IMG/VR virus record: IMGVR_UViG_3300020731_000022
Span: 1-52,797 of that record
Reading direction: 5' to 3' (one strand)
Length of the DNA stretch: 52,797 bases
Source of the DNA: a virus
Lineage: Duplodnaviria; Caudoviricetes
The notes below the pieces were generated by a model. It made no database searches, had not been told where the DNA came from, and saw nothing but the letters and a program-made list of their open reading frames with translations. A program made the position numbers and the translations under genes. Shown one piece after another: positions 1-52,797 of this stretch (its first letter is position 1; each line of letters starts with the position of its first letter).

Positions 1-302
1 CCAGCTGCTGCATAAGAAATACAAAGATGACTTGAGTTTGGGTCTATTAAATATCTAGCGTAATTTAATGTTCCTGATAATGAATTTAAAGAATATACCA
101 ATGCATAAGCGGCATTATTATTACCAGTAAGAAGTACGTTTCCATACGTGTCTAAACCTATGTAATTGTTACCAGTACCGTAAGATCCAGAATTATCAGT
201 AGAGGTAAATAACCAATAATTATTAGCAATAGTGGTTGTGTTGGTGAGCATTCCTTCTGCTCTGGCTGAATCTCCTGAAAATGTAGAGATAAGAGGTGAC
301 AT
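1..302 (-). CDS. Partial putative virion/tail-associated protein (runs off the left edge)
   Basis: ATG at 302, 2 nt after the fibre stop; open frame MSPLISTFSGDSARAEGMLTN... to the window edge; not in the ORF track. Confidence 0.7.
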   Translation of the reverse strand, partial: MSPLISTFSGDSARAEGMLTNTTTIANNYWLFTSTDNSGSYGTGNNYIGLDTYGNVLLTGNNNAAYALVYSLNSLSGTLNYARYLIDPNSSHLCISYAAA

Positions 303-304
303 GA

Positions 305-3300
305 TTAAAAACCAGCCTGTGTTCCCAATACATACCAATAATTAGTTCCAACATTCATAATAAAAAATGTCCAAACATCTGGGCCAGTTGCTGCTTTCTT
401 TGCAACTGGCATTACTCCACCTGCCCACCACCAAATAAATGTTGCGCCTCCTGAAGTATAATTTGATCCTTCTGTTGGAAGGCCAGTAGCAGAAGTAGAA
501 TAACCGTTAATTGTAATGCTTGAAGGCATATAAGTAGGGGCAATTATTGAGCAAGTTGCTGATTGTCCATAAACAGTTGGTGCGTTAGTTATATTTATTG
601 CAAAGTTAGATGATGGAAAGTTTGCAACATCAGCAGTTATTCCACCTGTAGCAAAATTTACAGCAGCGGGGTAACTATTACTCCAAGAAGTTCCAGGCAA
701 TTGAGCATACTCATATGGTCCAATTAATAGTGAATTTGTTAGAGTACCACTAGTTACAGTTGGACTAGTAAATGTAGGAGCATTACTATTTAATAATTGG
801 TAAACAGTAATTGGACTTGTTCCAAGAGTTCCTGTTGGGCTAATACCAATTTGCCAAGATGTATTGGAATACGTAGTTCCTTGAACAATTTGTGCAATAG
901 TAGATACTATCTTAGCCACTGTGTCTGCATCGTTGCTTCTACAGAATTGTGCAGAAACACCAGTAGTTCCTTGTGTTGTGCACAACCATATACCATTTTG
1001 AACGTTAGAACTTTGTCCAGTGAAAAGAACACGATCACCTAATTGAACTGTATAGCCATCAATTACGAAAGCACCAGTAGCTGATACAGTGAATGTATCA
1101 ACATTTAATGGATAATCATTTGTAATGTTGCATCCAGGAGCATATGAACCATTGGGATTGCTGGCAGTATTTTGATATGTTGGAACATATGTACCAGCAA
1201 CATTGCTTGCAGAAGCAGCTTGTACTTTTGCACGAATACCTAGAGGAACCCATTCAGGACCACCGTTGGCAATATTACCATACGACATAAGGAATGAACC
1301 AGCTTGGTTAAATGATGCAGGAGATACTACGCTGGTGTCAGTAAGGTAACCACTAGAGTTTACGAATACAACTCCACCAGCACCAAGACCCTTGATTTGA
1401 GTTTCGGAGTAATCACCAGCAGTTGGAGTAATTGCTCCAGTTCTACCATTAAAACTTGTTGCTCCTGGTAAAATTGGTGCTAGTTGTTGCGATGAAAGCA
1501 TTGAGTAGGTCTCATACTTCATTGTTGATCCACTTGAAGTATAACCAAGTGAATAAGTTATACTTGTACCACTAGCAACATATACTGGAATTCTTGTATT
1601 TATTATTCCACTAGTAGTTGAGTTGTTGCTAGTAAATGGACCATAATTAGTAACTGTTGAGCCATCAGGGTCTACTGTGGTAATACTTACAGGACCAAGA
1701 ATACTTCCTGCAGCACCCGCAGTTGTAATCTTTGCGTAGTGATCAAAGAAAAAGAATCCAGTTCCTGAAGCTGTTGCTATGTAAATTGAGTTTAATGAAC
1801 CGCTTTGGCTCGTTCTATTGTCAGATGCTATTACACTTGTGTAATCACCAATTGATGGAACAACTGCACCAGTTCTTCCATTAAAACTTGTTACACCTGT
1901 AATATTAGGAGCAACAGTCGTAGTGTTAAGAAATACGTAAGATTCGTATTTCATACTTGAAGCAGGTGATGCAGTATAACCTATTGAGTACGTTATACTA
2001 GTTCCACTGGCGACATAAAGTGGAATAATTCCATTAATTACACCATTAGTAAGCGTATTGTTATTAGTGTAAAATCCACTAGTAGTAACTGTTGTGCCAT
2101 CAGGGTCAACACTTGTGACAACAATAGGTCCAAGAATACTTGAAGAAGTTCCCGTTGTAGTTACTTTTGCATAATAGTTGAGTTGGTAAAGACCAGAAGC
2201 TGTAGTCGTTGTAAGACTAATTGGTCCAACAGCACCACTTACGTTGGTACGAGTATCAGTTGCTACAATGCTTGTGTAGTCTCCATTAGATGGAAGAACC
2301 GCGCCAGTTCTACCATTAAAACTGCTTACAGCACCTGTACTAGCATTAAGGTTGCTTGAAGAAAGATTGGTATAAACCTCGTACTGCATATTAGAACCAG
2401 TAGAAGCATAAGCCATTGAATAGCTTACTGTGCTTCCACTAGCTACAAGAACTGGAATAACCCCATTAACAATACCACTAACTAAAGTATTAGCACTGGT
2501 GCTTTGTCCAACATTTACAACAGTTGTACCATCAGGATCAGTTGTAGTAAGAGTAATAGGACCAAGTTTGCTAGTGGTTCCTGGAGTAGTTACTTTAGCA
2601 TAGTAGTTAAACAGCAGGAAACCAGAAGCAGTTGCAGTATAAATATTGATTGGGCCTTGAGCACCACTTACGTTGGTGTAGTAAGAAGTAGCAACTGCTG
2701 CGTTACCACCAGTTGTGGCAACAGTACCAGGAACCCATTTACCACCACTGTAAACAATTGCTTGTCCAGATGCTGCAGAGACTCCATTAAGTATGTTAGA
2801 ATAAAGGTTAAAATTACTTCCGGTAATTGTAGTTGTACCATTTACAGTTAAATTACCCGTAATAGTTCCACCAGAGATAGGTAAAGCAGCATACGCTACT
2901 CCACTAACAGTGTTCAAACTGCCAGATAAAGAAGCTATGTTTCCTGTAGCAGTGGTTACAATTCCACTTGTAGTATTATATGCACCACTCAGAGTTACAA
3001 ATTGTCCTGATAAAGTAGCTAATGAACCACTGGTGCTTGCAATATTGGCATTTGCAGTAATCATTTGACCAGACAAGGTTGCAATGTTGCCTGTAGCTGT
3101 AGTAACAATTCCACTGGTTGTATTGTATTGACCTGAAAGTGTAGATAAGTTGCCTGAAAGTGAAGCAATATTACCAGTTGCTGTAGTTACGATTCCAGAA
3201 GTGGTGTTGTATGAACCACTTAGTGAAACAAATTGACCACTCAATGTAGCGAGTGATCCGCTTAGAGATGCAATGTTTCCAGTTGCAGTTGTTACAATCC

Positions 3301-6300
3301 CTGAAGTAGTTGCATATTGACCACTTAGGTTAGCAACGTTTGTATTAGTAGTGTTTAGATTACCGCTGGTGGTAGCATATGCTCCACTCAACGAAACAAA
3401 TTGACCAGATAATGTGGCAAGCGATCCACTGGTAGATGCTATATTTGCATTCGCAGTGACCATTTGACCCGATAGGGTAGCAATGTAACCAGTTTGATTA
3501 GTTACAATACCAGAAGTTGTAGCGTATTGACCACTGAGTGTTGCAAGGTTGCTATTGGTTGTAGTTATTGAACCACTCAGTGCTAACAAGTCTCCAGAAA
3601 GATTAGTAACTTGATTTTCTGCAATTTGTATACCACTAGTTGTAATGTTGCTTATACGACCATAGCCATCTGTAGTAATAATTGAAACATTATTGTTTGA
3701 ACCATAAGTACCTGATGTACCTATAGTTGCAAGATCAATGCTATCTGGGTTAACAACAATTCTACTTGAGTTTGCAGTGACAACATCAATTGTATTACCA
3801 GTTTTGGTAAGACCACCACCAGCATTAATTTGTCCAGCACCTGAGAATTGTGAAAATTGAATAGTGTCAGTACCAATAACAATGTCACCATTGGGACCAG
3901 TACCTGCAGAGGCCATAATATATCCATTATTAGCATTTACTGTACCGCTCTGTACGAATATAAAATCACCAGCAGTTACTTGACCACTAATTGAATCATT
4001 GTAATCAGATGCACGAGTTAGTTTCCAAGGAATTGATGAACTACCTGTAACTGTAACTACATAAACACCATTTTGGGTTCCTGTAGTTTGGTCTTTAACT
4101 AGAATACGAGCACCACTAACAAATCCACTAGCTGCTATAGAATCTATTGCAAACCCAGCATTAGTGGTTGAAGTTAGAGTAGCTCCAATGCCGTAACCAC
4201 CATCTTGGTCTATTGTTCCACCACTGTATGTAGCTGTAAGGTTGCCTGTGGTTCCAGCAAATGCAGAAACGTGTACGTTGAGATGTGCAACTGCAGCATC
4301 TACATATTGCTTGTTAGCTAACTCGTAAGTACCTGTAGGAAATGTTGGGTAGTAAGTAAGTCCAGAAAAAGTTGTGGTGCCTGTAAAAGTTTTAATACCA
4401 CTAATAGTTTGTGTTGTTCCTAGAGTTACTGTGCTACCGCTAAGAGTAGCAAGATTAGAGTTAGTTGTATTTAAGCTACCACTAGTAGAAGCAATGTTAG
4501 AAGTGTTAGATGTTACAATACCACTGGTTGTAACGTATTGACCTGAAAGAGTTGCAAGGCTTCCTGATAGAGAAGCGATATTTGCTTCATCTGTTATTTG
4601 TTTTCCAGAAATAGTAGCAACATTAGAATTAGTTGTAACTAAACTACCTGAAAGTGTAGCAATGTTAGTTGTATTAGTAGAAATAGTTCCACTAAGTGCA
4701 GTGGAGATTGTTGGGTTAGGGTAAGTACCTTGGAGGTCACCACCGGCTGTTACGCCACTTATACTAGTAAGAACATTTATTCCACTTACAGTAAGAGTAC
4801 CTGGAACATTAACATTGTGGTTGGCAGTACCTAAAACAATTTGATCTTGTGTAGAAGAAGTAGCACCAGCACCAGTGTGGTCTGTACCGATAGCGACAGA
4901 TCCAGGTGCAGTTGCATTTACTTGGTAACCAATTGCTGTAGCATAATTACTACCAGTGTTATTGATATTGGCTAGATAACCAATTGCTACACCAAATTCA
5001 CTGTAGTAGTAACCGGCTTCATAACCAATTGCTACACCATTAAAGTTTTGAGTAGAACCAGCATAAGCACCTATAGCTACACCATTATTATTGCTAGTTT
5101 GACCAGCATAGTTACCAATAGCTACACCAGCAGAATTGACGCTGGATGCAGGAGTATGAGCTCCTAGTGCAATGTTAGTAGAATTTACAGTAAGCGTACC
5201 AGTAACAGTTAAGTTACCAGAAATAGTACCACCTGTTCTTGGAAGAGCAGCGTAAGCTACTCCAGAAACTGTAACTAAGCTACCACTAATTGAAGCAATA
5301 TTTGATTCATCGGTAATTTGCTTACCTGAAATAGTAGAAATATAACCAGCTTGGTTCGTTACTATTCCTGATGTTGTATTGTATTGCCCTGATAGGGTAA
5401 CAAATTGCCCACTGAGCGTAGCAAGGCTACCACTCAAAGCAGCAATATTACCAGTGGCTGTTGTTAGAATACCACTTGTAGTTACGTATTGCCCAGATAG
5501 TGTTGCAAGACTACCTGACAATGAAGCAATATTTGCCTCGTCAGTTATTTGGTTTCCAGAAATTGTAGCAATGGATCCAGCTTGAGTATTTACAGTGCCA
5601 CTAAGTGATATGTATTGTCCAGATAGTGTTGAAATATTTGAGTTGGCAGTAACCATTTGACCACTGAGTGTGGCAATGTTTGCTTCATCTGTTACTTGCT
5701 TACCACTTATTGTTGAAACTTGACCAAATAAAGTTGAAATATTAGAGTTGGCAGTGACATATTGACCAGAAAGAGTAGCAATATTATTTTCATCAGTTGT
5801 TTGCTTACCAGAAATTGTTGCAATATTAGTAATATTGGTAGTAACTTGGCCAGAAGTTGTATTGTATTGACCTGATAAGGTAGCAAGATTATTATTGGTT
5901 GTAACAATATTACCGGAAAGAGTTGCAATATTTGTTTCATCTGTTATTTGTTTGCCACTTATTGTAGTAACATTGCCAGATAATACTGCTACATAAGCAG
6001 CAGCAGCGTTAAATTGAAGATCGTCAACAGCAGTTCTTACTGGAAAAACATTAAGAATTGTTCCAATTCCAACTGAGTGGGCAGATATAGAAGTGCCGTC
6101 ATAACCACGACCATTACGAACGCCATCAGTCCAAATAGGAATATCTACAAGATTTCCAATTGTAATAGCACCACTAGCACAAAGAATTTTTTCTTCGTTG
6201 TCTTGGCCATAATCAACTACAAGAACGAATACACCACTAGTACCTAGTGGATTTGTGGTAGCGGTGCCGCTAGACGAAACTTCATACCAAGTAAGTGTAT

Positions 6301-6415
6301 TGTCAACAGAAATTGTTTGACCATTAACATAAACGCTAACAAGAACGTCTTCTAGATACGTTGGTTCAGCAGCCCCCGCTATTGATCTAATTGTAGTGTA
6401 ATTAGGATAAGCCAT
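305..6415 (-). CDS. Giant tail fibre/adhesin-like virion protein (2036 aa)
   Basis: Three heptad coiled-coil blocks ending in SG; YadA-head-like GVAIG repeats; GGDLQGTYPNP and ANKQYVD fibre motifs; two R(I/V)LxxxQ..QNGx(Y/W)..RxxD domains; three repeats ending SFNGRTGA. Confidence 0.85.
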   Translation of the reverse strand: MAYPNYTTIRSIAGAAEPTYLEDVLVSVYVNGQTISVDNTLTWYEVSSSGTATTNPLGTSGVFVLVVDYGQDNEEKILCASGAITIGNLVDIPIWTDGVRNGRGYDGTSISAHSVGIGTILNVFPVRTAVDDLQFNAAAAYVAVLSGNVTTISGKQITDETNIATLSGNIVTTNNNLATLSGQYNTTSGQVTTNITNIATISGKQTTDENNIATLSGQYVTANSNISTLFGQVSTISGKQVTDEANIATLSGQMVTANSNISTLSGQYISLSGTVNTQAGSIATISGNQITDEANIASLSGSLATLSGQYVTTSGILTTATGNIAALSGSLATLSGQFVTLSGQYNTTSGIVTNQAGYISTISGKQITDESNIASISGSLVTVSGVAYAALPRTGGTISGNLTVTGTLTVNSTNIALGAHTPASSVNSAGVAIGNYAGQTSNNNGVAIGAYAGSTQNFNGVAIGYEAGYYYSEFGVAIGYLANINNTGSNYATAIGYQVNATAPGSVAIGTDHTGAGATSSTQDQIVLGTANHNVNVPGTLTVSGINVLTSISGVTAGGDLQGTYPNPTISTALSGTISTNTTNIATLSGSLVTTNSNVATISGKQITDEANIASLSGSLATLSGQYVTTSGIVTSNTSNIASTSGSLNTTNSNLATLSGSTVTLGTTQTISGIKTFTGTTTFSGLTYYPTFPTGTYELANKQYVDAAVAHLNVHVSAFAGTTGNLTATYSGGTIDQDGGYGIGATLTSTTNAGFAIDSIAASGFVSGARILVKDQTTGTQNGVYVVTVTGSSSIPWKLTRASDYNDSISGQVTAGDFIFVQSGTVNANNGYIMASAGTGPNGDIVIGTDTIQFSQFSGAGQINAGGGLTKTGNTIDVVTANSSRIVVNPDSIDLATIGTSGTYGSNNNVSIITTDGYGRISNITTSGIQIAENQVTNLSGDLLALSGSITTTNSNLATLSGQYATTSGIVTNQTGYIATLSGQMVTANANIASTSGSLATLSGQFVSLSGAYATTSGNLNTTNTNVANLSGQYATTSGIVTTATGNIASLSGSLATLSGQFVSLSGSYNTTSGIVTTATGNIASLSGNLSTLSGQYNTTSGIVTTATGNIATLSGQMITANANIASTSGSLATLSGQFVTLSGAYNTTSGIVTTATGNIASLSGSLNTVSGVAYAALPISGGTITGNLTVNGTTTITGSNFNLYSNILNGVSAASGQAIVYSGGKWVPGTVATTGGNAAVATSYYTNVSGAQGPINIYTATASGFLLFNYYAKVTTPGTTSKLGPITLTTTDPDGTTVVNVGQSTSANTLVSGIVNGVIPVLVASGSTVSYSMAYASTGSNMQYEVYTNLSSSNLNASTGAVSSFNGRTGAVLPSNGDYTSIVATDTRTNVSGAVGPISLTTTTASGLYQLNYYAKVTTTGTSSSILGPIVVTSVDPDGTTVTTSGFYTNNNTLTNGVINGIIPLYVASGTSITYSIGYTASPASSMKYESYVFLNTTTVAPNITGVTSFNGRTGAVVPSIGDYTSVIASDNRTSQSGSLNSIYIATASGTGFFFFDHYAKITTAGAAGSILGPVSITTVDPDGSTVTNYGPFTSNNSTTSGIINTRIPVYVASGTSITYSLGYTSSGSTMKYETYSMLSSQQLAPILPGATSFNGRTGAITPTAGDYSETQIKGLGAGGVVFVNSSGYLTDTSVVSPASFNQAGSFLMSYGNIANGGPEWVPLGIRAKVQAASASNVAGTYVPTYQNTASNPNGSYAPGCNITNDYPLNVDTFTVSATGAFVIDGYTVQLGDRVLFTGQSSNVQNGIWLCTTQGTTGVSAQFCRSNDADTVAKIVSTIAQIVQGTTYSNTSWQIGISPTGTLGTSPITVYQLLNSNAPTFTSPTVTSGTLTNSLLIGPYEYAQLPGTSWSNSYPAAVNFATGGITADVANFPSSNFAINITNAPTVYGQSATCSIIAPTYMPSSITINGYSTSATGLPTEGSNYTSGGATFIWWWAGGVMPVAKKAATGPDVWTFFIMNVGTNYWYVLGTQAGF
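1420..2700 (-). repeat. Three tandem ~145-aa domains in the fibre, each ending SFNGRTGA(V/I)
   Basis: YAKVTT..LGP..TxxDPDG..VASGxS(I/V)xYS..Y seen three times at ~435-440 bp spacing; boundaries approximate. Confidence 0.8.
2895..3600 (-). repeat. Ser-Gly heptad coding repeat block (IVTTATGNIASLSG / SLATLSG / QYNTTSG)
   Basis: Degenerate 21/42-bp coding repeats; similar blocks at about 4430-4700 and 5255-5990; boundaries approximate. Confidence 0.85.
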
Positions 6416-6445
6416 TTAAGCTAAAGCCCCTAGTTATATTAAATA

Positions 6446-6985
6446 TTAGTAGGGGTAGGAAGCTGATTGCCAAGTAGGAGTGACAGTAAGTGTGTCACCA
6501 GATGCCAAGGTTACAGTTGATAGGTCAGAGAATGGTGCGTACCATAGAACAGTACTTCCACCAGCACTTGTAGATCCAACAGTACCTGTAACAGTTACAA
6601 AAATACCGTTAATAGTAGTGTATGTTGCACCAGTATTGGTAAATGTAAGAGGTGATGAACCACTGTAAGTTGTGTATTGTACAGGTACTTGTGTACTTGT
6701 ACCAATAGTGATTGTATTAAACTGAGGTGCTTGCCAACCAGCTCCAGAAAGTGTTAAACGTGAATAACCACTAAGACCACTTGCTTCAAGAATTGGGTAT
6801 GTACCAGCATTAAGGGTGATAGGCTCATCACCGGCAACAGCATAACCACTAATTGTTGACCATGTAGTAGCAGTAAGACCTAAATAAAGAGTAGATGGTG
6901 CTGCTTGAGTTCCACGTGGGACGATGTTGATTAGGTAGTTAAGACCTTCCTGTGGGAAGTAGAAAGTAGAGTTAAAACTAGCCAT
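6446..6985 (-). CDS. Putative virion structural protein
   Basis: AGGAG RBS; S/T/G-rich beta-strand-type sequence (LYLGL..E.SG.GY.R, TLASGDTLTVT) adjacent to the fibre. Confidence 0.7.
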   Translation of the reverse strand: MASFNSTFYFPQEGLNYLINIVPRGTQAAPSTLYLGLTATTWSTISGYAVAGDEPITLNAGTYPILEASGLSGYSRLTLSGAGWQAPQFNTITIGTSTQVPVQYTTYSGSSPLTFTNTGATYTTINGIFVTVTGTVGSTSAGGSTVLWYAPFSDLSTVTLASGDTLTVTPTWQSASYPY

Positions 6986-6993
6986 GTATGCTC

Positions 6994-7599
6994 CTAAATA
7001 AATTGAACGCTAATATTGAATTGAATGCTATCTCCATATTGCAAGCCAATTCCTGGGAAGCTGCTCTTTAAGAACATATACCCAGCTTGTCCTACCACCG
7101 GAGTAAGAGAAGGAATTATTGTTGTCACTATACTAGAGCCATTCGCACCCCTAATTACATTGTAGATATTGGTGCCATTTCCAGAAATTACTGTCATAAC
7201 TTCAGAAGTTATCTGAACGTTGAAAGGAAATGTGTTAGGGAATAAGTTGTATCCACTAACTTGAATAGTTGTATCATTCGGATTAATTTGTCTAGTTAAA
7301 GTGCCTACTGCTGGAGTTACTCCAGTATCAAACAATCCCACATTTGTGATTGAATATTGTCCACTGGCAGTCATTACTGCACTGCAAAGATAAGTGTCTC
7401 CAGAAGTCGATGTAGTAATTGTGGATACCGTACCACTAACAGGCACCTGAACGGGGTTAAAAAGGCCTATATCGGTCGCCTGAACGGTTCCTGAACCTGT
7501 ACCCCAAGCAATGTATTGTGGCTGGTTTAAAGTGTATCCAGAACCGGTTATGGTATTAACTAAACTACTTCTGGTCTTGCTGGTTAGTAGAGTGATCAT
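6994..7599 (-). CDS. Putative virion structural (tail/baseplate-associated) protein
   Basis: YIAWGTGSG..ATD..L, ITNVGLFD and F..I.LxxGDSIQF motifs typical of phage tail proteins. Confidence 0.7.
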   Translation of the reverse strand: MITLLTSKTRSSLVNTITGSGYTLNQPQYIAWGTGSGTVQATDIGLFNPVQVPVSGTVSTITTSTSGDTYLCSAVMTASGQYSITNVGLFDTGVTPAVGTLTRQINPNDTTIQVSGYNLFPNTFPFNVQITSEVMTVISGNGTNIYNVIRGANGSSIVTTIIPSLTPVVGQAGYMFLKSSFPGIGLQYGDSIQFNISVQFI

Positions 7600-7705
7600 C
7601 TTCGTTTTCTGTCATATTAGAACTAATGGTGCCCAGATTTTCCTGGACACCATTCGCTCTTGTAATAACCGCATCTACCTTTATTCTAAAAGGTAAGTGT
7701 TCCAT
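7565..7705 (-). CDS. Small hypothetical protein (46 aa, MEHLPFRIKVDAVITRANGVQENLGTIS...)
   Basis: TAATG coupling with the upstream stop; fills the gap; absent from the ORF track. Confidence 0.6.
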   Translation of the reverse strand: MEHLPFRIKVDAVITRANGVQENLGTISSNMTENEDDHSTNQQDQK

Positions 7706-8409
7706 TAGCTCTGCTGACGGTAGGTCTTCTTTTGCTGAGTTTGGTACAGGTTACCGCTGTAAGTAGCAAAGTAACCATTGTACTGCTGTGTTTCACTAAC
7801 CTGTGTTTGGATTTGACGTACTTGTTGTTGTACAACGTTTGCACCTGAAAGGGTACCATTGTTGTTAACTACAAGCGCACCGTTGAATCCAACTTGGTAA
7901 GCGTGAACAGTAGAGTCATCTACCCAGTTTGGAGTAGCGTAAGGAGTACCTACGTAGTTAGGGTATGTAGTTCCTTCAGTACCACTGAAAGCAAATGCAG
8001 TGATTGTTGGAACAGCACCAGTACCACTGACAACTGTAAGTCCTACACCACTAGGAACAATAATGCTTGTTGTAGTGTTGTATAGGTAGTTAGCAGGTCC
8101 AGCGTTTACATAGAATGTGTAACCACTAAGTGCTGATGCTTGTAGAGCAGCAACAAGGTCACTTACCTTAGAACCAGTAGCAGTACCGGTCAAAGTAGTT
8201 GTAACACCGTTAGCACCACTGATAGTAAATGTTGTAGTTCCTGTACCAACTGCAAGCTCAAGAATACCACTAGTGGTAACAGCTGAGTTGACCATAATGG
8301 CAACATCAACTGGAGGGTTTACAGTGGTAGGTGTTGAACCACCACGAGTTACACCACGGAGTGCTGATTTATTTGCAGACTCTGTTGCTGTGTTTGGAGT
8401 AATAGCCAT
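7705..8409 (-). CDS. Putative virion structural protein
   Basis: 234 aa, T/S/G/A-rich, translationally coupled within the structural operon. Confidence 0.65.
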   Translation of the reverse strand: MAITPNTATESANKSALRGVTRGGSTPTTVNPPVDVAIMVNSAVTTSGILELAVGTGTTTFTISGANGVTTTLTGTATGSKVSDLVAALQASALSGYTFYVNAGPANYLYNTTTSIIVPSGVGLTVVSGTGAVPTITAFAFSGTEGTTYPNYVGTPYATPNWVDDSTVHAYQVGFNGALVVNNNGTLSGANVVQQQVRQIQTQVSETQQYNGYFATYSGNLYQTQQKKTYRQQS

Positions 8410-8660
8410 TATCGTCCACTTCCTTCTCTCATAGAATTGTATTGATCAGTTTGGAAAACATAACCAACATTGTTTTGTCCCTGCCATCCGTTACCACTAA
8501 GGGTAGGTTGTGCAGATCCACTAACAACAGTTCCGGCAAACGTCTGGGGTGCCCATACATTAAACCATGCCTGGTTAGACCAAGTTGTTCCACTAATTGC
8601 TGTACCGCTTGGCAGAATAATGCCAACAGGTTCAGCTGTAGTCTTGAAATCGTCGCTCAT
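8409..8660 (-). CDS. Small hypothetical (virion) protein
   Basis: AAGGAG RBS; TAATG coupling to the next gene. Confidence 0.65.
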   Translation of the reverse strand: MSDDFKTTAEPVGIILPSGTAISGTTWSNQAWFNVWAPQTFAGTVVSGSAQPTLSGNGWQGQNNVGYVFQTDQYNSMREGSGR

Positions 8661-8703
8661 TTAAGCTCCTTTTTATCGGTGGAACTTCTCAGATCCACCT
8701 GGT

Positions 8704-9270
8704 TTATACGTTTTTTGACTTAGGGGTACTAGTGCTAGATGCCCAGATTTCTTCAAAGCTTTGGGCCTTACCCTTTGGCTCTGCTTCATCTGGCAATGGA
8801 ATCTTGTACATACCATTGTTTTCACTGGCTCCTGCACCGAGGCTCTCACGAAGTCTGTCAATGTGACTTTCACTCGTGTCGCTTTCGTCCCTAAGATCAG
8901 CGATCTTGTCCATGGCTTCGTCTTCCGTAAGGAACTTGATTCGACCACGTTGTACAGCTCTTAGTACAAATGCATCCTGGCGGATTTCTTCCTGAATTGG
9001 TTGAATACTGCCATGGATTCCAGCAGCAGCTAGTTTAAAGCTGCCCTTGGGGCTTGAGAATACCGTACTGCTGTCCATAAGGTTTTCAATCCAATCACCG
9101 GTCTTGATATCCTTCATACCCTTAAATGAAGTCGGAGTCACTGTTGCGACTCTTGCTGCACTAAGATCTGCTGGATCAGCCTTGTGGTCCTCAATGTGAC
9201 CACCAAGGTCAATCACTGGGACTGGAGTTGATTCCCCATTATCACCACTACGAGATACTGTCTTTGCCAT
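8704..9270 (-). CDS. Hypothetical protein downstream of the MCP
   Basis: AGGAG RBS; 188 aa; codon usage like the structural genes. Confidence 0.75.
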   Translation of the reverse strand: MAKTVSRSGDNGESTPVPVIDLGGHIEDHKADPADLSAARVATVTPTSFKGMKDIKTGDWIENLMDSSTVFSSPKGSFKLAAAGIHGSIQPIQEEIRQDAFVLRAVQRGRIKFLTEDEAMDKIADLRDESDTSESHIDRLRESLGAGASENNGMYKIPLPDEAEPKGKAQSFEEIWASSTSTPKSKNV

Positions 9271-9367
9271 TTTAATTCTCCTATTTCAAGGGGACTTGTG
9301 TCCCTAATAGATACGAAATTTTCATACCTAGTTGTTACGTCGAGGGTATTTCTTTAATGCGAGTTTT

Positions 9368-9417
9368 ACATCCTGGTGGAGCCTGATACGTTTAAGTACC
9401 AGACCCCACCTAGATGT
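9368..9417 (-). terminator. Long stem-loop immediately after the MCP stop (terminator or mRNA stabiliser)
   Basis: ACATCTAGGTGGGGTCTGGTAC-TTAAAC-GTATCAGGCTCCACCAGGATGT; no U-tract follows. Confidence 0.6.
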
Positions 9418-9424
9418 GTTAAGA

Positions 9425-10438
9425 CTAAGCCTTAACGATCTTTCCAAGACCACGTGGGTTAAGAACAATCTCTGAAACGAGCTCGTCCATGACCCATCCC
9501 TTGTGGAACTTCTCAGGGGTGTGGTTTTCTTCTACATCGAGTGAGTACATAACTGGGAATACACCGAGGAACTCTGGTGATGGTGTCATGTAAACTGTAC
9601 CCTGTGGTACTTCGATTGAACGCTGAACCTGGAAGCCACCGAACTGAACAATACGCTCACCGGCAACAACGCGGTCCTTGAATGCCCAACCTGTCTGGTT
9701 GATGTCCCACTTGTAGAGGTCACGGTAGTCGATTGGGTTGAACAATAGACGTGAGGCCTCCAACTGGTGAACTTCAATTAGAGCTACGAGGTCGTAGAGT
9801 GAGTCAGGAGTAATGTATCCTGAAAGCTCGTTAACAACGTGGTTAGGTGAAACTACGTGGTTAGGGTCAACTGCGTAGTTATTGATAGCAGCTTCAAGTA
9901 CAGTGATAAGACGTGCGTCTTCCTGCATCATGATTGCTTGCTTAGACATGTCCTGTGCGTATTCAACGATGTTAACACGCAAGTACCATAGGTCTTCCTT
10001 CTTAATTTGAGGGAAGGTTGCGATACGGAACAAACGAACTGGTACTTTCTTACCTTCGAATGGTGTAACGCGAACTTCACCTTCGTTACCTGAAAGGATG
10101 TAAGCCTGTCCATATTCGTCAAGTACGTCGTACATAACTGGTACACCAGGTGTTAGTGGATCTTCCAGAAGAACGTTACGGGTCATACCTTGGTAACGAA
10201 GCTTAAGCTGGATAGGACCAATCATACCCTGACCAAGACGAACCATGTAGTTGTCCTTGTCTGCAAGGATTCCTGCAAGACGACGTTGCTTCTCATCACG
10301 AGTAGCAGTCTTACGACCAGTTGCAGCAGCGAGACGCTCTTGAGCTTCTACAATGCCAGCGACGTAATCGTCAGACTTCTTTGCAGTACGAGGAGCCAAG
10401 TGATCGGCAATCGCACCATTAGGAGTAATTGAACTCAT
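9425..10438 (-). CDS. Major capsid protein (Bxz1/cluster C-like)
   Basis: RLGQGMIGPIQLKLRYQG..NVLLED.LTPGVP..YDVLD..GQAY..GNEGE.R.TPFEGK..FPQIKKEDL closely recalls the cluster-C mycobacteriophage MCP; GAAAGGA RBS; strongly biased codons; follows scaffold and decoration genes. Confidence 0.92.
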   Translation of the reverse strand: MSSITPNGAIADHLAPRTAKKSDDYVAGIVEAQERLAAATGRKTATRDEKQRRLAGILADKDNYMVRLGQGMIGPIQLKLRYQGMTRNVLLEDPLTPGVPVMYDVLDEYGQAYILSGNEGEVRVTPFEGKKVPVRLFRIATFPQIKKEDLWYLRVNIVEYAQDMSKQAIMMQEDARLITVLEAAINNYAVDPNHVVSPNHVVNELSGYITPDSLYDLVALIEVHQLEASRLLFNPIDYRDLYKWDINQTGWAFKDRVVAGERIVQFGGFQVQRSIEVPQGTVYMTPSPEFLGVFPVMYSLDVEENHTPEKFHKGWVMDELVSEIVLNPRGLGKIVKA

Positions 10439-10458
10439 TATTGTATTTCCTTTCAGGA

Positions 10459-10974
10459 CTAGTTCGTAGCGAACGGTGTCAGGCGGATAGTGATCTGCGT
10501 TGGGCTGATTACATCAATCAACTCAGCTACAGCAACAGCTCCGAGGGTTCCAGCGGAACCTGCAGCTGAAGTAATCTGACCATTAGCGTTGGTGTACAGT
10601 AGTGTACGGGCACCAGTGGTTAGTACGTTGTAAGCTTGGGTTGTGTCGAAAGCCGGAGCAGTGATGGTGAAGAACGCGTTAGAACCACCGAGCCATACAG
10701 CCCATGCGTTAATTCCAACTTGTGTTACATCATCAATGTTTGGGTTACGGTCAAGCGCAGACAAGCCGAATGGCTTAGCACCAGATACAGCCACAGCAGT
10801 TCCAGCATTAGCAACAGTGTCAGCTCCGGTACGGTACATAACCATACCTGAGTAGATGTTTGTTGTGTCAGATGGATCTAGGAATGTGTTGTATGGCGTA
10901 GCCTCGTACTTCTCGTACAATGGAGTGCACGTACGGTGTACCCCAACGTTAGCTATGCTATTTAGTTGCAGCAT
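10459..10974 (-). CDS. Putative head decoration/minor capsid protein
   Basis: 171 aa immediately upstream of the MCP; AAGGAG RBS; IYSGMVM..G, KPFGL motifs. Confidence 0.7.
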   Translation of the reverse strand: MLQLNSIANVGVHRTCTPLYEKYEATPYNTFLDPSDTTNIYSGMVMYRTGADTVANAGTAVAVSGAKPFGLSALDRNPNIDDVTQVGINAWAVWLGGSNAFFTITAPAFDTTQAYNVLTTGARTLLYTNANGQITSAAGSAGTLGAVAVAELIDVISPTQITIRLTPFATN

Positions 10975-11000
10975 TTTTCTTTCTCCTTAGTTAGGGATTC

Positions 11001-12329
11001 TTATAGTGTCATCAGCCAGTCGTCAGACGAAATGTCCTGACGCTTAACTGTTGAGGCCGTTGTCAACCGACCCATTTCGGGCAAACGATTACTTCCGCTT
11101 GCCACCTTTTGGCTCCGGGGTTGACGTGCCCCAGATTCTTCGAGCATGTCTAGTGAAGCTACAAAACCAGCTAGCTTAGCACTATCCATTTGCTCAAACT
11201 TTGCAAGATGCTTTGCACGGTCGTCAGGATTTACCATGCCCATCTTTTCTAGACGGTCTACAACAATTAGACTGTCATAAATTCTTTCACGGCTCTCTTG
11301 TACAGCAGCGACGATGCCCTGCTGGTAAGGAACGAGTGCAGGGTTAGTGCCATCGTAAGGCCATACTTCTTGCTTGTGAGGCTCATCACCAGGAACGATT
11401 CCAGTTTCAGCACCATCGTTGTAGAATGGTACGTAACCAGCATCTTCGCCGTTAACTTCCTCAGGCTCAAGAACATTTGTTGTGAAGCTAGGTGACATTA
11501 CACGTTCACGGTCCCAAACACCAGCTTGGTCATCAAGGTCACGAACGTCTACAACAACGTTAGTCTCTTGGTTGCCGTTAGTAGCTTTTTTATTTCCCAT
11601 CTCGTCGTCACTCTTCTTATTGGCATTCTTGCATCCATTAGGACCACAAGTTTTTGAACCTTCTGTAGCAGGATTGTCGCATCCTTCACCAGTGCAAACC
11701 TTTGAAGCAACCTTGTTAATGTCTTTAAGAAGTCCTTCAAGAGATTCAAGGTCAACAGCAGCTTGGTGGTAGTTAGAAGTAGTAGCAAGGTCGTTCTCAA
11801 TGTCAAGTACGATTGAAGCTACAGTACCGATTACTTGTTGTACTTCATCATCAGTTGAAGCAAAACGGAGTACAGTGCTTGCTTCGTTAGAAGCAGTTAG
11901 TAGATTTGAAAAATCAAAATCAATTTGATTCTCAATAGCATCACGGATCTCACGTGAAGCCTTGTAGACATTGTAAAGGCTTTCGTCAATTGGATTAACG
12001 CTTGCCTGCATTGGTCGACCTTCAGCGTATACAGCGCTTCCAAGCCCAGTGTTAGGTCCACCCATGATTTCTCCTGGCTTACCATTTGATGGGTCAGCTG
12101 CTTCAAGGTCAGTTGTTTGAATCATCATACCAACTGGTTGATCGGCTACAGTGTTACGCATTTCTTGAACAGGCTTAGGTGCAACTGTTACACCAGGAGC
12201 TTGGTCAGTACCAACAGTATTCTGTTGATCGTAAGGCTGCTGACGGGGGGTTGTTGATTGGCCAGAGAGTCCGTGCATTTGGTATGCATTGTCGGCTGTC
12301 TTGACCAGTTCGTTATCGAAACGGCTCAT
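11001..12329 (-). CDS. Putative scaffolding protein
   Basis: Acidic, low-complexity, helical C-terminus; sits between the protease region and the MCP; GAGGAG RBS. Confidence 0.6.
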   Translation of the reverse strand: MSRFDNELVKTADNAYQMHGLSGQSTTPRQQPYDQQNTVGTDQAPGVTVAPKPVQEMRNTVADQPVGMMIQTTDLEAADPSNGKPGEIMGGPNTGLGSAVYAEGRPMQASVNPIDESLYNVYKASREIRDAIENQIDFDFSNLLTASNEASTVLRFASTDDEVQQVIGTVASIVLDIENDLATTSNYHQAAVDLESLEGLLKDINKVASKVCTGEGCDNPATEGSKTCGPNGCKNANKKSDDEMGNKKATNGNQETNVVVDVRDLDDQAGVWDRERVMSPSFTTNVLEPEEVNGEDAGYVPFYNDGAETGIVPGDEPHKQEVWPYDGTNPALVPYQQGIVAAVQESRERIYDSLIVVDRLEKMGMVNPDDRAKHLAKFEQMDSAKLAGFVASLDMLEESGARQPRSQKVASGSNRLPEMGRLTTASTVKRQDISSDDWLMTL

Positions 12330-13075
12330 TGTTGCTCCTCGCTGTTGTTAGCGTTGTTTAAACTGTTTTGGTAATTCTCTTGAGATTCAATTCCTGCACC
12401 TTGTTGCAACATATTCTTCATACGAGTAGTTGCATCGTTATGGGCATTCATTGAATCATCTTGAAGAGCTCCAAGATCCATTGGCTGTTGTTCAGCTGCA
12501 GACTTCTTGTGCTTCTTCAATTTCTTTTTATTTTTTTCGATCTTTACGCTCGCAGGACTTAAGAAATTCCTTTGAACATTTTTTAACATCTCAGGATCTA
12601 TACCCAGAAACTTAGGTCTTTTAAATCCTAAAGCTCCAGCAATTTCGTGACCACATTTGGGATTTTCACAAGAACCCGATAATTCTCCCTTTTTAAGAGA
12701 ATCATTGTTAAATGACAAATCACCACATTGCGGACATTTTACCTTGCCACTGGAAGGGCCACTTAAGTCAAATCCTCCGAAGTTGTTCGATAGAACATCT
12801 ACAAAAGACAAACTACGAAAAGCAGCCTTGGCATTTGGGTTCTGCTCAGTTAAACTTTGCTGCTGTTGCTGATAAACCTGTTGAATACCCATGGCATTCT
12901 GCCATTCCTGGATTGCAGCCTGTACATTCGGGTGAATGAAATTACAATCCGGGCAAATACCATCTCTAAAACCATTGCTTTGGCACATTGGACAATCACC
13001 AAGAATGGAAATAGGAATTCTTATAGCTTCCATAGCGTATTTCATAACGCTGTCAGATACTTTAAGAACTGGCAT
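12326..13075 (-). CDS. Zn-ribbon (CxxC) head-module protein
   Basis: Start moved to ATG 13075 (TAATG overlap with the protease stop); CPMC..CPDC and CPQC..CENPKC. Confidence 0.7.
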   Translation of the reverse strand: MPVLKVSDSVMKYAMEAIRIPISILGDCPMCQSNGFRDGICPDCNFIHPNVQAAIQEWQNAMGIQQVYQQQQQSLTEQNPNAKAAFRSLSFVDVLSNNFGGFDLSGPSSGKVKCPQCGDLSFNNDSLKKGELSGSCENPKCGHEIAGALGFKRPKFLGIDPEMLKNVQRNFLSPASVKIEKNKKKLKKHKKSAAEQQPMDLGALQDDSMNAHNDATTRMKNMLQQGAGIESQENYQNSLNNANNSEEQQ

Positions 13076-13737
13076 TAGTAACGCTTTTTCTGCAGCAACC
13101 AAGCTGACTCATCTGCTGGCTCAAATACAAAGCTCAGTTCAAAGAAATTTGGGTTAATGCAGCTTTCATATACAAGACTTTCAACACGCTTACCGGCCTT
13201 GTAAACCGTCACGTTCCTACCCTTGAGGCGAGGAATGTGAGTACAAAATTCTGATGGCTTGCTAGCATATTTACCGCATGCTGAGCATTGTGTACCATCG
13301 ACATCAGCTCCCATGCTTACTGCATTTAGCTGACCATTTTCGATAGCTGAAGCAAGCTTAGGGAATGTGTTGGCGTCTACTTCCATGAGGCAGTAAACAC
13401 TAGCATCGATAATACCAGATGCTAGCTTAGTCTCACGATAAATAGCATCAAGAATAACTCCGCGAGCACGGTCTGGATCTGAGTTGTTGTGCTCAACGTA
13501 AATTGGACGACCAATAAAAGTCTTGTAACTTTTCTTAATCTGGTCTACAGGCCATCCATCGTAATTTGCATTTACTCTTGAAGAAATAGCTCTTGAAGCT
13601 GTGTAAAGGAAACCCTTTTCAGGAGTAAATGGCTTAAAGTCTTCGAACGTGACAGGGTGAAGGTCGATAGCTTGATCTTTGTCAGAGGCCATACTTCTGC
13701 CCATGAGACTAATTGTGGGTGCACCAAATTTAATCAT
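13075..13737 (-). CDS. Prohead (capsid maturation) protease with Zn-binding insert
   Basis: Candidate catalytic His (YVEH), Ser (VSMG) and FELSFVFEPAD of HK97-type prohead proteases; CSAC..CTH insert; between portal and scaffold. Confidence 0.78.
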   Translation of the reverse strand: MIKFGAPTISLMGRSMASDKDQAIDLHPVTFEDFKPFTPEKGFLYTASRAISSRVNANYDGWPVDQIKKSYKTFIGRPIYVEHNNSDPDRARGVILDAIYRETKLASGIIDASVYCLMEVDANTFPKLASAIENGQLNAVSMGADVDGTQCSACGKYASKPSEFCTHIPRLKGRNVTVYKAGKRVESLVYESCINPNFFELSFVFEPADESAWLLQKKRY

Positions 13738-13796
13738 GTTCGCATTCTTGTCTGTATTAACACGTTCGTTACATCGTCGTAATGTTTAAGGTTGTG

Positions 13797-14177
13797 TTAA
13801 TTTTTTTGTTTTAGTAATTCTGTTAATTCTTGGAGCATAACTTGGTGGTCTTCACTTACTTTTAAGTGGTACGCAGCCAATTCTGCAGCAATACGATCTG
13901 CTCTTTTAGCAGCAATTAAAAGGATGGCTCCTTGCAATCCTGCCAATGTTGAAAGCATAAGATTAAGAAGAATAAACGGATAAACATCAAAAGGATGTTT
14001 AGACATACCGTTATAGATCATCCATGCTGCCATAATAACTACGAATGAAAAAACAAAAGGCCATGATCCCATTCCGTGGCGCATAACATCGGCAGCTTTT
14101 TCACCTAAAGTTCTGTCATTACCAGATCTTACCTCTGGGTGGAAATCCCAATGACTTACCTTTTTAATTGTCCGCAT
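13797..14177 (-). CDS. DUF1003-like membrane protein
   Basis: GEKAAD..GSWPF..W..YN..FDVYPFILLNL.LS.LA.LQ..IL signature. Confidence 0.85.
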   Translation of the reverse strand: MRTIKKVSHWDFHPEVRSGNDRTLGEKAADVMRHGMGSWPFVFSFVVIMAAWMIYNGMSKHPFDVYPFILLNLMLSTLAGLQGAILLIAAKRADRIAAELAAYHLKVSEDHQVMLQELTELLKQKN

Positions 14178-14502
14178 CTAGCAAACCTTCGTGATAACCT
14201 AGATGACGGTTCAAGTCACGGCCAATACCATCGACTTTTTTCTCTACACGGTCCCATTGATCTTTAGAACTAGATCCACCATTATTACGGTGTTGAGAAA
14301 GCAACTGTTCTAGTTTGTCATCCATATCTGCTTTAGTAGCAGCAAGTTCTTCTTCAATTCGAGTAAGCTCTTTAGAACTGTGACGAGTAAAATATTTTTG
14401 AACAACTTTAGCTAGTGCTGCAAGAGCACCTACGGTAAAGAAAGCATTAGCAATGTAGCCAAACCATACATTGGAAGAATTAAACAATGAGGATGCTAAC
14501 AT
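14164..14502 (-). CDS. Membrane protein (actinophage DUF2746/holin-associated type)
   Basis: N-terminal TM segment, coiled coil, NNGGSSSKDQ.DR.E..V motif. Confidence 0.6.
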   Translation of the reverse strand: MLASSLFNSSNVWFGYIANAFFTVGALAALAKVVQKYFTRHSSKELTRIEEELAATKADMDDKLEQLLSQHRNNGGSSSKDQWDRVEKKVDGIGRDLNRHLGYHEGLLDADN

Positions 14503-14504
14503 GA

Positions 14505-14693
14505 TTAGTCCTCAATTTTTTCATAGATACTGTTTGCAAGGTTCAACTTGTGAGCATTGCGGCAGATCCGCCCTTCTCCTTCTTTGATGATTTCTAACTT
14601 AATTAAAGGACTTACAACACTAAGGAAACTAACCTTATTGTAAGCTGTCTTTGGAAGAATTCTCGGAGCTTGATCGTTAAACAGTGTGCTCAT
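14505..14693 (-). CDS. Small hypothetical protein (62 aa)
   Basis: AAGGA RBS before ATG 14693 (MSTLFNDQ...). Confidence 0.55.
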   Translation of the reverse strand: MSTLFNDQAPRILPKTAYNKVSFLSVVSPLIKLEIIKEGEGRICRNAHKLNLANSIYEKIED

Positions 14694-14750
14694 TGGGGTG
14701 TCCTTGTATAAAAAATGCACGTTCTAATTAATAGTGCATTATTAAGCTAT

Positions 14751-17096
14751 TTATAAATCTTCTTCTTTAGTAGGATCTACTTGTTTTCTTGCAGGTTGAT
14801 CCATTCCGCCTTCACCACTACTGTGTTCATCAAGGTTTGTAGGTTCTTGAATCATTGGTTCATCGATGATAGAAGCTAGATGTTTTTTAAATTCATCTTC
14901 ATTGAATTTTTCATAACTATCATCTGCAACAATTTTCATACCACGAGCAAGTTTCATACGTTTACGTTTCTTAGATTCAAACGGTACAGCAAACTTCATA
15001 CGATCACCATATGTAATTGTTTCAAATGGTTCATCAAATTCGTCATCATCCCAACCAGCTACGCTAGCAGTCTTCTTTTTAGGTCCATTCTTAGGACCCT
15101 TCTTTGAAGGCTTAGGAGCATTCTTACGTTGTTCATATGATTCTGCAGGACGCTGTCTTTCACCACCACGTTGCGTCTGTTGCATTTGTTCTGCCATTTG
15201 GTTAACACTTGGGTATATCTGCGCACCAGCAGCAGCATCACTGTTGCCAATGGCTTCTCCTGTTAAGTTAGGAGCTGCAGGTGGTACGATCAAGCTTTGC
15301 ATAGCACCTGGGGCAAGTTGTGCTCCGAGTGCTGGGTTTTCCAACATGGCGAGGTAGGCCTGGTATTCCTGTACATATTCTGGTGGAATAGGAAGTTGTA
15401 GAACCATAAGACGGTTAAACAATTCCTTCTTGTACTGTTGCTCAGCAACAACAGTCTTAATCTTTTCATCCTTACGAGCATCGATTTCATCATCAAAGTC
15501 AATCGGGATATTAACAGCAAGTGTGCTGAGTGAAATTGGAAAACCGGCAGCCATAAGTTGCTGCAAGAATCCACGTTCAATTGTTTCGTCTCTCAAGTTC
15601 ATTGAACGGAAACGTACTTCAGGGATAGCTAGCTTTGGACGTTCTTCAACGTATTCAGCACCTGTTTCCTCATCAACCATGAGAACAGTTTCCATAATAG
15701 GAACCATTTGACCACCGACGTTGCGCATTTCATAGTGACCCTGTCTTTCTGCCACTGGTTCCATACGGCTACGAATAAATTGTTCAATCTTGTGCTGATA
15801 TGTGCTAAGCATCTGAGTAATAAGTTCACGGTTAAGTGCACCAGCAGCATAAGTACCACCGTTACCACCTTGTAGAAGGTCAGCACCGATACCGAATACT
15901 TGCATAACCTTTGACTCAACACGCATGAAGTCTTGGTCAAGACGTGGCATTGATTCACGACCGAATGCATTTTGAATTGTAAGACCATGGTGATAAGTCA
16001 TCAAACGGAAGTCAGAGTTGATTGCCATAGCCAAGTCATCTCGCAATGATTGGAGTTCTTGTGCATCTGGAATCCATGGACCATCTTGGTCTACGTCTGG
16101 AAGACCCAGGGTAGCAAGAATAAGAGGAGAATAAAGTCGGTCAGCAATAGCATCCTGAGCGGCGTTGAGACTTTCTTCCAACATAAGCATACGGAAAGCA
16201 CGCAGAAGAATAGGAGTACCGTGTTCGCTCCATGGGTTTGTCTTAAACTTGATTTGCTTCATGATTACATCTGAAACAGGAATTTCTTTATCTTGGCGTG
16301 CCCATGCTACAACGTCTGGATAGAGTTGCATAAGCATTGCATACTCTTGAGGAGGGTCACGACGTTCAATAAGGCGCTTGATTTCTTCAGGTACCTTAAT
16401 GTGATATTGATAAGTTCTTAGAGCACGATTCTTTGCAACAATAACGTCATTAGGGTTGATGATTTCATCTTCTTCCCATGCACCAATACCATCGTGCCAT
16501 GAACCCATAGCAAAACATTCTCCAACGGTCCAGTGTTCACGACCAAGGTCAAAGAGGAACTCATTGTAGTTTAGACCATCAAAGAAAAGGTCATTATAGA
16601 AATCGCTAATACGTTTGTCTGGATGAATAAGCTCAACATCCAACAATGGGTAGCGAGTATAGATATCAATAAGAGAAGGAACTAGATAGTGAGTTGTGTA
16701 GAGTAAACGAGCCCAGTCACGGATCTTACGTGTCTGCTCATCTGGGTCTTCCATGTTGAACCACCAGGTACGTTCACGCCAGTATTCAAATGGATCGTGC
16801 AACTTAGGCCATGCCCATTGAGCATCTGAACCTGTTGCAGCAGCAGTTCTGCGATTAGCAGTATTTGCTATTCCTTCAAGATTAAAACCTTGTTTAAGAT
16901 TATTTAATCTTTCTCGTCCTTCTGTAGGACCTAGAAGTGGACTGTTGCCCATAGCACCCATAGCGCCTGGAGTACGTGCCATGTTAAGCAAGTCTTTATT
17001 AGCAAGACGACGTGTTACTGGGTTCTTTGGGCCTGTGATGCCTGCACTTTTTAAGCGATTAAGCTCAGCAGAGGCACTCCAGTCTTCTCTTGACAT
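14751..17096 (-). CDS. Portal protein (Bxz1/E3-like)
   Basis: 781 aa; P.LIDIYTRYPL, GREHW.VGE.F, PW..HGTPILLRAFR.L, PL.L..LG motifs; upstream of protease-scaffold-MCP. Confidence 0.85.
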   Translation of the reverse strand: MSREDWSASAELNRLKSAGITGPKNPVTRRLANKDLLNMARTPGAMGAMGNSPLLGPTEGRERLNNLKQGFNLEGIANTANRRTAAATGSDAQWAWPKLHDPFEYWRERTWWFNMEDPDEQTRKIRDWARLLYTTHYLVPSLIDIYTRYPLLDVELIHPDKRISDFYNDLFFDGLNYNEFLFDLGREHWTVGECFAMGSWHDGIGAWEEDEIINPNDVIVAKNRALRTYQYHIKVPEEIKRLIERRDPPQEYAMLMQLYPDVVAWARQDKEIPVSDVIMKQIKFKTNPWSEHGTPILLRAFRMLMLEESLNAAQDAIADRLYSPLILATLGLPDVDQDGPWIPDAQELQSLRDDLAMAINSDFRLMTYHHGLTIQNAFGRESMPRLDQDFMRVESKVMQVFGIGADLLQGGNGGTYAAGALNRELITQMLSTYQHKIEQFIRSRMEPVAERQGHYEMRNVGGQMVPIMETVLMVDEETGAEYVEERPKLAIPEVRFRSMNLRDETIERGFLQQLMAAGFPISLSTLAVNIPIDFDDEIDARKDEKIKTVVAEQQYKKELFNRLMVLQLPIPPEYVQEYQAYLAMLENPALGAQLAPGAMQSLIVPPAAPNLTGEAIGNSDAAAGAQIYPSVNQMAEQMQQTQRGGERQRPAESYEQRKNAPKPSKKGPKNGPKKKTASVAGWDDDEFDEPFETITYGDRMKFAVPFESKKRKRMKLARGMKIVADDSYEKFNEDEFKKHLASIIDEPMIQEPTNLDEHSSGEGGMDQPARKQVDPTKEEDL

Positions 17097-17108
17097 TAAA
17101 TTGGTTTC

Positions 17109-17297
17109 CTAGTATGTTGCGCAACTACAGGCGTCTATTCCTGGAATTGATTGGTGACCGCAAGGATACATTCTGACATCACCACTGATTCTTACAATCC
17201 CACCAGATGCATTTTGCATGATTGGATTGCCGTTGAAATCGAAGTTTGCCCCTACGTGTCTTGTACGAGCCAATCTTATATTCTGTTCACGTTCCAT
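17109..17297 (-). CDS. Small hypothetical protein
   Basis: AAGGAG RBS; C-terminal CGH..C.C. Confidence 0.65.
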   Translation of the reverse strand: MEREQNIRLARTRHVGANFDFNGNPIMQNASGGIVRISGDVRMYPCGHQSIPGIDACSCATY

Positions 17298-17306
17298 GTC
17301 AACTCC

Positions 17307-18044
17307 TTAACCGATAAAGTCTGCGTTGTTGCTAGTTGCTGCGTATGGCGGTGTTCCATTAACAGTTGAAGTAATTTGTCCACCAGAGATAGTATAACTA
17401 ACAGGATCTTGAATACTCATTTGACCAATGTTTCCATTAGCATCTGATGCGTTGCTACCAATTCCCATGGCGCTAAGATCAGTAAATAGACCTGGAATAG
17501 CCCAGTCAATAATTCCCTTACCACCACTTGCTGTAACACGATAAGCTACTTTTGGAGTTTCTACTGTAGCAGCTGTATTATTCATAGTAAATGTCTGATT
17601 ACCACTTGTAGAAGTCACGGTGCCAGATAGAATAGTAACCCATGCTGGTGAGTTGTAGTCAGTATTTCCATAAGATCTATTGTTACTACCTTGCAATTGA
17701 ATGTAGCAAGTTCCGCTAAATCCGGCTTCTAGCCAACAGTCAACAAAAATTGTTTCAAGGTCAGTTGGAGTAATTGCAGGGTCTGGTGCACATACGAATC
17801 CAACATCGGTTGCTCCGTTACCATTGACATTAAGATTAAGTCCTGGAACGTTTGATCCAACCATTCCACCGTTCCATCTAGATCCACCACTGATGGTGCT
17901 ATTTGTCCCTACAACAGGGCTATATGGCGGATTTGGCGGGTTAACTGTACCTGGGGTACCGTCATTACCATAAATGGTAGTAAATTGACCAAGCACATAT
18001 GGCTTCTTAATCTGCTTGGGTCCTTTGCCTTCTGCTGCCTGCAT
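17307..18044 (-). CDS. Putative virion structural protein
   Basis: AGGAG RBS; G/S/T/N-rich, LQGS..W.T motif. Confidence 0.65.
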   Translation of the reverse strand: MQAAEGKGPKQIKKPYVLGQFTTIYGNDGTPGTVNPPNPPYSPVVGTNSTISGGSRWNGGMVGSNVPGLNLNVNGNGATDVGFVCAPDPAITPTDLETIFVDCWLEAGFSGTCYIQLQGSNNRSYGNTDYNSPAWVTILSGTVTSTSGNQTFTMNNTAATVETPKVAYRVTASGGKGIIDWAIPGLFTDLSAMGIGSNASDANGNIGQMSIQDPVSYTISGGQITSTVNGTPPYAATSNNADFIG

Positions 18045-18052
18045 AATATCTC

Positions 18053-18655
18053 CTAGAGGCTCATGTAATCTATGCCGAGATCCGGTACATTTGATTCTTG
18101 TAGGTATCTCATTGCGTTAATGCTAATGTCGTTATCCGCAACATTTATTGCTGGCGCATCACTAGGAGTTGATTGTACTGCTTGTGGCCTAGGAGCCGGA
18201 GCAACCTGTACAGGAGCAGGTGCCGGTCTTGTGGTCAGAGCCTTATCAACTTTGCCTTCAAGATTCTTGAAAGCGTTAGCTACTGGTGAAAGCGCTTTGT
18301 TTACTGCTTGTTCGATCTTTGGACCAATTGGCTCTTCAGCCTTAACTGGTTCTGGTCTAATGTAATATTTGTGAAGTACATCATTACATAAATCCCAAGT
18401 TAGTTTATTAATTTCATCTCCAGCTAAACGCATAATACGCTTGGCTTTGGTGTCCCATTGGTATTGGTACGCTTTACCGTCATAGTCGGTCAAGGTTCCC
18501 CATTGGATTTCACCTTCAGTATAATTAACTGTTATAAACTCTATATTTGCAACCTGTTGAAATTTTGGTTCTTCAACAACAGGTTCTACTTCAATAACCT
18601 CAAGGACCTCCTCTACCGGAGTAGAGACGATCTTAGTTTTTATAGATCTGAACAT
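18053..18655 (-). CDS. Hypothetical protein
   Basis: 200-aa ORF within the operon. Confidence 0.7.
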   Translation of the reverse strand: MFRSIKTKIVSTPVEEVLEVIEVEPVVEEPKFQQVANIEFITVNYTEGEIQWGTLTDYDGKAYQYQWDTKAKRIMRLAGDEINKLTWDLCNDVLHKYYIRPEPVKAEEPIGPKIEQAVNKALSPVANAFKNLEGKVDKALTTRPAPAPVQVAPAPRPQAVQSTPSDAPAINVADNDISINAMRYLQESNVPDLGIDYMSL

Positions 18656-18658
18656 GAA

Positions 18659-19234
18659 TTATTGGGTAACTACCAACTCGTAGTCAGCCTTGCGCTCAAC
18701 AGAAGCAGTCTTGTCATCCCAGACAACAGCGAATTCACGGTCACCTACGGCAATAACAGTACCAGCAATCTTTGTGCTAGGTGTTTCAGCAACAACACGT
18801 GCGCTTACAAGAGACTCAGCAGCAGCACTGGCAACAACGCCTAGTGTGCAGTCAGGGTTAGCTTGTGCATTGTTGAATCCAAATGAATGAGCAGCAAGTT
18901 TGCTTGCAGCCTTCTTAGCAGCTGGAGCAGGAACGTTAGAAAGGTCAGGTGAACCTGTCAAAGATGGATTGGCAACCATTGGTACTGGGTCCTGGGCTGG
19001 GTTTTCATCAGTAGCGTGCATGTGTGATTCATCAACATACTTTTGAATTTGAGCACCTAGTCCCTGACGTTGTTCGTCATAAGCCTGGTAGTTCTGTTGA
19101 AAGTGATTGCTGCTCTCATCCATGTAGTCGCCATTCCATTGAGCGCCTTGTGGGATAAAGTTTGGATCGGCTTGTTGTGGTGCGGCTGTCTTGTCAAAAA
19201 GATCGGCAACCTTAATATTTAAACGTGGTTCCAT
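18659..19234 (-). CDS. Hypothetical protein with C-terminal small beta-barrel-like domain (putative head protein)
   Basis: CAGGAG RBS before ATG 19234 (MEPRLNIKVADLFDKTAA); C-terminus GTVIAVGDREFAVVWDD. Confidence 0.7.
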   Translation of the reverse strand: MEPRLNIKVADLFDKTAAPQQADPNFIPQGAQWNGDYMDESSNHFQQNYQAYDEQRQGLGAQIQKYVDESHMHATDENPAQDPVPMVANPSLTGSPDLSNVPAPAAKKAASKLAAHSFGFNNAQANPDCTLGVVASAAAESLVSARVVAETPSTKIAGTVIAVGDREFAVVWDDKTASVERKADYELVVTQ

Positions 19235-19260
19235 GATTTCTCCTGTATTGGATACATACA

Positions 19261-19286
19261 CTATAGTAAATACCCTAGTTAATTAC
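19261..19286 (-). promoter_or_regulatory. Candidate phage-specific promoter (GTAATT-N17-TAG)
   Basis: Same 26-bp geometry recurs upstream of several genes (see findings). Confidence 0.45.
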
Positions 19287-19290
19287 ATTA

Positions 19291-19698
19291 TTAATTCTTA
19301 GGTGGTACGGGGGCGCCATCTACATAGTTGGCATCTACCTGCTTGGTAGTCATATCATCTAATCCCCCGTTACCTTTTAGAACTGGAAATGTTGATTCAA
19401 CAGTACTATTTTCTGGTAAGTGAGTCATAGAGTTTGTTGCAATATAGCGAAATTTGCTAGCAAAAGCAAAAATGCCTTCTTCTTCAGATTTTTCGTTATT
19501 TCCTCTGGATGCTAATTCTTCTGCTTCTGTTTTACGATCTCTAGCAGATGCACAATTGACATGACCAAATAGTTCACGTTTTCCATCTTTAGAACGTCCA
19601 AGACTTACAACTGGGTTTCCTGGATTAGCTCCATATTCGCAATCAACACAGATAGCAGATTTATCGCCTAAATCTGATGATATTTTAAATATTGGCAT
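19291..19698 (-). CDS. Hypothetical protein (CxxC..HxxC)
   Basis: Coupled ORF; internal FASKFRYIA. Confidence 0.7.
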   Translation of the reverse strand: MPIFKISSDLGDKSAICVDCEYGANPGNPVVSLGRSKDGKRELFGHVNCASARDRKTEAEELASRGNNEKSEEEGIFAFASKFRYIATNSMTHLPENSTVESTFPVLKGNGGLDDMTTKQVDANYVDGAPVPPKN

Positions 19699-21818
19699 TA
19701 TTCTTCCTCTTCTTCATGTGAAAAACCGAGTGCTTCAAAAGCACCACGTAATCCACCATCTTGTTTAATTCCTTCAATAACTTTACGTTCATCTTGTGGT
19801 GTTTTTATGGCATCTTGACCAGCAGTTGATCTAACAACGTCAAGAAAGCCTTTTCTACCTTCTGGAGTGCTAATAACATCTTCCACTGTTGGTGGATCTA
19901 ACGGTACTTGAATACTTCTTCGTTTTCTAGCCGGTGTTACTTCTACTGCTGCTGGTGTACCACTACTATTGAATGCTTTGTTCGGAGATTCCATTGGTCT
20001 AGGTTGTTCTGTTGATAACTGACCACTAAATGCTGACCAGTTTGGACCAGTGTAATTTGATCGTGGTTCTATAGCATAACCAGGTCGGTCTTCCCAGCCA
20101 TAACCTATATCGTATTTTTTAGCAAAAGAATCGAATGCTTCATCACTATCAAAGTTGTTTCTATCAATACCTAAAGTTCTACGACTTTCATTAATTAAAC
20201 GTCTAAATACAGCTGCTGTTTTATCGCTATTAATTGTTGGCAATGCTTCTCTAAGTTCGTTTAGACCAAATCCAGTACCAACTTTGGTCTTTTTGTTAAC
20301 TGTTGTTTTTGATCCAGGTGCCCAACCACCGAGAGGGTTCTTTTTTGATGGTTTTGGTTTAGTATATAATTTATCGGCATTGGCAACTTCATTTCTTAAC
20401 ATTGTTTGAGCTTGTGTTCCTGAATGACAAATAAGCTCAGCAGTTGGATCAGTTACTGGTGCTAAAAAGTTTCCATCCACACTTTCCAAAGAATCGTATG
20501 CTCTTTGACCTTGCAATGTTGAGCGTTCTCCAAAGAACGGTGTTAGATTGTGAAATAAATTAGCAACATGTTTGCGAGCACCGGAAAACCTTGAATCCAT
20601 CTCACGAGAAACGTTCATAGCTTCTATTGGGTTATTATATTTTACTTCTCGTTTTCCCTTGCGTCCTTTTAACAAATCTCTTCGGAAAGTACGCATTTTA
20701 CCAATAGGTCGATAACTATAAACAATATCGTATTTTCCATTATCTTGTACGTTGGTAACTACAGCAAACATTTGTTTGTCTCTACCACCGCCACCAGCAT
20801 TGTAAACGTGTTCATTATCATTATAATCTTCTGGGTTTAATCTTTTCCCTATATTGGAATCAGGGTTTTCAAGGTCCCAGTTAAGAAAATGGCAAACCGT
20901 TCCAACTTTTAATGGTTCATCAAGTTTTTTAGTACCCATCAAAGTTAGTGCAGGTGCAATAGGTTCAAACTGATCATCCACTGCAACATACCTAAGTTTT
21001 TCGTCTTTGAATTCAGTACCATTAGGTTTAGCTTTTACATCTGCTGATCTAAGAGGAACATTGCTAGTTTCTCTGTGAGGTATACGGATAAATTGATCAA
21101 CCCAAGGTTGCAATGCACATTGTGGGTGGCATGCTTCGCCACTACAAAATTTATTGTGGAAAGAAATACTATGATTTTCAACTGCTGCTGATGCCTTAAT
21201 ATCTGTTAAACTACGTGCAGCATCTGTGTTATAACCAAGACCGTTGCATTTTAAACATCCTTGACCATTGCAACCACGACATTGATATGCTTCTGATTGT
21301 CTAAGCGATTCAGGAATTAAAGCATATACAGCTTTTACAAGTTCACGATTTTGTCTATTTTGTTGGAAATGGTTAGTTTTTTGTTGACGAGCTTCTGCTC
21401 TAACGGGGTCTTCTATGCGAGCTCTTCTCTTTTCGCCTATCCGTTCTTTAACGTGTTTTAACCATTGACTAGGACTAACTGTAACGTTTTCTGGAACCCA
21501 AGTTTTTACTAAATTACCTTCTTCATCGGGTCTTAAAACTTCTGTAGCTAACTCAGATCTTCTGTTGGGTGTTTGCAATGCCAACGTTTCAATTGGGCTA
21601 AATGCATCACGTTCATGTTCTTGAGATACTTGTTGTTGGATTGCTTTGTTTGATTCTTCATGAGTTTCTGATTCAATGCTTTTAGTTAATTTTTGTGCTT
21701 CTGGGTTTTCAAAGATGTTAAATCCACCTTCTCCACCACCATAAAGACCTTCAACGTCAGCATCATTATAGATGTCATCAAAACCTGCGTATTTAGAGTT
21801 AAATTTATTTTTCGGCAT
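19698..21818 (-). CDS. Large hypothetical protein with DnaJ-like CxxCxGxG motifs
   Basis: 706 aa; CRGCNGQGCLKCNGLG; N-terminal KFNSKYA. Confidence 0.8.
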   Translation of the reverse strand: MPKNKFNSKYAGFDDIYNDADVEGLYGGGEGGFNIFENPEAQKLTKSIESETHEESNKAIQQQVSQEHERDAFSPIETLALQTPNRRSELATEVLRPDEEGNLVKTWVPENVTVSPSQWLKHVKERIGEKRRARIEDPVRAEARQQKTNHFQQNRQNRELVKAVYALIPESLRQSEAYQCRGCNGQGCLKCNGLGYNTDAARSLTDIKASAAVENHSISFHNKFCSGEACHPQCALQPWVDQFIRIPHRETSNVPLRSADVKAKPNGTEFKDEKLRYVAVDDQFEPIAPALTLMGTKKLDEPLKVGTVCHFLNWDLENPDSNIGKRLNPEDYNDNEHVYNAGGGGRDKQMFAVVTNVQDNGKYDIVYSYRPIGKMRTFRRDLLKGRKGKREVKYNNPIEAMNVSREMDSRFSGARKHVANLFHNLTPFFGERSTLQGQRAYDSLESVDGNFLAPVTDPTAELICHSGTQAQTMLRNEVANADKLYTKPKPSKKNPLGGWAPGSKTTVNKKTKVGTGFGLNELREALPTINSDKTAAVFRRLINESRRTLGIDRNNFDSDEAFDSFAKKYDIGYGWEDRPGYAIEPRSNYTGPNWSAFSGQLSTEQPRPMESPNKAFNSSGTPAAVEVTPARKRRSIQVPLDPPTVEDVISTPEGRKGFLDVVRSTAGQDAIKTPQDERKVIEGIKQDGGLRGAFEALGFSHEEEEE

Positions 21819-24366
21819 TTTCCGATTCTTTCATCAATGGTTCAGCCATTACAAGTCCATTATCTTGTATAGATTTACGCAATGTGTCACGCATTTTTGC
21901 ACTACCTTCAGCACCTTGTTGATCAAATGATTTCATGATTACATTGCGCAAAGAATTCTCATACGCACTCATAGCTTCATCATTTGATTCACCAGCATCA
22001 TAAGCGTGTTCTAGTCGTGAAGCATTTTCAAACATTGGTTTTAATGATTCACGTAAGCTATCTGGTGATACGCCGGTACTTTCAATGGCAGATTGAATCT
22101 TAGGAATTGCTTCTTGAATTCTAGGGTGCAATGATTTTGCATTCATTGTACCATCTGGTTGTGTTTTAATAGTTGGAGTATCAACCGTTAATCCAGGAAT
22201 ATTCATTGGCAAAGATGCAAAACGTTTACCAATCAATTCATTAATATCTTCAAGCTCTGCACTGGCGGCACAAAATTTAGCATTTTTGCTTGCACGGTGT
22301 TTTTGACTTCTTTTGTTTAATTCTTCAAGAATGTCGGGTGTTATGTTGACTCCAGAAGTATAAACACCAACAAGATCAGAAGTAGTTAAATTTGGGCTAG
22401 ATTCATTTAAACCGTATTGTACAACTCTTCTTCCTTCGGCATCTGTTTCAGTATTTGGTAACTGAGTTACAGGATCCACTGTAGAAAAATCTGTCATTAG
22501 CTCATGAGGGTTTGTTGCTGCTCCACCAGGATAAGCTTTACCCATTGCATATTGAAAAAGCATGTTTGGTATTTTTATACCAGTTGGTGTTACCAATTGG
22601 TGATGACCTGCTGGAAGAATTAATGCTTTTTCACTGTAGGAACCGATTCTGCAATTTTTGCAAGGAGTAGTCCATCCTTCTGTATCAGTCTCTTGGAATT
22701 CATCATCACCATGACAATCAGGGCATGAAGGATCACCATGTGCTTTCCAACCATCAACGTTATCAATAGGAGCATAATCAAAACTTTCCAAAATTATCGG
22801 ATTACCATCAACATGTGTTACTTCTAATTCACGTTGTTCTACAGGAAATTCTTCTGGATCTTTAGTAACAGTTTTAGGAATTGTACCTGCTCCATTACAT
22901 TTAGCACAAACATGACCATCAGTTAATTTGATTGTTGCGTTATTTGAATGGCAATTCCCACATTCTACACCAAACTTAGGATTCATTGCAGAAAGGTCTT
23001 TACCAGTTTGCTTACATGTACGACATGGTATTGCTAACTCTTCAGATTTATTATTTTGCCATCTAAAACCTTCGCCATTACAATCAGGACAATTTGGACA
23101 ATCTTCTTGATTAAGAATACGTGTACGACCATTACCAAGACCTTCACCAATTTGCCTACTACCATCTTCAGAGTAAATTGGTGCACCTGGTATGCAATCT
23201 CCACAAAATGTTGAATTAATAGAACGATATGGATCTAGGGAACCATTAAAACAAGGTTGTCCTTTTCTCATTCCTGGACATTTTTCACGACTAGTTACAT
23301 TTCTAGATTCGTATCTATTGGGTGCTACATAAGTTGTCATTTCATCACCAAATTGGTCTTTACCAGTTGGTCTTCTAAAATATTTTTTAATTCTTGTTCC
23401 AGCAAGCCCAAGTGTTACCATTGGGATTCTTGCAATAGAAGACCCTCTATCAGCTAGTGTTCTAACATATCTAGTTTCTGAAGAAGTAGGGTCATCACTT
23501 AAATTTTCTGGCAACATTGATTGACGTAGTAAAGATTGACTAGAACGAAAGTCTTTACCAAGAGATATATTGCCAGATTCATCAACAATATATTTAGGTG
23601 TAAACTCATGTTTTCTATCAGCATGGTCTTCTTGACTTCTGCCACAAATGCAAGTATTTGCTTTAACTTCATCGCTAATAGATTTTACTTTTGGAGTTCT
23701 TCTATTCCTGGTGAATATGTTGGATAATACTTCTTCTGGACCATGTTCTTCGAATACGTTTAATGGATGAGTTGGATCAAGTTCGTCTACAAATGGCAAA
23801 CCACTTTGAGAACGTAGCATTGATGTTGCTGATTCTTGGTTTACAGTGCGACGAGCTTGCATAACGGCGTCAGTTGGTGGTTTAGGACCTCTAGTAACAC
23901 CGGGACTACCCTTTGGAACAAATACAGTAAGCCCATCTTTACCCAAACCTTCAAATTCTGGGAAATCATAACTTCCAGATGGCAATGGCACTGCTTCATA
24001 GCCAGACTCTGGACTACTCAACCATTCTTTCATTTGGTGAACTTTTAGAACACCACGGGCGTCTCTGTTATCTTTCCACTGTGGAAGAGAATCGTGGTAC
24101 AGTGCAATTTCAGAACGTGCAGCAGGGTTTCCTGACAAAAGTGCTTGTGCATCACCATGGAATACTCCATATGGTTTTCTAAGTTCAGTTTGTCGTTCTA
24201 CATACTTTTTTCTTCTTGCTGCAATATCAGCAGCTTCTGATGCATACGATTCATTAGCTTCTAATTGGGATTCATCAATATACGCTGGTGCTTCTTCGTG
24301 TGGAAGAAGGTTTGGAAGTCTACGATCTGATTCTTCTGCTGTTTTAAGAAATTTAAACTTACGCAT
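21805..24366 (-). CDS. Large Cys-rich protein with repeated CxxCxGxG motifs
   Basis: Likely start MRKFKFLKTA at 24366; CPDCNGEG, CRTCKQTG, CAKCNGAG, CPDCHG. Confidence 0.8.
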   Translation of the reverse strand: MRKFKFLKTAEESDRRLPNLLPHEEAPAYIDESQLEANESYASEAADIAARRKKYVERQTELRKPYGVFHGDAQALLSGNPAARSEIALYHDSLPQWKDNRDARGVLKVHQMKEWLSSPESGYEAVPLPSGSYDFPEFEGLGKDGLTVFVPKGSPGVTRGPKPPTDAVMQARRTVNQESATSMLRSQSGLPFVDELDPTHPLNVFEEHGPEEVLSNIFTRNRRTPKVKSISDEVKANTCICGRSQEDHADRKHEFTPKYIVDESGNISLGKDFRSSQSLLRQSMLPENLSDDPTSSETRYVRTLADRGSSIARIPMVTLGLAGTRIKKYFRRPTGKDQFGDEMTTYVAPNRYESRNVTSREKCPGMRKGQPCFNGSLDPYRSINSTFCGDCIPGAPIYSEDGSRQIGEGLGNGRTRILNQEDCPNCPDCNGEGFRWQNNKSEELAIPCRTCKQTGKDLSAMNPKFGVECGNCHSNNATIKLTDGHVCAKCNGAGTIPKTVTKDPEEFPVEQRELEVTHVDGNPIILESFDYAPIDNVDGWKAHGDPSCPDCHGDDEFQETDTEGWTTPCKNCRIGSYSEKALILPAGHHQLVTPTGIKIPNMLFQYAMGKAYPGGAATNPHELMTDFSTVDPVTQLPNTETDAEGRRVVQYGLNESSPNLTTSDLVGVYTSGVNITPDILEELNKRSQKHRASKNAKFCAASAELEDINELIGKRFASLPMNIPGLTVDTPTIKTQPDGTMNAKSLHPRIQEAIPKIQSAIESTGVSPDSLRESLKPMFENASRLEHAYDAGESNDEAMSAYENSLRNVIMKSFDQQGAEGSAKMRDTLRKSIQDNGLVMAEPLMKESENAEK

Positions 24367-24371
24367 AATGT

Positions 24372-25058
24372 TTACCATTCTGGTCCATTAAGATCGTATT
24401 CAGTGGTAGATATATCTGGTTCGTCTGCTTCTGTGGCGGTTGCATTAAAAATTCCACCGTGTTGAGCCACTAAATCTGATACATCAAATGGTCTTTCTGT
24501 AGCAGCCATTTCACTTTCATAAGGTTCAGCACCATCATATTGTGTATAAGCATTTTGTTTTTTCTGATCATCAGCCATGTTCTGAACATAATCAGTTTGT
24601 CTTGCAGCTGCTTGTTCTTTACCACGTCTCTTGGTAACTCTGTCTTTACGATCTCGAACCCATCCATTAAATAAACGTTGCATACTTGGAGATTCTCCTG
24701 GTAGCAAAGTTTTACGTAAACCGTGTAGCATAATGTGTAGTTTCATCATTTCATCATTAGCAGAATTATTGTGAGCTACACAAGTTGTCAAAACTGTACG
24801 ACCATTAGTTACATAACCTTCAGCTTTTGGTTTATTCTGAGAAGCATCAAAAGTAGGCGTATAATTTCCATCTTCAATTTCTGGATGAAAATCTGGATCG
24901 TAGTGATCAACAATATCGCAATGAGGATATTCTGATTTTGTTTGTCCGTATCGACGTAGAAATGCATCGTCAGGAAGCCTTACACGATCCCTAGCTACGT
25001 AGCAAGGTATGCCTGCAAGCGGTATGTCAGCAAAAATTTTTCTTATCTTTTTAGCCAC
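24372..25058 (-). CDS. Hypothetical protein
   Basis: GTG start after GAAGGA RBS; N-terminus MAKKIRKIFAD. Confidence 0.75.
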   Translation of the reverse strand: MAKKIRKIFADIPLAGIPCYVARDRVRLPDDAFLRRYGQTKSEYPHCDIVDHYDPDFHPEIEDGNYTPTFDASQNKPKAEGYVTNGRTVLTTCVAHNNSANDEMMKLHIMLHGLRKTLLPGESPSMQRLFNGWVRDRKDRVTKRRGKEQAAARQTDYVQNMADDQKKQNAYTQYDGAEPYESEMAATERPFDVSDLVAQHGGIFNATATEADEPDISTTEYDLNGPEW

Positions 25059-25060
25059 AA

Positions 25061-28000
25061 TTATCCTTCACACTTATACGTATCTGCTAGGAGTTGAGAA
25101 ATTTGTTGTCGTTGCTGTAATGGATCTTTGACAGTTCTTTTAATAATAGCCGTACCTTCATTGATAATGCCATTGAGTCGTGTCATTTCTTCTGGACCAA
25201 CCACTTCTGGTCGAATAATTCCACGGTTACATTTTGGACAACCCATATCATGTTCTATACGTGGTATAGGTACATTGTTAATGATTTTTGGAGCATCTTC
25301 TGGTAGTTCTTTAGGTTCAGCAATGTCTGGCAAACCATCTTGTTCCATCATGGCTTCTTGTTTAGCTATAGCTTGAGGGTCATCAAACATTGCATTTTGA
25401 CCCATAAAACTAGGTTTTTCTTGTCTCTGTGATTGCAAATCTTGTTCTAAAGATGACCTAGTAGGTTGATCGATATTTTGTCCACGATCCCTTAGAAAAA
25501 TTACAGGACCAACATTTTCAATATCAGATATTGCTTTTTCATTAGGTGTTGGCGGAGCATAATTTGCAAGGCTCTCTTCTCTATCTTCTGCAGCAATTGA
25601 TCTTGCATAGTCTAGAGCAGCTGTGTCTTTAGGATCAATACCTTCAGCTTCTGGGTTAGGAATTAAACTATTTTTAACACGTTCTTTAAGTAATGATACG
25701 GTTTCAGGAGATAATGATTCTTCAGTTGAATTTGTTGAATTGCGAGCATGTTGGCCTGGGGTATCATCATGTGGATAACCATTTACTTCTAGATCATGTT
25801 CTGGACATCCATCACAGTGGATAGTATCAGCGGATGATACACCTGAGCATTTTGGATTTTCACAATCTGAACAATGTTTTCTATTTACTGTCATTTCGCC
25901 AGTGTTTTTGCATGTAGGGCATATGTGATCTTTATCTTTAAAGACAATTTGAGATTTTCTTCTGCCTTTGCAACCTTTTTTCTTTTGCTTACACTTATTG
26001 CAGTGATCTTGTTGGTCATTCATTACAGTACCGCATGTGTCATCTTTGCAATTACGGCAATGAGTATCCCAGTATCTAAATAAGTTAAGTTTATTCCAAA
26101 CAGAATTACCATTACAAGTTGGGCATAGTTCTTTTTCTGGTGCTTCCATACCTTCACCTTCTAAAACAACGTCTCTTGTTCTAGGGATTGCTGGCATTGA
26201 TATTGATTGTCTTAGTTCAAGGTCATTGGGGTCATATGAAGAATCTACATCATAATCATCGTTGATAGCAGATTTTTTTGTAATACCTTCTCCACGTCTT
26301 TTCAAACGCAATGGATATTTTTTAGCATATGAAGGATCTGAGAACCTACTAAGGAAATGGTTGATAAAATCTTTGGCACCAAGAACACTTTTTGGATTAT
26401 ATCCAAGATATTCGTTGTATTCTTCTTGCGTTAGATCTGGGTGTAATACTTCACCTTCGCTATTAGTAGCAACTTGTTTGTTGCGTGGTCTAACAGGATA
26501 CTTAGTACTAATTTCTAAGTCAGAACCTGGCAAAAAGTCATTGGCATCAATATCTTCTGCATCACCCAATATACGTGGTCTTACAATCTCATCATATGAA
26601 TTTGGTGTAATAGCTTCATCACCAAGAGTGGCAACATTTTCTTGTTCTGAAGGTAGTGCTTTGTTTGCTACCTTACGACCATTCATGCCAAGAAATGCCC
26701 AAGGACGATTCTTACCGTATAAGAAGAAATTCTTTACACTTTCAACACCGTGACCAACTGTATTGCTAGGAGCCAATGGGTTACGCATAAGAACGGTTTG
26801 TGTTCCAGGGTATAGACCTTCTGGACTATTCCTATCTTGTTCACCAGCATCTCTCTGGAAAACAATACCTGCTCCAGTTTCAGCGTCTGGTTTTACTGTA
26901 GGGAATTTAAATTGAGGATCTGGTTTAAAGAAGCCAAGGTATGCTTCTGGGTCAACACCTTCAGGAACTGGTGCGCAGTTATTGGCACCATATACAAGTG
27001 GGTTGCAACGGTTATATCCGTCTGTTCTAGCAATACTCACACCGTCTTTTTCGCTTCTACCACAGTGAGAACATGGTAAAGTCTTATTGGGTTCTACATC
27101 AACATGAGTTGCAATTGGTTCGCCATAATCTATACAATCTTTATTGTCACAAGACAATGAAAGAATTGGCAACTTAATTCGCTTAATACCTCGTTGGTTG
27201 CCATTAGCATATGTTTCTTTAATCATTGGATTATCAAATACAGTGTCAAAAGGTACGGCTGTTACATTACCTTCTTCATCCATAAATTCTGAATTTTGTC
27301 TTCCTTCAGGTAATCCATCTATGGTGTGGTGCGCTGGATTGAGTTGAACTTTACGCAAATGAATTTTTTCGTCCAAAGCTTTTAATGCTCTATCAGATGC
27401 TTTGTAATCTTCATTTTCACTAAGGTCACCAAGTTGACGAGCTGTTTCACGAGTTTTTACAAGATCTGGTCTTCCTTTTTGAAGTTGTTCCAAATCTTTT
27501 GTTGTAGCTTCATGTAGTTCTGGACTAAAACGGTAGACTCTTCTCTCTCCAGATCCTTCTTGACCAGGGTAGAGAACATTATAATCGTTGTCTACAAATG
27601 CTTCGGTAGCAGCAATAGAATTACCGTGGTTAACACACTTAGTATTACCACAGATTGCACTGACTGGTTGTCGCATTGCACTAGTCTCACGACCATATGG
27701 GAACATACCAGGTTCCCAGTCATACTTTGGATAACGTCCTTTTTCACCACATACTGTGCATTTTTGTGGACGCATCAAGTCCAACATCTTGCTCATTAGT
27801 TTAGGGAATCGGTGACAAGTTGTACAAAAACCTTCTGAGTGAGTTGGCAAAGTCCAACTACCTGTTGTATCAGCAAAGTCTTCAGGTGCACTTTGCAACA
27901 CTTCAATAGGATTATACGAAGCTGTAGCGTTAGGGCTTTCGTGAGTTTCACCCTTTGGATGCCAAGCACCGGAAGCCACATCAAATACATGTTGACCATG

Positions 28001-28498
28001 TAGATTGGTGCTATTATGATCTACTTCACCATTTTCATTAGTTCTGAAATTACCAGGAATGTGAGTAGATGCTTTTAATCGAAACGAATCAGGTCCATCT
28101 GGTTCATAGAACAAGTGAATATCAAAATGACGACCACTATCGTGATGTTTTATTCCACTGAATATTTGTCGTTCTGGAGGTGTATCTCCAACATCAGCTC
28201 TAGATATTACAGCTGGAAGTTGAGCTAATCTATCTGCAAAACCTTTATGTGGGGTGCTTGCCATTCCTTCAGGAACATGATCGATGCTTGGATAGTTACC
28301 GTTGTACCAGTGTTCTTTGTTGCTATCCCACATGTTTTTGGCGTCATCAATGTGAACATTACCCATTCGTTGTTCGGCGGGTTCTCCAAATGCTGATTCT
28401 CCTACCATTTTTTGATAGTCAGTATTAACAGCTGGGTCTATGTTTCGTACTTCTGCAACTTTAGAGTTGTACTTTACTTTATATTTTGAATTGTACAT
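25061..28498 (-). CDS. Very large Cys-rich hypothetical protein (~1145 aa)
   Basis: Likely start MYNSKYKVKYNSKVA at 28498; many CxxC/CxxxxC pairs. Confidence 0.8.
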   Translation of the reverse strand: MYNSKYKVKYNSKVAEVRNIDPAVNTDYQKMVGESAFGEPAEQRMGNVHIDDAKNMWDSNKEHWYNGNYPSIDHVPEGMASTPHKGFADRLAQLPAVISRADVGDTPPERQIFSGIKHHDSGRHFDIHLFYEPDGPDSFRLKASTHIPGNFRTNENGEVDHNSTNLHGQHVFDVASGAWHPKGETHESPNATASYNPIEVLQSAPEDFADTTGSWTLPTHSEGFCTTCHRFPKLMSKMLDLMRPQKCTVCGEKGRYPKYDWEPGMFPYGRETSAMRQPVSAICGNTKCVNHGNSIAATEAFVDNDYNVLYPGQEGSGERRVYRFSPELHEATTKDLEQLQKGRPDLVKTRETARQLGDLSENEDYKASDRALKALDEKIHLRKVQLNPAHHTIDGLPEGRQNSEFMDEEGNVTAVPFDTVFDNPMIKETYANGNQRGIKRIKLPILSLSCDNKDCIDYGEPIATHVDVEPNKTLPCSHCGRSEKDGVSIARTDGYNRCNPLVYGANNCAPVPEGVDPEAYLGFFKPDPQFKFPTVKPDAETGAGIVFQRDAGEQDRNSPEGLYPGTQTVLMRNPLAPSNTVGHGVESVKNFFLYGKNRPWAFLGMNGRKVANKALPSEQENVATLGDEAITPNSYDEIVRPRILGDAEDIDANDFLPGSDLEISTKYPVRPRNKQVATNSEGEVLHPDLTQEEYNEYLGYNPKSVLGAKDFINHFLSRFSDPSYAKKYPLRLKRRGEGITKKSAINDDYDVDSSYDPNDLELRQSISMPAIPRTRDVVLEGEGMEAPEKELCPTCNGNSVWNKLNLFRYWDTHCRNCKDDTCGTVMNDQQDHCNKCKQKKKGCKGRRKSQIVFKDKDHICPTCKNTGEMTVNRKHCSDCENPKCSGVSSADTIHCDGCPEHDLEVNGYPHDDTPGQHARNSTNSTEESLSPETVSLLKERVKNSLIPNPEAEGIDPKDTAALDYARSIAAEDREESLANYAPPTPNEKAISDIENVGPVIFLRDRGQNIDQPTRSSLEQDLQSQRQEKPSFMGQNAMFDDPQAIAKQEAMMEQDGLPDIAEPKELPEDAPKIINNVPIPRIEHDMGCPKCNRGIIRPEVVGPEEMTRLNGIINEGTAIIKRTVKDPLQQRQQISQLLADTYKCEG

Positions 28499-28515
28499 AA
28501 TCAATTCTTAGCTTA

Positions 28516-29748
28516 TCACTTGTTCAAGATATTTTGCAATTGTGCAATTCTTGAACTAACTCTTGATCCAGCATTTCCCATTGCTTGTCCACCAATACTT
28601 TGAGGTGCCGGAGTTGATACTGGAGTAGGTGTTGGAGCAGCAGGAGTGGCTGGTGCAACAGGTGTCATTGCAGGTGCTGGGGTTGATACTGGAGTAGGAG
28701 TTGGAGTTGGAGTAGGTGCTTGTGTTGCAGGAGCAGGAGCAGCAGGTGTTGGTGCAGGAGTAGATGGAACTGGGGTTGCTTGTGATGTAAGAGGAGTTGT
28801 TGTTGGTGTTGAAGTAGTGGTGGTTGCAGGTGCCGGTGTCGAAGTTGCAGTAGATGAAGTAGGTACAGGAGCTGGTGCTGCAGGAGTAGGTGTGCTTATT
28901 TGATTTTGTGCAATGTTAGGATTAGTACTTATTGCAGGTGCAGGTGTGCTTACAGCAGGAATTGGAGAACTTATAGTGGGAGCAGGTGCAGCAGTTGGTA
29001 CTGTTGGTGCTACTACAGGAGCAGGTGCAGGGGTTGCTGCTATAGGAGTAGCTTTAGGAACTGCTGCTACAGGAGCAGGTGTAGCACTACCACCGGTACC
29101 TGGCATCATAGCAATCATGCCATCTTTAATAAAATTTGTATCGTTTGATCTCTTCAATCTCTCAGATAACTTAGCAATTCTTGCACTAATCTTAGAAGAA
29201 GCATTTTGCATTTGCTGTTCATCAATTCCTTGTGGTGGTGTAGCTTGTACAGGTGGTTGTTGAACAACATCACTAGAAACAGGAGCAGCAGGAGCAGAAG
29301 TAGGTACAAATGTTGTTGGTGCAGGAGTTGTTGGAGCTACAGGTTTTGTAGAATCAATAGATGTATCAACACCTTGTTGTGGAGCTTTTGGAAGATTGTT
29401 TTCATCAATAGTAGGATCACCAGTTAATCCAGGGTGCGTATTAACAGGAGTTGCAGGTGTTGTTTTAACAGGAGTTGCAGGTGCAGGTGTTGTTGCTTTT
29501 TGAAAAGCAGTTGATTGCGCTGGGGTAGCAGTATTTGTTAATGGTTTGCCAGGTGCAATTACACCAATACCACCGTTAGCGCCACCAGTAGGTGTAGAAA
29601 CTGGTTTTGAACTTGCTGGAGTTACACCAGAAGCTTGTTGGTGAGCAGCTGTTTGAGCAGCAGTAGGTAGAGTTACTGTAGGTGGTGCAGCTGGTGTTTT
29701 AGCAACACTTCCACCAGGATTAGCTGGTGCTAGTAATGCTATACGGTA
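28516..29748 (-). CDS. Pro/Thr/Ala-rich mucin-like segment, predicted -1 frameshift extension of 29739..30947
   Basis: The frame of ORF 28516..29211 stays open upstream to about 29769 with no ATG/GTG/TTG before 29211, and overlaps the end of the upstream gene at a slippery site. Confidence 0.75.
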   Translation of the reverse strand, partial: YRIALLAPANPGGSVAKTPAAPPTVTLPTAAQTAAHQQASGVTPASSKPVSTPTGGANGGIGVIAPGKPLTNTATPAQSTAFQKATTPAPATPVKTTPATPVNTHPGLTGDPTIDENNLPKAPQQGVDTSIDSTKPVAPTTPAPTTFVPTSAPAAPVSSDVVQQPPVQATPPQGIDEQQMQNASSKISARIAKLSERLKRSNDTNFIKDGMIAMMPGTGGSATPAPVAAVPKATPIAATPAPAPVVAPTVPTAAPAPTISSPIPAVSTPAPAISTNPNIAQNQISTPTPAAPAPVPTSSTATSTPAPATTTTSTPTTTPLTSQATPVPSTPAPTPAAPAPATQAPTPTPTPTPVSTPAPAMTPVAPATPAAPTPTPVSTPAPQSIGGQAMGNAGSRVSSRIAQLQNILNK

Positions 29749-29754
29749 AAATTT
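29700..29754 (-). other. Programmed -1 ribosomal frameshift signal (A_AAT_TTT, 6-nt spacer, hairpin)
   Basis: In-frame X_XXY_YYZ heptamer at 29748-29754, then ACCGTA, then TAGCATTACT-AG-CACCAG-CTAATC-CTGGTG-GA-AGTGTTGCTA. Confidence 0.75.
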
Positions 29755-30947
29755 GTATCTTTTGATTCCTTAAGAAAGTATGATAGTCTAGCAATCTTAC
29801 GAGCAGCACCCTCTTTAGCATTTGGATTACTTTCGTTTGGATCATTAGGGTCATTATCATTATCTGGATCAGTTGCTGATGGTGCTTTTTGAAACTGCAT
29901 GTTACCTTCAGCAGCATTTGCACTAGGCATTGGAGTTCTAAATGATGATGGTGCTGATGGTGCTGGTGGAGTAGAAGCACCGGATGGCTTGTCCCCTTGA
30001 ACACCTTTAGTAAATTGACTAATAAGAGATCCTGCGGCTGCGGCGGCACCGGCAAATGGTGCAGCAACACCCTTAGCAACGTCAGTTGCAGCAGTTCCTA
30101 CTGCATCAGCAGCACCTGCAACATCATGACGAGCTCTGTCAAATTGATTAGCAGTAGAGTGAGCAACGTCAGTTGCAGCAGTTCCTACTGCGTTTCCAGC
30201 AGATTGTGCAGCAGATCCTACACCAGAAGCAGCATCTCCTACGCCAGTTCCTACAGCGTGAGCAACACCCTTAGCAACGTCAGAAACTTGACTTGGAAGT
30301 TTTTGTACTTCGTTTCCTACTGCTGATACTCCTGTGCCTACTGCTCTTGTAGCATCTCCTACACCAGTTCCTACGGCGTGAGCAACATCTTTAGCGCCAG
30401 TTCCTACTGCATTTGCAACACCCTTAGCAACGTCAGTTGCTTGGCCTGGAAGTTTTGTTACTTCGTTTCCTACTGCCTTTGCAGCAGATCCTACACCAGA
30501 AACAGCATCTCCTACGCCAGTTCCTACAGCGTGTGCAACATCTTTAGCGGCGTTTCCTACTGCTTTTGTAGCCTTGCCTGCACCTGATCCTACATCAGAA
30601 ATAGCTTGACCTAGGTCAGAAATAGGATTCCATCCCCATGCAGTTTTTGTACTACTTTCTTTGCAAAAATCACAGTTAGCGTGGCGAATTGACCATTCTT
30701 CGTATACTGCTCGTACAAGCTTAGCTTTAGAGTCACTGACATTAGCAAGCTTGCGATAAGCTACCTTCTCGATGTCTTCTTCAACCATTTGCATGCGTTG
30801 AGCTAATTCTTTGTCGCTGTGAGCGAGGAATAGAAAATCACCAGTTTTTGTAAGCAATTCATGCTTAGCAGTTACTAGTTTCTTACCGGCAATCTTTGCG
30901 TCAAAAGCAAGATTTACTGTGTCATCGTAATCGAACATCGAGGTCAT
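29739..30947 (-). CDS. Putative virion protein with 11-residue amphipathic Ala/Gly/Val repeats
   Basis: AAGGAG RBS; repeats AVGTGVGDA.SGVGSAA..VGNEV.KLP.Q..DVAKGVA. Confidence 0.8.
   Translation of the reverse strand: MTSMFDYDDTVNLAFDAKIAGKKLVTAKHELLTKTGDFLFLAHSDKELAQRMQMVEEDIEKVAYRKLANVSDSKAKLVRAVYEEWSIRHANCDFCKESSTKTAWGWNPISDLGQAISDVGSGAGKATKAVGNAAKDVAHAVGTGVGDAVSGVGSAAKAVGNEVTKLPGQATDVAKGVANAVGTGAKDVAHAVGTGVGDATRAVGTGVSAVGNEVQKLPSQVSDVAKGVAHAVGTGVGDAASGVGSAAQSAGNAVGTAATDVAHSTANQFDRARHDVAGAADAVGTAATDVAKGVAAPFAGAAAAAGSLISQFTKGVQGDKPSGASTPPAPSAPSSFRTPMPSANAAEGNMQFQKAPSATDPDNDNDPNDPNESNPNAKEGAARKIARLSYFLKESKDTNFTV
30060..30565 (-). repeat. Degenerate direct repeats built from 33-bp units (11-aa coding repeats)
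   Basis: Recurrent gcaacacccttagcaacgtcag and cagttcctac on the plus strand. Confidence 0.8.
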
Positions 30948-31009
30948 CGTGTTACTCCTTATATTGTTCCCGTAGGAACGCTGGACAATAAGCGTTATTC
31001 GCTTACTAC

Positions 31010-31035
31010 CTACGACAGATTCCGTATACTTTTAA
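31010..31035 (-). promoter_or_regulatory. Candidate phage-specific promoter (TTAAAA-N17-TAG)
   Basis: Intergenic, upstream of 30947; same spacing as the other copies. Confidence 0.45.
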
Positions 31036-31036
31036 A

Positions 31037-31112
31037 TGGTAGGAATGGTAGGAATTGAACCCACGACCGAAGGATTATGAGTCCTCTGCTCTTACCACTG
31101 AGCTACATTCCC
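31037..31112 (-). tRNA. tRNA with CAT anticodon, probably Ile2 (lysidine) rather than Met
   Basis: Cloverleaf GGGAATG/CATTCCT; anticodon arm GAGGA-CTCATAA-TCCTT; TTCAATT T-loop; encoded CCA; no initiator features. Confidence 0.9.
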
Positions 31113-31113
31113 T

Positions 31114-31187
31114 TGGCTGAGGGACTAGGACTCGAACCTAGAATAAGGGCTTCAAAGGCCCCTGTGTTGCCATTACACCATCCCTCA
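31114..31187 (-). tRNA. tRNA-Gln(TTG)
   Basis: TGAGGGA/TCCCTCA; GGGGC-CTTTGAA-GCCCT; GGTTCGAGTCC; CCA. Confidence 0.95.
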
Positions 31188-31188
31188 T

Positions 31189-31263
31189 TGGCTCCCCAGA
31201 TAGGATTCGAACCTATAACCTAGCGATTAACAGTCGCTTGCTCTGCCGTTGAGCTACCAGGGA
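31189..31263 (-). tRNA. tRNA-Asn(GTT)
   Basis: TCCCTGG/CTGGGGA; AGCGA-CTGTTAA-TCGCT; GGTTCGAATCC; CCA. Confidence 0.95.
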
Positions 31264-31271
31264 ATGTTTGG

Positions 31272-31631
31272 CTAATCGCCCTTTATTACTCTGATGCTAT
31301 CATCATCAAAATGTTGTGTAGAAAATTCAAATACACGAGCATTTTCTAATCCTATCAATTGGTGACGTAGACCCGTGCGTATGTGAAAAGAATCACCAGG
31401 TTGTAGAACAATTTGCTCTGCCTGATTAATATCGTCAGTTTCACCGTATACAAGAACAACGGAACCATTCTCTACGTAGAATGTTTCATCTTTGATATTG
31501 TGGTAGTGCCAAGAAAGTCTTTTACCTTTGTTGAAATGAAGAATTTTTGAACAATACTTTTCTGTATTGCAAACGATCTCCTCGTAACCCCAACCTTTTA
31601 CTACGCATTCTCTAGCTGAAGAAGTGTTCAC
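31272..31631 (-). CDS. Cupin-domain protein (sugar isomerase-like)
   Basis: KGWGYE, LSWHYH..KDETFYV..G, PGDSFHI..G.RH, EFST. Confidence 0.85.
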   Translation of the reverse strand: MNTSSARECVVKGWGYEEIVCNTEKYCSKILHFNKGKRLSWHYHNIKDETFYVENGSVVLVYGETDDINQAEQIVLQPGDSFHIRTGLRHQLIGLENARVFEFSTQHFDDDSIRVIKGD

Positions 31632-31929
31632 TATTTATTCCTTTATCATCAACATAGAAGTCACCAGACGGTTTCCCCATAATTAATTGGTGGTATTGAC
31701 AACCCCAATCTTGCAATTGTTGTTCTGTTAATTCTCGGAAAAGCTCGCTAGCTTTTACTGGGTCATTATCAGTTCTATCCATACCTCTAGCTGTAAAGTA
31801 AACAACCTTATGACCTTGGTCATATAAACTGTTTACTTGAATTATAGCATCGTGATATGGTTCTGCTTTTGCGTAATCACCATCGATAGTATTGCATATG
31901 GTGCCATCAATGTCAACTACAAACTTCAT
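31612..31929 (-). CDS. HAD-family phosphatase (capsule-biosynthesis type; possible GmhB role)
   Basis: DIDGTIC, FTARG, MGKP..DFYVDDK. Confidence 0.85.
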   Translation of the reverse strand: MKFVVDIDGTICNTIDGDYAKAEPYHDAIIQVNSLYDQGHKVVYFTARGMDRTDNDPVKASELFRELTEQQLQDWGCQYHQLIMGKPSGDFYVDDKGINSEHFFS

Positions 31930-32318
31930 CTTTCTAGAATCCTTGTTGTTGAGTATGGTTCTATTCTTTCAAAATATTTTACAGTCTTGGCATATTCTTT
32001 ACCAGGAAATTCTTTGCCCCACCAATCACTACCAGCAAACCAAATATCTGGGTTAAGGTTTTTTACAATATTGATAAGTTGTTCATCTGAATTAAAAAGT
32101 ACAACATTGTCAACATGTTTTATGGAACTAATAACATATTTTCTATCATTTTCATTATGAAAAGGACGATCAGGACCTTTTTTCTCTGATACGCGTCTAT
32201 CAGTATCAATGGCAACTGTGAGGGTTCCACCATAGCTTTTAGCGTGTTCTAATAATGCAATATGTCCTTTATGGATAACATCAAATGTACCAGTCAGGAA
32301 TAGTTGTTTATTTTCCAT
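31926..32318 (-). CDS. rfaE2: Nucleotidyltransferase, RfaE/HldE domain II-like (heptose-1-P nucleotidyltransferase)
   Basis: GTFDVIHKGH, D..V..KKG..RP, VDNV..F, GSDW, YSTTRILER. Confidence 0.8.
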   Translation of the reverse strand: MENKQLFLTGTFDVIHKGHIALLEHAKSYGGTLTVAIDTDRRVSEKKGPDRPFHNENDRKYVISSIKHVDNVVLFNSDEQLINIVKNLNPDIWFAGSDWWGKEFPGKEYAKTVKYFERIEPYSTTRILER

Positions 32319-33096
32319 TTAAATATTCTTCTATCGTTTTAAATTTGTGGTCACCCCACTCCTTCTTAGCACATGTGTAGGACTGATATTTACCAACCAA
32401 GTGTTCGGGAAATGGAATGATATTTACTTCACCATTATACTGCTTTGCAACGGCATTTGCAACTTCTTCAAAACTTCTTGGATTACTTGTACCAAGATCG
32501 TAGATACCAGATCGTTTGTCGTTGTTTAATACTATATCTACAACATCATCTACACAAATAAAGTCTCTTTTAAAATTTTCTGATCCTTCAAATAGATTAA
32601 GTTTACCAGACTCTTTAATTTGCCACGTAAATTTGCTAACTGGGCTTGCCTGGTCACCTTTATGTTCTTCTCCGTCACCATAGACGTTGAAATAACGAAA
32701 TCCTTGTATAAACTTAAAATCATCGATATTGTCTTGTACCCAGTAATCAATCTGCAATTTAGACATAGCATAATGATTAATAGGGTTAGGTATACCATCC
32801 AAATTGCCATAAACTGAAGCTGATGATGCATACTTTATTGGAATACCGTGATCTCTAGCTTTTTCCAACAATGCCAGAGTGAACTCTATGTTGTAATTAT
32901 ACAATAGTCTAATATTTTTTTCTGTGGTGCTTGATATAGCACCCTGGTGAAGAATAAGTTTAACTTGATCCCATGCATTAAAATTGGAAAGGAAATAATG
33001 ACAGTCTTGTTGATTGACTATCAATATACGTTGTCCATCAAGAGCTTTTAAGAAGTTCTTGCCAATGAACCCTTCGGATCCAGTAAGTATAATCAA
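32308..33096 (-). CDS. rfaD: ADP-L-glycero-D-manno-heptose 6-epimerase-like SDR
   Basis: TG..GFIG, HQGAISSTTE, YASSASVYG, YAMSK, FRYFNVYG..E.HKG.QAS, LFEGSENFKRDFI.V.D; likely TTG start at 33096. Confidence 0.88.
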   Translation of the reverse strand: MIILTGSEGFIGKNFLKALDGQRILIVNQQDCHYFLSNFNAWDQVKLILHQGAISSTTEKNIRLLYNYNIEFTLALLEKARDHGIPIKYASSASVYGNLDGIPNPINHYAMSKLQIDYWVQDNIDDFKFIQGFRYFNVYGDGEEHKGDQASPVSKFTWQIKESGKLNLFEGSENFKRDFICVDDVVDIVLNNDKRSGIYDLGTSNPRSFEEVANAVAKQYNGEVNIIPFPEHLVGKYQSYTCAKKEWGDHKFKTIEEYLNGK

Positions 33097-33797
33097 ACCG
33101 ATTCCCATTCTTCGTGATTGTATTCACCATTATGGTCCCAATATAGTTCAGATCGTGAAGCAGGGTAAACAATATCCCAATCTGTGAATTCGTAACCATT
33201 ATCAACCAATACATCATTTCTGATAGCAATCATATCGTCAGAATGAATCCAAACAGGGGTATATCCGTGTGAGTTGAACATTTTTTTAAATGCATACGGA
33301 GAAGCACCGTACCATCCGTTGTTTGACCATAACCAATTAATATCATATTTGCGTGTTTGGCTTTCATAAGGTTCAAAACGAACATTGTTTTCAACCATCA
33401 CCACTCTAGGAGAATACTTATTAAGCATTGCATCAGTAATCCAGTAATCCATACCATCAAGATCAATTGATACAAAATCTGGCGACTTTGGAACATTGTG
33501 CTTATCAAATAGATCACAAATGTTATCTTTGGAAATCCATTCCATGTGATAATTAATTGTGGTGTTATTTACATGTCTACTGTATTGTTCATCACCTTCC
33601 ATAAGAAGGCCATTCCAACCATTCATGTGCAAGTATGCTGTATTAGACAGTTCTGGCCAATCAGTGGCACCAAACTCAACATAATACTTATTAGTGGTAC
33701 CTATCTTGTCAAATGTATATTCAATAAATGAGTCTTGACCTTTTTGAGAAAACCCTTTGCTTATTGCTGGAACCTGATCGTATCTTAGAATTGTCAT
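33093..33797 (-). CDS. FkbM-like SAM-dependent methyltransferase
   Basis: FSQKGQD, YVEFGA, W.GLLMEG, DFVSIDLDGMDYWI, PRVVMVE.N, GAS. Confidence 0.75.
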   Translation of the reverse strand: MTILRYDQVPAISKGFSQKGQDSFIEYTFDKIGTTNKYYVEFGATDWPELSNTAYLHMNGWNGLLMEGDEQYSRHVNNTTINYHMEWISKDNICDLFDKHNVPKSPDFVSIDLDGMDYWITDAMLNKYSPRVVMVENNVRFEPYESQTRKYDINWLWSNNGWYGASPYAFKKMFNSHGYTPVWIHSDDMIAIRNDVLVDNGYEFTDWDIVYPASRSELYWDHNGEYNHEEWESV

Positions 33798-34519
33798 ATA
33801 GTGGTCACTCCTCGATGTTTTACAACTTCTGATGCACACTCATTGGCATACACAATACTTTGTTCAAGATCTTGACTATTGACGTATTTAACAACCAAAG
33901 CTGCCATAAAAGCATCGCCAGCACCTGAAGAATCTTTGACTTCCATTCTTTTAACAGAATACCGTTTGCCATTGTATTCACATCCATGACCACCCATTGT
34001 GTGAATAATCTTATCTTTATAAGCATTTGTTATATCAGGATCAGAATTATTGTATTCGTAATCATTGATTTTGATTATGAAAGCTTTCTTTGCCCATTTT
34101 CCTAGTTTTTTCTTTGTATCAAGGAATACACGTGGATGTGATTTACAAATTGTTTCAATGTCATCTTCTGTCAAGAATCCTTTATTGTAATCAGAAATAA
34201 CAATGACTTCATATTGTTTATAATCAATTGGTGTATCAAATATACCGTAGTTAGGTTCTGTATCTACTCTAAAGAACGTATGGTTAGTAGCTTCATGCAC
34301 ATATCTTGTCTTAGTAATAGATTCCCAATTGTCATTGGTAATAATACTGCAATCTTCAACAATTGTTATATTTCGCAGTACGTTCATTGCCATACCTTCG
34401 TTCTCTTCTTGATGTAGAACATTCAATACTGGTACTGGCACGTCAGGAGCAAGGCGCACTGCGTCACAATAGACAAATACGTCTTTACAACTTTCACCTA
34501 TCACTAGGATACGTTTCAT
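33794..34519 (-). CDS. rfaE1: PfkB-family sugar kinase, RfaE/HldE domain I-like
   Basis: ILVIGE..D.FVY...RLAPDVPVPV, TKTRY, ISDYNKG, DSSGAGD.F. Confidence 0.85.
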   Translation of the reverse strand: MKRILVIGESCKDVFVYCDAVRLAPDVPVPVLNVLHQEENEGMAMNVLRNITIVEDCSIITNDNWESITKTRYVHEATNHTFFRVDTEPNYGIFDTPIDYKQYEVIVISDYNKGFLTEDDIETICKSHPRVFLDTKKKLGKWAKKAFIIKINDYEYNNSDPDITNAYKDKIIHTMGGHGCEYNGKRYSVKRMEVKDSSGAGDAFMAALVVKYVNSQDLEQSIVYANECASEVVKHRGVTTI

Positions 34520-34520
34520 T

Positions 34521-35723
34521 TTAGTATCTAGACTTCTTTTCAATAATGATAGCTGGACGATTACTCATAGCAGCATTCATAAACGCAAGAACTACTTCTC
34601 TAGCATCGGTAGGTTCAATTACTGGAATAGTTACTGCAGTTTTGAGAACATCAGTAAAGTCTTGTGAGTGTGTAATACCAGAATAGAACGGACCAGAATC
34701 AGCAGACACTGCACGCACAATAACAGGCACTTTGAATTCACCGTGCGAGATTCTTTCAATCTTGTCTAAGTGGTTTACAATAGCATCCATAGCAACCATC
34801 ATAAAATCATGACGTTCGAAGTAAACAACTGGCTTAAAACCTTCAAATGACATACCAATAGCTAGACCCATCATCAAGTTTTCAGCAACAGGTGTTTCAA
34901 TTTTTTGTTCTGCTGGTACACCTTTCAATGTACCCATAGCATCACCTCTTGCTACGTTATAACCAATAAAGACAGCGCCTTCACTACCTAATTTTGTCAT
35001 AACTTGTTCCATAGTATCCTTATACGAAGCACCTTCAGTATCTACAGGAGGATTCAAATATTCATATGGTTCAAGAGGTGGAAAGTACTCATCGTCAGTC
35101 TTTTTTACAGCTTGCGACAAGTCAATCATACCGGGTTTACGTGCATGTGGGTAAGTAATGTCATATTGATATTTCTTTACACACTTAAAAGGCCATTCAA
35201 AATGAGCAGTGCTACCCCAACGCTCTTCATTGGTTGCTTCTACTGAACGGTTGTTAGCTTCAATCACAAAGGTACATGGTAGATCCATGCCTTCTACATA
35301 ACGAGCAGCTTCGAACAAGTGACCATTGTCTTCTGTACCATCTCCAACAAAACACCAGACCTTTTGGTCAGATCCCTTTTTCTTTAGAGCAAGAGCAATA
35401 CCAGCTGCGATAGCAGGTGTACCACCAATGATTGCAGAGCAAAAGAAATTACGTTCTCTGTCATAAACAAACATACTTCGTCCATTAAGGATGCGATCTT
35501 CCAATACATCCTCAGGGATACCGTGTAGGAGAGCGTGATAGTGGCTACGGTGGTTACTAATAACGTAATCACCTTCCTTGATATCCTTAAAGATATCAAT
35601 TAGCTGTTCTTCATTGCCACCTGATAGGTGAAACAAGAATGGCAATTTATTATCTAAGTAAAGATCACCAATTCTATTCTCAAAAGCAATTAGCTCTTCA
35701 GGTGTCCAATTACGCTTATCCAT
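34521..35723 (-). CDS. TPP-dependent enzyme: fused E1-alpha and truncated E1-beta (dehydrogenase/transketolase-like)
   Basis: HRSHYHAL, GDG..D.G..EA...LP..FV.E.NN (TPP motif), ETPVAEN...GLAIGM...G.KPV; no beta C-terminal domain. Confidence 0.85.
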   Translation of the reverse strand: MDKRNWTPEELIAFENRIGDLYLDNKLPFLFHLSGGNEEQLIDIFKDIKEGDYVISNHRSHYHALLHGIPEDVLEDRILNGRSMFVYDRERNFFCSAIIGGTPAIAAGIALALKKKGSDQKVWCFVGDGTEDNGHLFEAARYVEGMDLPCTFVIEANNRSVEATNEERWGSTAHFEWPFKCVKKYQYDITYPHARKPGMIDLSQAVKKTDDEYFPPLEPYEYLNPPVDTEGASYKDTMEQVMTKLGSEGAVFIGYNVARGDAMGTLKGVPAEQKIETPVAENLMMGLAIGMSFEGFKPVVYFERHDFMMVAMDAIVNHLDKIERISHGEFKVPVIVRAVSADSGPFYSGITHSQDFTDVLKTAVTIPVIEPTDAREVVLAFMNAAMSNRPAIIIEKKSRY

Positions 35724-35724
35724 T

Positions 35725-36738
35725 TTATTTATCTTCCATTTCAATCATGATTCTACCGGCACTACCGTTCTTAAGTGTATCAAATGCTTTGTTAACATCA
35801 TACAATTTATATTGATGAGTTACAATTTTATCAATATTAAGTTTACCATCTTTGTTGAGGCTGACATATCGGGGAATATCTTTCGAGGGATCTGTCTTGC
35901 CACCTTGTGTAGCTTTGATGCTGAGTCCGTTGCCATTAAAGAAAGAAAGAGCGTTAGCGATCTCCAAAGATTCACCTGGTTTAGGTTGACCCACTAGGAT
36001 CATTCTACCATTGTTAGATAGATAACCAAAACTCTTTTTGATTGCATCAATGTTGCCCGTAGTATCAATTACTACGTCTACTTTTCCATCAAATTCATAT
36101 TTGTTACTAAAGAACTTGTCAGCACCAGCATCAAACGATAACCATGCTTTATCTTCTTTATTATCAATAGCAACAATTGGATTCACACCACGTAAAACTG
36201 CACCTTGGATTAGGTTTAGACCAACTCCACCAGTACCTATGATAGCAACGCTTTCACCAATCTTAAAATCACACTCATTGTCAATAATGCCAAGTGCAGT
36301 AGTTAAACTACATCCAAGAAGGGCAGCAAAATGATTGGGAGTATCAATAGGAACTGCAGTAAGTCTATTTTCTGAAACTATAGAGTATTCACTTAGTGTG
36401 GTAACCTTACCACTACTGATAGTCTTGCCATTAAGTACATATTCTGGGAACGGAGCTTCAATTCCATTTCCTACACGCCAATGCATGACTACTTTGTCAC
36501 CAGGTTTAACAGTGGTAACACCATCACCAATTTCTTGTACAATGCCACAGCCTTCGTGACCCATAAGGTGAGGTAAAAATTTACCATTACCTTTATTGCC
36601 ATTAATCTCATGTAACTGAGAACCACAGATACCGCTAACAAGTACCTTTACAAGCACTTGGCCAACTTTCAATGATGTAAGTTCTATGTCTTCTACTGAT
36701 AGTGGAGCGTTTAACTCTCTTAGAATAGCAGCTTTCAT
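35725..36738 (-). CDS. Zn-dependent alcohol dehydrogenase (MDR family)
   Basis: GICGSQ, GHEGCG.V..IG.GV..VKPGDKV, LGCS..T, GTGGVG. Confidence 0.9.
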   Translation of the reverse strand: MKAAILRELNAPLSVEDIELTSLKVGQVLVKVLVSGICGSQLHEINGNKGNGKFLPHLMGHEGCGIVQEIGDGVTTVKPGDKVVMHWRVGNGIEAPFPEYVLNGKTISSGKVTTLSEYSIVSENRLTAVPIDTPNHFAALLGCSLTTALGIIDNECDFKIGESVAIIGTGGVGLNLIQGAVLRGVNPIVAIDNKEDKAWLSFDAGADKFFSNKYEFDGKVDVVIDTTGNIDAIKKSFGYLSNNGRMILVGQPKPGESLEIANALSFFNGNGLSIKATQGGKTDPSKDIPRYVSLNKDGKLNIDKIVTHQYKLYDVNKAFDTLKNGSAGRIMIEMEDK

Positions 36739-37571
36739 TAGATCAACTCGTAAAGTGACTTGATAGTACGGAATTTGTCGTTAAGGTCAAATGTTCTTGC
36801 CATATCACGGTAAGGAACATTGGTATTAACACGATCAAGCAAAGATATAAAACTCTCAACTGTTTTCATGCTTTCATCATTCACAGAAGCGATAAATGGT
36901 GCATTTGGTACACCGATAATGTTTTTGCAACGCTTAGCAAGTTTACCAATGTCAATTAAGTTTAGATTGTAATCTTGCGTGCTACGATATCCATCAACTT
37001 TGACGGTTGTGATGACGTTATGACCTTCATTGTTCAGTTTCTTTAACAATGCAGCAAAACTCTTGTCTTGCTCTTCTCTAGACATCCGAAGGATAGGGCT
37101 AACAGGGTAACCATTAATAATCAAGTAGTCAAAGTCTTCATCCAATACATCTTTTGCAAAACATGGTTCATTTAGAATAGTTTCTTCAATAGAATCAAAT
37201 GGTTGTTGCAGATGTGGCAGTTGTTTAGCTAGGTAATTACCAATTTCGTATGACCACATAAAATAACTGCTCAATGTGCTATCTTGCTTTGATACGTGGT
37301 GTGATTCATAAAGACTGTCACCAAGTATGGCATGACACCATAAGTCAATAGAGTAACGTGGGTGTGGCATATCAACAAATTTAATATTTTTATCAAGTAT
37401 TAGTTCTGCTAGCTGTTCTCGGTAATTAACAGGAATGAAAACTTTAGCATTAATCTGTGGATTCTTTTCGCATAGTTTATTTACTACGTGTAATGCTACA
37501 ATACAATCACCGTAGCCTTTATCACAATGGAAATACAAATCGTTGGTCAAAAAAAGATCTAGATTTGGCAT
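36738..37571 (-). CDS. Putative glycosyltransferase, divergent GT9/heptosyltransferase-like
   Basis: N-terminal GYGDCI and C-terminal L.DIG.LAK.CK.IIG.PNAP...S resemble the GT9 motifs (G.GD..; l..a.l.vg.DSg..hla); first gene of the sugar cassette. Confidence 0.5.
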   Translation of the reverse strand: MPNLDLFLTNDLYFHCDKGYGDCIVALHVVNKLCEKNPQINAKVFIPVNYREQLAELILDKNIKFVDMPHPRYSIDLWCHAILGDSLYESHHVSKQDSTLSSYFMWSYEIGNYLAKQLPHLQQPFDSIEETILNEPCFAKDVLDEDFDYLIINGYPVSPILRMSREEQDKSFAALLKKLNNEGHNVITTVKVDGYRSTQDYNLNLIDIGKLAKRCKNIIGVPNAPFIASVNDESMKTVESFISLLDRVNTNVPYRDMARTFDLNDKFRTIKSLYELI

Positions 37572-37642
37572 TTATATAACTTTATCGCAGACCAGAGATG
37601 ATTGTGGTGATTTGAGCAACATTATTATTCTTTCTAATAAAG

Positions 37643-37720
37643 TGGCGATCTCGATGGGACTTGAACCCACGACCCCTTCCGTGACAGGGAAGTGCTCTAA
37701 CCAAACTGAGCTACGAGACC
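37643..37720 (-). tRNA. tRNA-Asp(GTC)
   Basis: GGTCTCG/CGAGATC; CTTCC-CTGTCAC-GGAAG; GGTTCAAGTCC; CCA. Confidence 0.95.
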
Positions 37721-37727
37721 AGAAGAA

Positions 37728-38066
37728 TTACTTCTTCTTGGGTGTAGCTTTCTTGGCAGCTTGTACTTTCTTGGCAGCAGCCTTAACTGGAGTAGGTACT
37801 ACTTTTGGCTCCGATGAAGGCAAAACCTTTGGTGCTGCAGGTTGTGGTAGTGTTCCAAGAAGCCAACCAAACTTAGGGTATTTCTTTTCTAGTGTACTAA
37901 TTGCTGTGTAATACAGACCAGAAACAACAGGTGTCAACACAGCGAATGTACCGGTGTTCAACTTACCCCACTTGGATGTACCCCAAGCAATAAGAGCACC
38001 AACAATGGCTGCAACAAATGCACGACCTGTTGCTCTTGTTGTAGTTGTATTAAGTGGACTTGACAT
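37728..38066 (-). CDS. Actinophage-type membrane protein (holin-like)
   Basis: Two TM segments, LEKKYPKFGWLLG motif, basic tail. Confidence 0.65.
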   Translation of the reverse strand: MSSPLNTTTTRATGRAFVAAIVGALIAWGTSKWGKLNTGTFAVLTPVVSGLYYTAISTLEKKYPKFGWLLGTLPQPAAPKVLPSSEPKVVPTPVKAAAKKVQAAKKATPKKK

Positions 38067-38236
38067 TATTCTTTCTCCTTATTATTGGTGAATTTGACGG
38101 ATACCTGAACACCATTAACTTGAGTACGTAGGCTGTTGAGAAGTCCAGCGATAGTTTCGCTGATCTCTTGGCTTGCGAGCTCGTCGCTTTGGGTATTACG
38201 GGCATCATAACTTATGGATATAACAGCTTTTTTCAT
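38066..38236 (-). CDS. Small hypothetical protein (56 aa), probably leaderless
   Basis: ATG 38236 lies 7 nt after a -10 box and has no RBS. Confidence 0.6.
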   Translation of the reverse strand: MKKAVISISYDARNTQSDELASQEISETIAGLLNSLRTQVNGVQVSVKFTNNKEKE

Positions 38237-38243
38237 AAGAATG

Positions 38244-38272
38244 AATATAATGCATATTTTTGTAAAAGTCAA
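38244..38272 (-). promoter_or_regulatory. SigA-type promoter TTGACT-N17-TATATT
   Basis: Near-consensus boxes with optimal spacing, upstream of tRNA-Asp and the sugar cassette. Confidence 0.7.
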
Positions 38273-38293
38273 GCTTTTTACAAAAAATTATTA

Positions 38294-38827
38294 TTATGCA
38301 ATAATATTGAAAGAAGCAGCTAAATCAGCTGGCATCATTTGATATGGGTTTCTATCAAATATGACACCACCGGCCCACAATGATTGAGCTACTACTGCAC
38401 TGCAAATCATTGTGTTGTTATTTGTAAATTGCAACTTAATACCTGTGATTAAATCCAGGGTAATACTGACTATGGTAAAGAAACCATACTTATCCTTAAT
38501 AAAGCTTTTGCAAGCAGACACCGTTTGATCACGGCTTTGTTTGTTAAGCTTTGTTGTGACGTAGTAATACTCTACATCAGCATACTCACTAATATTGCTA
38601 GTTATTACTCCACGTCCTACTGCCTCAACAATGGTTCCATCTTCGCCAACAATCATTGCAGCATGATTCCATCGAGAAAATGGCTTCATTTTACCATGAT
38701 ATCTAATAAATTGACCAAATCGAATTAACTTGGCTAGGACACCTGTAGTTGATACCAAAATAAAGTCTCCTGGGACATATTGTTTTGGATCTTCACCTGC
38801 GGCATATATCTTATATGTCGAAGTCAT
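38294..38827 (-). CDS. Permuted papain-like (YaeF/YiiX, NlpC/P60) amidase/peptidase
   Basis: PGDFIL, WNHAAM..G, VEA...GV, KY, ICSAVVA (His before Cys). Confidence 0.8.
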   Translation of the reverse strand: MTSTYKIYAAGEDPKQYVPGDFILVSTTGVLAKLIRFGQFIRYHGKMKPFSRWNHAAMIVGEDGTIVEAVGRGVITSNISEYADVEYYYVTTKLNKQSRDQTVSACKSFIKDKYGFFTIVSITLDLITGIKLQFTNNNTMICSAVVAQSLWAGGVIFDRNPYQMMPADLAASFNIIA

Positions 38828-39896
38828 TTATATCGCCTTCATAATCGTATGTTTCATTAATTCCAAAGAAGGATCCGTAAGCTGCACCACCTAGCGGATG
38901 CTCACCGACACCCAACATATCTAATGTTGATCCATATTCTCTTTTAATACCTTGTTCATCTTCTTCTTCTTTATTATCTATCACAGATGCTGTAATACCA
39001 GCAAGTGGTGCTGATGAAGATGACAAATCATAATCTTTGTTGCGTTCTACACCTAGTTGTGTACCTTGTTCATTACCAGGTTGAGTTACAAACCAGCTAG
39101 CACCGCTTATAGGGGCTCCTCCGCCAATTCCGGTACCTGGGTTAGCCTTCTCATGCAATCCACCGTCTCTAGGTGGGTCTCCGACGCTTTGAAAGCCATT
39201 TGGTTTGTTAAGAGTAAAAGCACTACCTGCATCGGTATCAATAGCAATACGTTTAAAACCACCAAGAACGGCGGGAAGTGGACGATGTTGCTTTGCACCA
39301 GTTTCTAATTGATCTTGTGGACCAGTTTCTACTCTATTGGCATCACTAGTAAGATCAGCAGGTGTTAAACCATGTACAAAAGATTGGTCTTCCGAAATAA
39401 GGTCGGTGGGGTCTGCGTATTTAACGCTAGCGTGGTGTCCAAGAGTGTCATCTGGATCTGCATCGATTTGATACTTAGGAACACGGTTAAGAGGAGTGTT
39501 TAATTTTTCATCTACGCCAGTATTACCGGTATTAGGGTCAACATTGGGGGCAAAAGCTCCTACACTTCCTGCACCCGTAGAACGTTCACCGAAATCCATG
39601 ATTCCTGCTTGTGGCAGTCGTAGGATTTGGATTTTGCGAATAGCATCCTGAGCAGTAACGCTTTCAACAAATTGATTCCAAAGAATTTTATCTCTAGCAA
39701 GTGTTGATGTTAGCTCTGAGCCAAGTGATAGGGTAAGTATAAAACCTTCATCATGAACAGTTACTTCTGGATCTGCTTCGTAACCCTCAAATTGTGACAT
39801 TATAGAACGAATGATGCCTTCACGGTTGTCTTTAGTCACATAAGGATTAAAAACACAGCGAAAATTCTTCCTCTGTAGTCCAAGAGAATTGCTCAT
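38811..39896 (-). CDS. Hypothetical protein (putative head-internal)
   Basis: 361 aa, acidic; SVKYAD and FKRIA motifs. Confidence 0.75.
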   Translation of the reverse strand: MSNSLGLQRKNFRCVFNPYVTKDNREGIIRSIMSQFEGYEADPEVTVHDEGFILTLSLGSELTSTLARDKILWNQFVESVTAQDAIRKIQILRLPQAGIMDFGERSTGAGSVGAFAPNVDPNTGNTGVDEKLNTPLNRVPKYQIDADPDDTLGHHASVKYADPTDLISEDQSFVHGLTPADLTSDANRVETGPQDQLETGAKQHRPLPAVLGGFKRIAIDTDAGSAFTLNKPNGFQSVGDPPRDGGLHEKANPGTGIGGGAPISGASWFVTQPGNEQGTQLGVERNKDYDLSSSSAPLAGITASVIDNKEEEDEQGIKREYGSTLDMLGVGEHPLGGAAYGSFFGINETYDYEGDINDFDI

Positions 39897-39899
39897 ATA

Positions 39900-40778
39900 C
39901 TACATACGCGGATACTTGAGCTTTTTAAACCGTTCTAGGCTAGTGCCTTCATATCTACGACATAAGTAATCAAGGGAAACAAACATTGGGTCATAGCTTC
40001 CGCCATTAACTTGATGTTTAACGACAATACCACGCCAGTGAGCATTACCCTGAGGTCCTTTGTAGTTTTCATCATGCAGATAACAAGCACCTGCTACGAG
40101 GCCATGTTGGGATCGTGCTCCACCATCTCTACCATCACCATTTACATATCTCAGACCATAGAGAAGAGTCTGCTGGTGCCCCATAGTAAAAGAATGACCA
40201 ATGCTCTTAAGACGACCATCGATTGTTCCACCATAAGGATTACCCGTCATTGGGTTATAAAAGAAGTGACTGTAAGCTACGCCATCAAGCCATAGAATTT
40301 CTTTGAATGGCTTTACTTGCCATCCAGTACGAGCGTAATCAAGGTCGTCTGTGCTAAACAATCCATCAATTTGAGCATCATTTTCAGTTGCACGGTTAAT
40401 ACGGTCTTCGTGATTACCTAAAAGAATATGACGCTCTGGATTCCATTTTGCGTGCTTAGTCTTACGTTGTTGATCATTGTAATCGTAAATAGGTTGATTA
40501 AGAATACGCCATGCTTCGTTAGCAGATTCAATGTCTTGAACTACTCTGCGACCTTCCATGCTCTTCTTTCCTTTATCATACAATGAAAGAGCTGGCATAT
40601 CTGCATGGTCACCTAGGTGAATAATCTTAATATTCTTGTTGCGATATTCCTCAACGATAAACATTCCAATCCAATTCAGGTGGTCTGTAGGAACACCGTC
40701 CTTGGCTTGAGTATCTGGAATTACAATGTGTACAACTGGTTCGGTTTCTACTTGCAATTCTTTTTTCTTAAGGGTCAC
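39900..40778 (-). CDS. Calcineurin-like metallophosphoesterase
   Basis: IPDTQ, HLGDHAD, LGNHE, YSH, MGHQQ. Confidence 0.85.
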   Translation of the reverse strand: MTLKKKELQVETEPVVHIVIPDTQAKDGVPTDHLNWIGMFIVEEYRNKNIKIIHLGDHADMPALSLYDKGKKSMEGRRVVQDIESANEAWRILNQPIYDYNDQQRKTKHAKWNPERHILLGNHEDRINRATENDAQIDGLFSTDDLDYARTGWQVKPFKEILWLDGVAYSHFFYNPMTGNPYGGTIDGRLKSIGHSFTMGHQQTLLYGLRYVNGDGRDGGARSQHGLVAGACYLHDENYKGPQGNAHWRGIVVKHQVNGGSYDPMFVSLDYLCRRYEGTSLERFKKLKYPRM

Positions 40779-40790
40779 ATTATTCCTTAA

Positions 40791-40955
40791 CTATTCGTTA
40801 ACATCATTCGCGTCAAGGTCCAAAACATCCTGAGTTTTTTCACCATCTTTAATGTCCAACAAATTACGTGTATCTTTTGTTGTTACAATTGGTGAAGTTG
40901 GGCTATCAGTCAAAGCGTTGGAACCTTTACTGGGTTGTGTACTATACCTAATCAT
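40791..40955 (-). CDS. Small hypothetical protein (54 aa, MIRYSTQ...)
   Basis: GAAAGGTG RBS before ATG 40955. Confidence 0.55.
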   Translation of the reverse strand: MIRYSTQPSKGSNALTDSPTSPIVTTKDTRNLLDIKDGEKTQDVLDLDANDVNE

Positions 40956-41247
40956 TATTGCACCTTTCTTTGTGTCTGTCAAACCTTAATTGCAAAGTTT
41001 CTAAAATATTTTTTATTGCTTTATTTTTATCTTTGGATAGAGTATTTTTCCAAATTGTTGAATTTGATGGATTAATAACAATTTTACCTTCATGACGATT
41101 GCCATTGGTTAAAAGGAATGCATCATATGATATATCGCATTTATCGCATTTAATAGTCTTAATTATTTCATATTCTACTTCATATGAAAAATCAACATTA
41201 CCTTTGTTTATAGTAATGCCTTCTGGCAAACCTTCAATTTCACTCAT
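40948..41247 (-). CDS. Hypothetical protein
   Basis: Likely start MSEIEG, overlapping the upstream gene end. Confidence 0.6.
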   Translation of the reverse strand: MSEIEGLPEGITINKGNVDFSYEVEYEIIKTIKCDKCDISYDAFLLTNGNRHEGKIVINPSNSTIWKNTLSKDKNKAIKNILETLQLRFDRHKERCNND

Positions 41248-41473
41248 GCGTTTTAAAGGCCAAAATTCCAAGATCTTTTAGATACTCTTCAGGAGTAATA
41301 TTAGTAACTTGTGAAAGAAGATTCAATAAACTCAATACTACACCCGTTAAACAGCTGAATAGCGCCAGAGGGTCGCTTTCTAATACCATTTCATAAGCTA
41401 CATCTTCTTGTTCACTAGTTATTGCTGTGAGTAGAGCTACTACTAATCCAACATTTTCAGCAACATCATCCAT
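41240..41473 (-). CDS. Hypothetical protein
   Basis: Likely start MDDVAENV just after the dps stop. Confidence 0.6.
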   Translation of the reverse strand: MDDVAENVGLVVALLTAITSEQEDVAYEMVLESDPLALFSCLTGVVLSLLNLLSQVTNITPEEYLKDLGILAFKTHE

Positions 41474-41474
41474 A

Positions 41475-41981
41475 TTATTTACCGGATGCTTTAAGGAACC
41501 AATTCCATTTCTGATGCATATCAATGCGTTCAGCTATAAAATTGGCGATGCCTTGTTGGTTGGACTTGTTTGCTAAGTCAAATGTTTTCATTAAAGTAAT
41601 AATGAGATCAGAGTTTAGCGCAATCAAATAATTTGTCAAGGCTTTAGCATCACTGGTTTGTTCATCAACTTCATTGAGGTTTGCTATTTTAACAAGATCA
41701 CTCATGTTATATTTTGCATATCCACCAAGTTTACGGATATTTTCAGCAATAGGATCAATACTATCGTAAACGTCGCTTACTATTTCATCAAATAATTTGT
41801 GGTATTCGTAAAAATCAATTCCTGTAACATTCCAATGGAATTCATGTACAGTGTGATAGAACAAGGCAACATCGGCAAGCAATTGTTGTAGTTGTTTAAC
41901 GAGTGGTGGCTGGTTTGACTTTGGTGCACTGTCATCTTCTACAGCACCAACAACTCTAAACCCATTCCAGGAATCAGTCAT
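41475..41981 (-). CDS. dps: Dps (DNA-protecting ferritin-like protein)
   Basis: LLAD...Y....FHWNVTG.DF..YH.LFDE......D.IAE.IR.LGG..H.KW.WFL. Confidence 0.92.
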   Translation of the reverse strand: MTDSWNGFRVVGAVEDDSAPKSNQPPLVKQLQQLLADVALFYHTVHEFHWNVTGIDFYEYHKLFDEIVSDVYDSIDPIAENIRKLGGYAKYNMSDLVKIANLNEVDEQTSDAKALTNYLIALNSDLIITLMKTFDLANKSNQQGIANFIAERIDMHQKWNWFLKASGK

Positions 41982-41982
41982 G

Positions 41983-42693
41983 TTACAACCAGTTAAGGTT
42001 ATCCCCAAATGATTCGTTTAGGCTTTCTTCAACCAATTTAGCTGATAGCTTATTCGCACTAGCTGACTTGATGCCACGGAAAGTGCTTCCTTCTTTGCGA
42101 GCTCTACGGCAGATTTCTACATTATCAACAAAGTTGTCAATAATAGCTGCACGCTTTTCTACATCAAGAATTGGAAGAGTTTTTTGTTCTACATAGTATA
42201 CAGCAGCTTCACGAGTGTTAAGTTGACTGTCAAGAAGACGGTGACCCTGATCTTCAATCCATACTTCAGCACCAGCAGTTACAAAGTTAATCCAGTCGGC
42301 ATCTTCGTATTCACGATTGATTGAAGCAGCAGTACGATAAAGAAGGCTACCATCATCTTCACCAAGGTCAGCGGTTCCTGCACTGCTAACACGATATTCT
42401 TTAGCGATAGTTCCACCTGGAAGACTATTCAGGTAGTCCTCAGTGTCAAAATCAACATATTCAGAAGCAATTTTCTCAAGAGATTCTTTTTCTGCACCAA
42501 GTTCTGTAAGAATATTTGCGTAACGCTCAAGTTCTGTCATAGAAGCATTAGGGTTGCTAGCAGCAGTCCTTGTAGTGTCAAGGATGTCTTGTAGTCTGTC
42601 TAGTCTAGCGAAGATACTCTCTGAAGAGCCGTTGAACCAGCCATTGTCTGCGGCGGCAGTCTTAGCTTGTCTTTCAATGTCATCGTAGTTCAT
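41983..42693 (-). CDS. Hypothetical protein (putative head-internal)
   Basis: GAAAGA RBS; KTAAAD, YRTAAS. Confidence 0.75.
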   Translation of the reverse strand: MNYDDIERQAKTAAADNGWFNGSSESIFARLDRLQDILDTTRTAASNPNASMTELERYANILTELGAEKESLEKIASEYVDFDTEDYLNSLPGGTIAKEYRVSSAGTADLGEDDGSLLYRTAASINREYEDADWINFVTAGAEVWIEDQGHRLLDSQLNTREAAVYYVEQKTLPILDVEKRAAIIDNFVDNVEICRRARKEGSTFRGIKSASANKLSAKLVEESLNESFGDNLNWL

Positions 42694-42720
42694 AATGGAA
42701 TCTTTCTGTTTTCCTGTTTA

Positions 42721-42746
42721 CTAGTGCAACTCGTGCATTAGTTTAC
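42721..42746 (-). promoter_or_regulatory. Candidate phage-specific promoter (GTAAAC-N17-TAG)
   Basis: Matches the other copies; caveat: here TAG is also the upstream stop codon. Confidence 0.35.
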
Positions 42747-43410
42747 ATTCGTCTTCGGGGCAATTGTGTGCAGTGCAGTGACCTACTCCAAAGATTTCTT
42801 TTGAAATTAAATCTGCAAGTCTTGGTGTAATTTTGCTAGCAGTTGTACCACTATTGGCAGGATTAGCACCATTAAGTTCACCTGGTTGGATTCCACCTGG
42901 AGCAGCTGGTACTTCACCATTAGCTCCACTTCCACCAGATCTTAAAGCACCCGTTTGCATTGGACTTTTACCTGGGTGGCTTGTTAGTGGCATAGGATTT
43001 GATTGAGCACCAAATCCAAGAGGGTTTGAAGGATTTCCACCAGGTTGCATTGGTCCATCTGTAACACTAGCTGGTCCACCTGTGAAATAAGCTAAAGCAT
43101 TGACAATCTTTGAAGCACCCTTAGCATGTTGAGCAGCATAAATAGAATCTTTAGCTTTTTGCTTAGCTTTTGCTTCACTATCTTTATTGCCTTCAACATA
43201 TGGGAAACATTTAGCTTTTTTACCTGGTCCTTTGTAACCTGGTTGATTATCAGAAGTTGTGCATGATGTTGGTTCATCACTAGCAGAGAATTTAAAACCA
43301 AATGTAGCACTAGCAACAATGCGACGACAATCTACACAATAAGTTTCATCTCCAGCTGAGCTAACTTTTGTTATTGTACGACCTGTATCGCAAATAGGGC
43401 AATTATTCAT
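42721..43410 (-). CDS. Hypothetical protein with N-terminal Zn ribbon
   Basis: CPIC..CVDC; C-terminal CxxHxC..C. Confidence 0.75.
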   Translation of the reverse strand: MNNCPICDTGRTITKVSSAGDETYCVDCRRIVASATFGFKFSASDEPTSCTTSDNQPGYKGPGKKAKCFPYVEGNKDSEAKAKQKAKDSIYAAQHAKGASKIVNALAYFTGGPASVTDGPMQPGGNPSNPLGFGAQSNPMPLTSHPGKSPMQTGALRSGGSGANGEVPAAPGGIQPGELNGANPANSGTTASKITPRLADLISKEIFGVGHCTAHNCPEDECKLMHELH

Positions 43411-43412
43411 TA

Positions 43413-44345
43413 TTATACCTCGAAAAATTTCTCAATTACATCAATTGGATAAATAGAAGCAATTTTAGCAGCAGTAACAGTTCCAGTACCGTCAGTCAAT
43501 TCAAGTGGACCACGATCGTAGTCTTCTGGGTGCATTTTGTTATCACGTGGGATAGCATTACTGTTAGGCTTAACATCGTACAAAGTTTGGCCAACGCTTT
43601 GTTGTGGAGTTTTGTTATAAAATTTAAATTGATCATAACCGTGATAGTAATCATCTGAAAGAAGAGCGAGATCTTCGTCAAGTGGCTTACCAGCTTGTGC
43701 ATCGTTGTATCCACGGTAGTAAAGTTCACTGTCATTAGATTTCTTTTGGAAAGTGTCAAGAGTGTTTTCTACAAAACTTCTTTTTGATTCTTCTTTAACA
43801 ATTTCTTTACCAGCTACTTCGTCTTTAACAGTAGGTCCTTCTACGTGTTCAAGATCAACACTTGCTACGTGGCTATTCTCAAGGTCTCCATCTGCAAACA
43901 AATGGTCCAAAGCGCCATGATCATCATTCGGTTGTCCACATCCGCAGTTTGTGCATGCAATGCGAGTTAGGTTATTTGGTACAAAGTTCTTCTCGCAGTG
44001 ATTGCAGAAGGGTTCTCCGTTTTCCATAATGTATGCGATTCGTGCGTTCATGTTACTTCCTAGTGCTCCGTTAATGAGTGGTGATAAAGAACCTGGGCTA
44101 ACACTGCTCAGTCCTTCATTTGATACAATTCCTGGTTCTTTTTCTAAATCTGTATGAAAATGACCTGTTGGTGCAGTCAAACCAGTTGAATTATTGTCCT
44201 GGTTACCAATGTCTGCTCTTCTAACAAAACCAACGTGTCCTACAGCAGACTGTCCAGGAAGCCCAAAACCTTCTTCATGATTTTCGATGGCTTCTAAAGA
44301 ATCATCGTTTTCATAAGTTCCGGCACTGGTATCTGCGTATTTCAT
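43413..44345 (-). CDS. Hypothetical protein
   Basis: CNHC..CTNCGC; YYRGYND..G...DYYHGY repeat. Confidence 0.75.
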   Translation of the reverse strand: MKYADTSAGTYENDDSLEAIENHEEGFGLPGQSAVGHVGFVRRADIGNQDNNSTGLTAPTGHFHTDLEKEPGIVSNEGLSSVSPGSLSPLINGALGSNMNARIAYIMENGEPFCNHCEKNFVPNNLTRIACTNCGCGQPNDDHGALDHLFADGDLENSHVASVDLEHVEGPTVKDEVAGKEIVKEESKRSFVENTLDTFQKKSNDSELYYRGYNDAQAGKPLDEDLALLSDDYYHGYDQFKFYNKTPQQSVGQTLYDVKPNSNAIPRDNKMHPEDYDRGPLELTDGTGTVTAAKIASIYPIDVIEKFFEV

Positions 44346-44351
44346 TATTAA

Positions 44352-44377
44352 CTAGTACGTTCTAAGATCTATTTTAC
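44352..44377 (-). promoter_or_regulatory. Candidate phage-specific promoter (GTAAAA-N17-TAG)
   Basis: Fills the intergenic gap; ATG 6 nt downstream with no RBS. Confidence 0.5.
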
Positions 44378-45235
44378 TTATTCCCAAGTGGTGCCAGAAT
44401 GTTCGTTTTCCTCTTCTGGCATCTCGGTGTCACCATGATTGGTCTTTGCAGCCCAATTGTCATGATCAGCAATTTTTTCTTCAGGAGATTCCATCAATGG
44501 ATTCCACTTACGAGTTCCATTTTCAGAATCCCAGTGATCATTGCATCCTTGTCCAGGTGCACAAATAGGTTGTCCATGAAATGAGCCTGAGCAATTAGGA
44601 TTGCCACAACTTACACAATTATCACCATCTGGATTGTTTTCTGAACGAGCAATGTTGTTTGCACAACCGCTTCCTGGGATGCAATGTGGCATACCATTAA
44701 ATTTACCAGCGGTTGGTTGACCACAACGACAAATTGTTTCAAGAATCATTTCTAGAAGACGTGGTATATCCTTGACTTTTTCAAGAATTTCCATTTCCAT
44801 ATTTGAACCAGCTTGTTTAGAAGAAGCTGTTAACATTGGCCCCACTCGTACTGGTCCACCTAAACTATCGTTTCCACCATATGCACCAACTGAAGGAGTA
44901 AGAGATGGTACCGATGGGGCAGTATTTCCATTTCCAACGCCAAGAACTTTTTCAGCACCCTGCATACCTAAAAATCCTTTTAAAGCACCCCATCCTTTAG
45001 ATATACCACTTCCTACGGCATCCAATAATTTGGGTCCATATTTAACAGCGTCAGCTACACCTGCAGCAGCGTCGGTTCCAACTGCAGCAACGTCAGCAAC
45101 TGGGTCTAAACCAAGTTCACCAGCTGCAGCAGCATCAGAAACACCTGCAACACCATTTAAAGTACCTGCAATATCGGCAGTACGCAACATCTGTTGTTCT
45201 TCTAGCAATTCTTCTAATCTTTTAGGAATAGTCAT
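44378..45235 (-). CDS. Hypothetical protein with duplicated Cys motif
   Basis: CRCG.P..G.F.G.P.C.PG.GC occurs twice. Confidence 0.75.
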   Translation of the reverse strand: MTIPKRLEELLEEQQMLRTADIAGTLNGVAGVSDAAAAGELGLDPVADVAAVGTDAAAGVADAVKYGPKLLDAVGSGISKGWGALKGFLGMQGAEKVLGVGNGNTAPSVPSLTPSVGAYGGNDSLGGPVRVGPMLTASSKQAGSNMEMEILEKVKDIPRLLEMILETICRCGQPTAGKFNGMPHCIPGSGCANNIARSENNPDGDNCVSCGNPNCSGSFHGQPICAPGQGCNDHWDSENGTRKWNPLMESPEEKIADHDNWAAKTNHGDTEMPEEENEHSGTTWE

Positions 45236-45963
45236 TATAATTTCTCCAAGTCAGACATTAGATCTGCTAACCGCATATCTCCGTATTGTCCTTTTTCTAC
45301 AATTTCTGGGGTAATTAAGGCCCATGATTCTTGCATATAAGAATTAAGCCATTCCCACGATACTTGCTGCACTTTGCCCCATGTTATACATTGGGCGTAG
45401 TCTTTGTCGTATCCAACGAGGACTACACAGTGACCACCTTCAATTTGATTGTCAGCAGGAGTATGAGTCAAAGCCCATGGTTGATTGTTAATAAACTGTT
45501 GTTGAGCAACACCAGGCATTTGAACACCAATATATACTAAACCATAACTGGCAATAACACTGCGAAGCTCGTCTTGATCAGCATGGTCAGTTGGAGCAAA
45601 TGCTGATAGTTTTTTACCAAAAATTTCATTATTTTTCCAATATGTTAGAAGGTCCGCTTCGACAGCTCCAGTATCTTGTCCGTTAGTAAAATTGAGATAA
45701 ACTTGCTCGACTTCGGTGTCATTAGGGAATTGTTCAGAGATTTCCAAAACATTAGCGTTAGCCATTCTGGCGTGAACAATACCAGCAAAAGTGCAATCCC
45801 CATATTTATCATTCCCTAACATGCCCCAATCCGCTACACTAGGAACAACAACACTTTCTGGGGCAGTTGGAAGTGGGTTGCTTTGATAAAAAGCCAACAT
45901 ATGTAGCCCAGCAGGGCGTTTAGGATCTAGTTTACCTAGTTTACCAACAATACGATCTGTCAT
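45235..45963 (-). CDS. Papain-like (C1-related) cysteine peptidase
   Basis: WGMLGNDKYGDCTFA (Cys), GGHCVVLVGYD (His), TWG; AAGGAG RBS. Confidence 0.75.
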   Translation of the reverse strand: MTDRIVGKLGKLDPKRPAGLHMLAFYQSNPLPTAPESVVVPSVADWGMLGNDKYGDCTFAGIVHARMANANVLEISEQFPNDTEVEQVYLNFTNGQDTGAVEADLLTYWKNNEIFGKKLSAFAPTDHADQDELRSVIASYGLVYIGVQMPGVAQQQFINNQPWALTHTPADNQIEGGHCVVLVGYDKDYAQCITWGKVQQVSWEWLNSYMQESWALITPEIVEKGQYGDMRLADLMSDLEKL

Positions 45964-45972
45964 GATTTCTCC

Positions 45973-46266
45973 TTATGGGGTCCAACTTGGGCCAAGATAA
46001 TGTGGTTGCAACATAGCCTTTTCAGGATCCATACCAGCAAAGTCAGTTGATGGCATTCCTTCAAAACTTAACTGTTCTTCCTGTGGTGGAGGTGCAGGTG
46101 TAGTTATTGGTTGCAAGGGTTTTGGTTTTCTAGGTAATACTTGTTCACTATAAAATTTTTTAGCTTCTGGTGTATCTTTTTTGCCAGGTCGGACGTAACG
46201 ATGTATATATTCTTGCCTATGTGCTTCGTAATCATCGCTAGCATATCTAATATTCCAATTAGTCAC
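45973..46266 (-). CDS. Hypothetical protein (97 aa, MTNWNIRYAS...)
   Basis: GTG at 46266 preceded by GGAGGGA; overlaps the stop of the small upstream gene. Confidence 0.65.
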   Translation of the reverse strand: MTNWNIRYASDDYEAHRQEYIHRYVRPGKKDTPEAKKFYSEQVLPRKPKPLQPITTPAPPPQEEQLSFEGMPSTDFAGMDPEKAMLQPHYLGPSWTP

Positions 46267-46381
46267 AGCAGGAATCCCTCCATCCGCAAGATTTGCACTT
46301 GAAATGTGCATGTTCTGGGTCAAGATTGTTGCCACATAGTGGGCATGCATCAAAAATGGCTAATGGACAAGCTTCACTCAT
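46259..46381 (-). CDS. Small Zn-ribbon protein (40 aa, ...CPLCGNNLDPEHAHFKCKSCGWRDSCCD)
   Basis: AGAGG RBS; overlaps both neighbours; CxxCG..HAH..CxxCG..DSCC; absent from the ORF track. Confidence 0.75.
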   Translation of the reverse strand: MSEACPLAIFDACPLCGNNLDPEHAHFKCKSCGWRDSCCD

Positions 46382-47453
46382 TGATAGCCTCTTGTTTTGC
46401 TGGATTATCGAGTGAAATATCAGCATGTTCATTTAATGCACTAATAATCTCTTCTGGTTTATGTCCTTTAAGCATATATCTCTTAAAAGTGTGTGAAGGT
46501 ATGTGTTTTAAACTAGAAAGCAATGATCTTGCTTGATCATGGTTAATGCCCATGCCACGAGCAGCAAGATATTTTGTAATTGGGTGAGTAAACTCTTCAC
46601 CAAACTGGGCCAATGGGTGAAAACCATTTCCATGCCATGCTTCAAGCAATTCTTTTGAATCAATTCCATGTTGATAAGCCATTGCAATGTGAGCTGGCTT
46701 CATTACACTGAAACGCAATGGAATAAAGCCAGAAGATGATTCTAATTCTGTTGCATTGCTTTCTGGTAATGGATTTTCTTCTCTAAATTGCTTAGCTGCT
46801 GCACCTGCTGGGGTTTCACCAAAATTAATCCCAGCAGCACTACCAAGTTCAGTGGCATATGGATCTTGAATGGTATGTGGTCTAGCACTGCGATAAAAAT
46901 TCTCAACTAAATAATCGTGAGGCACACCAATGCTCATTGCTCTCTTGTAATCTGCTGGTTCAATGCCAAATGCGTACGCTTCACGTAGGTCATCCATTTT
47001 AGCAGGATCCCAATCAGTGTGTTCATGTGCAGGAAATTCTGCTGTTCTTTGATCAAGAATTTTTCCAAGACTTTCTTGATCAAAATCACCAGTATTAGCG
47101 TTGTAACCTATCTTGAATGGCAAAGCAATGTCGTGATTTCTGTCCCAACCGTTAGCTTGATTGATTTCTCTCTCTTCTAACACTTCAGGTTGTGAATTGT
47201 AAATGCTAACTGGGTCTTTGCGTCCTTCACCAATATAAGTTTTAAGTTCAGTGGTTGGAGCAGGTCTACCTTCCAACTCATCTTCAGTGATTTGGTGGTC
47301 TTGCGTTAGTTGATTGAACACATTTAGTATATCTTCGTGTTTACCGTCGTCAAATGATGGATTGCGTTCGTAAAATTTCAATTTATCGTGAAGAATATGC
47401 ACTCTATCGAGCGCTTCTTCCCTAGATATTGATCCTGAGTTAAATTTTAGCAT
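46374..47453 (-). CDS. Hypothetical protein with short helical repeats
   Basis: 359 aa; repeated A..xG(I/V).H..L.E units. Confidence 0.75.
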   Translation of the reverse strand: MLKFNSGSISREEALDRVHILHDKLKFYERNPSFDDGKHEDILNVFNQLTQDHQITEDELEGRPAPTTELKTYIGEGRKDPVSIYNSQPEVLEEREINQANGWDRNHDIALPFKIGYNANTGDFDQESLGKILDQRTAEFPAHEHTDWDPAKMDDLREAYAFGIEPADYKRAMSIGVPHDYLVENFYRSARPHTIQDPYATELGSAAGINFGETPAGAAAKQFREENPLPESNATELESSSGFIPLRFSVMKPAHIAMAYQHGIDSKELLEAWHGNGFHPLAQFGEEFTHPITKYLAARGMGINHDQARSLLSSLKHIPSHTFKRYMLKGHKPEEIISALNEHADISLDNPAKQEAINE

Positions 47454-48046
47454 TAATAAACATCCGTTATTCCATCTGTATCGTCAGAAGGAGGGTTTAG
47501 AGGTGGAAGTAAACCAGTATCTGGATCAAGACCTTCTGGTGTCAATCCTTTAATAACATTTTTAGCTTTGTTAATTTTATCTTTTACATAAACACCAGCT
47601 ACACCTGGTGTTGTTTTTAACATTTGTTTAGTATTTTGTCTTTTTTTAGGATCTGTCAAAATTTTAGCTGCATTTGTAATATCGCTCATCATTGTTTTTG
47701 GCCCTTCTGGCCAAACAATATTATACATTTGAGTTAAATGGCTTCCAATCGAGTCTGATGCAACTGGGCCTGTTTTGGTAGCGTTATTTAAATTGTTATT
47801 TAAATTGCTATTAAAACTATTTTGTGTTTTGGTAGCAGAATATCTAATAGCCCACTTCATTCCAACTGTTCCTTGTACTGGAGTATTGGAATTTTCTTCT
47901 TGTGTTTTTTCTGAAGGTTTGGAACGAAAAATTTTAAAATGTGGTATATGACCAGTTTGAAGAAGTGGTGTAATAATATTCATTGCTTGGTTAATACAGT
48001 CTGTACAACCTATTTTAGCATCAATATGCCCTAGCTTACATGTCAT
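47453..48046 (-). CDS. Hypothetical protein
   Basis: Coupled at both ends; internal MKWAIRYSA. Confidence 0.7.
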   Translation of the reverse strand: MTCKLGHIDAKIGCTDCINQAMNIITPLLQTGHIPHFKIFRSKPSEKTQEENSNTPVQGTVGMKWAIRYSATKTQNSFNSNLNNNLNNATKTGPVASDSIGSHLTQMYNIVWPEGPKTMMSDITNAAKILTDPKKRQNTKQMLKTTPGVAGVYVKDKINKAKNVIKGLTPEGLDPDTGLLPPLNPPSDDTDGITDVY

Positions 48047-48465
48047 TTGATAAGACCTCTTACATATTTTTCAGCTTCGTAGTCAGCAGCTGCTGCAGTA
48101 TGTATTCCACCATGGCCTCTATGATGAAACTCACAAAGCCACTCAAGATTATCTGCGCTTTCTACCCAAGCACCTACATGATCTGGGTCTGAGATACCAG
48201 GGTAGTCTATTTCTAGCCACTTAAGGTCGACTCCGTTCTGTAAAGAGAACTCAACATGGCTGTGATGCAACTCTAGAGGTTTATCTAGAGCACATTCACT
48301 AAAATCATTACGATGCAAACCAACAGAACACTGCGCAGTGTCTTTCGTTCTGCGTCTGTAAGCGTTGAAGTCCCTGTAGTGAGGGTCTTTTTCGCGCTCC
48401 GGATGATCAGGATAGCAAATAGTATATCTATGAGTAACATTTTGCTCGTGTTCTTCGACTGACAT
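48043..48465 (-). CDS. HNH-like (His-Me finger) protein
   Basis: C..C..LELHH...NLEWLCEFHHRG..GIH. Confidence 0.6.
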   Translation of the reverse strand: MSVEEHEQNVTHRYTICYPDHPEREKDPHYRDFNAYRRRTKDTAQCSVGLHRNDFSECALDKPLELHHSHVEFSLQNGVDLKWLEIDYPGISDPDHVGAWVESADNLEWLCEFHHRGHGGIHTAAAADYEAEKYVRGLIK

Positions 48466-48470
48466 AGTAA

Positions 48471-48629
48471 TTATTCACTATCTACAGCAGAAAATCCATC
48501 CTGATACGTGCTATTTGTATTAATTTCTTCACTAAAATGCTTATTTACCTTAACTGAGGACATTTGTGTACGTACTTTGTCGTAATATTCTTGTGTAGTA
48601 CAACCTATACAGTTGCAATTTTTTAACAT
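48471..48629 (-). CDS. Small hypothetical protein (52 aa, MLKNCNCIGC...)
   Basis: AAAGGA RBS; directly downstream of a promoter; absent from the ORF track. Confidence 0.55.
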   Translation of the reverse strand: MLKNCNCIGCTTQEYYDKVRTQMSSVKVNKHFSEEINTNSTYQDGFSAVDSE

Positions 48630-48644
48630 AAATTATCCTTTTTA

Positions 48645-48674
48645 AATATATATAAGAGCGCGGGGGTCTGTCAA
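48645..48674 (-). promoter_or_regulatory. SigA-type promoter TTGACA-N18-TATATT
   Basis: Consensus -35 in an intergenic gap. Confidence 0.6.
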
Positions 48675-48697
48675 GTCTATTCGGTGAAAATTTTAAA

Positions 48698-50035
48698 TTA
48701 TTTTTCGGTTTTGAACACTTCTGGATTGCCTTGGATCATTTCCATAAAGTTTTCATCAGTCTGTGGGTTGTAATCAGCTTGCCAAGTTGGTGCAGAATCC
48801 ACTCTAGATCGATTATTTCGTTCTAAATGATCACGAACTAGTCGGTGAACTAAACTATGTACTCTGTTGGAACGCCAGTGAGCTGAAAAAGGATCTTTTT
48901 TAGCAACATTTCCCATCTCAGCCATGTTTCCTACATCTGGAATGTCTTGTGGATAGCCTGCAAAAAATGATTCACGAACACCTGGATGCTTACTAGTAGC
49001 AAGTTTTGATAGATTCTGTGCATCAACGACGTGACTCATAGGGTTTAACTGGTTATTTATGACGTGGTGAATGTTAAATGTCTGAGTAAAATCAGGAGTT
49101 CTTGCCATTTCCCATAGTCTTACATGCATTGGATCATTACCAATTAATGCAGTATCACCCAAAGTTTCTCGAATGTTCTTCAATGTACCATTTGCAACAA
49201 CATGGAATGGATCTTCTTGAGGAGCTCCTGACATAATACCAACGTATTCTTCACCATGAGAGTCTTTTGGATCAATTTCTTTTCTCTTTGTACCAAAATG
49301 TTCATGCGCAGCATCTTTAGCTATTTGAAAATATTTGCGAAGATCAGTTTCTCCAGCTTCAACAAGTCTTCTCATTCCGGTTGCAGCACCATGAGCAGCA
49401 GCTCCAGCTCTCAAGTAAACAGAATCATGTTTGTGTTGACCAGTTCTTCTGTCAGTCATGTAACGACTAGGATAAATTGCTTCTCCATTTGCATCAGTAC
49501 CAATACGAATAGAATCAGAATTGACTAAAAGTTCATTTAATGAAATAGGTTGGTTGCGTCCTGGTACTTGAAGCATTAACATTCCGTAATCTGCTAAACT
49601 TGGAGTGTGAGTAGCAGTTCCTTGACCATAATGTGGTTTTTCACAACCATCACCCAAGTAGTGTGTGTGACCATTCTTGTCACCAGTAATACCCATTGTT
49701 TCAGAAACTTCACGAGGAATAAGTTCGTCAGCTATACCTTGCCATCTACCACCACATTGAGGGTTAAGACATCTTCTAGCTTGTGTACCATCTTCATTCT
49801 TTTGACCTTCAATAGGTGAACCTTGGCATCCTTCACGATAATGTTCAACCATTCTTTGGTGAGCTCGATCTGTTAGTTCACCATGTGGAGTCGATGAAAG
49901 TTCTGACCAACCTTCTAGTCCACTACCTTGCGGTGGGTAGACTTGTGTAATCTCTTTAACCTTACGCACTTTTATGGCAAGACGTTGTGAATTGAATTTT
50001 CTAACTGGTTGTTTTTTACTGTTAAATGATGGCAT
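48698..50035 (-). CDS. Hypothetical protein (445 aa)
   Basis: AAGGA RBS before MPSFNSKKQPVRKFNSQRLA. Confidence 0.78.
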   Translation of the reverse strand: MPSFNSKKQPVRKFNSQRLAIKVRKVKEITQVYPPQGSGLEGWSELSSTPHGELTDRAHQRMVEHYREGCQGSPIEGQKNEDGTQARRCLNPQCGGRWQGIADELIPREVSETMGITGDKNGHTHYLGDGCEKPHYGQGTATHTPSLADYGMLMLQVPGRNQPISLNELLVNSDSIRIGTDANGEAIYPSRYMTDRRTGQHKHDSVYLRAGAAAHGAATGMRRLVEAGETDLRKYFQIAKDAAHEHFGTKRKEIDPKDSHGEEYVGIMSGAPQEDPFHVVANGTLKNIRETLGDTALIGNDPMHVRLWEMARTPDFTQTFNIHHVINNQLNPMSHVVDAQNLSKLATSKHPGVRESFFAGYPQDIPDVGNMAEMGNVAKKDPFSAHWRSNRVHSLVHRLVRDHLERNNRSRVDSAPTWQADYNPQTDENFMEMIQGNPEVFKTEK

Positions 50036-50036
50036 G

Positions 50037-50543
50037 TTATTCCTTGTTTCGTTGTAGCTTATCAAGCAACTTCAACGCTTTCATTTGTATAAAATCTTTT
50101 TTTGACAAAGCTTCTGGAAGCACACCATCAGTGTTTGCAAAACAGTCTCTACAAATATTATCACCATTAAATGATTTGTTAGTAAGAGGAACATTCTGAC
50201 GACAGCTTGGGCAAACAGTATGACCTGGCATACCAGCATAAGGTGTAAATTCTGAAGTTATTATTTCTTTGTTTATTTCTGGGTTAACTCCACGTAGTGC
50301 TGTATAACATTCTCTACAAATAGGTTGATTGTCATCATCTTTGAATTCCAAGTATCGAAGAAATGGTTCCGTCATGGTTGAGTCAATAGTTATTCGGTTC
50401 AAAGCTTTGCAACTTGGGCATTCACCTAATAGCCTAGTATCTTGGTTGATACGTGATAGACCTTCTGGCGCTACCTTACGACGAACATCTTGTTTTTTCT
50501 CACTACCCAAAGATTGGCGGTATGCGTCCCATAGATCACCCAT
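50037..50543 (-). CDS. Double Zn-ribbon protein
   Basis: CPSC..ICREC and CPSC..ICRDC. Confidence 0.75.
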   Translation of the reverse strand: MGDLWDAYRQSLGSEKKQDVRRKVAPEGLSRINQDTRLLGECPSCKALNRITIDSTMTEPFLRYLEFKDDDNQPICRECYTALRGVNPEINKEIITSEFTPYAGMPGHTVCPSCRQNVPLTNKSFNGDNICRDCFANTDGVLPEALSKKDFIQMKALKLLDKLQRNKE

Positions 50544-51184
50544 TATAGATCGTACCTTTGTTGTTGGTTGATTTCATTACGAACATCTTCGGGCAATTCA
50601 TCCATTGGAATATAATCACCACGTTCATTTTTTGGACGCTTACTCATATCCTTTGGTTGTACGGGTGTACTGTGTTCTTCATTGAATACTTTGCGTATAT
50701 CTTCTATGATATCAGAAGTTTCTGCAGGTTCAAAAGCTACTTCTCTTAGCTTGTTACAATGTTGGCAATCAGGAAATTGCTTTTCGTGGTCAGCGGCAAT
50801 TAGATTCATAACTTCTTGAATTGTACCGGCAGTGGCAACTCCATGTAGAGTTGGAATGATTCTTGTATCAATTAGGTTAGATGCTAATTCGTGGTGTTGC
50901 TTTGCGATTTCATCGCTTGTAGCATACTTAGAACCTTTGTAGTGAGCAGGTAGATCGCTCTCTTTGGCAACAGGGTGTTTTTCCCACATATTGTTAAAAT
51001 GTTGCACCATTTTGTTGGCAGCATCATTTTCTTCCTCAATGGGTTGCATTTGGAAAATACCTGTTCCATAGCAGTAAGGACAATCAGGGTTATTGTTGTG
51101 ACAAGGACATGGGACCATATCATTTTCATAACCCATAGCACTATTAAACTCGTGCCTGTTCATAGCATGCTTAGAATTAAACAT
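50543..51184 (-). CDS. Hypothetical protein with CxxCxGxG
   Basis: MFNSKHAM; CPC..CPYCYGTG. Confidence 0.75.
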   Translation of the reverse strand: MFNSKHAMNRHEFNSAMGYENDMVPCPCHNNNPDCPYCYGTGIFQMQPIEEENDAANKMVQHFNNMWEKHPVAKESDLPAHYKGSKYATSDEIAKQHHELASNLIDTRIIPTLHGVATAGTIQEVMNLIAADHEKQFPDCQHCNKLREVAFEPAETSDIIEDIRKVFNEEHSTPVQPKDMSKRPKNERGDYIPMDELPEDVRNEINQQQRYDL

Positions 51185-51462
51185 TATTGAATTCTTGCGT
51201 TGTATCTCTGGCTAGTTTGAGCGCCGTGCCAAGTACGTTGGTCGCCAATGAATGGAATTTTTTCGGGGGCTTCTACTACAGGAGCAGTCACTATAGGTTC
51301 CTCAACAGGAGCCTCTACAGGGGCTACAGGGACCTCTACAGGCTCTTCTACAACCACTGGCTCTTCTACCAAAATTTCTTCTTGTAGAACATCACTAAGG
51401 CCTTGTAGAGCTTCCTCTATAGGTGCTTCTATCTTAGTTGTTTTAGGTTTTGCTGTAGCCAT
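51184..51462 (-). CDS. Small E/P/V-rich hypothetical protein
   Basis: GAAAGG RBS; VEEP/VEAP repeats. Confidence 0.7.
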   Translation of the reverse strand: MATAKPKTTKIEAPIEEALQGLSDVLQEEILVEEPVVVEEPVEVPVAPVEAPVEEPIVTAPVVEAPEKIPFIGDQRTWHGAQTSQRYNARIQ

Positions 51463-51631
51463 TAGTAAGGCCTTTCATTTTGGGTAAGTACTACTATCTC
51501 ATTTAGATTGTCAATCATTTTACATTATTTTGAGGGGCCGACGCGCGTAGAACAAAAAAGGACCGCCCGCAAATCGATTTCCTTATGTTTTCGTTACTTC
51601 CCTTATTATATAAGGTCTTTAGCTTATTCTA

Positions 51632-52039
51632 CTATTCCTCATCATTGTTCCATGTATCATGAGAAACTCCTCCGCTATAATGATCAGCTAATATTGTTAA
51701 ATTCTTAGCGTTATCAACAGCATCGAGTTTTGCTTCTACTGGAGCACCAGGAGCGTGTAGCATTAGTGCTAGTCTATTAGCGTCTGAAGCACGAGCGTGC
51801 AGGCCATATGCAAATGTGTGAGCAGCAGCAATGTCATGTTCACCAGCATTAGTATAAAATTCACCAAGCTCTTCGTGGTGTTCACATTGCTTTAAATGAT
51901 GACCAATAGCATGGGAGAGAGTATTTCTAGTATCTAGATCCGCCAATGACTGGAACTCTTTAGATACGCCCTTAGTGCGTTGTCGATTAATAAAATCAGC
52001 TACGCTAGCTTCTTTACTATATCTATTGTTCCAGTTCAT
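51632..52039 (-). CDS. His/Ala-rich hypothetical protein (135 aa)
   Basis: Likely start MNWNNRYSKEAS, 5 nt after the candidate promoter. Confidence 0.7.
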   Translation of the reverse strand: MNWNNRYSKEASVADFINRQRTKGVSKEFQSLADLDTRNTLSHAIGHHLKQCEHHEELGEFYTNAGEHDIAAAHTFAYGLHARASDANRLALMLHAPGAPVEAKLDAVDNAKNLTILADHYSGGVSHDTWNNDEE

Positions 52040-52044
52040 ACATC

Positions 52045-52070
52045 CTATGGCGACTAACATCGTTTTTTAC
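52045..52070 (-). promoter_or_regulatory. Candidate phage-specific promoter (GTAAAA-N17-TAG) at the head of the minus-strand block
   Basis: Same geometry as the 44352-44377 copy. Confidence 0.5.
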
Positions 52071-52329
52071 AGTGTTTCTGGAAATGGGCCAAGGGGTCCC
52101 CCGCTATTTTTTAAAAGCACTCTTTTCCCTAGGATTAGGGTCCCCTATTGAAAACCCTTTAGTTCTGGAAATGCAAAAATTTGCCATCCTATTATAAGCC
52201 TAGGTAAGAAAAATAACACAGAAAGCTAGAAAGATTATGAAGATCTAGCTGGCTGGCAAGCTTAACTAAGCAAGTCAGCTACCATCCCATGATTGTTTTT
52301 GTGTATACATAAAAGAAAGGAGGGTGAAC

Positions 52330-52452
52330 ATGGCAAAGCCCATGCGTTACGGTGGTTTCAGAGGCATTCCTCAACCATCTAGACAATCAAGGCGTATTGG
52401 TTCTAAACCAGTGCGAGTACAACCAATGTTGCAGAAACGAAGGGGAAAGTAA
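52330..52452 (+). CDS. Small basic protein (40 aa, MAKPMRYGGFRG...)
   Basis: Very strong RBS AGAAAGGAGGGTG. Confidence 0.65.
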   Translation: MAKPMRYGGFRGIPQPSRQSRRIGSKPVRVQPMLQKRRGK

Positions 52453-52537
52453 GCATTCCCTCAGGATATGTCCTGAACACGACATTAAACTATTCATGAA
52501 GTAAGTTATACATAAAACAAGAAAGTAAGTGATAACC

Positions 52538-52699
52538 ATGAGCATTAGCTCGTACACAATTAATGACTGGAGTAAGTTCCTAGATGAGTTTGAGTCTGGT
52601 GAGCTTGCTCTTCCAATGGTTGAAGTAATTGAACCTGAGGAACCACGTCGCACACACTGCTGTTCTGACTGCGGTTGTGAGTGTGGTGGTTGTAACTGA
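52538..52699 (+). CDS. Small acidic protein with Cys-rich tail (53 aa, ...HCCSDCGCECGGCN)
   Basis: AGAAAG...GTGA RBS-like sequence; shares its upstream motif with neighbouring units. Confidence 0.6.
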   Translation: MSISSYTINDWSKFLDEFESGELALPMVEVIEPEEPRRTHCCSDCGCECGGCN

Positions 52700-52797
52700 G
52701 CCTCTAGACAGGCTGGCATCACCGGGGTAACTCGGTGGTGGCTACATGTCGTGAGACATCTGCAGTACATACATAAAGTAAGAAAGGAGGATAGCAT

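Follow-up and report, generated by a model that had tools for sequence, protein, structure and literature searches.

What would a tailed phage build with nine genes that resemble a nucleotide-heptose pathway and include a putative glycosyltransferase, and to what would it attach the product? The window (the whole 52,797-nucleotide stretch of DNA analysed here) raises this question at positions 31272–37571, where the minus strand is filled by nine co-directional ORFs at exactly the coordinates given in the initial annotation. We consider it most likely that these genes form a compact mobile module that builds an unusual activated sugar of the seven-carbon type and attaches it to an acceptor. 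We tentatively favour a virion protein as that acceptor, a reading to which we assign a probability of roughly 0.4, with a small lead over the alternatives. The features of the locus are as follows.

37643..37720, minus strand: tRNA-Asp (gtc), found by ARAGORN; upstream boundary of the cassette
36738..37571, minus strand: GT-B glycosyltransferase of GT9-like fold, 277 aa (AlphaFold model and structure comparison)
35725..36738, minus strand: Zn-dependent medium-chain alcohol dehydrogenase (Zn-ADH), 337 aa (PF08240 and PF00107; phrog_2640, E 2e-88)
34521..35744, minus strand: minimal single-chain ThDP enzyme (PF00676 and PF02779; phrog_34187, E 1.6e-204)
33794..34543, minus strand: PfkB-family sugar-phosphate kinase, closest to HldE domain I (PF00294; phrog_8133, E 6e-84)
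33093..33839, minus strand: FkbM-like (Methyltransf_21) methyltransferase, longest ORF 248 aa (homologues matching PF05050)
32308..33108, minus strand: SDR nucleotide-sugar epimerase, closest to ADP-glycero-manno-heptose 6-epimerase (HldD) (PF01370, E 1.4e-22)
31926..32318, minus strand: cytidylyltransferase-like nucleotidyltransferase, closest to HldE domain II (PF01467, E 1.5e-18)
31612..31929, minus strand: small HAD-IIIA-type phosphatase, 105 aa (phrog_1238, E 4e-29)
31272..31631, minus strand: metal-binding cupin, 119 aa (PF07883, E 4.7e-9; phrog_7851, E 4e-50)
31037..31263, minus strand: tRNA-Asn, tRNA-Gln and tRNA-Met array, found by ARAGORN; downstream boundary of the cassette

This layout upholds the nine-gene cassette proposed in the initial annotation: with the longest starts taken, the ORFs overlap by 1–46 nt at every junction, and their order is kept across lineages. 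The true starts of four ORFs probably lie a few codons downstream, likely at M8 in the ThDP enzyme and M9 in the kinase, while the methyltransferase is probably a 234-aa protein starting at M15 (33093–33797). The cassette is lower in GC (0.355–0.383) than its flanks (0.40–0.43), which, like the tRNA genes on both sides, speaks for mobility. A tRNA-Asp likewise precedes the transferase gene in the loci L004, L009 and L012, where equivalents of the tRNA-Asn/Gln/Met array follow the cupin gene; the tRNA genes on either side of the cassette had gone unmentioned before. The order (transferase, ADH, ThDP enzyme, kinase, optional methyltransferase, epimerase, nucleotidyltransferase, phosphatase, cupin) is kept in two sister clades at 64–87% identity and also in G004, an unrelated phage whose transferase is only 32% identical and whose matches to the window's ORFs are limited to the nine cassette genes and one DNA-binding protein. 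The arrangement is not due to chance, since the order is maintained in three clades of related phages, in this unrelated phage and in many metagenome contigs.

The kinase, phosphatase, nucleotidyltransferase and epimerase had been read as a heptose-pathway-like set, and NCBIfam matches bear this out. The best model for the kinase is TIGR02198 (rfaE_dom_I; E 6e-28; 97.9 bits, cut-off 345) and for the nucleotidyltransferase TIGR02199 (rfaE_dom_II; 101 bits, cut-off 181.5, versus 78 bits for TagD); the epimerase matches TIGR02197 (heptose_epim; E 2.8e-63; 214 bits, cut-off 274.6). The phosphatase matches TIGR01689 (capsule biosynthesis phosphatase, E 7e-11) and TIGR01662 (HAD-IIIA, E 5e-5), and we propose for it a GmhB-like role. 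Catalytic motifs of the cassette enzymes are intact, among them GAGD at residue 207 of the kinase, HKGH and STTR in the nucleotidyltransferase, GSEGFIG and YAMSK in the epimerase, and DIDGT, GKP and DD in the phosphatase. In the pathway to ADP-L-glycero-beta-D-manno-heptose (GmhA, HldE or HldA plus HldC, GmhB, HldD), the kinase, nucleotidyltransferase and epimerase thus each have their best-match counterpart, and a HAD-IIIA-type phosphatase is present as well. The cassette differs from that pathway in its shorter proteins, in the additional cupin, ThDP enzyme, Zn-ADH and methyltransferase, and in having no GmhA/SIS gene; a search of the phage records for a GmhA-type (SIS) isomerase found none. 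Because every heptose-pathway score falls below its curated equivalog cut-off, the sugar may not be a heptose. The cupin, with HYH....E and GLRH motifs and weak matches to D-lyxose/mannose-6-P isomerase, is proposed to be a sugar(-phosphate) isomerase or epimerase.

Two further enzymes are always paired, the Zn-ADH gene adjoining the ThDP gene. The Zn-ADH carries C38, GHE at residue 60 and GTGGVG at residue 168. The ThDP enzyme combines an E1-alpha-like PP domain with an E1-beta/transketolase PYR domain, has no C-terminal domain, carries a GDG...NN motif beginning at residue 134, and matches the alpha and beta chains of PDH E1 among PDB sequences (E 1e-11). E1-like alpha/beta pairs of the AviB1/AviB2 type add two-carbon branches to NDP-sugars. 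The cassette resembles them in its PDH-E1-like PP and PYR domains without a C-terminal domain, set in a sugar pathway, and in the pairing with a reductase-type enzyme; it differs in having both domains fused in one chain, and an NDP-hexose 4,6-dehydratase is not evident. In the L012 clade, moreover, a split transketolase-type enzyme replaces the E1-type enzyme, so that substrate supply fits as well as tailoring. The methyltransferase is a variable accessory: the clades of L009 and L012 lack it, while G004 and the cyanophage S-SM2 have it. A direct Pfam search with its 248-aa ORF gave no match; 22 of 40 aligned homologues match PF05050 (FkbM; best E 1.5e-6), as do 28–48% of the members of its Atlas neighbours.

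The 277-aa protein appears to represent a new sequence family and a new small branch of the heptosyltransferase fold, and we propose it as the transferase for the cassette's sugar. Searches of Pfam (including the GT9 family PF01075), PHROG and NCBIfam gave no match. Its AF2 model, built from an 80-sequence alignment, has a pLDDT of 93.5, and its best Foldseek matches in the PDB are WaaC, WaaF and TibC (E 2e-6). VIA-align gives Z scores of 14.1 for WaaC, 14.0 for WaaF, 13.3 for 3tov (GT9) and 12.5 for TibC, 3.5–5 units above other GT-B families, the next of which reaches 9.0; the model thus supports the GT9-like, GT-B fold expected in the initial annotation. WaaC, WaaF and TibC cover nearly the whole model (223–229 aligned residues), and the N-terminal GD motif is present: G21 is invariant and D22 occurs in at least 90% of the 80 sequences, the pair aligning with HLGD of 3tov. 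Identity to these proteins is 9–14%, however, and their matched chains are longer (320–381 aa). TibC is dodecameric and binds iron through a Cys cluster, whereas the sequence of the phage protein has no CxxC pair. BFVD neighbours include GT9-like proteins of giant viruses and phages, which we count in favour of a virion acceptor. In 20 of 22 metagenome loci a relative of the transferase has ADH, ThDP or kinase genes as immediate neighbours, and the other two contigs end directly after the transferase gene.

From the gene content, the families and folds, the gene order and the linkage of transferase to pathway observed here, we infer the chemical steps, the nucleotide and the acceptor of the following scheme. 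A mobile glycosylation module, inserted in the tRNA array of a large low-GC actinophage, would be expressed in the cytoplasm of the infected cell. The cupin, the sole isomerase candidate because GmhA is absent, would convert a ketose phosphate, most simply sedoheptulose-7-P, to an aldoheptose phosphate. The RfaE-I-like kinase would phosphorylate the anomeric position, the small HAD enzyme would remove the distal phosphate, the RfaE-II-like enzyme would form the nucleotide (probably ADP) sugar, and the HldD-like SDR would epimerise it. The Zn-ADH and the ThDP enzyme may add or prepare a two-carbon unit, by chain extension, by branching or as ketose supply, a role that is guesswork. In the clade of the window phage the FkbM-like enzyme would methylate the sugar, and the GT9-fold enzyme would transfer it to a phage virion protein.

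The pathway core has already been annotated, without a known function, in the "LPS" islands of the cyanomyophages S-SM2 (SSM2_197-211) and P-TIM68 (gp189-195). Orthologues of the ADH, ThDP enzyme, kinase, epimerase, nucleotidyltransferase, phosphatase and cupin occur there at 39–72% identity (ThDP enzyme: 71% in P-TIM68, 60% in S-SM2), with tRNA genes nearby and the gene order almost unchanged, and S-SM2 also carries the FkbM-like gene. These clusters appear as T4-GC 304–308 in Sullivan 2010 (PMC3037559). They differ from the cassette in host phylum and phage backbone, and the 19-kb cyanophage loci contain no member of the 277-aa transferase family. Among isolate phage records all 31 kinase matches are cyanophage or marine-virus sequences. 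The carriers differ in virion and host type (Cluster C-like actinophages, G004 and T4-like cyanophages), which makes the module independent of any one envelope type and speaks for a virion acceptor.

For this phage, which we take to be an aquatic one of low-GC actinobacteria, the evidence supports an actinobacterial host, as the initial annotation had held: the MCP and portal are 65% and 40% identical to those of Cluster C mycobacteriophages, while the related contigs G001 and G002 and the unrelated cassette-bearing phage carry WhiB genes. Decoration of the virion is modelled on virion glycosylation in mycobacteriophages and giant viruses. Like Che8 and its relatives, the window phage has its own glycosyltransferase, here with a methyltransferase, and a mycobacteriophage-related head module. 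To our knowledge, glycosylating mycobacteriophages of the Che8 type carry transferases but no full sugar-nucleotide pathway. The window phage differs in having such pathway genes, and its transferase finds no tblastn match among 50,697 isolate phage records. Freeman 2023, as cited in passages of PMC12619734 and PMC11256854, places glycans on the C-termini of mycobacteriophage capsid and tail-tube proteins. It counts against a virion acceptor that the MCP in the window has no extra C-terminal tail, since it aligns to the Cluster C MCP through its last residue. SG-rich surface proteins had been put forward as candidate acceptors in the initial annotation. S/T/G-rich fibre-like proteins are present in the window, G001 and G004; being common to most tailed phages, they do not discriminate between acceptors. 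The repeat protein adjoining the cassette (29739–30947) keeps only its N-terminal domain across clades in which its low-complexity part is replaced and the transferase stays 70–72% identical.

Only slightly less probable is that the GT9-fold enzyme instead loads the sugar, from the cytoplasmic side, onto a glycolipid of the infected actinobacterium or onto a lipid-linked precursor of its wall or capsule; the altered surface may block superinfection or keep progeny from adsorbing to debris. WaaC and WaaF, the nearest in fold among characterised GT9 enzymes, have lipid-linked glycans as their substrates; their Z scores, slightly above that of TibC, were counted against a virion acceptor, and the presence of TibC, a protein O-heptosyltransferase, among the closest folds was counted for it. 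Comparing the window's ORFs with G004 revealed no conserved phage-encoded acceptor, and the lack of an acceptor protein common to the cassette-bearing phages G000 and G004 also fits a host target. The argument that an actinobacterial host has no LPS and the sugar must therefore serve something else loses force because the seven-gene core lies in G005, a 1.4-Mb cellular genome (a streamlined actinobacterial chromosome with WhiB, CarD and GlnR), about 7 kb from a surface-polysaccharide island with UGDH, Wzy_C, GT2/GT4 and ABC-transporter genes, in a low-GC island and with a ThDP enzyme 74% identical to that of the cassette; this position points to a cell-envelope sugar. Papers on cyanophages also assign such genes to LPS or the cell wall (PMC3037559, PMC12801897). 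Against a host target, the ThDP enzyme has matches at E<=1e-20 in only 3 of 301 sampled genomes of the same order, close in just one; the copy in the cellular genome may itself have arrived by transfer. The cassette is also used by phages whose hosts, Gram-positive in some cases and Gram-negative in others, have unrelated envelopes, and Pfam and PHROG searches of it found no flippase, Wzx or Wzy gene. We know of no lytic phage shown to carry a complete cytoplasmic sugar pathway that alters the host surface.

Glycosylation of a modified base in the phage DNA, evading restriction as in T-even phages, is improbable. Its appeal is that the cassette of G004 follows genes for a DNA polymerase, a UvsX-like protein and a resolvase, that diverse DNA glycans are described (Pyle 2024, as cited in PMC12619734), and that the transferase family profile can be set against T4 alpha-glucosyltransferase, albeit with a non-significant E of 0.8. 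Yet no gene that would prepare the DNA was found in G000, G001 (89% complete) or G004 (82% complete), where we searched for ThyA-like hydroxymethylase, ThyX and TET/JBP, the TET search being weak, with its control positive in no genome; this absence was also counted in favour of a virion acceptor. Phage DNA glycosyltransferases are small GT-B enzymes, which counts for such a role, but DNA glucosyltransferases are not among the 50 best fold matches of the model. G004, moreover, has two GT9-like paralogues, the second directly after the cupin gene (hhalign 95.7%), and a GT2-like gene, which suggests an oligosaccharide.

There is similarly little to recommend a soluble end product, be it a modified sugar nucleotide or a small glycoside, a rerouting of pentose-phosphate carbon, which the transketolase-type replacement in the L012 clade would fit, or functionless "stuffer" DNA, an idea raised for cyanophage LPS clusters in Sullivan 2010 (PMC3037559), for all nine ORFs are intact, with catalytic motifs, at 32–87% identity across lineages, and the pathway comes with a closely linked transferase of its own.

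The minus strand at 31272-37571 had been described as a coupled nine-gene cassette, and we confirm this observation: nine co-directional ORFs occupy the stretch, with neighbours overlapping by 1-46 nt when the longest starts are taken. The IMG/VR viral contig itself (52.8 kb, completeness 33%, overall GC 0.40) carries all of its long ORFs on this strand. In order of transcription, the cassette and the flanking tRNA genes called by ARAGORN are:

37643-37720, directly upstream of the cassette: tRNA-Asp
36738-37571, minus strand, gene 1: 277-aa protein (hereafter the transferase); no Pfam, PHROG or NCBIfam match
Gene 2, minus strand: Zn-ADH (PF08240/PF00107; phrog_2640)
Gene 3, minus strand: 407-aa ThDP enzyme (PF00676, PF02779; phrog_34187, E 1.6e-204)
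Gene 4, minus strand: PfkB kinase
Gene 5, minus strand: 248-aa protein with no direct family match
Gene 6, minus strand: SDR epimerase
Gene 7, minus strand: cytidylyltransferase-like enzyme (the nucleotidyltransferase)
Gene 8, minus strand: 105-aa HAD phosphatase
Gene 9, minus strand: 119-aa cupin, with weak mannose-6-P and lyxose isomerase similarity
31037-31263, directly downstream of the cassette: tRNA-Asn/Gln/Met

Since tRNA genes lie on both flanks, the cassette splits a tRNA array. GC is 0.355-0.383 over 32001-38000, compared with 0.428-0.431 over 28001-32000 and 0.399 over 38001-40000. A scan of 30800-38300 was uninformative, returning 29 promoter-like sites where 27.4 were expected and 2 terminator-like sites where 3.9 were expected. 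The catalytic motifs are intact (GAGD, HKGH/STTR, GSEGFIG/YAMSK, DIDGT/GKP/DD, GDG...NN and GHE). The ThDP enzyme combines an E1-alpha-like PP domain with a transketolase-type PYR domain and has no third domain; among PDB sequences it matches the alpha and beta proteins of PDH E1. A 234-aa database protein with 100% identity places the most likely start of the 248-aa ORF at M15. The 248-aa protein itself does not match the FkbM model PF05050 and its family profile finds no solved structure at E<=10, while PF05050 is matched by 22 of 40 aligned homologues (best E 1.5e-6) and the FkbM family appears in 28-48% of members of its atlas neighbours. Taken together, these sequence comparisons make a putative FkbM-like methyltransferase a fair reading.

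The initial annotation viewed the enzymes as a heptose-type set. This holds to the extent that the best NCBIfam model for the kinase, the nucleotidyltransferase and the epimerase is in each case an ADP-heptose enzyme, although every score falls below its equivalog cut-off. TIGR02198 rfaE_dom_I is best for the kinase (E 6e-28, 97.9 bits, cut-off 345) and TIGR02199 rfaE_dom_II for the nucleotidyltransferase (101 bits, cut-off 181.5; TagD scores 78 bits), and TIGR02197 heptose_epim gives the epimerase 214 bits (cut-off 274.6). The phosphatase has the HAD motifs and reaches 23.5 bits with TIGR01662 (cut-off 44.6) and 42 bits with TIGR01689 (cut-off 162). We envision a scenario in which the kinase, HAD, nucleotidyltransferase and epimerase together follow the scheme of ADP-heptose synthesis. 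The ADP-glycero-manno-heptose pathway has the sedoheptulose-7-P isomerase GmhA, whereas a GmhA-type SIS isomerase (PF13580) is absent from this phage record (G000), from the contig of a related phage (G001, 89% complete) and from an unrelated cassette-bearing phage (G004, 82% complete), in a search that was positive in 9 of 14 control genomes. Because GmhA is lacking and the cupin weakly resembles the two isomerases listed, the cupin is the sole candidate for the ketose-aldose step. The ADH/ThDP pair could serve to oxidise a primary alcohol and attach two carbons, or it might instead supply a ketose phosphate. A phosphonate route built on a ThDP decarboxylase and an ADH was rejected, as PEP mutase is missing and the ThDP enzyme belongs to the E1/transketolase type.

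A word-indexed search retrieved only 7 near relatives of the transferase, and a search of 1.84 billion representative proteins gave 193 at E<=0.001. Its structure was modelled from an 80-sequence alignment (pLDDT 93.5, pTM 0.91); a model from six sequences (pLDDT 50.7) was discarded. In a Foldseek search of the PDB, the GT9 heptosyltransferases WaaC and WaaF and the protein O-heptosyltransferase TibC come out on top (E about 2e-6), and other GT9 chains, 3tov among them, come next. VIA-align, which is independent of Foldseek and covered 48,161 chains, scores WaaC at Z 14.1 (229 aligned, rmsd 4.0), WaaF at 14.0, the GT9 protein structure 3tov at 13.3, a plant NDH subunit at 12.6 and TibC at 12.5, with the next family, a GT1 enzyme, at 9.0. 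With GT9 chains leading both rankings, the GT9-like fold anticipated for 36738-37571 is borne out by the predicted structure. In WaaC an N-terminal Gly-Asp motif carries the catalytic Asp. The transferase family has such a motif, with G21 invariant and D22 present in at least 90% of the 80 sequences, and a weak profile match (E 0.25) places the pair opposite HLGD of 3tov. The modelled fold is GT9-like and the sequence test for GT9 membership failed: the transferase has no match to PF01075 at E<=10, just one of 80 family members touches this model (E 0.007), and a six-frame search with it found nothing in G000, G001, G004 and the cellular genome G005.

Protein O-heptosyltransferases of the TibC/AAH type are dodecameric and have an iron-binding Cys cluster. 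The transferase has six Cys and no CxxC pair; in VIA-align its model covers TibC residues 65-380 only. Neighbours of the transferase in BFVD include giant-virus proteins, proteins from uncultured phages that bear the names GT9, RfaF or Aah/TibC, and S-SM2 and S-T4 proteins without a name. The transferase sequence shows neither a signal peptide nor a membrane segment, and cytoplasmic action is therefore expected. The cassette defines an unannotated transferase family, together with a minimal ThDP enzyme/ADH pair.

The transferase is tied to the pathway genes. Eleven IMG/VR loci carry a close relative of it; they form three clades, whose transferases are 99%, 72% and 70% identical, and the order GT-ADH-(ThDP)-kinase-epimerase-NT-HAD-cupin is kept in every locus that is long enough. 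In G004 (103 kb) the transferase is only 32% identical, and behind it come the other eight cassette genes in the same arrangement, at 44-74% identity. When window ORFs of at least 70 aa were compared with this phage (BLASTP E<=1e-4), the nine cassette genes and one DNA-binding protein matched and nothing else did, so the G004 phage backbone differs. A second member of the transferase family lies right after the G004 cupin gene (hhalign probability 95.7%, E 9e-9), and a GT2-like gene comes next. A metagenome scan, for which 10 sequences were aligned, extended the transferase range from 99% down to 26% identity over 22 loci, several of which are the same contigs as IMG/VR loci and hence not independent. 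In 20 of these 22, ADH, ThDP or kinase genes adjoin the transferase; in the two exceptions (L049 and L062) the contig ends less than 400 nt past the gene. The FkbM-like gene is optional, being found in 5 of the 22. In L012, from the 72% clade, the E1-type ThDP gene is replaced at 11844-13614 by a split transketolase-type pair (Transketolase_N PF00456, 250 aa; Transket_pyr PF02779, 179 aa) and a 188-aa ORF without a Pfam match. This replacement suggests that the pathway needs a minimal ThDP enzyme rather than one particular lineage, and would be compatible with both roles considered for the ADH/ThDP pair. Viral contigs searched with the single distant transferase relatives P0128, P0129 and P0135 gave no match.

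Loci L056-L067, which hold distant relatives of the transferase (26-33% identity), are on contigs of 30-33% GC with long co-directional runs of genes for proteins of 200-350 aa, a layout that resembles large cyanomyophage glycan islands. In L059, a flank gene shares 80% identity with cyanophage epimerases, and one flank ORF of L064 had no match in phages.

The core of the pathway is already known from cyanomyophages. Their LPS-cluster core (T4-GC 304-308) has orthologous kinase, nucleotidyltransferase, HAD, cupin and epimerase genes in the same order, with tblastn identities of 39-60% to S-SM2 and 41-58% to P-TIM68 and PHROG E-values of 4e-29 to 6e-84. With the ADH and ThDP enzyme included, the counterparts are P-TIM68 gp189-195 and S-SM2 SSM2_197-211, at 39-72% identity; at the nucleotide level, the sole megablast match of the whole cassette is a 294-nt stretch of the S-SM2 epimerase gene. 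Of 50,697 records of isolate phages, the kinase matches 31, every one from a cyanophage or marine virus, while the transferase matches none of the 50,697 at E<=0.1 and its family HMM finds no member in the S-SM2 and P-TIM68 loci. What sets the present cassette apart is the Gram-positive host context and the new GT9-fold transferase family tied to it. The part of Sullivan 2010 (PMC3037559) that treats the "LPS genes" notes that they co-occur near tRNAs in three phages and leaves their function open. These clusters have been without an assigned function since 2010. The same core in phages of LPS-less Gram-positive hosts, always joined to a dedicated GT9-fold transferase, argues for a purpose that is independent of the host. 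The cassette offers a compact nine-gene unit that can be reconstituted.

The host is best read as a low-GC aquatic actinobacterium. Cluster C mycobacteriophages have matches to the MCP (65% identity), the portal (40%), the protease domain and one other head protein; within a 49-kb stretch of phage Alice, no further match to the window was seen. WhiB is a marker of actinophages (PMC10202952). The window itself has no WhiB gene; genes above the Pfam cut-off number three in the syntenic G001 (131.9 kb), two in a second related contig (G002) and two in G004, and the 14 control genomes were positive only in Corynebacterium. The phage records here have a GC of 40-47%, which fits the 44.7% of phages of a freshwater actinobacterium of 46.5% GC (PMC10202952). 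The Cluster C-like head genes and the WhiB genes of relatives thus support the actinobacterial host proposed at the outset; a Gram-negative host whose LPS is the target does not apply, and the LPS core was rejected as acceptor on this evidence. Few phages of streamlined freshwater-type actinobacteria are known, and these records add a large, Cluster C-like lineage to them.

Candidate acceptors of the sugar are a virion protein, the host envelope and phage DNA. To our knowledge, wherever the target of a virus-encoded sugar pathway has been proven, it is the virion or DNA. This precedent, the closeness of TibC in fold and the occurrence of the module in phages whose hosts' envelopes are unrelated lead us to favour, tentatively and at somewhat less than even odds, a virion protein of the phage as the acceptor. 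Glycans documented on mycobacteriophage capsids and tail tubes, as Freeman 2023 is cited in the relevant portions of PMC11256854 and PMC12619734, point the same way. Co-occurrence of the cassette with SG-rich proteins, the test proposed at the outset, does not discriminate, since all three records (the window, G001 and G004) have S/T/G-rich proteins; and the repeat part of the cassette-adjacent protein (29739-30947) is not conserved across clades.

Transfer to the host envelope is the strongest competitor, though we consider it rather unlikely. WaaC and WaaF are the top fold matches of the transferase, no acceptor protein common to the cassette-bearing phages was found, and a cellular copy of the cassette lies beside a polysaccharide island. 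This copy was the one close match in a search of genome contigs, in a 1.4-Mb genome (G005) with four WhiB genes:

G005:C2:160001-215000 (L040-L042): seven-gene pathway core, cellular, in a low-GC island near a polysaccharide locus

The genes at 182.6-187.5 kb encode the nucleotidyltransferase, cupin, ADH, ThDP enzyme (74% identical), kinase, an SDR and HAD, on a contig that also encodes CysS, IspDF, CarD, GlnR and Fur. GC dips to 0.42 over these genes compared with about 0.50 in the flanks, and the polysaccharide island (UDP-glucose dehydrogenase, Wzy_C, GT2, several GT4 and an ABC transporter) starts about 7 kb away. The resemblance of an adjacent 274-aa ORF to the transferase family is weak and confined to the N-terminal GD region (hhalign 52%). 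The ThDP enzyme is matched at E<=1e-20 in 3 of 301 sampled genomes of the same order, two of them at 39-42% identity; in cells, the cassette is a rare island gene set. Against the envelope stand the unrelated host envelopes that, as noted for the virion, the module's carriers face. Some other acceptor or fate is less probable still. Phage DNA is improbable: the G004 cassette comes after DNA polymerase, UvsX-like and resolvase genes and so adjoins replication functions, yet no ThyA-like, ThyX or TET gene was found in near-complete relatives (the TET search being weak and its control silent) and G004 has several transferases.

The overall interpretation offered initially is therefore partly supported. 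We give roughly one chance in four to the full model in which aquatic actinophages make, by a self-contained pathway, an undescribed O-methylated heptose derivative, two-carbon-extended or branched, that a new minimal branch of the heptosyltransferase fold places on their own virion proteins. If true, phages would have their own equivalent of TibC-type protein heptosylation, with the same module exchanged with cyanophages.

Several genes near the cassette and the head genes also deserve mention. Downstream of the MCP, 305-6415 encodes a 2036-aa protein that is 40% Ser+Thr+Gly, and 6446-8409 encodes three proteins of 179-234 aa with similar S/T/G-rich composition. All four lack a Pfam match and may be head or tail fibres; Alice has a head fibre annotation in the matching region. 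Two genes upstream of the portal gene encode an 857-aa protein (21805-24378) with a weak DnaJ CXXCXGXG-type match and a sister-clade counterpart of 23% identity, and a 1147-aa protein (25061-28504) with many Cys pairs and a GreA/GreB N-terminal-like segment (PF03449, E 1.6e-8). A 231-aa protein (28516-29211) has 21% Pro, 19% Ala and 17% Thr between two short helical-looking ends, and its gene coincides with a GC-skew spike of +0.233 (28001-30000). The first gene after the cassette (29739-30947; L009:16141-16959 and L012:16604-17209 in the sister clades) has a conserved N-terminal domain of ~110 aa with a CxFC end, and a C-terminal part that is swapped between Gly/Ala/Val repeats (window), a Pro/Asn/Lys-rich tract (L009) and a short tail (L012). 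On the other side, a close relative (L013:3748-4422) has an intact 224-aa ORF with an N-terminal hydrophobic segment between a small membrane-protein gene and the transferase gene. Remnants of just 61 and 40 aa persist in L004:6780-7084, and in the window (37572-37727) and L005, contigs otherwise near-identical to L013 and L004, the ORF is lost and only tRNA-Asp is left. Just upstream of the cassette, 37728-38827 holds a possible lysis cassette: a permuted papain-like amidase of 177 aa (below the cut-off of PF05708, E 1.9e-5) and two ORFs of 68 and 112 aa, the latter with hydrophobic segments and a Lys/Pro/Ala tail.
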